Of a DNA stretch of 64,000 bases, positions 1-64,000 are shown piece by piece. Where the stretch lies: the NCBI GenBank assembly GCA_035328475.1, contig DAOLIP010000005.1, positions 9,774 through 73,773 of the forward strand. Direction: 5' to 3'. How positions within the stretch are numbered: the first letter of the stretch is position 1; each line of letters starts with the position of its first letter. Source of the stretch: Ferruginibacter sp. (GTDB taxonomy: Bacteria; Bacteroidota; Bacteroidia; Chitinophagales; Chitinophagaceae). Below the pieces are notes generated by a model, which saw only the letters and a list, made by a program, of their open reading frames with translations, was not told where the DNA came from and did no database searches. A program made the translations under genes and the position numbers.

Positions 1-677
1 TCCAGTACCAGGGCGCCGCCATGTGTTTTATCAAACGATTTTATTTTATCCGGGTTGGCCAGGAAGGAATGATGTGTTCGTAAGAAACCAAGCGGCTCCA
101 GGATCTCTTCGTATTCTTTTAAATTCTTTGATACGAGGATGGGCCCGCCGTTCTGAAGATGAAAACGGGTATAAGTGCCCTCGGCCTCGCAATACAAAAC
201 ATCGGTTACTTTTATGAACCAGGTATTGTCAATGTCTTTCAAAACAATTTTGCGTTCTTTATTCTGTACGCCTGAAAGCTGCTGTAACAATACCTGAACC
301 TGTTGCTGCAGGTTACTGTTTCGGATATTCAGCATCGCTTTTTGTATGCTTTTCTGTAAAGCCTCCGGGTCAACAGGTTTAAGCAAATAATCGATGGCGC
401 TGAACTTAAATGCTTCAATGGCATATTGATTATAAGCGGTGACAAAGATGAGCTGAAAATCGGGATTGTATACCTGGTTCAGCAGGTCAAAGCCGCTGCC
501 ATCGTCCATCTCCACATCCAGCAACAGAATATCCGGCCGGAAGGACCTGATCGCTGCCAGCGCGGACTGAACGCCGCCGGCTTCTTCTACTTCTGTTATT
601 TCAGGACAGAACTGCTGCAGCAACAGCCGCAGGGCTGCACGCTGACCGGGTTCATTATCTGTGATAAGTACTTTCAT
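1..677 (-). CDS. LytTR-family response regulator (3' end runs off the window)
   Basis: Not in the ORF track. Manual translation from ATG 677: MKVLITDNEPGQRAALR...PDILLLDVEMDDGSGFDLL...IFVTAYNQYAIEAFKFSAIDYLLKP (receiver), then ...YCEAEGTYTRFHL...VSKNLKEYEEIL...GFLRTHHSFL (LytTR). Starts 26 nt after the LytS-type kinase stop. Confidence 0.93.
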   Translation of the reverse strand, partial: MKVLITDNEPGQRAALRLLLQQFCPEITEVEEAGGVQSALAAIRSFRPDILLLDVEMDDGSGFDLLNQVYNPDFQLIFVTAYNQYAIEAFKFSAIDYLLKPVDPEALQKSIQKAMLNIRNSNLQQQVQVLLQQLSGVQNKERKIVLKDIDNTWFIKVTDVLYCEAEGTYTRFHLQNGGPILVSKNLKEYEEILEPLGFLRTHHSFLANPDKIKSFDKTHGGALVL

Positions 678-703
678 GAATGGCTGTTGCCTGCAAGGTA
701 TTG

Positions 704-2563
704 TTATTTCATATTGTGTTTATACAGCAACGGTAAATAAATTTTGACGGACACTCCTTTGCCATCCGCATTATTATCGATGGAAAAACCAGCTCTTGTT
801 TTTAAGCGGATGTTCAGCAAATAAATACGGTCTTTAATGATCTGGCTTGCCCTTGAAATGTGCTCGCTGCCTTCTTTGGCAACATTGCTGAGTCCTTTTC
901 CGTTATCTATGATATTTATAAATAGATTCTCTGCATCTTTTTTAAAGATTACCGATACCTGCCCGGGGTGATCGATGCCGGTAAACCCATGCTCAATACT
1001 GTTTTCAACAAAGGGCTGTAAGATCATGGAAGGTATCAGTACCTCATCCGGCTCCAGGTCTGCAGCAACCGACACCTCGTAATTGAATTTTTGCGGGAAG
1101 CGCATTTTTTGCAATTCGAGGTATTCTTTCAGAAAATCGGTTTCCTGTTCAATGGTCACGTATTCCTTATAGGTACTCTCCAGCGTCTCTCTCATGATAT
1201 GTGAGAACTTGGAAAGATTACTTGCCAGCGATCTGCCATCGTTTCCCTGCAGGGCGAAAGCCTGTAAGGAAGAAAGTGCATTGAAGAAGAAATGAGGATT
1301 CATTCTTGCCCGGTTCAGCCGTTGCTCGGCTTCCATTATTTTTTGTTTACTCTTAAGCGATTGCTGACGAATGAAGAATGCCAATGCTATCAAACCAAGC
1401 AGGCCGGCGATGGCAAGCAGCAGGTAGATCCTTTTTTGCTGTGCCAGTTCGGTAATCGTTCTTTCGTTCTTTGCCTGGCTGTATTTTCTTTCCAGTTCGG
1501 CCACCTGCGTTGCTTTCTCCACGTTGCGTATACTGTCGGTAATGACCCTGCTCATTTCTTTGTACTCGAATGCTTTTTTATAATCACCGGTTTCTTCGCC
1601 GATCCTGGCCAGCAGCAGATTGTATACTTCGGCAATATAGGCCGGGTTACCTGCCAGTTTTCGGTAATACAGGGAAGAGTCGGCAAATCTTTTTGCTTCC
1701 GCATATTCTTTCATCTCAATCAGTATATCCGCTTTATCGTAATAGTTTGTGCCCAGGTTATCATAGCTGCCTGCATCGGTATATTTAAATGAACTGTCCA
1801 GCAGTTCCAGCGCTTTCTTAAATTCTTTTCGTTCATAAGCAATGCCTTCAAGATTAGCGAAGGCGGCGGCTATTGAACTCTTCCTGTTTATTTTTTTTGC
1901 AAGGGCCAGTTGCTGGTAGCTGAAGATCTCGGAACTATCAAGGCTTGACCTTGTTTTGGTATCCTGGAAATGCCAGAGATATCTCTTGGATAATTTAAAT
2001 AACAGGTCAGCTTTTTTTTGCGGGTTCTCTATCTTGTCAAGAAAAGGGATGGATCGCCGGGCATATAGAATACCTTTTTCCGCCTGGCCGGTCTGGTTAA
2101 ATAACTGGGCAATCATGGTATAAGTAGCGCCTATCTCATGGGGGTTGCCGCCCATTTCTGCCGCCTGCAGTAATTTAAACGTATACTCCTGTGCTTTTGC
2201 AAAATCTGCTTTGGTATAATATAATTGCGCCCAATACTTGTATGTGGTTAGCAGGATGCTGTCGCCGCAACCCGACTGCAGGTATAACTTCTCTGCTTGC
2301 TGAAAATACATATCAGCCGTATCAAAACTTTGCTCCTCTAAATAATAGACAGCCAGCCATTCATAACTGTTGGCTTTGCAGATCAGGTTACCGGAGGATT
2401 GCAGCTTGTCGATGTAGGGTTTAATTGCGGTATCTGCAGATTCCCATTCGGCTTTCAGCAAAGGATATTCCGGGCAATTGCATTTTTGAGAAAAGGAAGG
2501 GTTGACAGAAGTGATTAAGGCTGCAGTTAAAATAAACCGGAAATAGGTCAACAGACTTCGCAT
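704..2563 (-). CDS. TPR-containing LytS-type sensor histidine kinase
   Basis: Signal peptide, TPR-like helical repeats, TM helix, His_kinase motif RARMNPHFFFNAL, LQPFVENSIEHG and DNGKG ATPase motifs; paired with the LytTR regulator. Confidence 0.92.
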   Translation of the reverse strand: MRSLLTYFRFILTAALITSVNPSFSQKCNCPEYPLLKAEWESADTAIKPYIDKLQSSGNLICKANSYEWLAVYYLEEQSFDTADMYFQQAEKLYLQSGCGDSILLTTYKYWAQLYYTKADFAKAQEYTFKLLQAAEMGGNPHEIGATYTMIAQLFNQTGQAEKGILYARRSIPFLDKIENPQKKADLLFKLSKRYLWHFQDTKTRSSLDSSEIFSYQQLALAKKINRKSSIAAAFANLEGIAYERKEFKKALELLDSSFKYTDAGSYDNLGTNYYDKADILIEMKEYAEAKRFADSSLYYRKLAGNPAYIAEVYNLLLARIGEETGDYKKAFEYKEMSRVITDSIRNVEKATQVAELERKYSQAKNERTITELAQQKRIYLLLAIAGLLGLIALAFFIRQQSLKSKQKIMEAEQRLNRARMNPHFFFNALSSLQAFALQGNDGRSLASNLSKFSHIMRETLESTYKEYVTIEQETDFLKEYLELQKMRFPQKFNYEVSVAADLEPDEVLIPSMILQPFVENSIEHGFTGIDHPGQVSVIFKKDAENLFINIIDNGKGLSNVAKEGSEHISRASQIIKDRIYLLNIRLKTRAGFSIDNNADGKGVSVKIYLPLLYKHNMK

Positions 2564-2820
2564 AATGGGGGTAATGACCTTCTAAAAGTAAGGCAACAAA
2601 TTCATCTCTTTATGAGAACAGGCTTATTTATTTTAGCCGTGTAGCCTGCATCCGGCAGATATTGATCCGGAAAATACACTTGTTGTTTTGTAGCGGGCGG
2701 TTATTCATTCTGCAAGGGAAAGAAAAATAAAAGCAGTATCATACAATGAAGTACCCTCATTATAAATGATTCCGGCAGGACCTGGATAAAAGAATACTGC
2801 CATGCCGGTGTTTCTAAGTA

Positions 2821-2856
2821 AAACAGCACCCTGAATTTCCAGGGTGCTGTTTGTTT
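2821..2856 (-). terminator. Intrinsic terminator after the NHL lipoprotein gene
   Basis: Perfect 13-bp stem AAACAGCACCCTG/CAGGGTGCTGTTT with a 6-nt loop and T-rich flanks. Confidence 0.85.
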
Positions 2857-2882
2857 TATATAAGAAGAGAAGGAACTCTTTA

Positions 2883-4154
2883 TTATTCTGCTATGATCTT
2901 CCTGATCCGGTGGTTGGCAAAATCAGCAACATATAGAAGTCCGTTTGTAAAGTCTCCGCAAAGTGCAATGGGGGTATTAAACTGTGCTGCTGATCCAACA
3001 CCTTCATTTAAACCCTGGCTGCTTCCTGCAATGGTGGTGACCACGCCGGCAGCTGTAATTTTCCGGATGCGGTGATTGAAGGCATCACATACATACAGGT
3101 TACCACTGGCATCTGCTGTGATGCCGGAAGGATAGTAAAAAGTAGCTGCAGTGCCTGTACCATCTGCCGATCCGGGTGTGCCTGCCTGCCCGGCTACTAC
3201 CGAACTAACATTGGCGGTACTGTACTTCATTACCTGGTTAGAACTGTATGTGGTATAATACAGGTTTCCGGCAGCATCTAAAGTCAATCCAAAAACAATT
3301 CCTGAATTAACAAGAGTTGTTACCACACCCGCAGGAGTTACTTTGCGTATCAGGCCATTTATATAGTCGGCTACATAAATATTTCCTGCTGCATCGGCTG
3401 CTACGCCTAATGGTTCGTTGAACTGTGCAGCAGATCCGGTACCGTTCACACTTCCCGGGTTACCATTGCCAGCCAGGGTGCTAACTACCCCGGCAGGCGT
3501 GATCTTTCTGATAGCATGATTCATGCGGTCGCCTACATACAGGTTACCCGATCCGTCGATGGTTATGCAATAAGGCTGGTTGAACTGAGCTGCCGTACCT
3601 GTTCCGTTTGTAAAACCCATGGTACTTCCGGCAAAGCTGGTTACTATACCAGCTGCTGTAATTTTCCGGATGCGATGGTTGTCCCGGTCGCATACAAACA
3701 TATTTCCTGCTGCATCTTTTACAATGCCGGAAGGAATGTTGAACTGCGCTGCTGATCCTGTTCCATCAGCAAAGCCCTGGCTGCTTCCGGCAAAGCTGGT
3801 TACGGTTCCGTTTCCCAGGTAGGTAAATACCGGGCCGCTTACCTGCGTACTGTTCTTCTCAACTTTTACGGCACCGGTAGAAGCGCCCGAAGGAACAAGG
3901 GCTGTGATCTGGGTATCGGTGGCTGTTTGCACGGTACCCTGTACGCCGTTAAAATATACTTTAAGTGCGCTGCTGTTTGTTCCGAAGTTGGTACCGGTAA
4001 TGGTTACCACGGTGTTTTTTGGTCCGCTGGCCGGGTTGATGGCGGTTACCGTATGTGCCGGAGCCGGTGGAGAAACAGTGTCATTATCTTTTTTACAGGA
4101 AGAAAAGATAATGCTGCTGCATAGTGCAGCCGTTACGAATTGTTTGAATTTCAT
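2883..4154 (-). CDS. IPT/TIG plus NHL-repeat beta-propeller lipoprotein
   Basis: Lipobox FSSC; TIG domain (AINPASGPKNTVVTITGTNFG); repeated AQFNxPxGxxxDxxGNxYVxDxxNHRIRKIT units. Confidence 0.9.
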   Translation of the reverse strand: MKFKQFVTAALCSSIIFSSCKKDNDTVSPPAPAHTVTAINPASGPKNTVVTITGTNFGTNSSALKVYFNGVQGTVQTATDTQITALVPSGASTGAVKVEKNSTQVSGPVFTYLGNGTVTSFAGSSQGFADGTGSAAQFNIPSGIVKDAAGNMFVCDRDNHRIRKITAAGIVTSFAGSTMGFTNGTGTAAQFNQPYCITIDGSGNLYVGDRMNHAIRKITPAGVVSTLAGNGNPGSVNGTGSAAQFNEPLGVAADAAGNIYVADYINGLIRKVTPAGVVTTLVNSGIVFGLTLDAAGNLYYTTYSSNQVMKYSTANVSSVVAGQAGTPGSADGTGTAATFYYPSGITADASGNLYVCDAFNHRIRKITAAGVVTTIAGSSQGLNEGVGSAAQFNTPIALCGDFTNGLLYVADFANHRIRKIIAE

Positions 4155-4389
4155 AAAATTGGTTTTTAAAGAGTGGTTGAAAATGATTGGTTATTTGATT
4201 TTTTGAGATGCTGTAATAACGGAGGTTTTAAGTATGCATTGGGCAGGATAGATAAGTGCAGGCGACTAACCAGCAGCTGAACAGGATAGCTGCATAGTTG
4301 CATCCCGGTTTCCAGGAAGGAATTTGAACAGAGTAAATAAAGAGGATATTACCTGGGCTTACATACCAGGCGCATGAAACATAATCCCA

Positions 4390-4869
4390 TCAATGACATT
4401 TGAAATAATCAAAAGGTTCTTTGCAATCATTGCATTGATATAAAGCTTTGCAGGCTGTGCTGCCAAACTCGCTGATGAGCCTGGTGTTGGAGGAATGACA
4501 TTGGGGACATTCAATTGAAAGGTCAGACGGAACGCCAGACCTGGTGGCCGGTGGAGCAATGCCGTATTCTTTCAGTTTTCTTTTTCCTTCTTCACTTATC
4601 CAGTCGGTTGTCCAGGCAGGAGAAAGAACAGAAGTGATCTTAATGTTTTTGTACCCGTGTTCCAGCAAGGTCAGCCGGATGTTCATGGCGATCATGTCCA
4701 TGGCCGGACAGCCATTGTAGGTAGGAGTGATGATGACATTGATCCCGTCATTGCTTATCTCCACATCTCTTAATATGCCCAGGTCGGCAATGGTAAGAAC
4801 GGGAATTTCGGGGTCGGTAACTTCCCGCAAAATGGTTATTATGGTTTCTTTATGATCAGTATCCGGCAT
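4390..4869 (-). CDS. paaD: Phenylacetyl-CoA epoxidase subunit D (FeS-assembly-like)
   Basis: VTDPEIPVLTIADLGILR, TPTYNGCPAM, CPQCHSSNT...FGSTACKALYQCNDCKEPFDYFKC. Confidence 0.95.
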   Translation of the reverse strand: MPDTDHKETIITILREVTDPEIPVLTIADLGILRDVEISNDGINVIITPTYNGCPAMDMIAMNIRLTLLEHGYKNIKITSVLSPAWTTDWISEEGKRKLKEYGIAPPATRSGVPSDLSIECPQCHSSNTRLISEFGSTACKALYQCNDCKEPFDYFKCH

Positions 4870-4969
4870 ACAGGAAAGTTAAAGCGATGGTATCAAAAAC
4901 GGCATGAGGAATTATAACAACGAGGGCAATGGCCAGCAGGCTGAAAACTATTTTTTTAATTTTTTTCAT
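4856..4969 (-). CDS. Putative 37-aa membrane micropeptide between paaC and paaD
   Basis: ATG 7 nt after the paaC stop. MKKIKKIVFSLLAIALVVIIPHAVFDTIALTFLYAGY has a basic N-terminus and a hydrophobic helix. Its stop overlaps the paaD start by 14 nt. Confidence 0.45.
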   Translation of the reverse strand: MKKIKKIVFSLLAIALVVIIPHAVFDTIALTFLYAGY

Positions 4970-4976
4970 GGTCAGG

Positions 4977-5771
4977 TTACCATTCAGCCCCCGGGTATGT
5001 TCGTTGCAGGTATTGCAGTTCTGTGAGAAGATAACCGAGTTGTTCAGTGTGTGTGCCTTTTTTCCCGCCACTTTGCATAAACACTTTTTCAGGAACCGGT
5101 AACGAGGCCTCCGCAAAAACTGCCTTTACTTTTTCGTCCCAAACGTTTTTGATCGATGTAAGGTCGATGCCGGAAGAAGTTTCATACTCAGCAGGTATGA
5201 ACATTTCGCCGGTATAAGGCCATAGCTCTTCAATGGCCTGAAGCATACGGGCATGGCTTTCTTCTGTTCCATCGCCAAGACGGATCACCCACTCACTGCT
5301 CCAGCGAACGTGGTATCTTGTTTCTTTGATTGATTTGGCGGCAATGGCGGATAGCTGTTCCTCACTGCTTTGCTGTAATTTCTCAAACAGTAAGTATTGA
5401 TACTGACTGAAAAGGTATTGCCGTAAAATAGTTTGTGCCCAATCGCCATTCGGCTGTTCAACAAGAAGAAGGTTTTTGAATTCTCTTTCTTTCCGCAGGT
5501 AAGCCAGGCTGTCTTCTGTGACCTCGCCCCCAACCCCTTCTCCAAAGGGAGCGGGAGCTTTGGCGCCCTGCAATCTTTTGGAGTCATTCATTAATTGTGC
5601 AGCATACTGGTAAAAAAGTCTCGATTGTCCGAGCAGGTCAAGCGAAATATTGGTGATGGCGATATCCTGTTCCAGGATAGGTCCGTGACCGCACCATTCG
5701 CTGTTTCGTTGCGACAGAATCAAGGTCGTGTCGGCAAGATGTAAGTTATGATCAATGAGGTTGTTTATCAT
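4977..5771 (-). CDS. paaC: Phenylacetyl-CoA epoxidase subunit C
   Basis: LADTTLILSQRNSEWCGHGPILEQDIAITNISLDLLGQ; AAKSIKETRYHVRWSSEWVIRLGDGTEES; YLQRTYPGAEW. Confidence 0.96.
   Translation of the reverse strand: MINNLIDHNLHLADTTLILSQRNSEWCGHGPILEQDIAITNISLDLLGQSRLFYQYAAQLMNDSKRLQGAKAPAPFGEGVGGEVTEDSLAYLRKEREFKNLLLVEQPNGDWAQTILRQYLFSQYQYLLFEKLQQSSEEQLSAIAAKSIKETRYHVRWSSEWVIRLGDGTEESHARMLQAIEELWPYTGEMFIPAEYETSSGIDLTSIKNVWDEKVKAVFAEASLPVPEKVFMQSGGKKGTHTEQLGYLLTELQYLQRTYPGAEW
5523..5558. repeat. REP-like palindromic element inserted in frame in paaC
   Basis: CTCGCCCCCAACCCCTTCTCCAAAGGGAGCGGGAGC, encoding APAPFGEGVGGE; resembles the element at 48831. Confidence 0.6.
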
Positions 5772-5780
5772 GGTAACGGT

Positions 5781-6152
5781 TTACATGTGATTTACTTCAT
5801 CAGGCAGTTGGTAAAAGGTCGGGTGGCGATAAATTTTATCCACCGCCGGTTCGTATAATTCACCGGCTTCATCAGGATTAGAAGCAGTGATGTATTTACT
5901 TTCTACTACCCAGATACTGATGCCTTCCTGCCGGCGTGTATACACATCCCTTGCATTTTCGATGGCCATGGCTGCATCGGCGGCGTGCAGGCTGCCCACG
6001 TGTTTATGATCAAGGCCCTGTTTGCTGCGGATGAAAATTTCCCAGAGCGGCCAGGCATTTGTTGATCCGGCGGTACTCATATTGGTTGAGCCGCCTGCAT
6101 TGTCTTCCGGTATATCGCCGTAGTAAAATTTCTTAACAAATGAATGGAACAT
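5781..6152 (-). CDS. paaB: Phenylacetyl-CoA epoxidase subunit B (alternative start 6080)
   Basis: WPLWEIFIRSKQGLDHKHVGSLHAADAAMAIENARDVYTRRQEGISIWVV; KIYRHPTFY. Confidence 0.95.
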   Translation of the reverse strand: MFHSFVKKFYYGDIPEDNAGGSTNMSTAGSTNAWPLWEIFIRSKQGLDHKHVGSLHAADAAMAIENARDVYTRRQEGISIWVVESKYITASNPDEAGELYEPAVDKIYRHPTFYQLPDEVNHM

Positions 6153-6163
6153 GATTCGTGTAT

Positions 6164-6580
6164 TTAATTTTTTACTTCAATGGTATATGTCTGAGATCTT
6201 GCTGAATCTTCTTTAGCTGTTTCGGGCGACAAGAATTTATATAGTTTCATCTTTGTGCTTCCTGCTTTAACCGGAACCAGTACCAGTTCTTTTCCAACAT
6301 TGCCGCCTTCCACATCACGGTGGTTATTATCATGGGTATTAACGGCGTGCAATTTTACAACGGCTGCACTATCTGCTATTTCAAAACGAACAGACCCTTC
6401 ATACTTACAACTGCGGCAGATGCTTTCATAGATCAGCATCGTGTCGGAAAGCGTTATGATATTTACGCTGTCGGTTCTCAAAACGATCCTGTTATCTTTC
6501 TCTTTAGCCGGCTCTTCTTTATTATTATTGCAGGCGGTAAAACCTGCAAGCAGGATAAAAAGCCCTAAAAGTGATTTCAT
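6164..6580 (-). CDS. Lipoprotein of unknown function, possibly a chagasin-like Ig fold
   Basis: Lipobox FTAC; CRSC motif; C-terminal GGNVGKELVLVPVKAGSTKMKLY...TYTIEVK; 2 nt after the paaA stop. Confidence 0.7.
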   Translation of the reverse strand: MKSLLGLFILLAGFTACNNNKEEPAKEKDNRIVLRTDSVNIITLSDTMLIYESICRSCKYEGSVRFEIADSAAVVKLHAVNTHDNNHRDVEGGNVGKELVLVPVKAGSTKMKLYKFLSPETAKEDSARSQTYTIEVKN

Positions 6581-6582
6581 GG

Positions 6583-7527
6583 TCAGGCGGCTTTTGTTTT
6601 AACAGTCTTCTTTTTATTGGCATAAGCAAGGGCGGCTTCTCTTACCCAGGCGCCGTCTTCGTGGGCTTTGCGTCTTGCGGTAAGCCGTTGTTTGTTGCAG
6701 GGGCCGTTTCCTTTTACTACCTGCCAGAATTCATCCCAGTTTATTTCGCCAAAATCATAATGCTTTCTTTCTTCATTCCATTTCAGTTTATCATCGGGCA
6801 ATTTCATGCCCAGCACTTTTATCTGTTCGGCGATCATGTCAACAAATTGCTGCCGCAGTTCATCGTTTGTTTTTCTCTTTATTTTCCATTTCATGCTCTG
6901 GTCGCTGTTGGTGCTTTCGCTGTCTTTGGGTCCAAACATCATCAGGCTTGGCCACCACCAGCGGTTGATGGCATCCTGGCACATGGCTTTCTGTTCTGCT
7001 GAACCCCTGCTTAATACCAGCAGTGTTTCAAATCCCTGGCGTTGGTGAAAACTTTCTTCTTTACAAATACGAACCATGGCTCTTGCATATGGCCCATAAG
7101 AAGTGCGGCATAACATCACCTGGTTTAAGATAGCTGCGCCGTCAACCAGCCAGCCAATAGCGCCCATATCGGCCCATGTTAATGAAGGGTAATTGAAAAT
7201 AGAAGAATATTTTGCTTTGCCGCTGTGGAGGTCGTTGATCATCTCATCTCGGCTCATGCCTAATGTTTCAGCTGCGGAGTATAAATACAACCCATGACCC
7301 GCTTCATCCTGCACTTTGGCAAGCAGGATGGCTTTTCGTTTTAATGAAGGCGCTCTCGATATCCAGTTCCCCTCCGGCAGCATACCAACGATCTCGCTAT
7401 GTGCATGCTGACTTATCTGCCGCAGGTTTGTTTTACGGTATGCATCGGGCATCCAGTCTTTAGGTTCGATCTTTATTTCTCCATCGATCTTATCCTGGAA
7501 TATTTTTTCAAAATCCTGTACGGTCAT
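6583..7527 (-). CDS. paaA: Phenylacetyl-CoA epoxidase subunit A
   Basis: [13 protein letters not shown]...[26 protein letters not shown]...[20 protein letters not shown]; EESFHQRQG diiron motif. Confidence 0.97.
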
Positions 7528-7547
7528 AGTGATCGTTATTTAATGCG

Positions 7548-7555
7548 TAAAGATA
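7548..7555 (-). promoter_or_regulatory. Probable Bacteroidota -7 promoter box of paaA
   Basis: Minus strand reads TATCTTTA (TAnnTTTG-like), 20 nt upstream of the paaA ATG. Confidence 0.55.
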
Positions 7556-7563
7556 GTAAAAAA

Positions 7564-7579
7564 ACTAACACCCGTTAGT
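7564..7579. promoter_or_regulatory. Palindromic operator, probably bound by the TetR regulator of the paa cluster
   Basis: ACTAAC-ACCC-GTTAGT is a perfect palindrome with a 4-nt spacer; a near-identical copy lies at 27064-27079. Confidence 0.75.
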
Positions 7580-7616
7580 ATGCGGCCGGGTACAGGGAAA
7601 GGCAGTAGCAGTAAGG

Positions 7617-8297
7617 TTAAACCCAGTTATTCTTGTGGGCAAGACTGATGACCTGGGCCTTGCTGTTCACGTGCAGTTTCTGGTAAATATTGGCAATATG
7701 TTTCCGTACGGTGAGTACGCTGATATCAAGTATGGATGCAATCCGTTTTGCATCGTGGCCATTGATGGTATGAATTAATATTTCTTTTTCTCTTTCGCTC
7801 ACCAATGCATCAAGCAAATGAGGTTCGGTGGCTTTTGTTCCGGTTTGAAGCTGCGCTTTACCCAGCATTTCAAACGCTTTCCGGGCAATGGCAGCGCTCA
7901 TCGGGGCGCCACCGCTTTCTACCACGTTGGTAATGGCATTGTGCAGGGCAACGGCACTTTCATCTTTAAGTAAATAACCATGAGCCCCCGCTTTTATGGC
8001 TTCAAAGATCTTATCATCATCATCAAAAACGGTCAGTACAATAAAAAAGATATCCGGGTACATTAAGCGGGCCAGGCTGATCGTTTGCACCCCGTCCATC
8101 TCCGGCATTTCCAGGTCCATGAAAATAACTTGAGGTACTTTATCTACCGGCAGGCCCTTTAGCTGTTCCAGGCAATCGTTTCCGTTTACAGCCATGAAGC
8201 AGAAATTCAGGTCTTCGAACTGTTTTATCTTATCTGCAATGCTGCTGCGGTTCACCGCTTTGTCATCAACCAGTCCTATTCGTAAAGAGGTATTCAT
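7617..8297 (-). CDS. NarL/LuxR-family response regulator
   Basis: Receiver (LVDD, FMDLEMPEMDG, GYLLK) plus LuxR HTH (VSEREKEIL...ISVLTVRKHIANIYQKLHV). Confidence 0.95.
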   Translation of the reverse strand: MNTSLRIGLVDDKAVNRSSIADKIKQFEDLNFCFMAVNGNDCLEQLKGLPVDKVPQVIFMDLEMPEMDGVQTISLARLMYPDIFFIVLTVFDDDDKIFEAIKAGAHGYLLKDESAVALHNAITNVVESGGAPMSAAIARKAFEMLGKAQLQTGTKATEPHLLDALVSEREKEILIHTINGHDAKRIASILDISVLTVRKHIANIYQKLHVNSKAQVISLAHKNNWV

Positions 8298-8346
8298 TTT
8301 TTATTTTATTATGCAATGTGTTGATTTCCCTGTTTTCTTTATATAC

Positions 8347-10269
8347 TCAATTTATAGTAGTATTTGTTAAAAGCAATACAGTGCCTTCATTGGTGGCGGA
8401 TGTTATGGATAGCTGCATACCAATTTCCCTGGCTCTTGCCTGCATATTCCTCAGGCCATTGCCATTGAATGTATAGGTATTTTGTATTCCTTTGCCATCG
8501 TCGGAAATCTTTACCCGGAACGTTTCATCGCTGCCTATATAAACACTGATATTAGAAGCCTGGCTGTGTTTTAGTGCATTGTGCAGCGCCTCCTGCACGA
8601 TCCTGAAAATATTCAGGGCATTTTGTGAATTTATTCGAACATCGTTGTTTATCTCTTCGTGGATATGGAACTGGATGTTATTATAACTGGGCCGTAGCTT
8701 GTTGATGTAGTTCTTTATCCGGTCGCCAATACCGGTAATGGTAATATTGTCTTTATTGAGAACCCAGATCGTATCCCTTAAGGAATTAATTATTTCCTGC
8801 GAATGCTGTTGCAGGTTCTGAAGGGAAATTTTGTTTTTTTCAAGCCCGTTATCGGTGATCTTTTCCACATCGGCACGTATGGCGGATGCATAGGCGCCGA
8901 TGTTATCGTGCAGGTCGGCAGCGATCCGTTTGCGTTCCTGTTCTTCCGCATCAATAATAGATTGGGCGGCAATCCGTTTTTCTTCCTGTAAAGCCAGTTG
9001 CATTTTGATATTCTGTTTGCGCCGGTAATTTTTGAACGACAGCCAGATAATAACAGCAACCATTGCTGCAAAGAGTGCAGAGCCAAACAGCCAGTAATTT
9101 TTTACCGTAAGGTTTAATTTTTGTTCGGCAATGGTTCTTTCTTTTTTCATCACATCGCTGCCTGCCTGCATATCGGCCAAAAGCCTGGCAGAGTTGATAT
9201 TGTTGAATGAATCCTTTAATGCGATGATATGCTCGAGGGTTTTGCCGTATTCGATCATATTACCCGCTGCTTTATAGTTTTCTGCCAGTGAATGATAGAT
9301 CATGAGAAGCTGGGAAGATAAGCCGCTTTTTTTTGCAAGGGCGATCCCTTCCTTGCACAGCTCAATACCTTTTTCAGTCTGGTTATTATTCGCATAATAA
9401 CTGGCCAGGCTGCTCATGTCAAATACCGTATAAAACGGGTCGTTTAATTTTTTTCGTATCGTTACAACTTCATTGAGAGGTATTTCAGCAAGTTTCGACT
9501 GTTTACTGTCAATAAGTATTTTGGCCTTCATGCTGAGGGCGGTGGCAAGCCATATCAGGTTGTCATTTTCACGGGCATCTTTTATAGCAATATCTATATA
9601 GACTTTTGCCGAGTCTGGCTTTCCCAGGGCATTAAGTGTGGTTGCCATGTTGCTGTACAGTGCACCATAATTTTTATAAAATCTTTGATTCGGGGATGTA
9701 TACAATGCTTTTTGCAGCCATTTTAGCGCTTCTCCATATTGCTCCATTTCCATCTGTACCCAGCCAATACCCGTTTTGGCCTGGATCTGTATCAGGGTAT
9801 CTTTCATTATTTCGGCTGTCTCCAGCACCTTAAATAACTGTGTAAGTGCCTGGGTATACCGGTTAGCCTTGTCAAAAACTTTTGCTTTAAAGAATAAAAG
9901 TTCCAGGTAAAAACTTTGCTGCTGTTTATCATTCTTAATGGCCTGGATCTGCTGGTCGGCAATATACAGGGCGCTGTCAATAAAATTTATGCGCACATAA
10001 TACACGGCTCGTATAAACGCAGCCCTCGCTGCATCCACGTTGTTTTTTGTTTTGGCAGCAATGTTTTCAGCCATTACAACATAAGGCAGCAGCGTATCGG
10101 GGTGATTGCCCTGTTCAGATAATTTGATGATTGCAGCAAGTTTTTCTTTTTCAGTTACGGCCATTTCAATACGCCTGCGCAAACTATCAATAACTTTTGT
10201 CTGAGAAAAAGCGGGAGTGGCTGATGAAACGGAAAGGCAAAGGGATAATATAATGCAGCACTTTTTCAT
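8347..10269 (-). CDS. TPR-containing HisKA_3 sensor histidine kinase
   Basis: Signal peptide, TPRs, TM helix, ERKRIAADLHDNIG, QEALHNALKH, DDGKG, GNGLRNM. Confidence 0.93.
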   Translation of the reverse strand: MKKCCIILSLCLSVSSATPAFSQTKVIDSLRRRIEMAVTEKEKLAAIIKLSEQGNHPDTLLPYVVMAENIAAKTKNNVDAARAAFIRAVYYVRINFIDSALYIADQQIQAIKNDKQQQSFYLELLFFKAKVFDKANRYTQALTQLFKVLETAEIMKDTLIQIQAKTGIGWVQMEMEQYGEALKWLQKALYTSPNQRFYKNYGALYSNMATTLNALGKPDSAKVYIDIAIKDARENDNLIWLATALSMKAKILIDSKQSKLAEIPLNEVVTIRKKLNDPFYTVFDMSSLASYYANNNQTEKGIELCKEGIALAKKSGLSSQLLMIYHSLAENYKAAGNMIEYGKTLEHIIALKDSFNNINSARLLADMQAGSDVMKKERTIAEQKLNLTVKNYWLFGSALFAAMVAVIIWLSFKNYRRKQNIKMQLALQEEKRIAAQSIIDAEEQERKRIAADLHDNIGAYASAIRADVEKITDNGLEKNKISLQNLQQHSQEIINSLRDTIWVLNKDNITITGIGDRIKNYINKLRPSYNNIQFHIHEEINNDVRINSQNALNIFRIVQEALHNALKHSQASNISVYIGSDETFRVKISDDGKGIQNTYTFNGNGLRNMQARAREIGMQLSITSATNEGTVLLLTNTTIN

Positions 10270-10457
10270 TCTTTTTTAAAAGTATTTAATAAATCGTTGC
10301 GGTACAAGCCTTATTTGACCTCTACTACAAATTATGTATTGATACAGAGCTGTTAAGTACCCATTTTTGACCTGCTTGGTTATCTGCCATCAGCTCAACT
10401 CCAATATCCGGCGTATGAAACCTCCTTTTATACAGGTACAATTTCAAAATACAGCGG

Positions 10458-13400
10458 ATGAAAAGTTTACTACTACTGATTACCGGGATCTTCATTTTAC
10501 CAGGCATCGCCTGCCAACTGCAGGCACAGCGTAAGCTACCGGTGCTGATCAACAGAAATACAATCCAGGTACCGGCAAACAAAGGAACGCAGCAAACTTC
10601 CGGTATCCTTACTTCCTGTACGCAGGATACGATACTGATCACCAGCCAGGCCCAGATCGATAATTTCGCCGTTGATTATCCCACCTGTTCAAATCCGAAA
10701 TATTTAATTATTGACGGGGCGGGGGCAAGCCCGGCCATTACTAACCTGAATGGTTTTCTTGCGAGCAGCCTGGGTGAGGTTCAGAAGAAACTTAAGATAG
10801 TAAACACATCGCTCACCAGCATGGGCGGGTTGAATAACCTGTATTTAATAGACACACTGGACCTGCAGCATAATCCATTACTGACCACGCTTGGTCTATT
10901 CAATCTTGATTCCCTTGGGGCCATCAATTTTATTGACCTGCCGGTATTCACCGATATGGATGGTTTGTGCGATGATTTCATAAATATCCGCAATGTAAAT
11001 ATTGATTCTACTGCGCTCACCACGTTAAACGGGTTGAGCAATATCGAGAACATTACAGACGGCCTGTTCATAGCACATACACCGCTTACCAGTTTAAGCG
11101 GTATGGCAAGTCTTACCAGCATGGGCGGCTGGATCAATGTGACGGATGACCCAGCCCTTACCTCCATAGGTCTACATAATCTTACAAGATGCAATGGTTT
11201 TCTTTTTTGGGGCCTGCCCAACCTAACCAGCCTGGAAGATATAAGTCACCATCTTGTTAATACCAGTATCAGCACTTTTTGGATGATCCAGACCGGTATC
11301 ACGGACCTGTCGGGTCTCGACAGCCTTACCTCGGTTCCGAATTTTTATTTATGGAGTAACCCAAACCTGGTATCTGCACATGGCCTTGAAAAAGTACAGG
11401 GAAATGTGGCGGAGGGGATATCCATTCATGATAATCCGTTGCTGACAGATATTACGGCGTTAAGCGGAATCACCGCCGTGAGTAACGGTACACTTGAAAT
11501 CGACAGCAATCCATTACTGACCAGCCTTACGGGGCTGGGTAACATCACAGATATAGGTAAGGGACTTTGGATCGTGAATAACCCGGGGCTTACTACCCTG
11601 GCCGGTCTGGATAGTACGCTTGTTGTTCATAATATAGATGACCAGAAGATGAAGATCAATGATAATTCACAGTTGGCGGTTTGTAATTTTCCCCCTGTTT
11701 GTAATTACATTGCTTCGGGTGAATCAATTGAGATAAACAACAATGCGCCGGGCTGCGCCAGTTTAGCGGAAGTAACCACTGCCTGCAACCTCAACTGCAG
11801 CAGTGGTGATGAGAAAACCTGGAACGGACAAAACAGTAACGATTGGAATGACCCGGATAACTGGACCCCGGCAGGCGTACCGGCTCTATGCACCAAAGTT
11901 ATTATCCCTTCTTATGACGATGTACCCAATACCCCGCTTGCAGCCGGTAATATTTCCATTGGCGGATTGGTAATGGAATCCGGAGCAGTACTGAACATGG
12001 ATGGGTATGAGCTAACCGTAACCAAGACATTTAACTTACATAATTCCACTATTTTTTCCGGCAGCAGTATTACGGCAACAAGGATTTTTGAACCCGTTGT
12101 AAACAGCAGTTACCTCGAAGGCAATTTTACCTGTGAAGATTACGGTGGCCATGCTGAATTCTTTTATAATACTTTTTATGGCAATACGGTTTTAAGTGAC
12201 AGTACCGGCCGCACCGAAAGCAGCAGCACTTCTTTCAACACGTTCCACGGAAATTTAACTTTCATCAACAACAGTGATTATGGTAATAATTATTTAAGCA
12301 ATGCCTCGCCATTGTTCGATTATATAGAGGGCGATCTGCTCATAACCAATAATTCTGCTGCAGATATTTCCGTAGGTCTCGGCGCCGGCCGGCCCCTTAA
12401 AGTACAGGGAAATTTTATTGTGAATGCAAGCAACGGTCTTGTTGATATCAATAACCTCACGTTTGTTGGAGGAACGTTTAATCCCCATACCACGCAACTC
12501 GGGAGCAATCCCATACGGATAAATAATTTATTCATGGAGGCCGGCGCTGAAACGAGGCTGGATCAAAGTATAGAAATAAATAACAGTCTGGTATTTGATA
12601 ACGGCAGCAATAAGATAAACACTACCTCTGCAAACCTGCTGATATTAAACAGCGGGACAACCGTTACCAGGGACCCTGCCAATAACCGCGGATTTGTTAA
12701 TGGCCCGATGAAAAAAAGGGGTAACCAGGCGTTTACATTCCCGGTGGGAAAATATGAGTTCCAGTATGGGGGAGATAATTACGGGCCAATAAGCATTTCT
12801 GCACCGGCAAATGCCACGGATGAATTTACGGCAGAATACTTTCACCATAATCCTGGGGATGACGGTTACGATACATCTTTATATACTCCCGGCTTTGGCG
12901 GTATTTCCGGAAAAGAATACTGGAAGCTCACAAGGGATAATGGAAATGCCGAAGTGGAAGTAACGCTGAGTTACGACAGTGCAAGAAGCGGAATTGCCTA
13001 CCTGTTCAACGATATGCAGGTTGCCGGCTGGAACGGAAGTTTATGGAGGAGCTGGGGAACCGGTGGATTCACAGGCACCATTGCATCTGGAACAGTGATC
13101 TCTGATAACCCGCTTACCGACTATGGGCCATTAACTCTTTCATTCAAACCGGTGCGTATACCGGTCATTACCTTGGGTGAAGTGGATTCGATCCCTTGCG
13201 CAGGTACTTATTTTAGCGTACCATTCAGCCTGGATACTGCTATGATCGCCGGAAATGTTTTTAAGGCAGAAATTTCTGATAGCCTTGGTGTTTTCAGTCC
13301 GGTATCTAATAGTGTTCTGGGAACCAAGGCCGGCATTACTTCCGATACCATCCAGGCTTATATGCCATTCACATTGAATTTTGGAAGTCATTATAAAATA

Positions 13401-16400
13401 AGAGTAACCGGCACATTGCCCAGGGATACCAGTGTGAATTCAAAAACGGTGATACCAGGCAGGGTGCCGCAGCAAACATTTAATATTATCGGAACCACCC
13501 CTGCCTGTATCGGGAATGGATTGCAGAAATACTATCCGAGTCTTCATGAACCCAACACGGTTTACACGTGGACGCTTTCAGGAGGAGGTACATTTACAAC
13601 CAACGGCGATACGGCTATTGTAAACTGGACAACAACCGGCACGTATAATCTCACCTGTAAAAGTTCCAATTATTGCGGAAACGGGCCGCAAAAGATTCTA
13701 TCGGTTGAAGTGAAGCCTGCAGCACCAACGGCAACAGCCACCATTTATAATACCGGAAGGTGGTTATTCTCTTCACAGGTTCCTTCTTTAGCCGGATACC
13801 AATGGTACCGCAATGGCATCATTATTTCCGGGGCGGTCAATTCATCTTATTATGCTTCTTTAGCCGGAATCTATACGGTTAAGTTTGAGAATTACTGTGG
13901 CGCAGGTCCGGCATCAAATACGATTTCGTTTGCCGCCAACTCCATTCCACAAACAATTAATTTCCCGGCCATACCCAATAAAACCTACGGGGATGCGCCG
14001 TTTGTTCCAAACGCCACGGCAACATCGGGTTTACCGGTTTCGCTTACTTTAATAAGCGGCCCGGCAACGATCAATCCGCAAACAAATCTTTTAACCATTA
14101 CAGGAACCGGGTTGGTTACCATCAGGGCAAATCAAATTGGTGACGAAGTGTATGATACTGCAGCACCGGTAACAAGAAGTTTTACCATAAATAAGGCAAC
14201 ACAGGTAATAACGTTTCCTGCAATTCCCGAACAGGATATCAGCAGTTCAACCGTTGCGTTACTGGCATCTTCCACATCGGCTTTACCGGTCACTTATACC
14301 ATTATCGCAGGACCGGCAACCGTTTCAGGAAATATCGTAACGTTTACCGCTTTAGGAACAGTAACCGTAAGGGCTTCGCAAAACGGGGATACGAACTATT
14401 TGCCTGCAACAGCAGTTGACCGAAGCTTCTGTATTCGGGTTGCTGACCTGGCCGGCATTTCAGGCTATACTAATTTATGCCCGGGTACGGCCACGTATAC
14501 TATAAACAATGTACCGGGTGCCACCTACCTGTGGCGAATTGCCGGGGGAGCCACGCTTCCTTCCGGTAGTAACAGCACAAATGTAACATGGACAATCCCC
14601 GGCACCTACTCACTCATTGTTTCGGCAAGCGGCCCCTGCGGAGCTGCAAGTAATAACGACACATTGGTTGTTACCGTGATCAGCAGCATACAACCCGATT
14701 CGGTGCAAAGCATGCTGCCTCCTAATGGCGCCATCAACCAGCAGTTGCCATTAACGCTCTCATGGGTGCCGGCTCATCCCGGCTCCTTTTATACTTTCGA
14801 TCTCTATTTGTGGCGGGCTGATCTGCCGCAGCCAGGCACTCCGTATGCGGCTAATTTAACTGCCATAAACTATACCCTTCCGGTAAACAGCGGGTTAACT
14901 ACAAACCAGCCATACAAATGGATGGTGGTTTCGCACAACGGTTCCTGTACGCAGATCAATACAGGGCCTGTTCAGCAATTTACTTTAATACCATTACCCG
15001 ACCTGGTGGTACAGAATGTGCAGGCACCCGCAACGGCTTTTTCCGGTCAGACCATTTCTATAAACTGGACGGTAAGAAATCCGGGTCCGGGCAAAACCAC
15101 CACCAATCAAAACTGGACGGATGGCGTATTCCTTACTTTTGATACACTTCCGAATTTTTCAATACCACCTCAAACAAACCCGGCTGCATGGGGGCAATTG
15201 GATTTTCCATCAAGACCACTGCTTATTGCTGCCAAGCCTAATGTAAGCGCCCTGGACAGTGGCCAGCAATACAGTAATTCTGTAAACTTTACTTTGCCTT
15301 TAAGTTACAGTTTGCCTTTGTATGCGTATGTAATTACAAATTACCCTTCCGGTAGTAATGCACCACAACAGGTTACTAAAGTGAATGATACGGCAAGGGC
15401 CCCGCAACCGATCGTTGTTAGTCTTTCGCCCACCCCGGATCTGCGGGTAGATACTGTATTTACACCAACCACCACTTTTTCCGGCAGCACTATTAATGTT
15501 ACTTATAAGGTAAAAAACCATGGAGTGCTTACACCGGCGGGAGCTACATGGACAGATAAAGTATATATATCCCAAAGCCCTTTGTTTAATATAAATACAG
15601 CAATTCCTGTAAAACTTCCTAAACCCAATGGAACCTATTATGCCAATGCCGTTGATGCCTTTGCAACCAATACCAGTCAATTACCTGCAGACAGCACATA
15701 CAGCAGGAGTATGCAGGTGGTGGTACCTAATTATATTTTTGGAACCTGGTTTATATATGTTTTCGCCAATACCGGCGATACCCTTTATGAAGGGGCATTG
15801 AACAACAACAATGTAAACCGAAGCCAGGTACAGGTGTTCCTTACACCCACCCCTCATTTAAAAGTGAGTTCACTCACATTACCGGCAACCACAGCAAGCA
15901 CCACCCAGCCCATTGGCGTAAACTGGAATATTACTAATACCGGGTTTAATGATAATATAGAAAAAAACAAGGGGCATTATTTTGTACAAAGCGGAACATG
16001 CGTAGTATCCAATACCGGTTTGCCCGGTATATTAATCACAGATAGCTTAGGATTTGGTTCCAGCTATTGGGCCGACCGGGTCTATTTAAGTACCGACGCA
16101 GGCGGACTGAACATTGCCAATGCTGTTTTGGTAAGCGAAACAATTCAGGGGGTGCCAAACTCAGGATCAAATTCGGGTGAGACTCTTCTCACATATCCCT
16201 GCCAGCCCGGCGGTACAAATCCGGGCCAGCTCAATGTGAATACCTTCAATGTAATTAAGCCGGGATCCAATCATCCCCAAACCGGCAACTTTACTGTTCC
16301 ATCCACCTTACCACAGGGCAGCTATTATGTGTATGTTCTGGCCAATGCTTCCAGGTCTGTGTTTGAATATCCCGGTACGCCCGAAACAAGAAGAAGTACA

Positions 16401-19349
16401 CTGCCCATTACTGTTCAGCGCCCCGATGCAACCGTATCAACTATTACGGTGCCTGCCAATAGTACGGGAGGACAAGCCCTTGCCATTAATTACAGTATTC
16501 TTAATAGCGGCCCCGGTACGGTGTTTAATCATGTGCGAAGGGATAAGATCTATGTAAGTGCGTCTCCGGTATTTAACGGCAGTGCACAATTAATAGATTC
16601 TGCGATTTTTACAGAAGACCTGCCTGTTGGAACTGCTGTATCGCACACCCTTAATTATACATTCCCGGTATCAACATCCGGCACCCGGTATTTTTATGTG
16701 CATACCAATTTTGACAGTGCGTTCAGGGAAAATAATGCAAATAATAATATCAGTATAGCTGCAGCCACCCTTGTTACACCCGCTGCACCATGCGACCTGG
16801 TTGTTTCAAATATTCAGATGGGCGATACGGTGTATGCCGTTTTTCCGTCAGGTATAAAATATACCGTGACTAATAACGGCACTGCCGCCGCTGCCGGCAC
16901 CTGGACGGACAGTATTTATATCAGTTGCAGCCCCACATTTAACCCGGCTACCAGCTATTATATTGCCAAAAGAAGCCATGGCGGAATAGTGTCTGCAGGA
17001 AGCGGCTATACCGATTCGTTCAATGTGAATATGCCGTTCGCCTTTTACATCAACAACTGTTTCCCGCAGATAAACAGCAACACGGCTTATTTCTTCATAA
17101 AAACAAATGCCGGCTATACGGTGTATGAAGGAAGCAATGGAAATAATAACCTGGCAGGAACAGGCGCCAGGGTTTTAATTAATCCATCTGTTGATCATAT
17201 GGTAACATCGGTAACCGGTCCGGATACAGCAACCGTTGCACGGCCATACCCGGCCGGCTGGACGGTAAAGAACATAGGGTATAATCCCGGTCCGGGTTAT
17301 TACAGCGGATGGTATGATGCCATTTACTTTTCTCCTGACTCTGTATTTAATAGTAATGCAGTACTTGCTTCGGGTTATTTTGAAACCACCCCGTTAAATA
17401 CGAACCAGGTTTACAACGAAACCAGGAATGCAATACCCCCTAATATACCCACCGGAGATTATTATGTATTTGCCAGAACAAATTACTATCCTCCTTATGG
17501 AATAGCACATGAAACAATAGTGAGCAATAATGGCAACCTGATACGTAACGGAGGCGGGGCAGCTAAAAAAATTCATGTGATACAACCGCTGCTACCCGAT
17601 CTTACAGACAGCATCATATCCGGCCCATCATTGATCGCTGTTGGCCAGCCAGTAACGATCGTACACAGGGTTACCAATAATGGATCCGGAATTACCTACC
17701 CGGCTAACTGGAGCGATGACCTGTGGCTATCCACCGATTTCTTTCCCGGTAATAACGGAAGCGATATCCTCCTGGCTGGCAGAAACCACGCAGGGGCACT
17801 GCAGCCCGGTCAGTGGTACACCGATACCGTTACAGCAACCATTCCTATGAATGTTGCCCCAGGGAATTATATTTTAATAAGCCGGGTAAATGCAACGAAT
17901 AATCTATTTGAAAGCAGCAATACCAACAACCTCGCATTTAAATACGTAACCGTTTACAGCCCTGCGCCTGCTGACCTGGTTGTTGAAAATATATTGAAAC
18001 CCGATTCGGTCTTCCTGGGCTATACACTTGATACGGCTAAGTGGGTAGTAAAGAATATTTCTCCAAATGCAGCTATCGGGGCTTCTTCAGATGGCATTTA
18101 TTTATCAGCCAGCGGCCAACTGGATTCAACCGCTGTGTTACTGGGTATAAAAAACAAGATCATTAATATGGGGCCTTTTGCCATGGATACCATCAGCATG
18201 TCGCCACTGGTTACCAATGTAACCGAAGGGAATTACCATGTAATTGTGAAAACAGACCTGCTGAATAATATAGTGGAGAGCAATAAGGACAACAATACCG
18301 GGGTAGCAACCACACCGATTTATGTAAAAGTAAAAGAATTGCCGCTTGCTGTTCTTACTCCGAATACACTTCATACCATCAGCCGGTTTTATAAACTGGT
18401 GATACCCGATTCGCTCAGCGGTGCCACAATCCAGGTAATACTTAAATCAGGCGATTCGCTCACCATGAAGAACCAGATGTTTATTGGTAAAGGATATATT
18501 CCATCGCCTGCGCATTTTGATTATACGTACAGTACACCTAATTACGGCAACCAGGAAATTGTGATGGCATCTGTTACAACCGGAGTGTACTACATCACTA
18601 TCCGCTGTGCATCTGCAAACCCGGTGGTACAGAATATTACATTAAAAGCAGTAAAGCTGCCGTTTGCCATACTTAATGTGCATACTTCATCCGGGGGCAA
18701 CTCAGGCAATGTAACGGTTAAGGTCAGCGGATCTTTGTTTGTCAATAGTATGACAGCTGTGCTCAGCAAGCCAGGTACTACCATTAATGCATCGGCAGTT
18801 TATTTCATTAACAGCACAACAGTGTATGCCACATTTAACCTGCAGGGTAAGCCATTGGGTATTTACGATGTAACCTTAACAAAGCCAGATAGCAGCATGG
18901 CAACCCTGGTCAATGGATTTTCTGTGGTAACTCCTAATAACGGCGGACTCATTACGGGCGGCGGTGTAAATACGGGTCCGGGCAATGGAAATGCACCGGG
19001 TTGTGCACCGGGTGCCGCCAGCGGCTTAAACTCACAACTTGTTACAGAAATTGTAGCGCCGGAAAGGGTATTAATAGGCTGGCCATTTGTAATACAGATC
19101 AATTACAGCAATCCAACCAATGTGGATATTCCTGCACAGGCAAGAACCTTATACAGCGATCATAATGTATTAATGGCGCTTACACCGGCGGGGGTTGCCA
19201 CGGGTACCACTTCATTGTATTTAGAGTTGACGGAGCAGGATGGTCCTCCGGGCATCATACGTGCCGGTGGCTCGGGCTCTATACTGGTTTACTCTAAAAT
19301 GCACCTCAGTTTGCCAAGAGGCACCGTTATTCTGTTTAACCTGAAATAA
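10458..19349 (+). CDS. Giant 2963-aa surface/secreted protein: LRR/receptor-L-like N-terminus, Ig/PKD-like and MBG-like repeats, FN3-like domain, eight CARDB-like repeats, TIG-like C-terminal region; no recognisable T9SS CTD
   Basis: Signal peptide ending ACQLQA; LxxLxGLxxLxxI repeats; QTINFPAIP units; eight PDLxV...xxVxNxG units; ends ...RGTVILFNLK with no YPNP motif. Confidence 0.85.
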   Translation: MKSLLLLITGIFILPGIACQLQAQRKLPVLINRNTIQVPANKGTQQTSGILTSCTQDTILITSQAQIDNFAVDYPTCSNPKYLIIDGAGASPAITNLNGFLASSLGEVQKKLKIVNTSLTSMGGLNNLYLIDTLDLQHNPLLTTLGLFNLDSLGAINFIDLPVFTDMDGLCDDFINIRNVNIDSTALTTLNGLSNIENITDGLFIAHTPLTSLSGMASLTSMGGWINVTDDPALTSIGLHNLTRCNGFLFWGLPNLTSLEDISHHLVNTSISTFWMIQTGITDLSGLDSLTSVPNFYLWSNPNLVSAHGLEKVQGNVAEGISIHDNPLLTDITALSGITAVSNGTLEIDSNPLLTSLTGLGNITDIGKGLWIVNNPGLTTLAGLDSTLVVHNIDDQKMKINDNSQLAVCNFPPVCNYIASGESIEINNNAPGCASLAEVTTACNLNCSSGDEKTWNGQNSNDWNDPDNWTPAGVPALCTKVIIPSYDDVPNTPLAAGNISIGGLVMESGAVLNMDGYELTVTKTFNLHNSTIFSGSSITATRIFEPVVNSSYLEGNFTCEDYGGHAEFFYNTFYGNTVLSDSTGRTESSSTSFNTFHGNLTFINNSDYGNNYLSNASPLFDYIEGDLLITNNSAADISVGLGAGRPLKVQGNFIVNASNGLVDINNLTFVGGTFNPHTTQLGSNPIRINNLFMEAGAETRLDQSIEINNSLVFDNGSNKINTTSANLLILNSGTTVTRDPANNRGFVNGPMKKRGNQAFTFPVGKYEFQYGGDNYGPISISAPANATDEFTAEYFHHNPGDDGYDTSLYTPGFGGISGKEYWKLTRDNGNAEVEVTLSYDSARSGIAYLFNDMQVAGWNGSLWRSWGTGGFTGTIASGTVISDNPLTDYGPLTLSFKPVRIPVITLGEVDSIPCAGTYFSVPFSLDTAMIAGNVFKAEISDSLGVFSPVSNSVLGTKAGITSDTIQAYMPFTLNFGSHYKIRVTGTLPRDTSVNSKTVIPGRVPQQTFNIIGTTPACIGNGLQKYYPSLHEPNTVYTWTLSGGGTFTTNGDTAIVNWTTTGTYNLTCKSSNYCGNGPQKILSVEVKPAAPTATATIYNTGRWLFSSQVPSLAGYQWYRNGIIISGAVNSSYYASLAGIYTVKFENYCGAGPASNTISFAANSIPQTINFPAIPNKTYGDAPFVPNATATSGLPVSLTLISGPATINPQTNLLTITGTGLVTIRANQIGDEVYDTAAPVTRSFTINKATQVITFPAIPEQDISSSTVALLASSTSALPVTYTIIAGPATVSGNIVTFTALGTVTVRASQNGDTNYLPATAVDRSFCIRVADLAGISGYTNLCPGTATYTINNVPGATYLWRIAGGATLPSGSNSTNVTWTIPGTYSLIVSASGPCGAASNNDTLVVTVISSIQPDSVQSMLPPNGAINQQLPLTLSWVPAHPGSFYTFDLYLWRADLPQPGTPYAANLTAINYTLPVNSGLTTNQPYKWMVVSHNGSCTQINTGPVQQFTLIPLPDLVVQNVQAPATAFSGQTISINWTVRNPGPGKTTTNQNWTDGVFLTFDTLPNFSIPPQTNPAAWGQLDFPSRPLLIAAKPNVSALDSGQQYSNSVNFTLPLSYSLPLYAYVITNYPSGSNAPQQVTKVNDTARAPQPIVVSLSPTPDLRVDTVFTPTTTFSGSTINVTYKVKNHGVLTPAGATWTDKVYISQSPLFNINTAIPVKLPKPNGTYYANAVDAFATNTSQLPADSTYSRSMQVVVPNYIFGTWFIYVFANTGDTLYEGALNNNNVNRSQVQVFLTPTPHLKVSSLTLPATTASTTQPIGVNWNITNTGFNDNIEKNKGHYFVQSGTCVVSNTGLPGILITDSLGFGSSYWADRVYLSTDAGGLNIANAVLVSETIQGVPNSGSNSGETLLTYPCQPGGTNPGQLNVNTFNVIKPGSNHPQTGNFTVPSTLPQGSYYVYVLANASRSVFEYPGTPETRRSTLPITVQRPDATVSTITVPANSTGGQALAINYSILNSGPGTVFNHVRRDKIYVSASPVFNGSAQLIDSAIFTEDLPVGTAVSHTLNYTFPVSTSGTRYFYVHTNFDSAFRENNANNNISIAAATLVTPAAPCDLVVSNIQMGDTVYAVFPSGIKYTVTNNGTAAAAGTWTDSIYISCSPTFNPATSYYIAKRSHGGIVSAGSGYTDSFNVNMPFAFYINNCFPQINSNTAYFFIKTNAGYTVYEGSNGNNNLAGTGARVLINPSVDHMVTSVTGPDTATVARPYPAGWTVKNIGYNPGPGYYSGWYDAIYFSPDSVFNSNAVLASGYFETTPLNTNQVYNETRNAIPPNIPTGDYYVFARTNYYPPYGIAHETIVSNNGNLIRNGGGAAKKIHVIQPLLPDLTDSIISGPSLIAVGQPVTIVHRVTNNGSGITYPANWSDDLWLSTDFFPGNNGSDILLAGRNHAGALQPGQWYTDTVTATIPMNVAPGNYILISRVNATNNLFESSNTNNLAFKYVTVYSPAPADLVVENILKPDSVFLGYTLDTAKWVVKNISPNAAIGASSDGIYLSASGQLDSTAVLLGIKNKIINMGPFAMDTISMSPLVTNVTEGNYHVIVKTDLLNNIVESNKDNNTGVATTPIYVKVKELPLAVLTPNTLHTISRFYKLVIPDSLSGATIQVILKSGDSLTMKNQMFIGKGYIPSPAHFDYTYSTPNYGNQEIVMASVTTGVYYITIRCASANPVVQNITLKAVKLPFAILNVHTSSGGNSGNVTVKVSGSLFVNSMTAVLSKPGTTINASAVYFINSTTVYATFNLQGKPLGIYDVTLTKPDSSMATLVNGFSVVTPNNGGLITGGGVNTGPGNGNAPGCAPGAASGLNSQLVTEIVAPERVLIGWPFVIQINYSNPTNVDIPAQARTLYSDHNVLMALTPAGVATGTTSLYLELTEQDGPPGIIRAGGSGSILVYSKMHLSLPRGTVILFNLK

Positions 19350-19377
19350 AAATAGTTGACAATAAAAGATATAACAC

Positions 19378-28125: not shown

Positions 28126-28785
28126 TTACCCGGCCGCCGTATTTAAAAAACCGATCAATGGTTTCATTGCCTGGAATTTTTTAGACAGCTCTTTGACGAA
28201 ATTCTTATTCTGAATATCTGCATCGGTAAAAGAGCATGTTACAATAAAACTCTTTCTTTTTATGTATTCAATAGCCGGGTTGGTATCGTCGTAGCTTTTA
28301 GGAGGCCTGGTCAGCGAGTCCCCCTGTAATCCTTCGGTAAATATTTTTTTAAAGGCCTTGCTTTCCACGATCTTTTTCCAGTCGTCAAAATTATAGTCAA
28401 TTTCCTGGCGTATGCCGGCCAATACAGCAGGCTCCGGCATCCAGATGCCACCGGCTGCAAAACTTTTACCGGGTTCAATATGCAGATAATATCCGGCCCC
28501 CAGGCCTTTCTTGCCGTCTTTATTAAAATAGGCAGCCATGTTACTTTTGTAGGGATCTTTATTCTTACTGAAACGTACGTCGCGGTTTATACGGAACGTG
28601 CAGTTCTTTGCTTCCAGGTTTGCAACAGAAGGATCGAATGCCCCGATCTCTTTTATGACCTGCGACACCATCAAAAGAAAATCTGCTTTTGCAGCTTCGT
28701 ATTGTTTCCGGTTCTTATCAAACCAGGGTTTATTATTATTCTTCTTGAGGTCTTTCAGAAATTTGAGGGTAGATGACTGAAGCAT
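28126..28785 (-). CDS. DUF2461-family protein (start probably ATG 28785)
   Basis: FLKDLKKNNNKPWFDKNRKQYE...FRINRDVRFSKNKDPYK...YYLHIEPGKSFAAGGIWMPE. Confidence 0.88.
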   Translation of the reverse strand: MLQSSTLKFLKDLKKNNNKPWFDKNRKQYEAAKADFLLMVSQVIKEIGAFDPSVANLEAKNCTFRINRDVRFSKNKDPYKSNMAAYFNKDGKKGLGAGYYLHIEPGKSFAAGGIWMPEPAVLAGIRQEIDYNFDDWKKIVESKAFKKIFTEGLQGDSLTRPPKSYDDTNPAIEYIKRKSFIVTCSFTDADIQNKNFVKELSKKFQAMKPLIGFLNTAAG

Positions 28786-28877
28786 TTGATTGATAAATTT
28801 GGAGAACGAATGTACAGAAAATAAAAAAGGAATTGATTGTAAAACCAATTCCTGGATTGTCAATTACATTATACATA

Positions 28878-29441
28878 TCATCTTATTCTTCCCCAATTCT
28901 CTCCGCTTCGTATCCGGTACAGGGTCATCTCGCTTACTTTATACCGGGACGCAAGCTGCTTGTATGTTATATTACGCTTGGGATCATTCAGAATGTGTTT
29001 GATGGTTTTTACCTGGCCGGCATTCAGTTTTAGCCCAACTGTTCTGTTGGCCTGCCGGATCTTGTAAGCGATCTTTTCCGGGCTTTTCTGCTGATGTGTA
29101 CTTACCATATCCAGCGTGGCCCATTGCAGATTCTTGGAATGATTGTCTTTCTTTTTATGATTTACATGGATCACATATTTATAACGCGGCGAAGGTTTTT
29201 TACAAAACAGCCTGGCCACTTCCCGGTGAATGTAAATAGTACCGTTGCCTCCCTTTATGTGAAGGTTTAATGTTCGGTATCCTGAAGTAAGAGAACCGCT
29301 GAGCAGTTTGCCGTCTGTTTCAATATCGGTACTATAGCTTGCCGCCCGGCCAAGTGAAGAAACAGCGTATTTTTTCCGGAACTGTTTATGGCCACTGAAG
29401 AGTACCTGTTTCCAGGTTTCGCCGGAATGTTTTTTAATCAT
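28878..29441 (-). CDS. NUMOD4/HNH_3-type endonuclease-domain protein with a C-terminal HTH
   Basis: YAVSSLGR, IYIHREVARLF, VIHVNHKKKDNHSKNLQW; C-terminal YKQLASRYKVSEMTLYRIRSGENW. Confidence 0.8.
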   Translation of the reverse strand: MIKKHSGETWKQVLFSGHKQFRKKYAVSSLGRAASYSTDIETDGKLLSGSLTSGYRTLNLHIKGGNGTIYIHREVARLFCKKPSPRYKYVIHVNHKKKDNHSKNLQWATLDMVSTHQQKSPEKIAYKIRQANRTVGLKLNAGQVKTIKHILNDPKRNITYKQLASRYKVSEMTLYRIRSGENWGRIR

Positions 29442-29525
29442 AACACGACGATTTAAGATGATACCGGGCCAGCCCGTTAGCCCGTAATAATAAAGGCTTC
29501 CTCTTAAATATAATACATTTTTTCG

Positions 29526-31689
<2,164 letters not shown>

Positions 31690-31703
31690 AACACCTTGTT
31701 TTA

Positions 31704-32792
31704 TCAGGAAGGATTGATCTGTTCCAGGTATTCCTTTAAAACAATCTTCAGTTGCCTTTTCACAATTGCGCCCATGGTCTGGCTCCGGGAAAAATAATGC
31801 GTATTGAAATGTGCATTCAGTTCTTCCTTCAGCATTTTTATCTTGTAGTTGTCGGATATCTCGTCTCTTGCCATGATATTAAGCAGCTCCAGCAATTGTT
31901 TGCGGCTGGCAAATACCCGGTGGGCCATGGCCGTTCGTTCTTCGGCCTGGTATTGCTCTATCACTTCAGGACTGAGAATTTTTAATACCAATTCCACATA
32001 CTCGAAATTCTCTTTGTAAAACTGCGGCAGGTACAGGTTCTTTCTTCCTTCATAACTCTGCTGATCAAAATCAATGGAGCGGATGCGGTACTGGTAATCT
32101 TCAATGTCGGGCGTAATGTCTATCACAAAATTATAACTCCGCATATCGCCCAGCAGGCGGGCAAAGCAACGTTCATTGAATTTCACAAACTCTTTCGCAA
32201 TACGGATCTTGTTCGTTTCCGGCTCGTTCAGGTATTCTTCCAGGAAGATGTCGCCGGGTATGCCGGGAATATGTTCTTCTACCAGGGTGTTCTTATGATA
32301 CAGGAAGGTGATGCGGTTGGGACTGAGCAGGTGTTCCAGCTCCAGGCCATAGATACGGGAGGCATCGGCTGCCTTCACATAATAATGATCGTAGTTATCG
32401 TTGATGCGGTTGATGATTCGGATGCGGAAAGGCATGCTGTTGCCGAATTCGCAGAAGTCGATCCGCTCCACATCCAGATGATTGATAAAACTGAGATTGC
32501 CTTCTGTTTTTAGTGCCGCGTATGTTTTAATAAGGCCTTCTTTTAAAAACTCCATTTCCTTCAGATCGTACACCGCCGTTTCCCAATGGGTAAGTTTGCC
32601 TTTTTTATTCCGAAGGGCCGTGGTGTGCCGGTAATTAAGCAGATCTCGGTAAGCAACGGGCAGGGCAATATCTCTTCCGTATTGGTGCAGGTATCTTTGC
32701 AGGCGTTCGTTCACCGGGAAGAGGTCTTTCTTCATCATCGGCTTATCCGACTCGTTTTTTATCCTGGCATTGATGATCTTATCGAACTGCAT
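31704..32792 (-). CDS. Hypothetical protein with atypical kinase-like motifs (start may be 32738)
   Basis: Long clean ORF; YYVK, LLGDMRSYNF and IRSIDFD resemble PI3/4-kinase/HipA-type catalytic motifs. Confidence 0.7.
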   Translation of the reverse strand: MQFDKIINARIKNESDKPMMKKDLFPVNERLQRYLHQYGRDIALPVAYRDLLNYRHTTALRNKKGKLTHWETAVYDLKEMEFLKEGLIKTYAALKTEGNLSFINHLDVERIDFCEFGNSMPFRIRIINRINDNYDHYYVKAADASRIYGLELEHLLSPNRITFLYHKNTLVEEHIPGIPGDIFLEEYLNEPETNKIRIAKEFVKFNERCFARLLGDMRSYNFVIDITPDIEDYQYRIRSIDFDQQSYEGRKNLYLPQFYKENFEYVELVLKILSPEVIEQYQAEERTAMAHRVFASRKQLLELLNIMARDEISDNYKIKMLKEELNAHFNTHYFSRSQTMGAIVKRQLKIVLKEYLEQINPS

Positions 32793-32842
32793 GCTGTAAA
32801 GATACGCTCCAAAATGGTTGCGTTACATGACTTCATTTGGCC

Positions 32843-32850
32843 TATTTTTG
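32843..32850 (+). promoter_or_regulatory. -7 promoter box of the amidohydrolase gene
   Basis: TATTTTTG, an exact TAnnTTTG, 17 nt before ATG 32868. Confidence 0.55.
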
Positions 32851-32867
32851 AGAAACAATCTACTGTC

Positions 32868-34529
32868 ATGACTTTTAAAAACACCTACAGCCGGTCATTT
32901 TTAATTTTTAATTTTTCATTTTTAATTCTCCTCTTCGCTTCCTGCAAATTCCGCCAGAAGGCAGATATGATCATTCACCATGCGAAGATCTACACGGTAG
33001 ATGAAAAATTTTCAACAGCAGAAGCCATGGTGGTAAGAGATGGAAAGATCATTGCCACCGGAACCAATGAAGAGATACTGAAAGAATACGAATCGGATGT
33101 GACGGAAGATGCAAAGGGTAAAACGGTATTTCCCGGCTTTATTGATGCACACGCTCATTTTGTGGGATACGGTTTCAGTCTGCAACGGGTGAACCTGGTG
33201 GGAACAGAAAGCTGGGATGATGTACTGAACCGTTGCAGTGAATTTGCAAGGGGATTGCAGGCAGGGCAGTGGTTAACCGGAAGAGGATGGGATCAGAATG
33301 ACTGGATGGTAAAGGAATTTCCTGCGAATGATAAACTGAATGAATTGTTTCCGGATCGCCCCGTACTTATAACAAGGATCGATGGTCATGCGGCCATTGC
33401 CAACAATAAAGCGCTGGAGATGGCCGGAGTAAAACCAGGCGACAAACTGGAAGGCGGAGAGATAGAAGTAAAGAACGGAAAGCTTACCGGCATATTGGTG
33501 GATAATGCGGTGGACCTGGTTTCGGCAAAAATTCCTGCTGCCGGTGAAGCGCAGGCAAAAGAGGCATTGCTGCTTGCACAAAAGAATTGTTTTGCCACTG
33601 GCCTCACCAGCATACACGATTGCGGGCTGGATTATGATGCAGCGGAAAAAATTCAAAAGCTTCAGCAAAGCGGCGACCTGAAAATGAGGATGTACATTAT
33701 GCTGAGCGATGCTAAAAAGAATTTTGAATGGGCCTTTACAAATGGAAAAATAAAAACAGACCGGTTAACCGTGAGTGGTTTTAAAGTGTATGCCGATGGA
33801 GCCCTGGGTTCAAGAGGTGCCTGCCTGTTGCAGCCATACAGCGATAAGCCAGGATGGCCGGGGTTTTTATTAAGCGCACCCGAAAATTTTGATTCGGTGG
33901 CAAATATCATTCATCAAAAAGGATGGCAGATGTGTACGCATGCTATTGGCGACAGTGGTAACCGTACCATTCTGAACATCTATGCAAAATATTTAAAAGG
34001 CAAGAACGACCTGCGCTGGCGCATTGAGCACGCACAGGTGGTGAATAAAGATGATTTTAAACTCTTTGGCGAAAACAACATCATTCCTTCTGTACAGCCA
34101 ACGCATGGTACTTCCGATATGTATTGGGCCGGAGACCGTTTGGGCAGTGAAAGGGTGAAAGGAGCTTATGCCTACCAGCAATTATTAAAGGAGAATAACT
34201 GGATACCGTTGGGCACCGATTTCCCCGTGGAAGACATCAGTACTTTTAAAACTTTTTTTGCCGCCGTGGTAAGGCAGGATGCCAAAGGATTTCCTGCCGG
34301 CGGCTATCAAATGGAAAATGCACTCACAAGAGAACAAGCCATCCGGGGCATGACGATATGGGGAGCCAAGGCAGCTTTTGAAGAAAAACAAAAAGGAAGC
34401 CTGGAAAAAGGAAAGTTTGCCGACTTTATTATTCTCGATACCGACCTGCTGAAATGTAAAGAAGCAGAAATTTTAAAAACGAAGGTATTGGCTACCTACG
34501 TTAATGGAGAGAAGGTCTATAAACAGTAA
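32868..34529 (+). CDS. Amidohydrolase_3 (YtcJ-like) metal-dependent hydrolase, lipoprotein
   Basis: PGFIDAHAH, KVYADGALGSRGA, THAIGDSGN, WRIEHAQ, LGTDFP; lipobox FASC. The ORF track start 32586 overlaps the divergent gene and is unlikely. Confidence 0.92.
   Translation: MTFKNTYSRSFLIFNFSFLILLFASCKFRQKADMIIHHAKIYTVDEKFSTAEAMVVRDGKIIATGTNEEILKEYESDVTEDAKGKTVFPGFIDAHAHFVGYGFSLQRVNLVGTESWDDVLNRCSEFARGLQAGQWLTGRGWDQNDWMVKEFPANDKLNELFPDRPVLITRIDGHAAIANNKALEMAGVKPGDKLEGGEIEVKNGKLTGILVDNAVDLVSAKIPAAGEAQAKEALLLAQKNCFATGLTSIHDCGLDYDAAEKIQKLQQSGDLKMRMYIMLSDAKKNFEWAFTNGKIKTDRLTVSGFKVYADGALGSRGACLLQPYSDKPGWPGFLLSAPENFDSVANIIHQKGWQMCTHAIGDSGNRTILNIYAKYLKGKNDLRWRIEHAQVVNKDDFKLFGENNIIPSVQPTHGTSDMYWAGDRLGSERVKGAYAYQQLLKENNWIPLGTDFPVEDISTFKTFFAAVVRQDAKGFPAGGYQMENALTREQAIRGMTIWGAKAAFEEKQKGSLEKGKFADFIILDTDLLKCKEAEILKTKVLATYVNGEKVYKQ
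32895..32929. repeat. Five heptamers (TAATTTT/TCATTTT) encoding the signal-peptide h-region
   Basis: TCATTTT TAATTTT TAATTTT TCATTTT TAATTCT, encoding SFLIFNFSFLIL. Confidence 0.75.
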
Positions 34530-34532
34530 CCC

Positions 34533-34600
34533 CTTTGCGTTCTTTGCGGTTTTTTATCCTGAGCGGAGCCGAAGGGTTAACCGCAAAGAACGACCCGCAA
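34533..34600. repeat. Composite hairpin: 14-bp inverted repeat enclosing a REP-like element, between convergent genes
   Basis: CGTTCTTTGCGGTT (34538-34551) pairs with AACCGCAAAGAACG (34579-34592); the loop contains ATCCTGAGCGGAGCCGAAGG. Confidence 0.8.
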
Positions 34601-34616
34601 AGCGCATAAAGCAAAA

Positions 34617-35264
34617 CTACACATTAACAATCCCGTTCCTGATCGCATACATCACCAGGCCCACCCTTGTCTTTACATGCAGTTTTTCAAACAGTGCATC
34701 CCGGTACCCATCGATGGTACGGGGGCTGACAAACATCTTATCGGCAATTTCCTTATAAGTAAGTTCGGTACAACTGTATTTTAAAAAATCGGTTTCCCGG
34801 TCGTTGAGTGGTACCAGGCTTTTCAATCCTTCAGTTTCATCATCCATTTTATTAATGGCGTGCATCAGTTTGCCGCTCACCAGGTCGCTGTAGTAAAAGC
34901 CTTTTTCCATTACGGCATTGATGGCTGCTCTTAATTCTGCCGGCTCGCTGTCTTTTAGTATATATCCCCGGGCGCCACACTTGAGCATACGGATGATGGA
35001 GGTTTCGTTGTCGTACATGCTGAGGGCGAGTACTTTGATGCCGGGGTGGTTGGTTTTTAGCCATTGGGTTGCCTGGAAACCATCCATTTCGGGCATGTTG
35101 ATATCCATGAGAACGATGTCGGGGAGATTTACCGGGTCCAGTTTATCCAACAGCTCTTTGCCGTTATCTGCCTCAAACAATATGGTATTACCCAGGCTTT
35201 CCACTAATTGGGCAAGGCCGATGCGGAGGAGAGAGTGATCGTCTGCCAAAACAATGGATGCCAT
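34617..35264 (-). CDS. NarL/LuxR-family response regulator
   Basis: LADDHSLLR, LMDINMPEMDG, GYILK; LNDRETDFL...YKEIADKMFVSPRTIDGYRDALFEKL. Confidence 0.95.
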   Translation of the reverse strand: MASIVLADDHSLLRIGLAQLVESLGNTILFEADNGKELLDKLDPVNLPDIVLMDINMPEMDGFQATQWLKTNHPGIKVLALSMYDNETSIIRMLKCGARGYILKDSEPAELRAAINAVMEKGFYYSDLVSGKLMHAINKMDDETEGLKSLVPLNDRETDFLKYSCTELTYKEIADKMFVSPRTIDGYRDALFEKLHVKTRVGLVMYAIRNGIVNV

Positions 35265-35306
35265 GCTTGCCGGTTTACAAAATACAAGTTGAATATAGTG
35301 TAATTC

Positions 35307-35338
35307 GGGTGAAAAAGGGTGAAAACACGGTAGGAAAA
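35307..35338. promoter_or_regulatory. Helically phased direct repeats, candidate response-regulator sites
   Basis: GGGTGAAAA at 35307 and 35317 (10-bp period), then CGGTAGGAAAA at 35328, in the divergent intergenic region. Confidence 0.45.
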
Positions 35339-35445
35339 TTTTGTTGATGATTATAGCTTAGATATTTCGGGAAAGGTTTGGATTTGTGAGAGAGATGGTT
35401 TAAAATTACTGATAAATATTTTTTAACCTGATAAAACTTTAAATT

Positions 35446-35793
35446 ATGTCTAAAATGCCTGACAAATTCGGTTTTGAAGTCAGAGAAATCATTGACTTGA
35501 AAGAAAGTGGAATAAGTCCTAAAACAATTATGGTAGGTAGTGAGAAAACAATTGTTGAACTAACCACCATGGTTTCTGAGTTTATTTTTGGAAATATAAA
35601 GATAAGTCTCGAGAAAGAGGGAAGCGATGTATTGATAATTGAAGACATGAGTCTTGATTCAAAGGGCTTGAAAGATGCTGGAATTGAAAATAAGATATTG
35701 GCTGTTGGGCCACCCCCAGAAAAAGGGAAACCCGGTGGTCCTGCAGGATCCAACCCTCCACCAAAAGTAATTGTTAAACCAAAGCCAAGGTAG
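35446..35793 (+). CDS. Small hypothetical protein with a Pro/Gly-rich basic C-terminal tail
   Basis: 115 aa, no signal peptide, ends GPPPEKGKPGGPAGSNPPPKVIVKPKPR. Confidence 0.7.
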   Translation: MSKMPDKFGFEVREIIDLKESGISPKTIMVGSEKTIVELTTMVSEFIFGNIKISLEKEGSDVLIIEDMSLDSKGLKDAGIENKILAVGPPPEKGKPGGPAGSNPPPKVIVKPKPR

Positions 35794-35801
35794 CCAAAAC
35801 G

Positions 35802-37241
35802 TCAGGTGTTCTTTTGTCTTGTTTTATCTAAGAATTTCATGCTTGCCGGTATCTTGTAAATAAGACTTAAAAAGTCGGGCCAAAAGCTTAGGTAAGCAAA
35901 AGCATCCCTGTCGTTAGTGCCTACCATATTATAAATCTTGAAAAAGGGATGAGATTCAAGTTCATCTATGTCCGTGGGCATAGTTACTGATAATCCTCTA
36001 AAATTTTTTCTGAATTCACCCTCGCCTGGTTTTAGGGATATTATTGCTGAGCTTATCAACAGGAGAAGCTCAGTTATTAATTTAACTGTAGCAGGAAATT
36101 TCTTAGCAGGAACCTTTTCTGAAAAGCGTTCAAGTATATATAACAGGTCAAAATTACATAGGTCAAAACAGAACCCACGTTCGCTTGGTATTGGGCTTTC
36201 AGGATCATTTCCCCAACTGTTACTTGTGTCATCTTTTTTTGATAATTCACCTGCAACGTCAAGGAAAGCACGCCTTAAATCGTCCGAAGAGATGATGTCA
36301 AGAAGTAACCGGTTGAGAGTTTCAAAGATTTGGTCAAACTTCTTGGTATCAATTGCGGAAATAACTGTCCTGTTAACATATTCTTTTTGAATATCATCAA
36401 AACTTATGTAAGCATTTTTGAATTCTTCAGTAATGTTTTGGCATAGGTTTACCCAGGTGGTTTCATTGTGTAGATAATTTATATTAGTATTGATAAATTC
36501 CAATAAAGCAGCATAATTATATCCAATAAAGGAAATTGGCGTTTGTGGACCGACTATATATTTTATACTCATTGCTAGATCATAAACGGTATCTAATCTC
36601 ATCATATCACAATTCATGAAGAGCAAAAGATCGATTTTATTATTTGGATCATCGGGATTATTGCTCCTGTAACTTATCTTAAGTGCATCATTGAGCTCTG
36701 TATTAGTTAACATATCTGTCAGGTCTACACGTCCCATATCAAAATTACTTTCAGGGTCATCTTGGGAAGAGCTTGCTATTGAATCGAATAAATGCCTTTT
36801 ATTGAAAGTATAATCTGCTGCAAATAGTTTTTCTGTATTAAAAGAAAAACTTCTGTTTTTGAAAAGCCCGACTCCAAAGCCATGCCCCCAGGTAATAAGT
36901 ATCGTATGACTGGATATGTATACAGTTCTGATATATTGAAATAATAAACCCAAAAAAATTGGCTCTGTAAATTTTACATTGCCAAAATCCTGTTGGTTTG
37001 AAATGGTTTGTTCCATTAGTTCTCCATCAGGGGTTAATTCTAATAATCTTAGCCGCCTGTTCTTTGCTTTTTCATCTAAAGAGTATCTCAATATTAGTAT
37101 TCTGTGATCGTCATGAAAACCCTTCTGCAGACCTCTTTTCAGGTGCTCATAGGCTTCCGTTACTATAGGATCATCTTCCCGATCTGAAGGATTATTGATA
37201 AGGAAAATGATATTTAATTTCTTAGTACCTTGTTTAAGCAT
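35802..37241 (-). CDS. Clostripain-family (C11) cysteine peptidase, no signal peptide
   Basis: ILITWGHGFGVG (His-Gly) and DLLLFMNCDM (Cys) match the C11 dyad contexts; GYNY, AIDT, DL and GLSV follow in family order. Confidence 0.82.
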   Translation of the reverse strand: MLKQGTKKLNIIFLINNPSDREDDPIVTEAYEHLKRGLQKGFHDDHRILILRYSLDEKAKNRRLRLLELTPDGELMEQTISNQQDFGNVKFTEPIFLGLLFQYIRTVYISSHTILITWGHGFGVGLFKNRSFSFNTEKLFAADYTFNKRHLFDSIASSSQDDPESNFDMGRVDLTDMLTNTELNDALKISYRSNNPDDPNNKIDLLLFMNCDMMRLDTVYDLAMSIKYIVGPQTPISFIGYNYAALLEFINTNINYLHNETTWVNLCQNITEEFKNAYISFDDIQKEYVNRTVISAIDTKKFDQIFETLNRLLLDIISSDDLRRAFLDVAGELSKKDDTSNSWGNDPESPIPSERGFCFDLCNFDLLYILERFSEKVPAKKFPATVKLITELLLLISSAIISLKPGEGEFRKNFRGLSVTMPTDIDELESHPFFKIYNMVGTNDRDAFAYLSFWPDFLSLIYKIPASMKFLDKTRQKNT

Positions 37242-37253
37242 CGTGTATATTTT

Positions 37254-40229
37254 ATGAAATTAACAATCAGGATATGTGCTTATATTTTTTTGTTGTCTAT
37301 TTTTAATTTTGCAAATGGACAACGATACCAATTGTTTGCGTTTACAGAGAGAGACGGATTAAGCAGTTATAATGTACAAAGTATTTGCCAGGACAAAAAT
37401 GGATACATATGGATTGGTACCCAGGACGGACTTAATAAATTTAATGGTAAAGATTTTACAATATACAACAAAACCACTACTCCTGCTTTAAGTGGGAATG
37501 ATATCAGGTTTGTAAGTTATGATAGTCTTCGTAAATGCATCTGGGTTTGCAGCTCTAACGGTGGGGTAGATGCGGTTGATCCGGTTAGCGACAGTATTGT
37601 TTTCAGGCTAACTATGGACACCTTAAAAAAATACCTTCCCGACCCAAGTGTTCAAAAAATAGAGATTCTCGGTAATGATGTTTTATGTTTTAATACTCCA
37701 AGCGGCCTGCTATTTTACAATTTAAAGGCAAAAAGGGTAATTACAAATGTATTGCAGCCTTTTAGTACGTCCAGCGTACAAACAAGGTTTGTAAATGGAG
37801 TTTTTTTGTCAAATAAGTCTTTTTACACAGTAACAAGTGGATTAGGAATAACAGTATATGAGGATAAAACCTTAAAACTGCTAAGAGAATATCGGTTTGA
37901 TAATGACATTTCCGGGGCTTTAATATATAGCTGTAGTTTTGATGTTTTTTCACGTAGCATTTTTATCTGTTGCAATAAAGGGCTTTTTAAATTTTCTATA
38001 CGGGATAACAAGATTGAAAAGATTACCTCACTAAAAGATGATTTTCTTGTTTATAATATCTGTAGGCAACAATCCGGGAATGTGATACTTGCAACTACTA
38101 AAGGTATATTTAAGGTAAGTGACAGCTTAACTCAACCTGAACCAATCCGGTTTACAAATGAAGTGGGAATTGATAATTGGGATATTAATGTAAATACAGT
38201 ATATATCGGGAAAGACGGTGAAACATGGTATGGCGCAAGAAAAGGGCTTATGTTGCAATTGCAACATGTAAGCCCTTTTGAAAAATACAGCCTTGATTTA
38301 GTATCAAATATCAAATTAAACCATTTGTACTATTTGAAATTTATTGACAATGAAAACGTTTTAGCATGCGACCTTAGTTCAGTAAGTAAGATTAATCTTA
38401 AATCAGGAAAAATTTCTCAACATAAACCTACGGGCTTCTATTATTACTTTTTTGAGGATAACCTTAATAGAAAATTCATAAGTAAGGATAATGGACTTTT
38501 TTTTGGGACAAGATTTGACGACCCTGGATTAATAAATGCCGATAAAATCTGCCCTGAATTGGCCAAGCTTAGCAAGTATAAATTTAATTCTCATCTCATT
38601 TTGAATGATTCTGTGGTTGTTCTGTGTGCCGAAGAAGATAAGGGTGTTTTTGTCTGGAATACAAAATCCAAAAAAATTTACGGGCTGCTTGAAGGGGCTA
38701 ATACTTTTGAAAGCAAATACTGCAATGGAATAGCTAAAATATCTTCTTCAGCATTTTTAATTGTTACTGACAGTGAATTGGCTCTTTATGATATCCACCA
38801 GAAAGAGATAAGGAAGATAAACATACGGAATGAGAGAAATGAAGACCAACGGTTGTTCCTTGATGTTTCAAAAGTAAATAACGAGTATTGGATTGCAAGT
38901 TATGGTTCCGGGATTTTTATACTTGATTCAGCATTTAAACAGACCGGAGTGATATCTGTCCCTCAAGGGCTGTCGAATAATTGTGTTTATAAAATGATCC
39001 AGGATGGTAAAGGGTACGTGTGGGCGACTACGAATTACGGATTGAACAGGATAAATGAATTGACACATAAAGTCAAAAATTATTTCATAAAAGATGGGTT
39101 ACACAGCAATGCATTTGAAGAATTCAGTGCAGATATAAAAGATGGGCTAATAGTTGTCGGCGGACCGAATGGATTAACCAGAATCGACCCTTCTAAGTTA
39201 TATACTTATGCTTCCCCTAAGCTGTGTTTATTTGAGAATTTGGTTTTGGATGATGGACATAAACAAAAAAAAGTGGCATTAATAGGCATAAGTGAAGTAA
39301 TTATTCCGAATGATATATACAAAGTGGATATTAATACAATATCGATAAATTATGACCTCACTTCAAACAGTAATTATTTTTATAAAATAAAAGAATTGAA
39401 TGATAGCTGGTTCTCGTTGGGAAGCAAAAATACTGTTTCCTTACTTGGCCTTAACCCTGGAATTTATCATCTCCAGGTTAAAGTTGCAAATGATGATGGA
39501 AAAGAGAGTCAGCCCAGCGAACTGATATTGAAATTTTTGCCGCGATGGCATCAAACCTGGTGGTTTTATTTATTAATTGCATTAACAGTTGCTGGGATGC
39601 TTTATGCCTTATACCGCTACCGTATAAGCCAGATAAAAAAACAACATGAAATACGCAAAAACATCGCCACCGACCTTCACGACGACCTGGGCAGCACCCT
39701 CAACAGCGTAAAAGTATTTACCAACCTGGCCATCAGCGGCGTAAAGCAGGAAGAAAGCCTGCAGCAGGTAAAAGATAATTTAACCGAAGCAACCATGAGC
39801 CTGCGGGATATGATTTGGGTGCTGGATGATTCGCTGGATACGGTAGATGAATTGATAACCCGCCTTAAGCAATTTGCCATTCCTGTGGCTGCCGCCAGCA
39901 ATATAGAAGCTATTATAAAAGCTGATAGCGATGTAAACAGCCGGCAGCTTACCAAAGAAGAAAAACGTAACCTGTTTTTAATTTGTAAGGAAGCTGTTAA
40001 CAACAGTATTAAATACTCGGGGGGCAGCCGGATAGAAGTTGATATTACAGCCAGTGGAAAAAAAATACAGATCGTTGTGGGCGATAATGGCAAAGGCTTT
40101 AATGTGGAGGAAGTAAAGAAAGGCTATGGATTAAAAAATATGCAGTACCGGGCAGGACAGGTAAAGTATAAAGCGGAACTTGTTTCTTCGCCCGGTAAAG
40201 GAACGCAGGTAATAATAAAACCAGCCTGA
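37254..40229 (+). CDS. Periplasmic beta-propeller/Y_Y_Y sensor with HisKA_3 kinase
   Basis: Signal peptide; DGLSSYNVQSICQDKNGYIWIGTQDGLNKFNG repeats; GIYHLQVK; PRWHQTWWF TM; RKNIATDLHDDLGSTL; DNGKGF; GYGLKNM. Start taken at ATG 37254. Confidence 0.93.
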   Translation: MKLTIRICAYIFLLSIFNFANGQRYQLFAFTERDGLSSYNVQSICQDKNGYIWIGTQDGLNKFNGKDFTIYNKTTTPALSGNDIRFVSYDSLRKCIWVCSSNGGVDAVDPVSDSIVFRLTMDTLKKYLPDPSVQKIEILGNDVLCFNTPSGLLFYNLKAKRVITNVLQPFSTSSVQTRFVNGVFLSNKSFYTVTSGLGITVYEDKTLKLLREYRFDNDISGALIYSCSFDVFSRSIFICCNKGLFKFSIRDNKIEKITSLKDDFLVYNICRQQSGNVILATTKGIFKVSDSLTQPEPIRFTNEVGIDNWDINVNTVYIGKDGETWYGARKGLMLQLQHVSPFEKYSLDLVSNIKLNHLYYLKFIDNENVLACDLSSVSKINLKSGKISQHKPTGFYYYFFEDNLNRKFISKDNGLFFGTRFDDPGLINADKICPELAKLSKYKFNSHLILNDSVVVLCAEEDKGVFVWNTKSKKIYGLLEGANTFESKYCNGIAKISSSAFLIVTDSELALYDIHQKEIRKINIRNERNEDQRLFLDVSKVNNEYWIASYGSGIFILDSAFKQTGVISVPQGLSNNCVYKMIQDGKGYVWATTNYGLNRINELTHKVKNYFIKDGLHSNAFEEFSADIKDGLIVVGGPNGLTRIDPSKLYTYASPKLCLFENLVLDDGHKQKKVALIGISEVIIPNDIYKVDINTISINYDLTSNSNYFYKIKELNDSWFSLGSKNTVSLLGLNPGIYHLQVKVANDDGKESQPSELILKFLPRWHQTWWFYLLIALTVAGMLYALYRYRISQIKKQHEIRKNIATDLHDDLGSTLNSVKVFTNLAISGVKQEESLQQVKDNLTEATMSLRDMIWVLDDSLDTVDELITRLKQFAIPVAAASNIEAIIKADSDVNSRQLTKEEKRNLFLICKEAVNNSIKYSGGSRIEVDITASGKKIQIVVGDNGKGFNVEEVKKGYGLKNMQYRAGQVKYKAELVSSPGKGTQVIIKPA

Positions 40230-40236
40230 TGATTGT

Positions 40237-43200
40237 TTACAATTCCAGGTTATCGGCCATTAATTCGGCCTGCTTTAAAACCGTATCAATTGCTTTTTGC
40301 TGTTTATCGGGTGGGTAACCATATTTGGTAAGCGTTCGTTTTACCAATACCATCAGCTTAGCTCTTGCACTTTCACGGATGGCCCAGTCAATGGTAGTAT
40401 TCGCTTTTACTTTTTCTGCGATCTCCCTGGCAATTAGCCGCAGCTGGTCATCGCCCAAAACCTGCACGGCGCTGTCATTTACTTCCAGTGCATTGTAAAA
40501 TGCAACTTCATTTTGTGTAAGGCCCAGGCGCTCTCCTTCGGCATCAGCTTCTTTAATTTCTTTTGCAATATTGATGAGTTCCTGAATGATTTCGGCTGTG
40601 GTTAATAAATTATTCTGGTAGCGTTTTATAGCCCCTTCCAGCATCTCCAGCAGCTTTTTACTTTTTACCAGGTTTGTTTTGGCCCTTGCTTTTATTTCAT
40701 CATTCAGTATCTTCTTTAATAATTCAAGCGCCAGGTTCTTGTGCTGCATGCCTTTTACTTCCTGCAAAAATTCATCAGAGAGGATAGATATATCCGGTTT
40801 GCTGATACCGGCTGCTTCAAAAATATCTATCACCTTATCGCTGCTTAATGCTTCGTCTACTATTTGTTTAATGGCCGTTTCAATCTGTATGTCCGATCTC
40901 CCCGGCCCGGTTCCCTCAAACTTTGCCAGCCTGGCTTTCATTGCCTGGAAAAAGGCAACTTCGGCTAAATGCGGCTGTACTTCATCTCTTGTAACACATA
41001 GCGATAATGCCTGGCTCAGCAGACTCACTTCACGGACAAACCTCTCTTTGCCTTCCTGCAATCCCATAATATGTTCTTCGGCCTGCAGAATGATGGAGAG
41101 CTTTTCCCTGGAATCTACTTTAAAAAACCTGCGGTAATTAAACTTAAAACTTTTTTCATAGTATGCTTCCGGCTCTTCAACCAATATATCTTTTTGTGTT
41201 TTGCTTTCTTCATTAAACATCTGCTGAATGAGTTCCAGCTTTTCCAGGAACACTTCAACAGCTTTGACAATGTTCTCTGCAGGATCGCCCTTGCCACCGG
41301 CTTCGCCATAAAAGGAAAGCGCTTTTTTAAGATCCATGCCAATGCCGAGGTAATCTACCACCAGTCCGCCGGGCTTATCTTTAAAAACACGGTTAACACG
41401 GGCAATGGCCTGCATCAGGTTGTGGCCACGCATGGGCTTATCTACATACATGGTATTTAAACAGGGGGCATCAAAACCAGTGAGCCACATATCCCTTACA
41501 ATTACAATCTTCAGTTCATCGGCAGGGTCTTTCATCCGGTCTGATAAATCACGGCGCTGTTGTTTGGTAGTGTAGTGTTTTGCAATTTCGGGCCCATCGG
41601 CACTGTTGGTTGTCATTACCGCTTTAATAACACCCTTTGTTATATCATCGCTATGCCACTGCGGCCGCAATGCAATGATCGCTGCGTAAATATCTGCCGC
41701 AATCCGGCGGCTCATTGCTACAATCATAGCCTTGCCTTCAAAAACAGTCTGCCGCTTTTCAAAATGAGTAACAATGTCATTTGCCAGGTTTTTAACCCGG
41801 TCTTTATTACCAACAATGGCTTCCAGTTTTGTCCACTTGGCTTTTGCTTTTTGTTTTTCAGTGATTTCTTCATCCTGTTCCAACTCTTCGTCAAACTCTT
41901 CTATCAGGCGCTTACCATCTTCATCTAAATTTACTTTTGCCAGGCGGCTTTCGTAATAAATTCTTACAGTGGCACCATCGGTTACTGCATCTTTAATATC
42001 GTACCGGTCAATATAATTTCCAAAAACCTGCGGCGTGTTTACATCAGTGCCTTCAATGGGTGTGCCGGTGAAACCGATGTAAGTGGCATTGGGCAGGGCA
42101 TCCCGCATGTACTTGGCAAAGCCATAGGCAATGCGTTTGCCAATCACTTCTTTGGTTGCAGCATCTTTTTCATCAACCAGCCTGGCTTCAAAACCATATT
42201 GTGTGCGGTGAGCTTCATCGGCAATAACCACTATGTTTTTTCTACTGCTCAACTGGTCGTACACCGATTTGTTGCCATCGGGCATAAATTTTTGAATGGT
42301 GGTAAATACAATGCCGCCACTGGCCACCTGCAGCAGTTGTTTTAAATGTTCCCGGCTTTGCGCCTGCACCGGCTCCTGCCGAAGCAACTGAACAGATGCT
42401 GCAAAACTGTCGAACAACTGATCGTCCAGGTCATTTCTATCTGTAATTACCACAATGGTTGGGTTGCTCATTTCGGGTGCAGTAATGAGCTTGCCGGAAT
42501 AAAAGACCATGCTCAAACTTTTACCAGAGCCCTGTGTATGCCAAACCACACCACCCCGTTTGTCGCCATTAACGCCCGATGCATTAATGGAAGACTGCAC
42601 CGCTTTATTTACAGCATAATACTGGTGATAGGCTGCTAGTTTCTTTTCAGTTTGTATTTGTATCAGCCCTGTTTTTGCGTCTTCCTTTTTTGTTTTTTCA
42701 AATACAATAAAATTCCGAACCAGGTCCAACAGGGTAGCAGGTTGCATCATGCCCTGCAATAAAATCTGCAACTGCGGTTTAAACCGGGAAGCTTCTTTAA
42801 TACCATCGGCTGTTTTCCAGGTCATGTAACGGCTAAAGTCTGCCGACACACTGCCGGCCTTGCATTCCAGTCCATCAGAAATAATACAGACGGCATTGTA
42901 CGTAAACAGGCCGGGTATGATGGCTTTGTAGGTTTGCAGTTGTTTGTATGCACTCAGTAAACCGGCATTTTCATCGGCCGCATTTTTAAGTTCTATCACC
43001 ACCAGCGGCAAACCATTTACAAACAGCAGCACATCGGGCCGTTTGTTCTGGTTGTTTTCGATGATGGTATATTGATTAACCACCAGGAACTGGTTGTTGC
43101 CTGTGTTTTCAAAATCGATCAATGCCACTTCATGGCTGCGTTCGTACCCGTTTTGCTGGTACGGGATCTTTACTTTCTCAACCAGCAGCTTGTGAAACTC

Positions 43201-43461
43201 TTCGTTATTGTGCAGCAATACCGGCGAATAGATACGCAATACTTTCTGCACAGCTGCCTCCTGTGCATCGGCCGGTATGTGGGGGTTTATTTTTGCAATG
43301 GCGGTACGTAACCGGTTGGTAAGAATGATCTGCTGGTAATTTTCCCGTTCGCAAAAAAGGCCCTCGGGCGAAAGCTCTTTACCATTGGCATAATCCCATC
43401 CCTGCGATTGCAGCAGCTCAATGGCCGACTGCTCAATGATATTTTCGGTGATGGGTTTCAT
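40237..43461 (-). CDS. hsdR: Type I restriction enzyme R subunit
   Basis: PDVLLFVNGLPLVVIELK nuclease motif, WHTQGSGKS Walker A, IADEAHRTQY, FTGTP, IVRDMWLTGFDAP, QAIARVNR. Confidence 0.97.
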   Translation of the reverse strand: MKPITENIIEQSAIELLQSQGWDYANGKELSPEGLFCERENYQQIILTNRLRTAIAKINPHIPADAQEAAVQKVLRIYSPVLLHNNEEFHKLLVEKVKIPYQQNGYERSHEVALIDFENTGNNQFLVVNQYTIIENNQNKRPDVLLFVNGLPLVVIELKNAADENAGLLSAYKQLQTYKAIIPGLFTYNAVCIISDGLECKAGSVSADFSRYMTWKTADGIKEASRFKPQLQILLQGMMQPATLLDLVRNFIVFEKTKKEDAKTGLIQIQTEKKLAAYHQYYAVNKAVQSSINASGVNGDKRGGVVWHTQGSGKSLSMVFYSGKLITAPEMSNPTIVVITDRNDLDDQLFDSFAASVQLLRQEPVQAQSREHLKQLLQVASGGIVFTTIQKFMPDGNKSVYDQLSSRKNIVVIADEAHRTQYGFEARLVDEKDAATKEVIGKRIAYGFAKYMRDALPNATYIGFTGTPIEGTDVNTPQVFGNYIDRYDIKDAVTDGATVRIYYESRLAKVNLDEDGKRLIEEFDEELEQDEEITEKQKAKAKWTKLEAIVGNKDRVKNLANDIVTHFEKRQTVFEGKAMIVAMSRRIAADIYAAIIALRPQWHSDDITKGVIKAVMTTNSADGPEIAKHYTTKQQRRDLSDRMKDPADELKIVIVRDMWLTGFDAPCLNTMYVDKPMRGHNLMQAIARVNRVFKDKPGGLVVDYLGIGMDLKKALSFYGEAGGKGDPAENIVKAVEVFLEKLELIQQMFNEESKTQKDILVEEPEAYYEKSFKFNYRRFFKVDSREKLSIILQAEEHIMGLQEGKERFVREVSLLSQALSLCVTRDEVQPHLAEVAFFQAMKARLAKFEGTGPGRSDIQIETAIKQIVDEALSSDKVIDIFEAAGISKPDISILSDEFLQEVKGMQHKNLALELLKKILNDEIKARAKTNLVKSKKLLEMLEGAIKRYQNNLLTTAEIIQELINIAKEIKEADAEGERLGLTQNEVAFYNALEVNDSAVQVLGDDQLRLIAREIAEKVKANTTIDWAIRESARAKLMVLVKRTLTKYGYPPDKQQKAIDTVLKQAELMADNLEL

Positions 43462-43480
43462 TCTGAATTAAATATAATAT

Positions 43481-43511
43481 AAAAGCCGTTAGCAGGGGCT
43501 AACGGCTTTTT
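43481..43511 (-). terminator. Intrinsic terminator after the cargo genes, upstream of hsdR
   Basis: AAAAGCCGTTAGC/GCTAACGGCTTTT perfect 13-bp stem with a 4-nt loop. Confidence 0.85.
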
Positions 43512-43544
43512 AAAACTGCAAAATACAGTAGATTTTATTATTCT

Positions 43545-44039
43545 TTAATGTTGTGAGGATATCGATATTTCAACAGTGGCCTGTCCCTCGGAAGGTTTAA
43601 CAATACTCAAAGTTATAAGCCAGTTTTTTGCAGAATCTTCATAACTACTTTTAAACCCATTGTCAATCAAAACAGGCGTTGGGGGGGATCCGAATGGTTG
43701 AAGGTTTAACGAATTAATCTCTGAAATGTATTTACTATACAAAGCATCTGTGTAGCCAAATTTATACAATACCTTTTTTATTGTAACAAACCTTTTAAAT
43801 GTAAAGAAATTGTAACGAACATACTTATAAGATATAAAGTCGGAGTTTGATGAAATTTCACCAAGGCTGTATTCCTTTTGAATAAGAGTTTGATTAATTG
43901 TTAACAAATCGGCCTGGGCAAGATTTATCAGTAAGCTTAATTTTAAAAATTTTTCATCATCTTTTGATATATCAGTTGATTGCCCCCATACTGTGATGCC
44001 AAAGAGCATCACTACAATTATTGGGATAATTTTTTTCAT
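43545..44039 (-). CDS. Secreted hypothetical protein (start probably ATG 44039)
   Basis: MKKIIPIIVVMLFGITVWGQ signal peptide; AT-rich. Confidence 0.7.
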   Translation of the reverse strand: MKKIIPIIVVMLFGITVWGQSTDISKDDEKFLKLSLLINLAQADLLTINQTLIQKEYSLGEISSNSDFISYKYVRYNFFTFKRFVTIKKVLYKFGYTDALYSKYISEINSLNLQPFGSPPTPVLIDNGFKSSYEDSAKNWLITLSIVKPSEGQATVEISISSQH

Positions 44040-44058
44040 AACATCAAATTTAGAAAAA

Positions 44059-44319
44059 TTAATTAGTTGGTTTTGTTTCTGGCAAACACTTCCATTCTGC
44101 ACGACCGTTTGTAATTACTAAAGTCCGGATTTGCCAGCTATGAGGGCATCCATCAGCAGTCCCGGCCACGCTAGTTAAAGCGCTAATGGTTTTGGGCTGA
44201 AGTTGAATTTCTGTGATCTTTTGCCCGGGGAAATCGTGTTCTTTAAGTAATTTATTCATGGCCGACAGCAACTTTTTTGTTTGTGCGGCTGTTGCCATCG
44301 TTGTAGGTTTTTTTGGCAT
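44059..44319 (-). CDS. Small hypothetical protein with a two-Cys C-terminal segment
   Basis: 86 aa, 3 nt after the upstream stop; ends GCPHSWQIRTLVITNGRAEWKCLPETKPTN. Confidence 0.6.
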   Translation of the reverse strand: MPKKPTTMATAAQTKKLLSAMNKLLKEHDFPGQKITEIQLQPKTISALTSVAGTADGCPHSWQIRTLVITNGRAEWKCLPETKPTN

Positions 44320-44322
44320 GGC

Positions 44323-45048
44323 TTATTGATTTACGGTTAATAATAAAGCGTCAGTAATGTTGGTTTTATTTCCATTTTCATCAAGTAAAGTTGCCCTTAT
44401 CTTTATCTGTGTTCCAACAAGATGTGCAAATGCTGAATAGTAGGTACTCAAAATTGAACTATCGCCGGTAGTTGTGATAGGTTGCCTGTATTGCCCGCTT
44501 GCGGGACCGGTTAATACAGAATCCTGAAACAAAACGGTATAACCTTCTGAAACAAATTTACCCGAAGCATTCAATAGCTTTCCTGTTATAAAAACCTCAT
44601 TCAGATGGTTTGATGCAATACCAAATGATGACGTAGACAGTTTTATTGAAAAAGGAATAGATTTTTTGGCAGGTATCGAATCTGAGAGAATAAATTCACC
44701 TACAGGGCTGTTGAATTCAGGCTTTACCGAAACTACAATATTGCCTGGCTTTGTTGAAGCCTTTAAAGTTGCTTTTGCTACCAGGATACCGTTTTCATAT
44801 TCGGCTTTGGCGGTGTATTTATTATTGCCACTTGCAGTAAAAACACCTGATAAAGTTGAAAAAACAACCGTTCTCCTGTCGTCACTGCTTTTATCTGAAA
44901 GTTCAACACTTATATTTACAGTTGACTGCCCGTCTGCCGGAATTTCGGGCTGACTGAATTTAAGATTTTTAATAACCTTATCAACCGGAACTTTTTTACA
45001 ATTGGTTAATGTTATTACGGCCAGTAAAAAAAGAGTTAAGTATCTCAT
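44323..45048 (-). CDS. Lipoprotein with invasin/Big_1-like Ig domains
   Basis: Lipobox LTNC; IPADGQSTVNISV...VVFSTLSGVF...AKATLKASTKPGNIVVSV; start overlaps the upstream stop by 4 nt. Confidence 0.75.
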   Translation of the reverse strand: MRYLTLFLLAVITLTNCKKVPVDKVIKNLKFSQPEIPADGQSTVNISVELSDKSSDDRRTVVFSTLSGVFTASGNNKYTAKAEYENGILVAKATLKASTKPGNIVVSVKPEFNSPVGEFILSDSIPAKKSIPFSIKLSTSSFGIASNHLNEVFITGKLLNASGKFVSEGYTVLFQDSVLTGPASGQYRQPITTTGDSSILSTYYSAFAHLVGTQIKIRATLLDENGNKTNITDALLLTVNQ

Positions 45049-46724
45049 TTGAATAAAATGTTTGTTATATCTTTTAAACTCTGGATAAAATCCATATCAA
45101 CAGATGCAGACAAATAGGCACCGGGAACTACTTTCTTTTCTGAAATCAAAGGATTGTTGGAGGTCCTTTTTAACAATGCTACCCCTGCACTTACTTTAAA
45201 ACCACGGGCAAAACGGTATGCCGGACCTATCAATAATGATGTGCCATTGTAAAAATTATCAAAATCTTTATTCTGCATGGTACCTAGTGTAATGCCTACA
45301 TTGAGGCATAAATGCTGCCATATAGACCATTTGGTTACAATCCCATAGTCTGGCCCATACATATTACCAGACATTTCTTTAACCGAGCCATCGGCGTTTC
45401 GGGAAAGCACTTCTTTGTGGCAGCCGCAATATTTTTTAGGGTTAAGCTTCTTTTTACAGGGAAAATGACCCCTACGGGTATTTTTATCAATAGGCCTGAA
45501 GTAAATGCTGGCGCCAAAATATAGTTTAGGGATGTAAACAGCTTTGTTGGTAACACCCGGTACAATAATATTGGTAATGCCTGCGTCTAGAAACAGCACA
45601 TTTCCTCCGGCGGTCTTTAAATCACTTGATAGTGTGTTTCCTGCAAGATAAAATCCCTCCCTTATTCTTGTATCATCATTAATTTCACTGTTGATTGCAC
45701 CCATTTTTTCACTAAGAAAACTGTAATTAGATTTCAGATTATTTTTTATTGTGTTTACAGCTTTTCTTAAATCATTAACATCAATAGGAAGGGCACCAGG
45801 TGTAATGGTAACTATACCATCGGTTTTTGAAATTACCCTGTCTAAACGTTTAAATACCGAGTCGAAGAAAGCGATGCTCGATTCCATATTCTTTAACCTG
45901 GTTTGCCCGGAGTGTATATTGGTCAATGATTCTTCATCGGTTAAAAAAACACTGTTTATATCTATCAGCCCGTTTTGTATTTGAGGCCACAGTTTGCGTT
46001 TTGATGCTTCCATTAAAATATCGCCATGCATGAAATCGGAAACGGAACGGCTTGTTGCAATGTCAATTGCCCTAACCTCATCTTCGGTAAGGGTGCCTGC
46101 GGTAGCAAATTTTGAAGCATCGGCAATATTGGTATAATGGGTTGCCAGCTTTGCAGTATAAAATTCTTTATAAGCCTCAAAGCTTGTAAAGGCAAACACA
46201 GTTCTGTTATGAATTTTATCAATTAAACTGATTAGTAAAGTATTAAAAGCATTATGGGCTGCAACATCATTTGAAGCCGATATAAGTGAATTGATTTTTA
46301 AAAGCGAATTACGGTTTGCAGGCTGCAGATAGGAGAACACCATTATATCGAAATCTATATTAGGCCGCAGCGGCGGAAAAAATACCTGCAGGGTATCGCT
46401 GTAGGGGCTGAATTTTAACTCCATATCAACAATGGCATCATTCTTTTTCCGCCCATCACAATCAGTGTATTTATTTGTGCAAAGCTCCCTTTTGCCCTGT
46501 TTGTATGCCGCTTCAAAGGCTTCTACTTTTTCAACACTTTTTGATGATATTTTTTCAACAACAAGTGTAAATGAATGGTCAAAAGGTATTGGTTTATCGG
46601 TTTTATGTGTAGCCAGATCATATTTAATTAAGTAATCGGAATGGAACGGTGTTTGGCTTAACAGGGGATGAGTAAAAAATAGGCAGATAATTGAAAGTAA
46701 TATGCTTAAAGTAATTTTATTCAT
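45045..46724 (-). CDS. Secreted hypothetical protein, possibly with a C-terminal outer-membrane beta region
   Basis: Signal peptide; helical middle; alternating beta strands near the C-terminus; Cys-rich inserts. Confidence 0.72.
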   Translation of the reverse strand: MNKITLSILLSIICLFFTHPLLSQTPFHSDYLIKYDLATHKTDKPIPFDHSFTLVVEKISSKSVEKVEAFEAAYKQGKRELCTNKYTDCDGRKKNDAIVDMELKFSPYSDTLQVFFPPLRPNIDFDIMVFSYLQPANRNSLLKINSLISASNDVAAHNAFNTLLISLIDKIHNRTVFAFTSFEAYKEFYTAKLATHYTNIADASKFATAGTLTEDEVRAIDIATSRSVSDFMHGDILMEASKRKLWPQIQNGLIDINSVFLTDEESLTNIHSGQTRLKNMESSIAFFDSVFKRLDRVISKTDGIVTITPGALPIDVNDLRKAVNTIKNNLKSNYSFLSEKMGAINSEINDDTRIREGFYLAGNTLSSDLKTAGGNVLFLDAGITNIIVPGVTNKAVYIPKLYFGASIYFRPIDKNTRRGHFPCKKKLNPKKYCGCHKEVLSRNADGSVKEMSGNMYGPDYGIVTKWSIWQHLCLNVGITLGTMQNKDFDNFYNGTSLLIGPAYRFARGFKVSAGVALLKRTSNNPLISEKKVVPGAYLSASVDMDFIQSLKDITNILFK

Positions 46725-46840
46725 AAGTAGTTAGTGTTTGATTTATCCCCGTTCTAAAAAAAGCAGCCTGGCAAAATACGTAACAAAGAAAACAACTGTT
46801 TTGCATTATTGCAACCGCAATTTAACCCTTTTGTGTACCG

Positions 46841-47872
46841 TTAAATCACCCTTACCTCCCCGCTCATAAGCTTGGGCAACAGCGTATCCCGCAGTTGGGT
46901 GAGGGTGCGGATTTGAATTTGATTGTAATTTATTTTATTCCAGAATTCTTTTGCCTGAAAATCAAAAGCAAATATTTTTTCTTTTGGGGGAATAATTATT
47001 TCTATAGAGTTTAAAAGCGTTTGGGTTAGCAGCGGATGACTTGATCCCTCTGCCATTGAATTTAAATGCAAACTCTTTAAAAGATAAAACAGAAAATATG
47101 GACAATCATCATGCCTGGGTTTTGTAAGAAGGGCATTATCTGAAACCCATATTTCCCTATTTTCTAAATAGAGGCTTCCGCAATAAGCTCCAACTCTTCC
47201 TATGATGATTGAGACACCGCTGTAATTTGACTTATCCGTAAAACCCAAAATTCCGTTTCCTCCATAAACAGGAATGCTTCCGTTTACAACTTCTTTAGGT
47301 CTCGATTTGCCATTAAATAAAGCGGCAATATCTCCTAGTTTTCCAACCTCCCAACTTTCCTCCACTTCCTCCAGAAACCACTGCCTGAAAAGCGTTTCGG
47401 CTAATTGCTCCAGGGTTTTGTTTTGGCGCTGCAGTAAGTCTATTTTATCATCTAAGCTGCTGAGGATGGAGGCGATTTGGATTTGTTCGGGTTTTTCAGG
47501 GATTGTTACATTTAATTCATGAATGTGGTTTCTATTCAACGTTGGTACAGCACTACCTGCATTAAATTGAGAAAAGTCAAAAGTATTCAGGAAGTAGTAA
47601 ATAAATTTTGGAGAAGAATCTTTAAAATCCTTTATGTACAATACAGTATTGTGAGCCCAATAATCTTTTGAATAAAAGACAGGAGTACCAATATTTCCAC
47701 TTCTCCCTATTGTAACTCCCGGGCCTTTTGTTGTTGCTTTGTTATGAAAACCGATTATTCCATTTGAACCAGCAACAGGGAATGTTCCAATTACCATTTT
47801 GGTTTTTGGTAAATCATGCCCTCTTTGAAAAGTGATAACATCTCCTAGTTTGCATTTTTTCCATTCAGACAT
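46841..47872 (-). CDS. hsdS: Type I restriction enzyme specificity subunit (start probably ATG 47872)
   Basis: Two TRDs (WKKCKLGD..., WEVGKLGD...), EQIQIASILSSLDDKI and LTQLRDTLLPKLMSGE conserved helices. Confidence 0.95.
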   Translation of the reverse strand: MSEWKKCKLGDVITFQRGHDLPKTKMVIGTFPVAGSNGIIGFHNKATTKGPGVTIGRSGNIGTPVFYSKDYWAHNTVLYIKDFKDSSPKFIYYFLNTFDFSQFNAGSAVPTLNRNHIHELNVTIPEKPEQIQIASILSSLDDKIDLLQRQNKTLEQLAETLFRQWFLEEVEESWEVGKLGDIAALFNGKSRPKEVVNGSIPVYGGNGILGFTDKSNYSGVSIIIGRVGAYCGSLYLENREIWVSDNALLTKPRHDDCPYFLFYLLKSLHLNSMAEGSSHPLLTQTLLNSIEIIIPPKEKIFAFDFQAKEFWNKINYNQIQIRTLTQLRDTLLPKLMSGEVRVI

Positions 47873-47879
47873 CAGCTTC

Positions 47880-49562
47880 TCATTTAAAATTAATTTTAGC
47901 AAGGTTATTTTTAATCTGCTTGTTCAAATCATCCTCCTCGGCAATCTGCTTTTCCAGCTCGGTTTTCAATGCGGTAAACCGTTCTTCAAAATTAAAATCA
48001 TCTTCATCATCGGGCAGGCCCACAAAGCGACCGGGTGTAACCACATAGTTTAAGGCGGCTACTTCTGCAATGGGTACGCTTTTGCAAAAGCCCTGTATGT
48101 CTATATAGTCTGAACTGTGATTTGTTTGATTGCTGGGATTGGTATGATTTGTTTCATCTGTGGTTGCAGACTGTTTTAAATCATGCTTATCATGTAAATC
48201 AACAGAATCATTGTTCAGACAATTTTTCCAGTTATGGTAAGTATTGGCAATCCTGGCTATGTCATCATCTGTAAACTCCAGTGTTTTACGGTTAATTAAA
48301 TGACCCAGGTTGCGGGCATCAATAAACAGTATCTCTTTTTTGCGTTGCTGTTTATTGCGGCGCAAAAACCAAAGGCATGCCGGTATTTGTGTATTTAAAA
48401 ATAATTTGGCCGGCAGGTTTACAATGCAATCCAGCAAATCGTTTTCAATTAATGCTTTGCGTATTTCGCCTTCGTTGCTTGTTTTGGTAGTTAAAGAGCC
48501 TTTACTTAAAACAAAACCTGCCTGCCCGTTGGGCGCCAGGTGGTACAAAAAATGTTGTATCCATGCATAGTTGGCATTGCCGGCAGGTGGTATACCGTAT
48601 TGCCAGCGGGCATCTTTCTGCAGCAGTTCGCCGCTCCAGTCGCTGTCGTTAAAGGGCGGGTTGGCAATGATGAAATCGGCTTTCAGGTCTTTGTGAGCAT
48701 CGTTTAAAAAACTGCCTTCGTTGTTCCATTTTACATTGCTGCTGTCGATACCACGTATGGCCAAATTCATTTTTGCCAGGCGCCAGGTGGTTTGGTTGCT
48801 TTCCTGTCCGTAAATACTTATGTGGTCTGCACCCCCTCCAACTCCCCCTGAAGGGGGAGAGTTGCGACCAGCTTTTTTCTTTCGGTAATGATCCTGGTGA
48901 TGCCTAATAAATTTTTCGCTTTGCACAAACATCCCTCCGCTGCCGCAGCAGGGGTCAAACACACGGCCTTCGTAAGGTTCCAGCATTTCTACCAATAGTT
49001 TTACCACGCTGCCGGGGGTATAAAACTGTCCGCCTTTTTTGCCTTCGGCTAAAGCAAACTCGCCGAGAAAATATTCAAACACACGGCCCAGCAGGTCTTT
49101 GCTTTGTGCTTCTTTGGTGCCAAGTGTTGCGGTGCTAACCAGGTCAACCAATCCACCCAGGCTTGCTTTATCTAATTTTTCCTGTGCAAAAACTTTGGGC
49201 AGTACGCCTTTTAGGGATGGGTTGTCTTTTTCAATGGCATCCATGGCATCGTCAATATCCTTACCAATGCTGGGCAGTTTAGCCCGGCCCTGTATCCATT
49301 TCCAGCGGGAGGAAGGGGGCACGTAAAAAACTTTTTCGGCCAGGTATTCATTTTTGTCTTCGGGGTCGGCGCCTTCGCTTTTTTGTGCCAGCAGTTTTTG
49401 ATGCAGCTCTTCAAAAGCATCCGAAATATATTTAAGAAAGATAAGGCCCAGTGCCACGTGTTTGTATTCGGCAGCGTCCATGTTTTTGCGGAGCTTGTCG
49501 GCCGCTTTCCAGAGTTTTTTCTCTAAGGGTTCTTCTGCTTCTGTTTTTTTTGCTTTTGCCAT
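47880..49562 (-). CDS. hsdM: Type I restriction enzyme methyltransferase subunit
   Basis: [36 protein letters not shown] (N6-adenine methyltransferase). Confidence 0.97.
48108..48220. repeat. 113-bp hairpin element with 15-bp imperfect terminal inverted repeats and 9-mer periodic arms, in frame in hsdM
   Basis: GTCTGAACTGTGATT ... AATCATTGTTCAGAC (13/15 complementary); left arm has GATT units, right arm AATC units. Confidence 0.75.
48831..48866. repeat. REP-like palindrome in frame in hsdM
   Basis: CTCCCCC-TGAA-GGGGGAG stem-loop within ACCCCCTCCAACTCCCCCTGAAGGGGGAGAGTTG; encodes [11 protein letters not shown]. Confidence 0.7.
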
Positions 49563-49900
49563 GCTGCAATATTACCGTTTACTTATGTAAAGCGGGGTTT
49601 ACAATGGGCGGGTAGTATTATTCAAATATAAATATTAGAGCCGATAAATATAAAAGGGCAGGCGGCCTGAACAGGGAAGGGTGTTTTTGCTATGTAAATT
49701 CAGTGTTTTACACCCTTGTTTTTATTTAGCGGTATTTGCATTTTTGGCCTGGGGTACAGATAAAAGCAGGTTTATAAAAAAATAAACAAATCAATAAGCA
49801 GCACATCTTTTAAAACTTGCGGCAAAAGGGTATAGTTTTCCCTTTCTATAACATCTATATTTACTCATTCCTTTTCATTAATTATTAAACCAAACTAAGC

Positions 49901-50650
49901 ATGAAAAAATTATCTCTGTTGCTGGCGGCAACCATCTGTTGTGCCACACTGCTTGCACAAAAAGAAAAGGACAGTAAAGAACCTCCTGCTCCTTTAAAGA
50001 ACATGATAAAGCTGAACCTGCCGGCGCTGGCATTAAAGAACATCAGCATCCAGTACGAAAGAGCGGTAGCCCGTAAAGTGACCGTGGCCGGAACATTCCG
50101 TTACATGCCCACCGGAAGCATTCCTTTAAAAAGTGTTTTCGTTGACCTGGCCGATGACCCGGATACCGAACGGCAGTTGAATAACCTGAAAGTGGGCAAT
50201 ATCGCTTTTATGCCCGAAGTAAGATATTACTTCAGCAAAAAGGGCGCCTTCCGTGGATTTTACCTGGGGCTGTTTGCCAATATCGCCCGGTATAATGCCG
50301 ACCTGCTCTTTGAATACGACGATGCCTCGGTTACTAAAACAATCCCATTGAGCGGAAATGTAACCAGTATAACCGGCGGATTAATGATCGGTGCACAGTT
50401 TAAATTGGGCGGCAGGGTATACCTCGATTGGTGGATACTGGGCCCCAATTACGGCAGCTCCAACGGAAGCCTGAGCGGAAAAAAATCAATGAGTCCTTCC
50501 GAACAACAGTCGTTACGGGATGAATTGAATGACCTGGATATTCCGCTTACAAAGTTTACCTATACCGTTGATGCCAATGGCGCCAACATGGATATTAAAG
50601 GTCCCTGGGCGGGCATACGTGCCGGTATTAATATCGGTTTCCGGTTTTAA
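49901..50650 (+). CDS. DUF3575-like outer-membrane beta-barrel protein
   Basis: Signal peptide, NMIKLNLPAL...ISIQYER, PEVRYYF...GFYLG, terminal Phe (GINIGFRF). Confidence 0.8.
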   Translation: MKKLSLLLAATICCATLLAQKEKDSKEPPAPLKNMIKLNLPALALKNISIQYERAVARKVTVAGTFRYMPTGSIPLKSVFVDLADDPDTERQLNNLKVGNIAFMPEVRYYFSKKGAFRGFYLGLFANIARYNADLLFEYDDASVTKTIPLSGNVTSITGGLMIGAQFKLGGRVYLDWWILGPNYGSSNGSLSGKKSMSPSEQQSLRDELNDLDIPLTKFTYTVDANGANMDIKGPWAGIRAGINIGFRF

Positions 50651-51230
50651 CCTTTTAACGCAAACAGGAGATGACATCATTGTAAAAGATGTCATCTCTT
50701 TTTATTCACTTCATCTTTTCTCAGCCGGGCCCGCCATCACATGAATCTTCTTACCCAACAAGTGTAGAAAAAATTCTACCCCCCGCCCGTTTCTTTTTAC
50801 CGATATTATTAGTTAGGTTAGCTGTATTATCCACTGCCTTCGAAATAACCGCTTGGCATTATCTCTCCCACACCTTCTCAGCAATTCCCTGTTCAGGCAT
50901 AATTTATTGATGGGTGATGTATACATCATCAAACTATCACCAGGCACGCTTTTAGTAAAAGAGTGTGCAGGTGCAAACAAGTGTTTTAACGGCGCAAATA
51001 CCGCGGAAACACGGATTGAATAGTTGTATGCAGTTGGCAATTTTACAGCGATGATGATTCATCTGTTGTTTTTGAAAGCGGCAACTGCTGTAAATGCCCG
51101 GCAAAATGTAAAGCCTCTCTTAATTAAGATCCTTACCAATTGTGAAGAACTGAACCGGGTAGTTCCGGGAATTGCCTTTGACAAACAGTACCATAAGAAG
51201 CGATCGGAATTTTCTACTAAAACTTAATCT

Positions 51231-52880
51231 ATGCGCAACAAAGCATCAAATGGAAACCTGGAAGTATACGCCGTGGCTGGTACCCATACCGTTGTTCTGT
51301 CGTTCGACTATGTGAACAAGCCACAGGGGTTACTGGGTTTTGCCGTGGAAAGAAAAGACCTGGGAACCGGTAAACGTACCTGGCTCATGGGTCAAAAATG
51401 TTTCAAAACCGTTATTCCCGACCCTGTAAAAGGGCAGCAGTATCCAACACACCTGCATCCTGTTCAGAGTTTCATGTGGAAGGATTTTACGGTTCAGCCC
51501 GGCAGCAGCTATTCGTTTAAGATCACGCCGGTGCTTGGTAAACCAAATCAGTTACAATACGGGGTACCCGTTGAAGTTACCGTAACTGCAGAAAAAGAAT
51601 GGGATGGTAAACAAGGCGTGTATTTTAACCGGGGTGTTTCGGGAAGCCAGTCTTATTCAGAAAATTTTCCGAAAGGAAAGATCTCTGATATGAATGAAGC
51701 CACCAGAGAACGTGCACTTACGTGGTTGTCTCGTGGTTTGTTTGAAGGACTCAGAGACTACATCGAAAGAGCCAAACCCGGCGAATACCTGTACGGATGT
51801 TTTTATGAATTTAAAGAAGACCGCACCCTGGGGTTATTAAAAGAAGCAAAGAACAGGGGAGTGAATGTGCTTCTTATTGCTGATGGAAAGCAATACGGCG
51901 ATGAGAACCTGGAAGCCGTACGCCGCGTTGGAATAACCAGGCTGGTAAAAAAATGGAGAACAAAAGCGAAGATCCCTCATAATAAATTCCTGGTGCACTG
52001 CAGCAAAACCGGCAAAGCAACAAAAGTGTGGACAGGGTCCACCAATATTTCTGAAAAAGGAATCTTTGGCCAGTGCAATACCGGGCATATTGTAACAGAC
52101 GCAGCCATTGCGGATAAATACCTGAAATTCTGGAATGTTCTTTTGCAGGACCCCACCAAGGCGCCACTGGTAACTGAAGTGATGAAGCTGCAGGCTGATG
52201 TGGCGGCCGGTAATCTTCCGGATAACAGCATTACCGCTTTTTTCAGTCCCCGGAGTTCGCTTACCATGCTGGATGTATATGCGAAGCTTGTGGCAACAGC
52301 CGGTGAACTGGCCTGCGGCATATTTCCTTTCAATATTGATATGCGTTTTCAGAATGCATTCAATGCTCCTAAGAATTTTCCGCGTTACGTGATTGTAGAC
52401 AAAGGGCATAACAAATTTGAGCCCAACGATTCAGATCTTGATGTGGCTGTTGGCGCAGCTATAAAAAATCCCGTCGATCAATGGCTGGCTGAAAAATCTT
52501 CCGGAAGTTTATTTTATGGCGGAACCGATTATGTGCACAATAAACTGCTGGTGATTGATCCGTTGGGTAAAAAGCCCGTGGTGGTAGTGGGCTCTGCAAA
52601 TTTATCAGAGCCGTCCACCAATGCCAATGACGAAAACATGCTGGTGATAAAAGGTATGAATTACCGCCGGGAGATGGATATTTACCTCACCGAATTCATA
52701 CGGCTGTTCGATCATTTCAATTTCAGGGAATGGCTCAATTCTCCCGATGGAGGTGCGTTTAAACCTTTCCTGGAAGAAGCGCCTGCAGCAAACGGATTCA
52801 GCTGGGTTGATAAATATTTTGATAACCCCGAGTACCTGAGTTACAAAAGAAAGATTGCATTTAAGAACATGATCATCTGA
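51231..52880 (+). CDS. Phospholipase D-superfamily protein (two HKD-type motifs) with an N-terminal beta-sandwich
   Basis: PHNKFLVHC...WTGSTN and VHNKLLVID...VGSAN; no signal peptide. Confidence 0.9.
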   Translation: MRNKASNGNLEVYAVAGTHTVVLSFDYVNKPQGLLGFAVERKDLGTGKRTWLMGQKCFKTVIPDPVKGQQYPTHLHPVQSFMWKDFTVQPGSSYSFKITPVLGKPNQLQYGVPVEVTVTAEKEWDGKQGVYFNRGVSGSQSYSENFPKGKISDMNEATRERALTWLSRGLFEGLRDYIERAKPGEYLYGCFYEFKEDRTLGLLKEAKNRGVNVLLIADGKQYGDENLEAVRRVGITRLVKKWRTKAKIPHNKFLVHCSKTGKATKVWTGSTNISEKGIFGQCNTGHIVTDAAIADKYLKFWNVLLQDPTKAPLVTEVMKLQADVAAGNLPDNSITAFFSPRSSLTMLDVYAKLVATAGELACGIFPFNIDMRFQNAFNAPKNFPRYVIVDKGHNKFEPNDSDLDVAVGAAIKNPVDQWLAEKSSGSLFYGGTDYVHNKLLVIDPLGKKPVVVVGSANLSEPSTNANDENMLVIKGMNYRREMDIYLTEFIRLFDHFNFREWLNSPDGGAFKPFLEEAPAANGFSWVDKYFDNPEYLSYKRKIAFKNMII

Positions 52881-52915
52881 GGAAGCCTTCGCTTAAAACA
52901 GAAACACTTAAAGAT

Positions 52916-53758
52916 ATGTACCTGAGATATTCAAAAGCCTGGTTGCAATTCCTGTCGGAGGTAGACAATGCCAAGGCTGATATTGGTTTTAAAACAAATG
53001 AGGAATGCTTTTACCGGGGACATACACAAGAATCGTACAAACTGATTCCCGGATTATACAGGGGATTAACCAAAACAACAAAACGGATACCGGATGATCT
53101 GTGGGACCGGGAATCGGATATGTTTTATGAATTCCGGTCAAAGGCAAAAGAACTCCATAACCAGAATTTAAACGACTGGGACCTGTTGTTTTTTATGCAG
53201 CATCATGGTGTGCGAACCAGGTTGCTTGACTGGACAGAAAGCCTGGCCGTAGCCATTCATTTTGCCTTGCTGAATTACGATTCCGCAAAAAGTAATCCCT
53301 GCATCTGGATCATGAATCCATATAAATTCAATGAAAAATTTCATAATTCAAGGGATCTTTGGGATCCTCCCCTGTTGAATTTTTATGCAGACTACGACGA
53401 GGAAGGAGAATCGTACTCGGAATTAATGCTGTATGAGAATACGGGAGACATTATGCCATGGGACGAGCCGATTGCCTTGTACCCCATCCGCCGGGCAAAC
53501 CGGCTGGTTACACAAAGCGGCTACTTCACCATTCACGGAAATGATTCCCGGCCAATTGAGGAAATTGTTACACAGCCCAAAACAATGCTGCGGAAAGTAG
53601 TGCTCCCGCGGGATGCCGTTAAAAGTGCTTTTGCTTTTTTAGAGCATGCAGGCATCAATCATTTTACGCTTTTCCCGGACCTCGAAGGACTGTCAAGACA
53701 AATCAATTATCAATATTTTGAAGCAGAAGCGTTCAGGAAATTAATCAACCAGTTATGA
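52916..53758 (+). CDS. FRG-domain protein
   Basis: CFYRGH...LIPGLYR, MQHHGVRTRLLDWTESLAVAIHFA, RLVTQSGYFTIHG, LFPDLEGL. Confidence 0.93.
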   Translation: MYLRYSKAWLQFLSEVDNAKADIGFKTNEECFYRGHTQESYKLIPGLYRGLTKTTKRIPDDLWDRESDMFYEFRSKAKELHNQNLNDWDLLFFMQHHGVRTRLLDWTESLAVAIHFALLNYDSAKSNPCIWIMNPYKFNEKFHNSRDLWDPPLLNFYADYDEEGESYSELMLYENTGDIMPWDEPIALYPIRRANRLVTQSGYFTIHGNDSRPIEEIVTQPKTMLRKVVLPRDAVKSAFAFLEHAGINHFTLFPDLEGLSRQINYQYFEAEAFRKLINQL

Positions 53759-53776
53759 TCACTTAAAAGATGCTTT

Positions 53777-54499
53777 ATGGCAAACAACCCTCCCAAAAAA
53801 TGGGTCACCATTACTATTCTTATTCTGTTTATGGCCCTGTGTGTTTTCCTGGTCAGCGCCATCACATCCGGCTGGCCCCCATCAAAGGGATTTCCATTCA
53901 GGAAATTTAATCTTGGAAGTGAGCAGCAGCTGATACTGCTTGTTGCTATTGGTGGGGCACTTGGTGCATTTGTGCACGTAGCTACTTCTTTTACCGATTA
54001 CCTGGGGTCGCAGCAATTTGAAAAATCCTGGATCTCCTGGTATTTGATGCGGCCATTTATAGGAGCCACCCTTGCTTTGGCCTTTTATTTTCTTTTACGT
54101 GGAGGTCTTATTAATATCAATGTAGACTCACCGCAGGTTGCCAGCGAGTATGCCTCCGTACAGGATAGCGTTACCTACCTGTATGTTGATACGGCAGCGA
54201 ATGTTTCTAAAACGCCCATCCGTTCGACATCGGATACGCTGGCCGGTTTCCGGAAAATAGGGGTGGAACGGATGCCGGTAAGGCAGGACCGGATGCCCAT
54301 CAATCCTTTCGGGGTAACGGCTGTTTCCATCCTGGCCGGTCTGTTTTCGCGGCAGGCTGTGGATAAGCTGCGTGAGATCTTTGAAAATCTTTTCCTTACA
54401 AAAGAGAAAGTGGAAAGAGCCAATCCGCTTGTTGAAAAAAAGAATACGGATGCAGCAACAGCAACAGAGGATGCGGATGATGAACAGCCGGTAGGATAA
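53777..54499 (+). CDS. Multi-pass (about 4 TM) membrane protein of unknown function
   Basis: Hydrophobic helices; GGALGAFVH, WYLMRPFIGATLALAFY, LAGLFSRQAVDKL. Confidence 0.8.
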   Translation: MANNPPKKWVTITILILFMALCVFLVSAITSGWPPSKGFPFRKFNLGSEQQLILLVAIGGALGAFVHVATSFTDYLGSQQFEKSWISWYLMRPFIGATLALAFYFLLRGGLININVDSPQVASEYASVQDSVTYLYVDTAANVSKTPIRSTSDTLAGFRKIGVERMPVRQDRMPINPFGVTAVSILAGLFSRQAVDKLREIFENLFLTKEKVERANPLVEKKNTDAATATEDADDEQPVG

Positions 54500-54525
54500 A
54501 ATGATTCACATAAATACATTACTAT

Positions 54526-55329
54526 ATGTCTGTTGTATTCAAAAATAAATTTTCGATAACCCCCGGTTATATACCGGCCCCTTCTAAAAGAAGATCGGGC
54601 CTGGCTATTACAAAAGTGCGGTTCCTGGTGGCGCATGATACCGGTAACCCAAAATCAACGGCATCGCAGAATGTGCGGTATTATATCAATTCCCGTAATG
54701 AGATCAGTGCCTCTGCTCATCTTTTTGTGGATGATAAGGAGATCATTGAATGCGTGCCTGCATTAACCGCTCCGCCCGAAAAGGCATGGCATGTGCTGTA
54801 TGGTGTTCCGAAGGATAATGAACTGTATGGAGTAAATGCCAACGACGCAGCCATTGGGGTTGAATATTGCTACGGGGGAACCATTGATGCCGATAAAGCG
54901 TACCAGAAATATGTATGGGTACTGGCAAAACTTTGTTTTGAATTTGAACTGGATCCTGCAAAAGATATTGTAGGGCATTTTTTTCTTGACCCCAAACGGA
55001 AAACCGACCCGGTTACCGGGTTGGCAAACAGCCGCAGAACCTATGAACAGTTATTGCGTGACGTGGTGGCAGAATATAATGAGTGCACAGGTACTGCGGT
55101 TTCGCCGGTACCGGTAAACGCCGCCGCACAGGCCGGAACAGTTACGGTAACAGTAAAACTAAACGTGAGAAAGCAACCCAATACAAGGGCTGAGATCGTT
55201 CAGGTGGTATCGCCGGGAACGGCAATGAATTATATTGCAGTTGTTAATAACGGACAGGCCATCAATAATAACCCGGTTTGGTACAAGGATGCTAATGATC
55301 ATTATTTCTGGAGCGGTGGGGTAAAGTAA
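54526..55329 (+). CDS. N-acetylmuramoyl-L-alanine amidase (Amidase_2) with an SH3b-like C-terminus, no signal peptide
   Basis: VAHDTGN, SAHLFVDD, KAWH, IGVE, IVGH...KTDP zinc-amidase motifs; LNVRKQPN...VWYK cell-wall binding module. Confidence 0.92.
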   Translation: MSVVFKNKFSITPGYIPAPSKRRSGLAITKVRFLVAHDTGNPKSTASQNVRYYINSRNEISASAHLFVDDKEIIECVPALTAPPEKAWHVLYGVPKDNELYGVNANDAAIGVEYCYGGTIDADKAYQKYVWVLAKLCFEFELDPAKDIVGHFFLDPKRKTDPVTGLANSRRTYEQLLRDVVAEYNECTGTAVSPVPVNAAAQAGTVTVTVKLNVRKQPNTRAEIVQVVSPGTAMNYIAVVNNGQAINNNPVWYKDANDHYFWSGGVK

Positions 55330-55394
55330 AATAGATAACAACAAAACCCGGTATGCCGAAAACGGGATTTTAGAGTAGGCAGTAAAAGTATTTT

Positions 55395-55670
55395 ATGGCT
55401 AAGGTAAAAGTTAAGCTCACACTTAAAGACAGTGAAGGCTGTCAGCTGGTAATTAAAATTGGCGGTCAAACGTTGGATTTTCAGCGGGGCGGAACGAAGA
55501 CGGTGGAATTAGATCCAAAACGATATACCGCATTGATTGCGGGGTTCCAGGATCCAGGCAGTTCTGCTCCAATAGCAAAGATCGAATTTTTGCAAGAGCA
55601 GCAGTTATTAAATGAGCTCACGATCACCGAATCTTCTTTTATCAAGCCATTAAGGGTTGTTGTAAAATAA
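55395..55670 (+). CDS. Small beta-rich hypothetical protein
   Basis: 91-aa ORF, 10 nt before the next gene, co-oriented. Confidence 0.6.
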   Translation: MAKVKVKLTLKDSEGCQLVIKIGGQTLDFQRGGTKTVELDPKRYTALIAGFQDPGSSAPIAKIEFLQEQQLLNELTITESSFIKPLRVVVK

Positions 55671-55680
55671 CAGAAACTGT

Positions 55681-56865
55681 ATGAAAAAAATTGTTTTAAT
55701 AGAAATCCTTTTATTCGCCTTCTGGCAGAATATATATAGCCAGGACTTTGGAAAAAAATTTGAAGAGAAAAAGGCGGAGGCGAAAGCAATTGCAAAAGAT
55801 GCGGTTGATAACCCGAATAAAAATTTCAAATCGATCTTTACCGATATTTTCCTTGGAGGAAATGGCTACTACCAGGCATTGATAAAAAACGGAATTCTAA
55901 AACAAGGTGATGGGGAAGTTAAAGTCAATTCCACTATCTACGGGTTGATACGCATTTTCGATTCAACCAAACGGGAAGACCAGTTCTTTAAAAAACTTCG
56001 CTGGGCAAGGAATATCCAAATAGGTGCAGGCGCTGTTTTTGATGATGATAATAAAATAAAAGCGGTTAACTCTTCATTGAGTGTTGCTGTCATAAATAAA
56101 CGGGTGACCAACTGGAGAATTTTCTATAAAAAATTTACACCAGCTTCTATTGCTAAGGCCACCGCAAATGTAGAAAAGGCTTTTGGAGTTGTGGAAGCAT
56201 TGGATAATAAGGAAAATAAAACCAAGGCTGATAGCGCAGCGTATGACAAAGCGGCAAAGCAAATAGAAGCTTTTGGGAAAAATAACGATTTTAGCCTGCT
56301 CAAAGGCCTGATAACCGACGAGGAGATTGAAGAAGCGAAGACACAATGGGAATCTTTAACCAAAGAATACAATGACTATAAGAAGAAATTGACCGGCGCA
56401 CCCTTGCTGACTTTTGGCTACGAAGGAGATTATGGAAATAATAAATGGTCAAAAGTGAATGCGAAAATTGAATTTTTGGTTGGGTTTGGGGCAAAAAAAG
56501 ATTCGGTAAGAAACTATGATTTTTATACCGGGGTGTTTTATAATATGAACCAGGATACGCTTAATAAAACCGGGAGCTTGAACAGAAAGGTTTTACTGGC
56601 TAAAGTGGGATTTAATAAGGTGCTGATAAAAGCGAAAACAGACGGGTCCTCTGTACTGGAAGTATTTGGAGGGGGCGAATATCAAAACATAAACAGCGGT
56701 ATTTATGTCAATGAAGTGAAAAGTGCATTCAAATTCAATGCTTCTCTTAGTTTCAGACTGGCGCCCAACCTCTATTTACCAATTCAGGTAAAGTGGAATA
56801 CGAACACCGGAAGATTTGAAGGGTACCTTGATTTAAAGTTTGATATACTCACTCTTTTTAAATAG
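55681..56865 (+). CDS. Secreted hypothetical protein, possibly with an outer-membrane beta C-terminus
   Basis: Signal peptide, helical insert, amphipathic strands ending ...YLDLKFDILTLFK. Confidence 0.72.
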   Translation: MKKIVLIEILLFAFWQNIYSQDFGKKFEEKKAEAKAIAKDAVDNPNKNFKSIFTDIFLGGNGYYQALIKNGILKQGDGEVKVNSTIYGLIRIFDSTKREDQFFKKLRWARNIQIGAGAVFDDDNKIKAVNSSLSVAVINKRVTNWRIFYKKFTPASIAKATANVEKAFGVVEALDNKENKTKADSAAYDKAAKQIEAFGKNNDFSLLKGLITDEEIEEAKTQWESLTKEYNDYKKKLTGAPLLTFGYEGDYGNNKWSKVNAKIEFLVGFGAKKDSVRNYDFYTGVFYNMNQDTLNKTGSLNRKVLLAKVGFNKVLIKAKTDGSSVLEVFGGGEYQNINSGIYVNEVKSAFKFNASLSFRLAPNLYLPIQVKWNTNTGRFEGYLDLKFDILTLFK

Positions 56866-56912
56866 ATGAGCCGAACCGCAGTTTTTTTCTTAATTGCCGG
56901 TTGAGGGTTTAT

Positions 56913-57575
56913 CTACTTGCTCTCCTTGTCCTTCAAAAACAAAAACTCCGCCTTGGTTATCCAGGAAATGCCAAAGGATACCAGGGCCAGCGATTCGAAC
57001 CAGAATACCAGGTTAAAATTGGCGCAGAGTTCCTCGAGCCAGATCATACCAATAGCAATGGCGGCGATACAGCCGATCATCACCAGGCCACATACCAGGT
57101 AAACCTTGTTACGGCTTTCTTTTTGGCGGGTTACGTGTTTGCCGGGATCGGTTCTCCGGAAAAGAAAGATGGAAAAGATGATGAATACCGTAAAAAGAAG
57201 CAGGGCAAATACAAAGTGCAGGATATGAACAAACTCATTACTGCTGGTGGTTGGGCATAACGCAACGCCCAATGCAAATACACAGCCCAGGTTGGCAGTA
57301 AGGCTGTCGGCCTTATCATATCCTTTATAAGCCATCAGAAAAAAACCAAGTACAAATAATACACCCACCAGTATATCGCCGGCGGTTCCGTTATCGTAAT
57401 AGTCGCTTACGGAAAATTCGATCTTCAATGTTTCATTGGCAATGAGGTTGCCAATGATCAGCAGTACAGGCAATAACACACCGGTGGCGCCAATTAGAAT
57501 ACGCAAGGCATAGTAAGAGATTACCTGGTCGTTTTTTTCAGGCGTTTTTACGCCGGGTAAAAGATCGTTGTTCAT
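56913..57575 (-). CDS. DUF998-like multi-pass membrane protein
   Basis: YYALRILIGATGVLLP, SVSDYY, LFVLGFFLMAYKGY, WFESLALVSFGISWITK. Confidence 0.75.
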   Translation of the reverse strand: MNNDLLPGVKTPEKNDQVISYYALRILIGATGVLLPVLLIIGNLIANETLKIEFSVSDYYDNGTAGDILVGVLFVLGFFLMAYKGYDKADSLTANLGCVFALGVALCPTTSSNEFVHILHFVFALLLFTVFIIFSIFLFRRTDPGKHVTRQKESRNKVYLVCGLVMIGCIAAIAIGMIWLEELCANFNLVFWFESLALVSFGISWITKAEFLFLKDKESK

Positions 57576-57730
57576 TGTATCTTTTTAGAGTGGGGAATGA
57601 ATGCCGTTCGCTAAAATACACATTTCTGTTGTGGTTAAGAGGCCATGGCAGATGGTTCATGATAAATATAGAATCCTCAAGCCCGAAACCTTCTATACCG
57701 TTATTTCACCCTGTTCATTCTCCGTTAATA

Positions 57731-57808
57731 TACCCTTGATACCCTTTTATACCCGGCGCATATTTGTACTAACAGGCATGGTACACAAAAGGGGTATTGA
57801 TTGGGGTA
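57731..57808. promoter_or_regulatory. Cluster of TACCC/GGGTA half-sites upstream of the solo LuxR gene
   Basis: TACCC at 57731, 57740 and 57750; GGGTA at 57792 and 57804. Confidence 0.45.
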
Positions 57809-57839
57809 GGCACATGGGCTAATTTTAAACTTTAAGCAG

Positions 57840-58046
57840 ATGAGAAAAACAGAAACTCCGCTAACCAGGCGTGAACAGGAAGTACTGGCAGCATTGGCCA
57901 AAGGATTTTTGTACAAAGAGATCGCTCTGCGGCTTTCAATATCCCTCGATACGGTAAAGAAACACTGTAAGAATATTTACCAAAAACTGAATGTACGCAA
58001 CCGTACAGAAGCAAGCAATCATTTCAATTCCAGGAAAGCCGCATAA
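57840..58046 (+). CDS. Stand-alone LuxR/GerE-type HTH regulator
   Basis: PLTRREQEVLAALAKGFLYKEIALRLSISLDTVKKHCKNIYQKLNVRNRTEA; no receiver domain. Confidence 0.92.
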   Translation: MRKTETPLTRREQEVLAALAKGFLYKEIALRLSISLDTVKKHCKNIYQKLNVRNRTEASNHFNSRKAA

Positions 58047-58092
58047 CACAACCGTGTTATGAAAACCATTTTTAATTACAAATTCATCAAGT

Positions 58093-59358
58093 ATGAAAAG
58101 AATTCTGCTTACGCCTGTTATTGTATTAAGTGTATTTTTTGCCGTTGCGCAGCCTACAACCACCGGTTTAATCGGTTACTGGCCTTTTAGCGGGAACTAC
58201 ACAAACGCCGGACCTGCTGCTGCAACGGCAAGTGGAGTAAATACCAGTTTTACAACAGGCTATAACAATGCTCCAAATACGGCTGTTCAATTCCAGGGGA
58301 ATGTGAATTCGTATATCGATTTTATTGATAACGGAAATTTTGACTTCACCGGCACCAATAATTTCACCGTGGGATTCAGTTTTTATTTTAACGGAAGCAC
58401 CACATCCGGACTGGTTGATAATTGCCTTAATTATGGTGGTTGGGGAGTTTGGCTATGGTCTACAGTAGCAGGAACCTGGAACCTGCAATTCAATTATAAA
58501 AATAATTCTGTGGGGAGTGCTGCAGCAACAAATTTCTCCATTGGCGCATGGCACCATGCAACAGCAGTAAGGAATAACGGTACTATATCACTATATATAG
58601 ACGGTATTTTCCGGCTTTCTGCCACAGAAGGCACACAAACACCATCTTACCCCCTTACGATGCAGGCGGGGGCAATGTGTTATGGGGGCTTTAGCCCGCC
58701 GAGGTATAATCCCTTTGGAGGTAAAATTGATGAACTGAGAATCTACAACCGGGCCCTTACTGCTGCAGAAATAGGCGGGCTGAGCGGCGGAGCACTGCCG
58801 GTGAAACTAACTTCCTTTACCGCTTCAAATAAGAACAACAATGTTACTCTAAAATGGCAAACACAATACGAACAGAACAGCAGTCATTATAATATACAGC
58901 GCAGCACAGATGGCGTGAACTTTACCAACGAAGCAAGGGTAACAGCCGCCGGAAACTCAAACCTGCCGCTTAATTATTCGCATAACGATCTGCTGCCTGC
59001 ATCCATTCAGTCTAAGAAAGCTGTTTTTTACCGGCTTCAATCGGTTGATAAAGACGGAAAGTTTGCGTACAGCCAGGTAGTGATGCTGCGCCTGGATATA
59101 AAAGAAATGGAACTGCTGGTTTCTCCCAACCCGGCCAAAGACATATTGCAGGTGCAAACAGGAAGTACCGTGGCTGGAGAAGCTGCCCTGGTTATTTCAG
59201 ATGCTGCAGGCCGGCAGTTGTATCAACGGAATATTGTATTGCAGCAGGGAACCAACAGCATACCCGTTAATATCTCTATGCTGGCCAAAGGAAACTACTT
59301 TGTCCGGATCATTGCGGGAACAGAATCATATACAAAGCAATTTGTAAAGATCGAGTGA
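58093..59358 (+). CDS. LamG/concanavalin-like protein with a T9SS C-terminal sorting domain
   Basis: Signal peptide, GLIGYWPFSGN, WHHATAVR, FGGKIDELRIYNRALT, LPVKLTSF, VSPNPAK...GNYFVRI...QFVK. Confidence 0.92.
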   Translation: MKRILLTPVIVLSVFFAVAQPTTTGLIGYWPFSGNYTNAGPAAATASGVNTSFTTGYNNAPNTAVQFQGNVNSYIDFIDNGNFDFTGTNNFTVGFSFYFNGSTTSGLVDNCLNYGGWGVWLWSTVAGTWNLQFNYKNNSVGSAAATNFSIGAWHHATAVRNNGTISLYIDGIFRLSATEGTQTPSYPLTMQAGAMCYGGFSPPRYNPFGGKIDELRIYNRALTAAEIGGLSGGALPVKLTSFTASNKNNNVTLKWQTQYEQNSSHYNIQRSTDGVNFTNEARVTAAGNSNLPLNYSHNDLLPASIQSKKAVFYRLQSVDKDGKFAYSQVVMLRLDIKEMELLVSPNPAKDILQVQTGSTVAGEAALVISDAAGRQLYQRNIVLQQGTNSIPVNISMLAKGNYFVRIIAGTESYTKQFVKIE

Positions 59359-59429
59359 TCCCCGGTGATCAAACAGTGAAACTTTAATTGTCAGATAGCC
59401 TTACCAGGCGTCCACCTTATGGAGAAATG

Positions 59430-59454
59430 CAGCCCCGCCAGGGGCTGTTTTTTT
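59430..59454 (+). terminator. Intrinsic terminator
   Basis: CAGCCCC-GCCA-GGGGCTG followed by T7. Confidence 0.85.
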
Positions 59455-59555
59455 AAATAAACCCTGTTTAGGGTGATGTATGAAAAATACCAGTCAAAAA
59501 TTTTACTGAAAATCAGTGGTTTATAAAAGCATGATTAAAAATACTTCCTGTTTTC

Positions 59556-59588
59556 TTTGGAAGGTAAACAGTATTGGGCTTACCTTCG
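59556..59588 (+). promoter_or_regulatory. Bacteroidota sigma-A-type promoter of rplM
   Basis: TTTG (59556) and TACCTTCG (59581) spaced by 21 nt. Confidence 0.6.
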
Positions 59589-59625
59589 CCGTCCAAAATT
59601 TAAAGCCACGGGGATAGCTGTGGTT

Positions 59626-59645
59626 CCTTCGACTCCGCTCAGGAT
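59626..59645. repeat. REP-like element in the rplM leader
   Basis: CCTTCGACTCCGCTCAGGAT; its reverse complement matches 34556-34575 at 19/20. Confidence 0.75.
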
Positions 59646-59684
59646 TTCAAAGGACAAGCATAATTAAAAAACAAAAATAAAAAG

Positions 59685-60128
59685 ATGAGCAAATTACATT
59701 TCACTACCAAACATGCGAACGAGGCTACCGTTACACACAACTGGTACGTTGTGGATGGTACTAATCAAACCGTAGGCCGCATGTGTTCAAAGATCGCTGC
59801 GATACTGCGTGGAAAGAACAAAGCCTACTACACCCCACACGTTGACTGTGGCGATTTTATCATTGTTATCAATTGCGAGAAGATAAAACTTACCGGCAAT
59901 AAAATGGATGACAAGATCTATGACAACTACAGTGGTTACCCGGGTGGCCGCAAAGAAGAAACCGCTAAAACCCTGTTGAAGCGCAGGCCCGAAGTGATCA
60001 TCGAAAGAGCCGTAAAAGGGATGCTTCCTAAAAACAGGCTGGGCCGCAAGATGTACAAAAAACTTTTTGTGTACCAGGGAACCAATCATCCGCATGGTGC
60101 TCAGCAACCAAAAGAACTGAAATTCTAA
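59685..60128 (+). CDS. rplM: 50S ribosomal protein L13
   Basis: WYVVDG...YTPHVDCGDFIIVIN...RAVKGMLPKNRLGR...HPHGAQQP. Confidence 0.98.
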   Translation: MSKLHFTTKHANEATVTHNWYVVDGTNQTVGRMCSKIAAILRGKNKAYYTPHVDCGDFIIVINCEKIKLTGNKMDDKIYDNYSGYPGGRKEETAKTLLKRRPEVIIERAVKGMLPKNRLGRKMYKKLFVYQGTNHPHGAQQPKELKF

Positions 60129-60148
60129 ATTCTAAATTCCAAATAATA
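60121..60148. repeat. Heptamer run between rplM and rpsI
   Basis: AATTCTA AATTCTA AATTCCA AATAATA. Confidence 0.6.
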
Positions 60149-60152
60149 AATA

Positions 60153-60542
60153 ATGGAGAAGCAAAAAAATGCAGTTGGCCGTAGAAAAGAAGCGGTAACC
60201 CGTATCTTCCTTTCAAAGGGCGACGGAAAGATCACCGTTAACGGTAAAGATTATAAAACATATTTCCCGCTGGTATATTTACAAAACCAGGTGGAAGCGC
60301 CGTTAAAAACGGTTGAATCTTCTGATAAATTCGATGTGGTCGTTAATGCAACCGGTGGTGGCGTAAAAGGCCAGGCAGAAGCTGCAAAGCTGGGTATTGC
60401 CCGTGCTTTGTTAGAAGTGAATGCTGAATACCGCCCGGCGTTAAAAGCGGCCGGCTTACTTAAGCGTGACCCGCGTTCTGTTGAGCGTAAAAAACCAGGT
60501 CGCAAAAAAGCAAGAAGGAGCTACCAGTTCAGCAAACGTTAA
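60153..60542 (+). CDS. rpsI: 30S ribosomal protein S9
   Basis: GRRKEAV, GGGVKGQAEA, LKRDPRSVERKKPGRKKARRSYQFSKR. Confidence 0.98.
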   Translation: MEKQKNAVGRRKEAVTRIFLSKGDGKITVNGKDYKTYFPLVYLQNQVEAPLKTVESSDKFDVVVNATGGGVKGQAEAAKLGIARALLEVNAEYRPALKAAGLLKRDPRSVERKKPGRKKARRSYQFSKR

Positions 60543-60553
60543 TAAGGATTGCA

Positions 60554-60602
60554 GATACTGGATACAAGATGCTGGATTTACCAGTATCCAGGATCAAGTA
60601 TC
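60554..60602. repeat. Heptamer-built hairpin between rpsI and rpsB
   Basis: GATACTG GATACAA GATGCTG ... CAGTATC CAGGATC AAGTATC. Confidence 0.7.
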
Positions 60603-60645
60603 GGTTTTTGGAATAAATATTTAAAAATTACTTTAATAACATACA

Positions 60646-61527
60646 ATGGAAAATAATACTTCCTTACAACAGCAACTTTTAGAAGCAGGTGTTCACTTTG
60701 GTCACTTAAAGAAAAAATGGAACCCTAAGATGCTGCCTTACATCTTTGCTGAAAAGAAAGGCATTCACATCATTGACCTGAACAAAACCGTGGAAGGGTT
60801 GCAGGAATCTGCCGCTGCATTGAAAGCCATTGCACGCAGCGGAAAAAAGATCATGTTTGTGGCTACTAAAAAGCAAGCCAAGGAAATTGTGAGCGAATGC
60901 GCCAGGCGTGTGAACATGCCTTTTGTAACCGAGCGTTGGCTGGGTGGTATGCTTACCAACTTCAACACCGTTCGTAAAAGCGTGAAGAAGATGCAGAGCA
61001 TTGAAAAGATGCTGGCAGACGGCAGTGCTGAAAGCCTGACCAAGAAAGAACGCCTCACGCTGAGCCGTGATAAAGACAAGATGGAGAAAGTACTGGGCGG
61101 TATCTCACAGATCAGCCGTGTACCTGCTGCCTTGTTCCTGGTAGATATTGGCCACGAGCACATTGCACTTGCCGAAGCAAAAAAATTAGGCATTACAACC
61201 TTTGGTATGGTGGATACCAACTGCGACCCGAATAAAGTAGAGTTCTCTATTCCTGCCAATGACGACGCAACCAAATCAATTTCTATTGTGGTTAATTACC
61301 TCACCGCAGCTATTGCTGAAGGGTTACAGGAGCGCCAGGCAGATAAAGACGAAGAAGACAGTCACGATGTGGAAGAAAGCGCCGAAGCAAAAGCAGCACG
61401 TTTTGAACAAAAGGTTGACGGCAGTGAAGAAAGGGGCAAACGCGGAGGCGGACGGGGAGTATCTTCTCAACCTAAGCGCCGTATTGCCGGCCCGGGTGCC
61501 GGCGGAAGAAAACCGGCAGCAAAATAA
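60646..61527 (+). CDS. rpsB: 30S ribosomal protein S2
   Basis: LLEAGVHFGH...WNPKM, RWLGGMLTN, DTNCDP, PANDDA. Confidence 0.98.
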   Translation: MENNTSLQQQLLEAGVHFGHLKKKWNPKMLPYIFAEKKGIHIIDLNKTVEGLQESAAALKAIARSGKKIMFVATKKQAKEIVSECARRVNMPFVTERWLGGMLTNFNTVRKSVKKMQSIEKMLADGSAESLTKKERLTLSRDKDKMEKVLGGISQISRVPAALFLVDIGHEHIALAEAKKLGITTFGMVDTNCDPNKVEFSIPANDDATKSISIVVNYLTAAIAEGLQERQADKDEEDSHDVEESAEAKAARFEQKVDGSEERGKRGGGRGVSSQPKRRIAGPGAGGRKPAAK

Positions 61528-61562
61528 TTGCGGCTACCAAAACAGACCTGTGGAGAGCGGTA

Positions 61563-61590
61563 TTTTAATTTTTAATTTTTAATTTTTAAT
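61563..61590. repeat. Perfect (TTTTAAT)4 tandem repeat just upstream of tsf
   Basis: Four exact heptamers ending 5 nt before ATG 61596. Confidence 0.85.
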
Positions 61591-61595
61591 TGATC

Positions 61596-62420
61596 ATGAG
61601 TGTTACTATAACAGCAGCAGACATTAATAAATTACGCCAGACCACCGGTGCCGGTATGCTGGATTGCCGTAAAGCACTGACAGAAAGCAACGGCGATTTT
61701 GAAGCAGCCATCGACTGGTTGCGTAAACAAGGACAGAAAGTTGCCGCAAAGCGCAGCGACCGGGAAGCAAAAGAAGGAGTGGTGATTGCTCAAACAACAG
61801 CCGATAACAAAAGCGGTATCGTTCTTTGCATCAGCTGCGAAACGGACTTTGTTAGTAAAAATGCAGACTTTGTTGCCTTTGCACAAAGCATTGCAGATGC
61901 AGCGATCACAAACAATGTAAAAACAGCAGAAGAACTGAACGCTGTTTCTGTGAATGGGTCAACGGTTGCTGAACTGATCAACGATAAACTGGCAGCCATC
62001 GGCGAAAAGATCGCTGTATCAAAATTTGAACGGGTAGACGCCCCTTATGTTGCATCCTATATACACGGCGCAAACCGCATGGGCGTATTAGTTGCTATGA
62101 CCAAAACTGCAGCAGAAGCAGGCAAGGATGTGGCCATGCAGATCGCTGCCATGAATCCACTGGCAGTTGATGAAACGTCTATTTCACCAGAAACGATCGC
62201 CCGGGAAAAAGAGATCGCTATCGAGCAGATCAAAGCAGAAGGCAAACCCGCAGAAATGGCTGAAAAGATCGCTGTGGGTAAAGTGAACAAATTCTTTAAG
62301 GAAAATACCTTACTGGCCCAGGCTTTTGTAAAAGACAACAGCAAGTCAGTAGCCGATTACCTGAAGAGTGTGGATGCAGACCTGAAGGTTACAGATTTTA
62401 AAAGAGTAGCCCTGGGATAA
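61596..62420 (+). CDS. tsf: Elongation factor Ts
   Basis: LRQTTGAGMLDCRKAL, SCETDFV, MQIAAMNP; start ATG 61596. Confidence 0.98.
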   Translation: MSVTITAADINKLRQTTGAGMLDCRKALTESNGDFEAAIDWLRKQGQKVAAKRSDREAKEGVVIAQTTADNKSGIVLCISCETDFVSKNADFVAFAQSIADAAITNNVKTAEELNAVSVNGSTVAELINDKLAAIGEKIAVSKFERVDAPYVASYIHGANRMGVLVAMTKTAAEAGKDVAMQIAAMNPLAVDETSISPETIAREKEIAIEQIKAEGKPAEMAEKIAVGKVNKFFKENTLLAQAFVKDNSKSVADYLKSVDADLKVTDFKRVALG

Positions 62421-62444
62421 TAACCAGGAATTAATGATATCCGG

Positions 62445-62481
62445 CAGCCTTGCAATTGATTTTGCAGGGCTGTTTTCTTTT
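62445..62481 (+). terminator. Intrinsic terminator after tsf
   Basis: CAGCCTTGCAA/TTGCAGGGCTG stem followed by TTTTCTTTTT. Confidence 0.8.
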
Positions 62482-62499
62482 TAGCAGTAATTTTACCCC

Positions 62500-63306
62500 A
62501 TGGAAATGTACCAATCTTATTTTGAAGAAAACAGGCAGAGCTGGAATAAACGTACGGGTGTTCATAAAGACTCTGCATTTTATGACCTGGCGGGATTTAA
62601 AAAAGGGACTTCTTCCCTGACAAAAATTGAATTGAATGAGCTGGGTGATGTAAAAGGAAAAACACTCCTGCACCTGCAGTGTCATTTTGGAATGGATACC
62701 ATGAGCTGGGAAAGGGAAGGAGCCATTGTTACCGGCGTTGACCTGAGCGACGAGGCGATAAAACTTGCCAATGAAATAAAAGCGGAACTTAACCTGAATG
62801 CGGAATTCATTTGCAGTAATGTGTACGATCTAAAGGATCACCTTGATAAAAAATTCGATATTGTCTTTACTTCCTACGGTACCATAGGCTGGCTGCCCGA
62901 TCTTAACAAATGGGCAGCCATCGTTTCTAATTTTCTGAAACCAGGCGGCACGTTTTATATCGTTGATTTTCATCCGGCATTATGGATGATGGACGATAAC
63001 TTTGGATACATTAAATACAGTTACTTCAACAGGCAGGTGATCACAGAAGAAATATCCGGTTCTTATTCCGACCGCAATGCTCCGATACGGTCCATTGAAC
63101 ACAGCTGGAATCATCCCTTTACTGAAATAATAAATTCGCTGCTGAAGCATGGATTGCAGGTACAACAGTTTAATGAGTTTCCTTATTCTGCATATAATTG
63201 TTTCAATAACCTGGAGCAGGGCGAAGATGGAATGTGGCGTATAAAAGGCATGCAGGAGAAACTGCCAATGATGTACTCCATAAAAGCCATTAAAGAAACC
63301 CGGTAG
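62500..63306 (+). CDS. Class I SAM-dependent methyltransferase
   Basis: LLHLQCHFGMDT, GVDLSDEAI, FDIVFTSYGTIGWLPDL, LKPGGTFYIVDFHP. Confidence 0.92.
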   Translation: MEMYQSYFEENRQSWNKRTGVHKDSAFYDLAGFKKGTSSLTKIELNELGDVKGKTLLHLQCHFGMDTMSWEREGAIVTGVDLSDEAIKLANEIKAELNLNAEFICSNVYDLKDHLDKKFDIVFTSYGTIGWLPDLNKWAAIVSNFLKPGGTFYIVDFHPALWMMDDNFGYIKYSYFNRQVITEEISGSYSDRNAPIRSIEHSWNHPFTEIINSLLKHGLQVQQFNEFPYSAYNCFNNLEQGEDGMWRIKGMQEKLPMMYSIKAIKETR

Positions 63307-63323
63307 CTGTCGGGATAAAAATA

Positions 63324-63331
63324 TATCTTCG
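63324..63331 (+). promoter_or_regulatory. Probable -7 box of pyrH
   Basis: TATCTTCG, 17 nt upstream of ATG 63349. Confidence 0.5.
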
Positions 63332-63348
63332 CAAAAATTTTACACCTG

Positions 63349-64000
63349 ATGCTTCCCAAGTACAAAAGAATATTGTTAAAGCTTTCCGGCGAATCATTGA
63401 TGGGCGACAAGAATTTCGGCATCGACAGCGAAGTGATCGCCCGGTATGCACAGGATATAAAATCCATTATAGAACTGGGTGTACAGGTGGCCATTGTTAT
63501 CGGCGGCGGTAATATTTACCGGGGTATGAACGAGGCCACCAGCGGTATTGAAAGAGCGCAGGGAGATTATATGGGAATGCTGGCCACGGTAATAAATGGG
63601 ATGGCGGTTCAGAGTGGATTGGAAAAAGCCGGAATCTACACCCGCCTGCAAAGCGCTATAAAAATGGAACAGATCGCAGAGCCGTACATCCGCCGAAGGG
63701 CCATGCGTCACCTGGAAAAAGGAAGGGTTGTTATTTTTGGTGCCGGAACCGGTAACCCTTACTTTACCACCGATACCGCAGGTTCATTGCGGGCCATTGA
63801 AATAAAGGCCGATGTGATCCTGAAAGGAACAAGGGTAAACGGTATCTATACAGCCGACCCTGAAAAAGATCCTGCGGCTACAAAATATGAGACCATTTCT
63901 TTTGCCGAGTGCATTCAAAAGAATCTGAAGGTGATGGATATGACCGCTTTTACTTTATGTATGGAAAATAATTTACCCATTGTTGTTTTTGATATGAATA
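63349..64000 (+). CDS. pyrH: UMP kinase (3' end runs off the window)
   Basis: Not in the ORF track. Manual translation: [19 protein letters not shown]...[10 protein letters not shown]...[13 protein letters not shown]...[13 protein letters not shown]...KVMDMTAF. Confidence 0.98.

Follow-up and report, generated by a model that had tools for sequence, protein, structure and literature searches.

A T9SS-tagged Rhs protein co-inherited with a giant partner lacking a known sorting signal: a candidate multi-chain polymorphic-toxin system in Bacteroidota

In the window, a stretch of 64,000 nucleotides of Ferruginibacter DNA, a giant protein without a known type IX secretion system (T9SS) sorting signal (gene 1) is encoded directly upstream of an Rhs protein that carries one (gene 2). 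This observation is correct, and the pairing goes far beyond chance. Indeed, a gene-2 homologue lies directly 3' of the gene-1 tail in 47/47 genome loci and in 43/45 metagenome loci, the remaining two having less than 250 nt of sequence downstream. The expectation of the sequence-only reading that the two genes would co-occur elsewhere was thus borne out by strict co-inheritance. We propose, at about even odds (a probability of roughly 0.5), that the locus encodes one extracellular multi-chain T9SS-linked Rhs polymorphic-toxin system, in which gene 1 is a targeting fibre docking on its tagged partner. The tagless protein and the tagged Rhs protein probably act as one machine, previously undescribed; no description of T9SS export in trans or hitchhiking, or of the gene 1-gene 2 cassette, was found in the literature searched.

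Gene 1 and gene 2 are separate genes

Gene 1 (10458-19349, 2963 aa) and gene 2 (19378-25227, 1949 aa) both lie on the + strand, as do all their features given below, and they are separated by a spacer of 28 nt (19350..19377) and read in different frames. At the N-terminus of both chains is a hydrophobic segment that resembles a signal peptide and ends in A|Q, as read from the sequence. ORF coordinates and sequence therefore agree exactly with the earlier description of two co-oriented genes, each with its own signal peptide. No terminator-like site was found on the + strand of the spacer, and a 175-nt contig from a run labelled RNA-Seq bridges positions 19296-19470, which is weak evidence since the run may contain DNA.

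The sequence-only reading had named an assembly error as one way in which the split could be spurious. Across the junction (19000-19800), contigs of four runs from four different studies showed 0 differences and 0 gaps, and the same layout recurred in the genome and metagenome loci: the approximately 90 related loci always had two genes, fused in none. An assembly error or a frameshift was ruled out by these four independent assemblies together with the recurring layout. Programmed read-through was also rejected, because the two genes share a frame with a single stop between them in 8/29 loci, close to the one-third expected by chance, and because every gene 2 had a start and a signal peptide of its own. 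The gaps between the two genes were 0 to 70 nt, and the flanking genes varied.

Gene 1 combines a variable head, a conserved stalk and a terminal tail

Gene 1 starts with a signal peptide (aa 1-23, 10458..10526; read from the sequence, predicted cleavage LQA|Q), which predicts Sec export of a protein of about 300 kDa. A lipoprotein anchor was rejected: Cys19 is kept in only 7% of homologues, and P0030 reads GIGSQLQAQ there. The signal peptide is followed by a variable head (aa ~24-1000, 10527..13457) of Receptor-L/LRR-like repeats (Pfam Recep_L_domain and LRR_EndoS) and by a conserved stalk (aa ~1001-2625, 13458..18332) made of an Ig/PKD-like and CARDB array (Pfam: CARDB, E 6e-28 in 6 stretches; PKD_6, residues 1332-1400). 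In the conservation profile, identity was 31-49% in the head versus 55-75% downstream. Moreover, in other family members the same stalk carries heads of unrelated kinds (EPNNSF repeats, ELWxxDGT repeats), and in several genomes there are two cassettes that differ in their heads (L003 and L033; L016 and L020; L036 and L045). The head is presumed to be the target-recognition end, and its variability on a conserved stalk fits the targeting role that had been proposed for the first chain.

Next to the stalk are two beta-sandwich domains (aa 2626-2827, 18333..18938), recognized from an AF2 model and from Foldseek. The overall pLDDT of the model was 83.6, with values of 70-96 for 10-residue blocks within aa 2626-2827. 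The first domain matched no Pfam family at E<=1; the second is IPT/TIG-like, with Foldseek matches to EBF3 IPT/TIG. They are followed by a Gly-rich linker (aa 2828-2866, 18939..19055) modelled as disordered (pLDDT <50). Its Cys2849, in the motif PGC[DA]PG, is 97% conserved in the family, and a linker Cys was present in 8/9 distant tail genes, the L104 linker having none.

Gene 1 ends in a conserved beta-sandwich of about 100 aa (aa 2867-2963, 19056..19346; alignments and profile search) that we call the docking tail. The conserved linker Cys precedes its hallmark, N.[GT]N.D.P ... E..GP[PE][GD]I[IL]R[AP]G, and the window copy is of the type E..GPPGIIRAGG. A profile search of 1.84 billion representatives gave 348 matches. 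In 150/150 of the best of these 348 matches the tail was at the extreme C-terminus, ending at most ~25 and mostly at most ~12 residues before the end of the protein. The N-terminal parts of tail-bearing proteins were unrelated (beta-helix, LamG, MopE, NIDO), and among the best 150 matches the proteins reached 5828 aa. By sequence, the tail is a distinct family.

Gene 1 lacks a recognizable sorting domain

Por_Secre_tail, CHU_C, TIGR04183 and TIGR04131 were not detected anywhere in gene 1 at E<=0.1, and no sorting domain was found in its last 119 or 299 aa (NCBIfam, including TIGR04183 and TIGR04131, E<=10) or in its last 119 or 599 aa (Pfam, E<=1). Alignment of the tail with the type A C-terminal domains (CTDs) of the partners by hhalign gave a probability of 1.5%. 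The only match paired INYSNPTN of the tail with IVYPNPT of the CTD, and INYSNPTN is itself a locally altered form of the CARDB-like N.GN.D.P motif found in distant tails. Foldseek comparison of two models of the tail region returned generic beta-sandwiches only, with no PDB match at E<=1e-3 and no T9SS CTD among the top 50, and the region did not match the sequences of solved structures. A cryptic CTD was thus ruled out by HMM, profile-profile and fold comparison. A type B CTD (TIGR04131 or CHU_C) with an adjacent PorP/SprF-like gene was not found for gene 1 either. The claim that gene 1 has no CTD and its partner has one therefore held, since TIGR04183 scored 37.2 bits in gene 2.

Gene 2 is an Rhs shell with an internal polymorphic cargo

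The signal peptide of gene 2 (aa 1-34, 19378..19479; read from the sequence) is predicted to be cleaved at ANA|QNINKPNK. The mature N-terminus, QN[IL]NxPN[KR]xGP, was found in 29/29 full-length homologues and was recognizable in distant Rhs partners. It leads into DUF6531 (aa 48-121) and a YD/Rhs shell (19480..22788; Pfam, NCBIfam), with RHS repeats at E 2.5e-106 in 11 stretches (PF05593) and 299 bits (TIGR01643). The PDB sequence matches of gene 2 were Rhs cocoons (7q97, 8h8a, 7pq5). Three conserved Cys are present in the shell, C281 and the pair in GNCCG at 328-332, and this triad was retained in 6/6 distant Rhs partners aligned.

The shell is followed by the Rhs-associated core (aa 1138-1222, 22789..23043), which scored 52 bits with TIGR03696 (Rhs_assc_core, cut-off 32.5) and contains the predicted autoproteolysis motif. 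In column counts, R1182, D1195, D1218 and G1221-L1222 were invariant in 30/30 sequences; the role of the Arg and the two Asp is known from work on Rhs, Tc and teneurin-like proteins (PMC13018210). The core motif ends in DIFGL and not in DPxGL, both Pro being replaced (DLIG ... DIFGL) in most of the lineage, and relatives keep the canonical DPxGL. The loss of Pro could not be tied to the fusion of the Rhs part with the DUF7619 domain described below, as the fused L103 and L049 proteins retain DPxG.

Directly after the autoproteolysis motif lies a helical, Gly-rich (GSGLGKLGFGL) region that we call the cargo (aa 1223-1458, 23044..23751), defined by the identity profile and bracketed by Cys1225 and Cys1459. 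Its identity among homologues was 13-34%, versus 55-78% in the flanks, and at least 6 unrelated cargo types were found. For instance, L030 and L044 are 94% identical in the shell and 99% in the C-terminal module but 25% in the cargo. The cargo had no Pfam or PDB match and was not found in other toxin systems, its homologues being confined to the gene-2 family. Strong hydrophobicity and a high Gly content mark some of the cargo types, and that of the window copy may be membrane-active. Position and polymorphism are the two features suggesting that the cargo may be toxic.

About 490 conserved residues (DUF7619-FN3-CTD) follow the cargo. They begin with the Cys of a CP[QP]N motif, a Pro/Lys linker, a DPN[AE]IIGP motif and DUF7619 (PF24595; aa 1459-1670, 23752..24387; Pfam), which scored 48.6-55.6 bits against a cut-off of 27. 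This domain is CLIPPER/DUF11-related and belongs to a predicted isopeptide-domain family (bioRxiv 10.1101/2025.04.25.650565), and it is accordingly predicted to be a stalk domain stabilised by an isopeptide bond. An FN3-like domain and a further beta-sandwich come next (aa 1671-1878, 24388..25011), with weak PDB sequence matches to FN3, a weak F5/8-type-C Pfam match and 55-67% conservation. The protein ends in a T9SS type A CTD (aa 1879-1949, with the stop codon 25012..25227), supported by TIGR04183 (37.2-40.1 bits, cut-off 23) and PF18962 (35.9 bits, cut-off 27).

The sequence-only reading had taken the two proteins for the halves of one giant polypeptide. This had to be revised for the region after the Rhs core, which is more than an adhesin half: it holds a polymorphic, recombinationally swapped cargo, and this points to a toxin-type system. 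For a polymorphic toxin, a cargo slot set inside the protein, with conserved parts on both sides, is uncommon.

Relatives distribute the same modules over two to four chains

Among nine distant tail genes examined, the next gene encoded a DUF6531-Rhs protein in 8/9 and an M4 protease-DUF7619-CTD protein in 1/9. Frequently, one or both of two further genes came after the partner in these distant loci: one for DUF7619 as a protein of its own (five loci) and one for a small CTD protein. In L051, L054, L056 and L057 the Rhs part and the DUF7619 ("DPN") module, the latter as a secreted protein, are encoded apart; in the window and L103 they are fused. With the tailed giant protein as A, the orders are A / Rhs / DUF7619-CTD in L056, A / Rhs / DUF7619 / FN3-CTD in L057, A / Rhs-DUF7619 / CTD protein in L103 and A / Rhs-DUF7619-CTD in the window. 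In L054, L056 and L057, where these modules are split, the Rhs protein ends with its putative toxin domain, and no CTD gene was seen in the L054 sequence examined. Since these modules are separate in relatives, gene 2 of the window is best read as a fusion of an Rhs container, a swappable cargo and DUF7619-FN3-CTD. Moreover, of the three or four chains a single one bears the CTD, which implies an assembly, and one CTD for two to four co-encoded secreted chains is a repeated pattern.

The fusion and fission of the Rhs and DUF7619 parts also fits one portion of the proposal that the two proteins are halves of one polypeptide, namely that they are parts of one assembly. The other portion did not hold: single ORFs spanning both genes were absent from 120 close homologues, from the best 150 of the 348 profile matches and from about 100 loci, and BLASTP detected no similarity between the gene 1 tail and the DPN/DUF7619 region of gene 2.

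A recognizable CTD is not universal, since ~13/90 relatives (about 14%; e.g., L016, L017 and L038) have none on either chain. In these, the type A CTD is replaced by a different tail of ~190 aa without an NCBIfam match at E<=10, and no separate CTD gene follows. This weakens a strict model in which a CTD acts in trans.

Proposed mechanism

In the system that we propose, the tail of gene 1 would dock onto gene 2 in the oxidising periplasm or at the cell surface, possibly locked by a disulfide through the linker Cys. The CTD of the partner would supply T9SS export, surface attachment or both for the whole assembly, the head of gene 1 would project outward and select the target, and the Rhs cocoon would deliver the cargo. 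The exchange of cargo between near-identical flanks, the invariant catalytic Arg and Asp residues, the multiple cassettes and the SMI1_KNR4 gene of L103 together argue for the toxin character. Against this explanation count the lack of an immunity-like gene behind gene 2 in the window and the need for a cargo enclosed in the shell to run on into a C-terminal module outside it, besides the relatives without a recognizable CTD and the lack of a CTD gene in the L054 sequence examined.

More specifically, and tentatively, the T9SS may export or anchor the 300-kDa CTD-less fibre in trans through the docking tail; the linker Cys in front of the tail might be disulfide-bonded to the odd Cys in the C281/GNCCG triad. 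The cassette would then be a modular contact weapon, a Bacteroidota counterpart of A+BC toxins in which gene 1 brings an exchangeable targeting head and gene 2 an equally exchangeable, encapsulated toxin. The concept is that of hitchhiker export, in which a signal-bearing partner carries a signal-less subunit through a folded-protein translocon, as for Tat hydrogenase subunits and peroxisomal import (PMC9251779); here it is suggested by gene content.

Alternative explanations

The tail of gene 1 might instead be a new signal that acts by itself in outer-membrane export or anchoring, either as a T9SS CTD of a third kind or for a different route. The two chains would then cross separately and cooperate afterwards, or would merely be co-expressed. 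T9SS substrates with atypical CTDs exist, such as ChiA of Flavobacterium johnsoniae. Like T9SS CTDs, the tail is a beta-sandwich of ~100 aa that is always at the extreme C-terminus after a flexible linker, and something else must export those proteins whose partners have no recognizable CTD. However, the tail resembled neither type A nor type B CTDs in the HMM, hhalign and Foldseek comparisons, and an autonomous signal would be expected on many kinds of cargo and in many contexts, whereas an Rhs or DUF7619 partner came next in ~100/100 loci examined. We thus regard this explanation as rather unlikely.

Still less likely, in our view, is a teneurin-type device for surface adhesion or kin recognition, in which the variable cargo and head are identity or binding determinants and nothing toxic is delivered. 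The lack of an immunity gene beside the window cassette and most relatives would be expected of such a device, as would an internal cargo with folded extracellular domains behind it. The shell of teneurins does not enclose their C-terminal region, and they have lost autoproteolysis (PMC13018210; PMC5851990), and in the window's lineage the second DPxGL motif is without its Pro. On the other hand, the catalytic Arg and both Asp are invariant, relatives keep the canonical motif, and cargo exchange between flanks of 94-99% identity is a polymorphic-toxin signature. Some cargo types are hydrophobic and Gly-rich like pore-forming Rhs toxins, of which Tse5 is one (PMC10684867). NHL and FN-plug, which define teneurin-like proteins, were undetected in gene 2, and an M4 protease takes the place of Rhs in one relative. 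SMI1_KNR4, a common immunity family, was seen only in L103, which also speaks against a mere adhesion device.

Gene 1 could also remain in the periplasm, or on the inner side of the outer membrane, and serve the Rhs protein as a scaffold or chaperone in folding, loading or export. In agreement with this, its only known export signal is that for Sec, and it has no feature known to target proteins to the outer membrane. This reading is nevertheless very improbable, since ~2900 residues of LRR/PKD/CARDB/TIG with a fast-diversifying, exchangeable head typify extracellular fibres and not chaperones, and relatives of up to 5828 aa would be hard to fit in the periplasm.

Comparison with known systems

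Rhs toxins are known to leave the cell via T6SS, T7SS, Tc complexes or Sec alone. Like the Rhs/YD toxins of the T6SS (RhsA, Tse5, Tse15) and the Sec-dependent WapA, gene 2 has DUF6531, a YD shell and a core with Arg/Asp/Asp, and a hypervariable post-motif domain exchanged by recombination, with several cassettes per genome. Unlike these toxins, gene 2 uses Sec with a T9SS type A CTD in place of PAAR/VgrG or LXG and has an obligatory giant partner upstream. Their toxin is C-terminal and their cognate immunity gene directly downstream, whereas the cargo of gene 2 is internal and no immunity gene is adjacent, as in most relatives.

Tc (ABC) complexes show the same order, a very large A component followed by an Rhs cocoon (TcB-TcC) with an encapsulated polymorphic cargo, and their A component presumably recognises the target, as proposed for gene 1. 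However, gene 1 consists of all-beta Ig-like repeats in place of the TcA helical channel, and the cocoon of gene 2 is a single Rhs of ~1200 aa. No TcA-type channel, SpvB, TcdB_midN or beta-propeller gate was found in either gene (Pfam, E<=0.01). The resemblance is one of logic, not of family membership.

The T9SS adhesins SprB and RemA of Flavobacterium johnsoniae are also giant, repetitive, Sec-exported surface proteins of Bacteroidota; gene 2 shares a bona fide type A CTD with T9SS cargo, and SprB-type operons likewise encode accessory partners. Gene 1 differs from these adhesins in that CTDs of both types, A and B, are missing and another polypeptide carries the tag, and the cassette has no PorP/SprF-like gene. 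With bacterial teneurin-like proteins, gene 2 shares a YD shell enclosing a polymorphic, here putatively toxic, C-terminal domain, adhesin-like extensions and a Sec signal (PMC13018210). Their adhesin domains are on the same chain, whereas here they are on the separate gene 1. Pfam found no NHL or TEN_NHL in gene 2, so that only the YD shell of the FN-plug/NHL/YD superfold is common to both, and the survey of these proteins reported none in Bacteroidota (PMC13018210). Finally, gene 2 has its DUF7619 domain in common with the CLIPPER/DUF7619 isopeptide-domain fibrillar adhesins.

A conserved Rhs protein that bears a T9SS tag and has an obligatory giant partner would extend the known routes of Rhs delivery, in a phylum with abundant members in soil, sludge and guts. 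If export in trans is true, no genomic pattern so far would point as clearly to a T9SS that deals with assemblies of several chains, and T9SS secretomes would have to be predicted differently, with CTD-less proteins kept in. The tail domain and the DUF7619 module are also simple markers by which several hundred giant proteins, so far uncharacterised, can be traced by sequence.

Genomic surroundings and candidate regulator

No PorP/SprF-like gene was found in the scanned flanks, and downstream of gene 2 a PaaE-like reductase and a TetR regulator are encoded on the opposite strand. A further type A CTD is encoded in the same organism at 58093-59358. Upstream and divergent from gene 1, on the - strand, lies a two-component system (7617..10269; Pfam) made of a TPR-HisKA_3 histidine kinase (8347-10269) and a receiver-GerE/LuxR response regulator (7617-8297). 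This candidate regulator probably controls expression of the cassette. By tblastn, the kinase and the response regulator were both present just upstream in about 25-30 of 47 related loci, and the distant cassette L103 is also adjoined by a TPR-HisKA_3 / GerE-type pair.

Two separate genes that stay together

The giant gene 1 (10458-19349, plus strand, 2963 aa) and its Rhs partner, gene 2 (19378-25227, plus strand, 1949 aa), were found exactly where a sequence-only reading had placed them, as two open reading frames in different frames with 28 nt between them. As that reading had claimed, each product has its own signal peptide (MKSLLLLITGIFILPGIACQLQA/Q for gene 1 and ...TANA/QNINKPNK for gene 2, the slash marking cleavage), gene 1 ends in ...VILFNLK without a T9SS C-terminal sorting domain (CTD), and gene 2 has a CTD. 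The latter is of type A, with scores that exceed curated cut-offs. The split between the genes is not an assembly artefact, since the junction is identical in contigs of four sequencing runs from four different sludge studies (0 differences, 0 gaps). In a run labeled RNA-Seq (X25, metagenomic), short contigs covered both genes (window positions 17500-21500), and one of 175 nt crossed the junction at 19296-19470 without mismatch, which is weak evidence, compatible with co-transcription.

With each species represented by a single genome, a scan yielded 47 loci, and the pair proved to be kept together: a gene 2 homologue lies directly 3' of the gene 1 homologue in all 47. The partner was also present in 43 of 45 additional metagenome loci, the other two having less than 250 nt of downstream sequence. 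Both genes are intact in 29 loci, and in 28 of these the intergenic gap was 0 to 70 nt; the value of 1978 nt at the related locus L032 arises because gene 1 is frameshifted there. More than 120 proteins are homologous to the C-terminal 584 residues of gene 1 (57 to 90% identity), and those with names belong to Chitinophagaceae or Ferruginibacter MAGs. Complete homologues measure about 2650 to 3170 aa, a few listed entries being shorter and partial; none is long enough for a single-ORF fusion of both genes, and 0 have a precomputed CTD domain. Read-through of gene 1 into gene 2 is not indicated, since the genes share a frame, with a single stop between them, in 8 of 29 loci, as expected by chance; in each of the 29, gene 2 has a start and a signal peptide of its own. 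In the related locus L022 (12446-12451), the gene 1 TAA abuts the gene 2 ATG in the same frame, without spacer.

The genes around this cassette vary from locus to locus; the constant flank, in most loci reaching far enough, is a divergent TPR-HisKA_3 kinase with a GerE response regulator upstream. A small gene for a LytTR-type DNA-binding protein (about 104 to 112 aa) adjoins the cassette in several relatives (L016 17463-17777, L038 17647-17961 and L105 1693-2031), as judged by sequence and, for L105, by a Pfam entry on record. By contig names, single MAGs hold two cassettes (L003 and L033; L016 and L020; L036 and L045) that differ in head (e.g., EPNNSF-repeat type versus LRR type) and cargo, so several versions are possible in one genome.

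The tail of gene 1

Pfam recognises Receptor-L/LRR-like repeats, PKD_6 and CARDB in gene 1. Conservation is lowest over residues 1-1000 (31 to 49% identity, against 55 to 75% for residues 1000-2963), and other family members combine the same stalk with unrelated heads (EPNNSF-type repeats or ELWxxDGT repeats). Gene 1 is not a lipoprotein, since Cys19 is not kept among homologues. AlphaFold (pLDDT 83.6) models the C-terminal 338 residues as two beta-sandwich domains, the second IPT/TIG-like, followed by a Gly-rich, disordered linker and, at the end, one more sandwich made of six or seven strands plus a helix. The linker contains a single conserved cysteine, C2849, and the final domain an invariant stretch, E..GPPGIIRAGG.

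When 1.84 billion representative proteins were searched with a profile built from the final 136 residues, 348 matches emerged. In the best 150 of these, from proteins of up to 5828 aa, the tail ends at most about 25 residues (mostly at most about 12) from the C terminus. The N-terminal parts of tail-bearing proteins are unrelated (beta-helix/NosD, LamG, MopE, NIDO) and the tail forms a distinct family. Nine distant members could be placed on contigs, and the next gene encodes a DUF6531-Rhs protein in eight. In the ninth, L104, it encodes an M4 metalloprotease fused to DUF7619; the end of this ORF, which is truncated where the contig stops, looks by eye like a type A CTD (...NQPNPF...), and PF18962 was not reported by Pfam at E<=0.05. 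In the alignment of 50 tails, N..N.D.P and E..GP..I.R.G vary little or not at all; the linker cysteine is missing from L104 alone. Other Bacteroidota are the source of at least some distant systems, one relative carrying the name Lewinellaceae, and PorP/SprF, CHU_C and Por_Secre_tail genes occur nearby.

Several results argue against the tail being a hidden CTD. Whole gene 1 had no type A or type B match in Pfam or NCBIfam, and HMM scans of its C terminus found no sorting domain even with lenient cut-offs (E<=10 in NCBIfam for the last 119 and 299 aa; E<=1 in Pfam for the last 119 and 599 aa). Alignment of the tail profile with that of the partners' CTDs by hhalign gave a probability of 1.5%. 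A model of the tail alone, with the 10-residue blocks of the domain at pLDDT 82-96, matched nothing in the PDB at E<=1e-3; the closest structures were generic sandwiches (CBM2, CBM3, macroglobulin domains and transglutaminase barrels), and no T9SS CTD appeared among the top 50. A stronger point is that a general export signal would not be bound to one kind of neighbor, as the tail always is.

Gene 2 carries an exchangeable cargo

Pfam and NCBIfam assign to gene 2 DUF6531, RHS repeats (E 2.5e-106), an Rhs-associated core, DUF7619 and the type A CTD. Between 29 relatives and the window protein, identity is 55 to 77% in the shell and 55 to 78% from residue 1500 onward and drops to 13 to 34% between residues 1225 and 1455, a cargo stretch with at least six unrelated sequence types. 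The related loci L030 and L044 are 94% identical in the shell, 99% in the DUF7619 module and 25% in the cargo, and many other pairs show the same divergent cargo between similar flanks. These comparisons indicate cassette exchange of the cargo, as in polymorphic toxins. The window cargo, helical and Gly-rich (GSGLGKLGFGL), had no match in Pfam or PDB and has homologues within the tail-Rhs family only; the cargos of some relatives are strongly hydrophobic and Gly/Ala-rich. Such cargos recall, and may resemble, pore-forming toxins of the Rhs type, Tse5 among them (PMC10684867).

R1182, D1195 and D1218 of the core are present in 30 of 30 sequences; Rhs, Tc and teneurin-like proteins depend on this Arg/Asp/Asp set for autoproteolysis (PMC13018210). 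The DPxG prolines are mostly substituted in the window lineage and kept in other relatives, fused and split. Cysteines flank the cargo, one just past the cleavage site and one at CP[QP]N; this bracketing recurs in the split L054, L056 and L057 but not in L051 or the fused L103. Three further cysteines (C~270 and GNCCG) lie in the N-terminal part of the window's Rhs and in 6 of 6 distant partners aligned. The motif GNCCG[FY]N, at aa 328-332 of gene 2 (window 20359-20373), and the Cys about 45 to 50 residues upstream of it are thus conserved in 7 of 7 Rhs partners aligned. As the count is odd, one of the three is a candidate disulfide partner of the lone gene 1 linker cysteine, a lead from sequence conservation.

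In about 13 of 90 family members (about 14%), the last ~190 residues of gene 2 are another domain, not a type A CTD, with the pattern ...MTWEGTxSNxWExPANWSCNSLPD...GFTLTIIK (L016 17126-17410, L017 and L038; also L019, L020, L026, L064, L071, L080, L082, L090, L095 and, questionably, L049). These ends had no NCBIfam match at E<=10, and no CTD gene follows their cassettes. A resembling motif, W.G..S..W...NW, was noticed near residue 450 of gene 1.

A wider cassette with one sorting tag

Behind the giant, the window has a fused Rhs-cargo-DUF7619-FN3-CTD protein, and related loci divide these components differently: Rhs (1512 aa) and a DUF7619-FN3-CTD protein (537 aa) in L056; Rhs, a DUF7619 protein without CTD and a 383-aa FN3-CTD protein in L057; Rhs and a DUF7619 protein in L054/L055; and fused Rhs-DUF7619 and a 352-aa CTD protein in L103. 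DUF7619 proteins that are encoded separately carry a signal peptide of their own, then a Cys/Pro-rich N terminus and a DPNxIxGP motif, a layout that corresponds to the gene 2 segment CP[QP]N...DPNAIIGP. Gene 2 of the window thus unites, by natural fusion, two parts of a larger cassette, and of the two to four secreted chains of that cassette just one bears the T9SS tag. DUF7619 is a reported relative of CLIPPER/DUF11 domains, for which intramolecular isopeptide bonds are predicted in fibrillar adhesins (bioRxiv 10.1101/2025.04.25.650565).

In L103, the CTD protein is followed by an SMI1_KNR4 protein (21468-22736) and, like the pair in the window, a TPR-HisKA_3/GerE-kind two-component system. 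SMI1_KNR4 proteins are often immunity proteins in polymorphic toxin loci. Directly after the split cassette of L056 lies a second, Tc-like gene (23518-27056; SpvB, TcdB_toxin_midN, FG-GAP, YD shell).

The window pair is most likely a multi-chain, T9SS-linked Rhs polymorphic-toxin system, in which gene 1 would be a targeting fibre whose dedicated tail would dock onto the Rhs/DUF7619 partner that carries the tag. We consider this docking probable (roughly 0.7). The sequence-only reading had proposed that the tagless giant is exported or anchored together with its CTD-bearing partner; its interpretation is supported in part, since its observation, the constancy of the pair and the missing CTD on gene 1 stood, and a fused single ORF was not found in our searches. 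A dependence of gene 1 export or anchoring on the partner's CTD is somewhat less likely than not. Caution is called for by the ~13 of 90 members without type A CTD, by the lack of an immunity gene beside the window's cassette and by a cargo that is enclosed in the shell, yet continuous with external domains. The components are of known kinds; in the literature searched, we found neither T9SS export in trans nor a description of the arrangement (one-chain tag, obligatory giant partner, internal swappable cargo).

Elsewhere in the window, a 421-aa LamG protein (Laminin_G_3; 58093-59358) bears a type A CTD and is a further T9SS cargo. On the opposite strand, 6 kb from the cassette, a 423-aa TIG and NHL-repeat protein (2883-4154, minus strand) matches TEN_NHL (E 2.9e-22); NHL propellers go with YD shells in teneurin-like proteins (PMC13018210).

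Follow-up and report, generated by a model that had tools for sequence, protein, structure and literature searches.

The window analysed here (the whole stretch of DNA, 64 kb in length) contains four adjacent genes whose order, established from open reading frame (ORF) coordinates and Pfam matches, is response regulator (RR, -), a 115-aa protein (+), a C11 protease (-) and a propeller kinase (+). Both the order and the families agree with those given in a preliminary description of this DNA. The other genes nearby comprise an amidohydrolase gene, ligA, ribosomal-protein genes and a restriction-modification (R-M) island. The coordinates of all features are collected in Table 1.

Table 1. Features of the cassette and of its surroundings, in positions of the window.
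Feature	Position	Strand	Basis
NarL/LuxR-type RR, REC + GerE, 215 aa; conserved left flank	34617–35264	-	Pfam
Candidate RR box and partial duplicate	35307–35330	-	Read from sequence
Small-gene promoter and leader, conserved	35364–35445	+	Intergenic comparison
Candidate peptide precursor, 115 aa	35446–35793	+	Convergent small ORF
C11 (clostripain-family) cysteine protease, 479 aa, predicted cytoplasmic	35802–37241	-	Pfam PF03415
Whole kinase gene	37254–40229	+	Pfam Reg_prop, Y_Y_Y, HisKA_3, HATPase_c
Kinase signal peptide and periplasmic beta-propeller/Y_Y_Y sensor; variable part of the gene	37254–39545	+	Pfam
Kinase transmembrane (TM) segment and transmitter; conserved right flank	39546–40229	+	Pfam
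TM helix	from 39552	+	Pfam
HisKA_3	39654–39827	+	Pfam
HATPase_c	39966–40220	+	Pfam
Variable low-GC allelic module: small ORF, C11 gene and sensor-coding part of the kinase	35449–39545	.	
Second, bipartite box copy	57697–57740	+	Strict pattern and relatives
Candidate output genes behind the second box	57840–59358	+	

The RR carries a Response_reg (E = 5.8e-27) and a GerE domain (E = 1.1e-10), and its pairing with a HisKA_3 + HATPase_c kinase is that of the NarL/LuxR class. For the transmitter, the structure matches are DesK and VraS; the NCBIfam models matched in part by this two-component pair are NarL, UhpB, LiaS and similar ones. The sensor consists of Reg_prop repeats (2e-9) and a Y_Y_Y domain (7.9e-8), placed between the signal peptide and the single TM helix, and its profile matches the Bacteroides HTCS periplasmic sensors 4a2l (E = 5e-77) and 3v9f (E = 2e-57). 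Pfam finds no REC or AraC domain fused to the kinase, which is thus not of the hybrid architecture, and inspection of the neighbouring genes revealed no linked polysaccharide-utilisation locus.

The window protease matches Peptidase_C11 (PF03415, E = 2.9e-12) and has the caspase-like fold with His followed by Cys that is a feature of this family, a member of clan CD. The catalytic residues are His120, encoded at 36882–36884, and Cys211, encoded at 36609–36611; besides Met1, they are the sole invariant residues among 24 cassette proteases with a mean identity of 20%. A profile of these 24 proteins matches the C11 structures 6n9j, 6mzo, 9cip and 3uws (E from 1e-19 to 1e-13), with the dyad in register (GHG to WSHGDG, NC to DAC). 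In addition, the top eight Foldseek matches are all C11 enzymes, the query being a model of pLDDT 58.7 in which the long His-Cys loop (residues 120–176) is disordered. The invariance of the dyad at such a low identity favours the prediction that the protease is active. In C11 enzymes, an Asp of the S1 pocket located two residues before the catalytic Cys confers Arg/Lys specificity (Asp177 in PmC11, Asp229 in clostripain; PMC4850288). This residue is absent from the window protease, which has Met209 in its place (FMNC), and only 4 of the 24 cassette proteases have Asp in this column. Therefore, the cleavage after basic residues put forward in the preliminary description cannot be assumed, and a cut after Lys would be a guess drawn from the repeat structure of the tails described below.

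The protease N-terminus has no signal and begins directly with the first beta-strand. Using a crude hydropathy test, not SignalP, we found that the threshold is reached by 2% of 84 cassette proteases versus 80% of the kinase N-termini, and by 2–3% of proteases and small proteins family-wide. At the resolution of this test, the earlier remark that neither protein has a signal peptide extends to the whole family. No exporter is conserved near the cassette. Yet the kinase part that varies lies in the periplasm, although the protease and the small protein are without signal peptide.

The small protein consists of a beta-rich N-terminal part followed by a Pro/Gly/Lys tail, GPPPEKGKPGGPAGSNPPPKVIVKPKPR. 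It has no match in a Pfam search, an exhaustive phmmer search of 1.84 billion representatives returned no more than 4 credible relatives, and its structure model (pLDDT 38.6) is unusable. The tail motif K..P..PAG....P is invariant among the four closest relatives of the window protein; indeed, inside sensor groups no other part of the small protein is as well conserved as its C-terminal motif. Within allele groups its dN/dS ranges from 0.03 to 0.38, while between types the similarity is near zero: within types, the ORF is under purifying selection. Tandem units containing one Lys each occur in 20 of 78 unique tails, compared with 3.1 in shuffled tails; examples are KTQNPKTQNP, KTDHPKTDHP, KVWQMG..KVWQMG and GKLNGSS repeated three times. 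The window tail is Pro-rich and contains neither a tandem repeat nor Trp. Some loci are devoid of a separate small ORF, and there the C11 protein bears a comparable tail. For instance, the C-terminus of the C11 protein of locus L118 is the repeat tail itself, and in L042, L051 and L111 the protein is extended at its C-terminus by a stretch with a short W-G motif.

The base composition changes sharply along the locus. In 300-nt intervals, the GC content is 0.30–0.39 from approximately 35250 to 39600, versus 0.45–0.50 in the RR, and it is 0.43–0.48 at 39450–39900. This trough, the lowest-GC stretch within the window, begins at the small gene and ends within the kinase gene just before the membrane helix. 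Per gene, the GC/GC3 values are 0.474/0.574 for the RR, 0.385/0.310 for the small gene, 0.349/0.310 for the C11 gene, 0.342/0.311 for the kinase sensor and 0.431/0.451 for the kinase TM segment and transmitter. Taken together with the start of the TM helix, the two sets of values place the composition break inside the kinase gene, beside the TM segment, as originally suggested; the reading frame is continuous across it. Since the same trough recurs in orthologous cassettes of other genomes, it is no chance fluctuation. On the other hand, the idea that it marks a recent import into a "host" background does not survive this comparison: all related genomes share the low GC of the cassette as an ancestral trait.

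Conservation was analysed in a set of approximately 170 related loci. The same RR/small gene/C11/kinase order is found in other genomes at the same chromosomal site (ligA, 362-aa gene, amidohydrolase ... rplM-rpsI), and the core order of small gene, C11 gene and sensor is kept in three architectures that differ in the position of the RR. Homologues of the RR and kinase retain the intervening genes: among 98 unique kinases of the family, 96 have a protease ORF of 350 aa or more directly beside them, and the place of the small gene is taken by a convergent small ORF in 86 of 107 loci. Across Chitinophagaceae, the four genes form a conserved two-component cassette; its cultivable carriers include Chitinophaga sp. 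YR627, C. hostae 2R12 and Ferruginibacter sp. SUN106.

Within the cassette, the conservation is very uneven. Comparing the window with L004 and L006, the identity is 78–90% for the flanking genes, 85–89% for the RR (amino acids, syntenic orthologues) and 79–90% for the transmitter, versus 39–44% for the small protein, 39–45% for C11 and 47–58% for the sensor; the identity of the sensor to orthologues spans 47–62%, against 79–90% for the rest of the kinase. Among 18 cassettes, the mean pairwise DNA identity is 0.73–0.85 in the RR and rises again to 0.65–0.84 from approximately 39400. In 28 unique cassettes, the median normalised similarity is 0.81 for both RR and transmitter, 0.23 for the sensor and 0.06 for both C11 and the small protein. 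Mantel correlations link C11 with sensor (0.64), small protein with C11 (0.34), small protein with sensor (0.28) and RR with transmitter (0.70; all p<=0.0005), while that between sensor and transmitter is -0.11 and not significant, though one gene encodes both. Linkage alone can make adjacent genes co-vary. In L015, C11 and sensor have recombined apart.

The boundaries of the variable block are sharp. Over 7331 nt, L003 and L008 share 99.9% identity, which then drops to about 50%; the switch occurs 34 codons before the TM helix, and the same boundary is found in L150/L166 and L015/L032. On the left, the boundary is the precursor start codon: in contigs of another allele, compared at 80% likeness, the match ends exactly at 35448 and the alignment resumes at 39546. 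In the sludge metagenome runs X3 and X4, the flank (99–99.9% identical) is covered about 30-fold and the window module 2- to 5-fold; different alleles coexist in one natural population. Many alleles of the input half (35449–39545) exist, low in GC and extremely divergent, and recombination within the conserved flanks exchanges them en bloc, while the RR, the RR promoter region and the kinase membrane helix with the transmitter stay conserved. These similarities, correlations and breakpoints reveal conserved flanks, a co-varying middle and, in both GC and phylogeny, a breakpoint inside the kinase. Both comparative predictions by which the preliminary description could have been refuted, the retained genes and the intra-kinase breakpoint, have thus turned out as it proposed. 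Given the retained genes and the intra-kinase breakpoints, the agr-like swappable specificity module proposed there is well supported as a statement about evolution and architecture.

The region between RR and small gene had been described as containing phased GGGTGAAAA repeats. Two copies are indeed present, 10 nt apart, at 35307 and 35317, but only the second, GGGTGAAAACACGG at 35317–35330, is kept in relatives, and 35307–35316 is a window-specific partial duplicate of it. The box is oriented towards the RR gene, where it reads CCGTGTTTTCACCC. Among 33 unique loci of the RR(-) type, 23 have the box approximately 50 nt before the RR start (background 0.0013 per 80 nt), and strict matches number only two in the window. 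By its position only, we infer that the box belongs to the regulator of the cassette. The promoter and leader of the small gene follow the pattern GAAAGGTTTGG..TTTGTG.GAGAGATG.TTTAAAATTA ... TTTTTAACCTGATAAAAC.TTAAATT, obtained from the intergenic regions of about 30 loci whose small genes are unrelated; the conservation reaches the ATG.

The box also recurs in front of downstream genes. The second copy, ACCGTTATTTCACCC-N10-CCGTTAATATACCCTTGA, is located in relatives approximately 10 nt after the kinase stop codon and has been displaced from the kinase in the window by a 17.4-kb insertion. Of 128 unique loci, 13 have a strict box no further than 80 nt from the kinase stop; the expectation is about 0.2. 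Behind the second box, the window encodes a 68-aa LuxR-type HTH protein (57840–58046) and a 421-aa secreted protein with Laminin_G_3 and Por_Secre_tail domains, i.e., T9SS-sorted (58093–59358), which are candidate output genes of the cassette. In L029, a homologous 423-aa gene is situated directly 3′ of kinase and box.

The explanation that we favour, with modest confidence, is that of a ComQXPA/agr-like pherotype cassette in Bacteroidota, whose input half is swapped as a block. The tandem Lys-unit tails, the protease-tail fusions and the co-variation suggest that the protease may cut the small protein into a ligand of the propeller. The small protein would be a precursor, recognised by the cytoplasmic C11 protease, which would release at least one short peptide from its C-terminal tail. 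The peptide would then exit the cell via an unlinked route and bind its cognate receptor, the periplasmic propeller sensor encoded by the same allele, whereupon the HisKA_3 kinase would phosphorylate the NarL-type regulator. The latter would bind the CCGTnTTTTCACCC box in its own promoter region, which diverges from that of the precursor, thereby closing a feedback loop, and also before the neighbouring secreted-protein genes. Each allele would constitute a private "pherotype". Several observations weigh against this reading: the missing signal peptides and exporter, the rarity of the S1 Asp, the Pro-rich tail of the window protein, the Bacteroides homologues of the sensor, and the fact that linkage by itself can produce co-variation. 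More tentatively, Chitinophagaceae may have widespread strain-specific peptide pheromones, in which C11 cuts the tail of a leaderless precursor, a propeller kinase reads the product and the block is swapped. In such a system, the peptides would often be present in several copies per tail. The carrier family comprises soil and sludge bacteria. If true, pherotype-type peptide signalling would be described for the first time in Bacteroidota, with new roles for C11 proteases and for propeller/Y_Y_Y sensors, and the block swap between near-identical strains would be the signature of strain-specific peptide "dialects". Such dialects are so far mainly known from Gram-positive bacteria.

Although agr had been named as the closest analogue, by domain families ComQXPA of Bacillus subtilis is closer. 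The ComQXPA locus is not known to contain a dedicated exporter, and its precursor, like that of the cassette, is without signal peptide. Both systems consist of four adjacent genes with a HisKA_3 + HATPase_c kinase and a REC + GerE regulator of approximately 214 aa. In both, the precursor, the maturation enzyme and the N-terminal sensor are polymorphic and the cytoplasmic kinase part and the regulator conserved, and the pherotypes into which ComQXPA strains fall can be likened to the allele types of the cassette. The domain assignments of ComP (HisKA_3 + HATPase_c) and ComA (REC + GerE), the variability of ComX and the ComP N-terminus and the conservation of the cytoplasmic part have been reported (PMC4008528). 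However, the cassette enzyme is a C11 cysteine protease instead of the ComQ isoprenyl transferase. Pfam finds no polyprenyl synthase at the cassette, which lacks the combination of ComQ with a modified-Trp ComX and requires no Trp-prenylation motif. Furthermore, its sensor is a soluble periplasmic double-propeller/Y_Y_Y domain rather than a polytopic membrane domain, its genes lie on alternating strands and not in a single operon, and its host is a Gram-negative member of Bacteroidota.

Staphylococcal agr (AgrBDCA) likewise combines a hypervariable block of processing enzyme, precursor and receptor sensor part with a conserved transmitter and regulator, and has recombination boundaries within the receptor gene. 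There, the precursor is processed on its C-terminal side by a cysteine endopeptidase. Nevertheless, the cassette resembles agr in evolutionary pattern only: Pfam detects no AgrB-type membrane peptidase, AgrD, HPK10 receptor or LytTR regulator at the cassette, the tails are without a conserved Cys for a thiolactone, and the protease is soluble and predicted cytoplasmic. As for the protease itself, the secreted C11 enzymes of gut Bacteroidales (PmC11, B. thetaiotaomicron 6n9j/6nag, fragipain) and clostripain have the same fold and His/Cys dyad. Known C11 enzymes autoprocess in the long loop between His and Cys, and residues 1–22 of PmC11 are a signal peptide (PMC4850288). The cassette enzymes also have a long His-Cys loop; unlike the known ones, which are made with signal peptides and work outside the cytoplasm, they are without such a peptide and without the conserved S1 Asp, and are paired with a kinase (96/98) and a small ORF (86/107 loci).

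The Bacteroides hybrid two-component sensors (4a2l/4a2m, 3v9f) share with the cassette kinase the Reg_prop propellers and Y_Y_Y domain followed by one TM helix, but the cassette kinase is not hybrid, has HisKA_3 instead of HisKA, is not accompanied by polysaccharide-utilisation genes nearby and has a sensor that is allelic within species. The propeller sensors of Bacteroides hybrid kinases bind glycans and are not known to bind peptides. Finally, Phr pentapeptides, PapR, NprX and SHP of Firmicutes are linear peptides of 5–8 residues derived from the C-terminal ends of small precursors, as is proposed for the cassette. After re-import, these signals bind RRNPP receptors in the cytoplasm, whereas the presumed receptor of the cassette is a periplasmic kinase domain and its protease is predicted to be cytoplasmic. 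For SHP, export proceeds through an unlinked general transporter, namely PptAB (PMC7564271).

Alternatively, the sensor could detect an external lineage-specific ligand, e.g., a glycan, with C11 and the small protein as intracellular output or feedback and no peptide export. The small protein might then be, for example, a protease-controlled regulator, and the three parts would diverge by niche adaptation. We regard this as rather unlikely, even though the sensor profile matches the Bacteroides hybrid-kinase domains 4a2l and 3v9f, protease and small protein look cytoplasmic with no exporter nearby, and the conserved promoter and box adjoin the small gene, consistent with the latter being a target. 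Indeed, no SusC/SusD or glycoside hydrolase genes stand alongside the cassette, and an external ligand leaves unexplained both the tandem tail units that track the sensor groups and the unrelated sensors in near-identical strains of one habitat.

Less probable still is a conflict module (toxin/antitoxin, effector/immunity or anti-phage) made of protease and small protein and kept diverse by balancing selection, the sensor being divergent by linkage only; the sensor-coding DNA lies between recombination-competent flanks. Caspase-like proteases do occur in defence systems, a type I R-M island lies next to the window locus, the divergence pattern resembles that of immunity loci, and a recombination that separates C11 from the sensor is tolerated in L015. 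However, PADLOC-DB v2 gives zero matches for RR, small protein, C11 and kinase, there is no plasmid match, and the cassette is syntenic beside ribosomal-protein genes across genera, the R-M island being a window-specific insertion. Moreover, given the 96/98 association with the kinase, linkage to an unrelated pair would not persist across three architectures. As to the low-GC stretch, its recent acquisition as a foreign island, inserted between a regulator and a kinase remnant that are both native, with a possibly spurious small ORF, would agree with a trough of 0.30–0.38 in a background of 0.43–0.47, but is highly improbable: the same trough, genes and site are present in all related genomes examined, the kinase frame is unbroken and the small ORF is subject to purifying selection within types.

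The cassette is a conserved signalling unit. Its input half recombines as an allelic block of high polymorphism, and several alleles coexist in one population; of this modular, recombining architecture we are practically certain. The four-ORF order in the window, i.e., response regulator (RR), 115-aa protein, C11 protease and propeller kinase with alternating polarity, is borne out by the ORFs and their family matches (see table). The four strand-alternating genes are closely spaced: the convergent stop codons of the small gene and the C11 gene are 8 nt apart (35794-35801), the divergent start codons of the C11 and kinase genes 12 nt (37242-37253), and the spacing in relatives is similarly tight (13-90 nt). 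The promoters of the protease and kinase genes must lie inside each other's coding sequence. Bacteroidota promoters differ from the sigma-70 consensus.

Cassette genes and other features of the window
Feature	Position	Strand	Remarks
NarL/LuxR-type response regulator (RR)	34617-35264	-	left gene of cassette
Small protein, 115 aa	35446-35793	+	tail GPPPEKGKPGGPAGSNPPPKVIVKPKPR; without any family match
Peptidase_C11 protein	35802-37241	-	family match
Histidine kinase, 991 aa	37254-40229	+	signal peptide, Reg_prop/Y_Y_Y sensor, one TM helix, HisKA_3, HATPase_c
hsdR, type I R-M	40237-43461		behind cassette
hsdS, type I R-M	46841-47902		behind cassette
hsdM, type I R-M	47880-49562		behind cassette
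Giant ORF, 2963 aa	10458-19349
Giant ORF, 1949 aa	19378-25227		DUF6531/RHS/YD-shell domains (precomputed Pfam)

A word-index homologue search returned two relatives for the C11 query and none for the small protein. The kinase gave a graded series of homologues, which were used as a route to the genomic context, and RR, small ORF, C11 and kinase were arranged alike in every context inspected. Two MAGs have the cassette at the same site as the window (ligA, 362-aa gene, amidohydrolase, cassette), and rplM-rpsI come next after it in the related loci L006 and L010. Even the 1.7-2.1 kb contigs with the two detectable protease homologues contain the last part of a small ORF, with a related tail, and the first part of the kinase. 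Scans with a kinase alignment of species-representative genomes and metagenomes added 160 loci, hosted by Ferruginibacter, Chitinophaga, Niastella, Puia, Paraflavitalea, Foetidibacter, Sediminibacterium and one Cytophagales genome. Cultivable strains among the carriers are Chitinophaga sp. YR627 (L067), C. hostae 2R12 (L073), C. rhizophila B61 (L074), Ferruginibacter sp. SUN106 (L038), Niastella sp. OAS944 (L054) and Paraflavitalea speifideaquila BL16E (L063). Where the upstream DNA sufficed, the start codon of a unique full-length kinase gene is abutted by a divergent ORF of 350 aa or longer in 96/98 cases, and 80 of these 96 ORFs are recognised by a purpose-built protease HMM; a Pfam scan of ten loci without an HMM-called protease at first pass gave four clear, two borderline and four undetectable C11 domains. 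An ORF of 60-400 aa converges on the protease stop codon in 86/107 loci, so that small gene and protease are indeed kept beside homologous kinases, as the preliminary description had supposed.

Three architectures can be distinguished by the place of the RR gene: the Ferruginibacter type has it upstream and on the minus strand, the Chitinophaga/Niastella/Puia type has it on the plus strand immediately before the small gene, and the third type, from sequence reading only, seems to have it downstream of the kinase. The core of small ORF, protease and sensor is contiguous in all of them. PADLOC gave no match for any of the four cassette genes, tblastn of plasmids no match to the cassette, and none of the RNA runs was found to contain the locus. 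The cassette is conserved and chromosomal. One subtype (L042, L053, L115) has extra genes between RR and C11 gene, encoding a sensor-less HisKA_3 kinase (~274 aa), a polytopic membrane protein (~210-224 aa) and a secreted protein.

The expected combination of conserved flanks and a co-varying middle was confirmed across relatives by similarities and Mantel tests. Amino acid identity of the window to L004 and L006, respectively, is 90% and 84% for the 362-aa gene, 84% and 78% for the amidohydrolase, 89% and 85% for the RR, and 79% and 90% for the TM and transmitter part of the kinase, but only 39% and 44% for the small protein, 45% and 39% for C11, and 58% and 47% for the sensor. When 18 loci were aligned as DNA, mean pairwise identity came to 0.73-0.85 in the RR gene and 0.39-0.52 in the intergenic region, fell to 0.1-0.3 over the small gene (from its start codon) and the protease gene, reached 0.2-0.55 in the sensor, and was back to 0.65-0.84 from window position ~39400. 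For 28 unique complete cassettes, median normalised similarity is 0.81 for both RR and transmitter, 0.23 for the sensor, and 0.06 for both C11 and small protein. The contrast can be extreme: window and L026 compare at 0.97 (RR), 0.89 (transmitter), 0.16 (sensor), 0.07 (C11) and 0.07 (small protein), and L015 and L032 at 0.95, 0.94, 0.23, 0.04 and 0.07. The Mantel correlations are significant (all p<=0.0005) within the module, by which we mean the small ORF, the C11 gene and the sensor-coding part of the kinase gene (C11~sensor r=0.64, small~C11 0.34, small~sensor 0.28), and between RR and transmitter (0.70). Sensor and transmitter are not significantly correlated (r=-0.11), nor are RR and sensor (r=-0.19); thus, the two halves of a single kinase gene have unrelated histories. 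Partial correlations, all weak (0.04-0.21), at most hint that the precursor N-terminal part goes with the protease, and the tail with protease and sensor.

A breakpoint inside the kinase gene was sought in relatives and found in three pairs. L003 (identical to L091) and L008, from two JGI metagenomes, show 99.9% identity along the 7331 nt between kinase codon ~734 and the end of the contig; before this switch, which lies 34 codons ahead of the TM helix, identity in 100-column steps is 36-67% across sensor and protease N-terminus. L150 and L166 have a module type in common, at 86.6% identity, and switch at kinase codon ~750, the final 623 nt of the kinase gene being 99.8% identical. L015 and L032 are 91% identical over 4 kb from kinase codon ~746. 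In the third architecture, L114 is 92-94% identical to L141/L118/L150 up to the precursor-gene start, and 85-89% identical again from the TM-proximal kinase region. An apparent recombinant within the variable module was also observed: in L015 (small gene 2588-2986, C11 3017-4474, kinase 4454-7465) the precursor N-terminal part and the protease resemble L010, and the sensor is 0.80 similar to those of L029 and L066.

The window's variable region is present in activated-sludge metagenomes. Depth is even (8-10x) in run X1. In X3 and X4 the flank of amidohydrolase and RR (99-99.9% identical) reaches ~30x against 2-5x for 35369-39640, and in X2 12x against 2-4x. The majority of cells in this population, given the depths of ~30x and 2-5x, carry something else in the module slot. 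On the abundant RR contig, differences from the window build up from ~35190 and the alignment ends in the intergenic region. The edges of the slot are given by contigs of 4.1-4.2 kb (80% likeness) in X6 and X7, whose match ends at 35448, the small-gene ATG, and resumes at 39546, where the Trp of LPxW, which immediately precedes the TM helix, is encoded; ahead of that point their unmatched sequence codes for KELVLIFLPK, a typical sensor end. These edges place the module at 35449-39545. Its boundaries are therefore sharp, namely the small-gene start codon on the left and a point just before the kinase TM helix on the right. A whole-module deletion, with a joint skipping from 35448 to 39546, was rejected: reads over 39500-39760 show the 4.1-4.2 kb contig to carry another, unalignable allele with the same boundaries. 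All contigs returned by exact-protein look-ups of the window RR and amidohydrolase carry the allele of the window itself. One X3/X4 contig matches the window from 35315, the start of a conserved box, rightwards, and has unrelated sequence to the left (...CATTATCAAGGGTACTTTGACCGTTTTTTG); the window module may also be present with a different left flank.

The module also differs in composition. GC content in the window drops from 0.45-0.50 to 0.30-0.38 at ~35250 and recovers at ~39500-39600. The composition break suspected within the kinase gene was confirmed: GC at third codon positions is 0.57 for the RR gene, 0.31 for each of small gene, protease gene and sensor part of the kinase gene, and 0.45 for the TM and transmitter part. 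Ferruginibacter-type orthologous cassettes repeat this (sensor 0.32-0.35, transmitter 0.39-0.43, RR 0.41-0.47), and low GC is therefore an old property of the module; the same recurrence rules it out as a mark of recent import. In the distant L010 the difference is only marginal (0.42 vs 0.44). As a speculation, alleles too divergent to recombine might miss GC-biased repair.

The 24 cassette proteases aligned have 20% mean column identity without a conserved 7-mer, and only Met1, His120 (GHG) and Cys211 (NC) are invariant. Single-sequence phmmer of the C11 protein against the PDB gave no match, and the 24-sequence profile matched solved C11 enzymes with the dyad aligned (E 1e-19 to 1e-13); the top structure matches of the window C11 model, of modest pLDDT (58.7), were all C11. 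Unlike PmC11, which has a signal peptide (PMC4850288), the cassette proteases are without one. The S1 Asp two residues before the Cys is not conserved (Met in the window protein, Asp in 4/24), and specificity for basic residues cannot be assumed. In some loci there is no separate small ORF. The L118 protease, 1083-2858(-), ends in a repeat tail (..NFSIARGAGGNKTGAGGNKTGAG.., with GAGGNKT twice), and those of L042, 5743-7365(-), L051, 8358-9932(-), and L111, 8323-9939(-), have a ~55-aa C-terminal W-G extension ending in NWGKIVWE, RWGRFRKIN or KWGNFVALNS. Our reading is that these are protease-precursor fusions, which would link protease and tail as enzyme and substrate.

Exhaustive phmmer found only four credible relatives of the small protein among 1.84 billion representatives. 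The small ORF is nevertheless a real gene, given its conserved position and a dN/dS of 0.03-0.38 within allele groups; between groups the sequences are unrelated. AlphaFold of the small protein alone gave a pLDDT of 38.6, too low for a statement on its fold. The recurring feature is a C-terminal tail with Lys and then a short motif, in many cases as a tandem repeat: KTQNPKTQNP (three copies in L043), KTDHPKTDHP, KVWQMG-x3-KVWQMG, KTRWGKKRWG in Chitinophaga, SGKVPPNSGKVPPNSG, three copies of GKLNGSS, and, in many tails, a single K[VI]PxxG ending. Strictly tested, 20/78 unique tails contain tandem units; shuffled tails gave 3.1 on average and 9 at most. The window type (window, L004, L006, L008) has a Pro-rich tail with an invariant K..P..PAG....P and no repeat. 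Among small proteins of one sensor group, conservation is highest in the tail. With a similarity of 0.80-0.86, the sensors of L015, L029 and L066 are each paired with a KTQN[PAG] tail; the KTQNP tail of L015 agrees with its sensor group, although its protease and precursor N-terminal part are L010-like.

The phased repeats reported between RR and small gene correspond to two copies of GGGTGAAAA, at 35307 and 35317. In ~30 loci with unrelated small genes this region keeps three blocks, namely AAAAAGGGTGAAAACACGGT, which reads CCGTGTTTTCACCC towards the RR gene, GAAAGGTTTGG.TTTGTG.GAGAGATG.TTTAAAATTA, and TTTTTAACCTGATAAAAC.TTAAATT-ATG. The box CCGTGTTTTCACCC (35317-35330 in the window) is found ~50 nt before the RR start codon in 23/33 unique loci of the RR(-) type and in 0/19 of the RR(+) type. 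With a strict pattern, it also occurs at most 80 nt after the kinase stop in 13/128 unique loci (~0.2 expected), reads towards the downstream genes, is often bipartite (ACCGTTTTTTCACCC-N10-CCGTTAATATACCCTTGA), and precedes genes encoding diverse secreted proteins. Judged by position and conservation only, this CCGTnTTTTCACCC box is likely the binding site of the cassette regulator, which would serve autoregulation and local outputs.

Peptide pheromone systems with strain-specific dialects are textbook knowledge for Firmicutes, where ComQXPA and agr are known for the same pattern of a polymorphic input half and a conserved rest. The transmitter and regulator of the cassette belong to the same domain families as ComP/ComA (PMC4008528). 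Compared with those systems, a cytoplasmic C11 enzyme, a propeller/Y_Y_Y receptor, a Gram-negative envelope and repeat-unit tails would be new in this role. A producer-receptor pair appears to be the most economical mechanism. The small protein would be the precursor and the C11 enzyme its maturation protease; the product peptide released by cleavage would be exported across the inner membrane and bind the cognate periplasmic propeller receptor, and the cassette regulator would act at the box. On balance, we lean slightly towards such peptide pherotypes.

The main difficulty of the peptide mechanism is topology: as had been remarked at the outset, protease and small protein carry no signal peptide and look cytoplasmic, and no linked exporter is found at the cassette. 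Precedents exist for leaderless signal peptides with unlinked or unidentified exporters, as an analogy and not as evidence. Alternatively, the kinase might sense an external ligand, protease and small protein being an intracellular device, which we consider rather unlikely, or the module might serve in conflict with the sensor as a hitch-hiker, which seems quite improbable; both account less well for the match of tails to sensors, for the fusions and for the association of protease and kinase in 96/98 loci. A full-text literature search, of incomplete coverage and thus weak as evidence, returned neither a cassette of this kind nor any account of Bacteroidota peptide pherotypes. Were the peptide mechanism true, it would offer a testable handle on kin discrimination and cell-cell signalling in dominants of soil, rhizosphere and activated-sludge flocs, a function for many orphan cytoplasmic C11 proteases and for propeller/Y_Y_Y kinases unlinked to glycan use, and dozens of natural, presumably orthogonal peptide-receptor pairs with a common transmitter and regulator. 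Whatever the ligand, a sharp recombination boundary in the kinase gene and coexisting unrelated sensor alleles amount to balancing-type diversity at a signalling locus, and the mosaic kinase gene is a signature that can be searched for elsewhere.

Strict box matches in the window are exactly two, at 35317 and 57698, the second being bipartite and followed by genes for a 68-aa LuxR-type HTH protein and a 421-aa LamG protein with a T9SS sorting domain, and by rplM, rpsI and rpsB. Because a homologous 423-aa gene directly follows kinase and box in L029, the window from 40230 to ~57690 is a 17.4-kb insertion that separates the cassette kinase from its ancestral downstream genes, and it looks like a defence or variable island. 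Three uncharacterised genes are embedded in its type I R-M system, and DUF3575, a PLD-like 549-aa protein, an FRG-domain protein, an Amidase_2+SH3 protein and others are also encoded. A gene pair (241/242 aa and 559 aa) lies inside the R-M operon at 44323-46724; a pair likened to it by size and order alone is directly behind the kinase, without hsdR, in L003 (4293-6697) and L008 (7001-9405). Finally, the smaller of the two giant ORFs is a candidate RHS-type polymorphic toxin.
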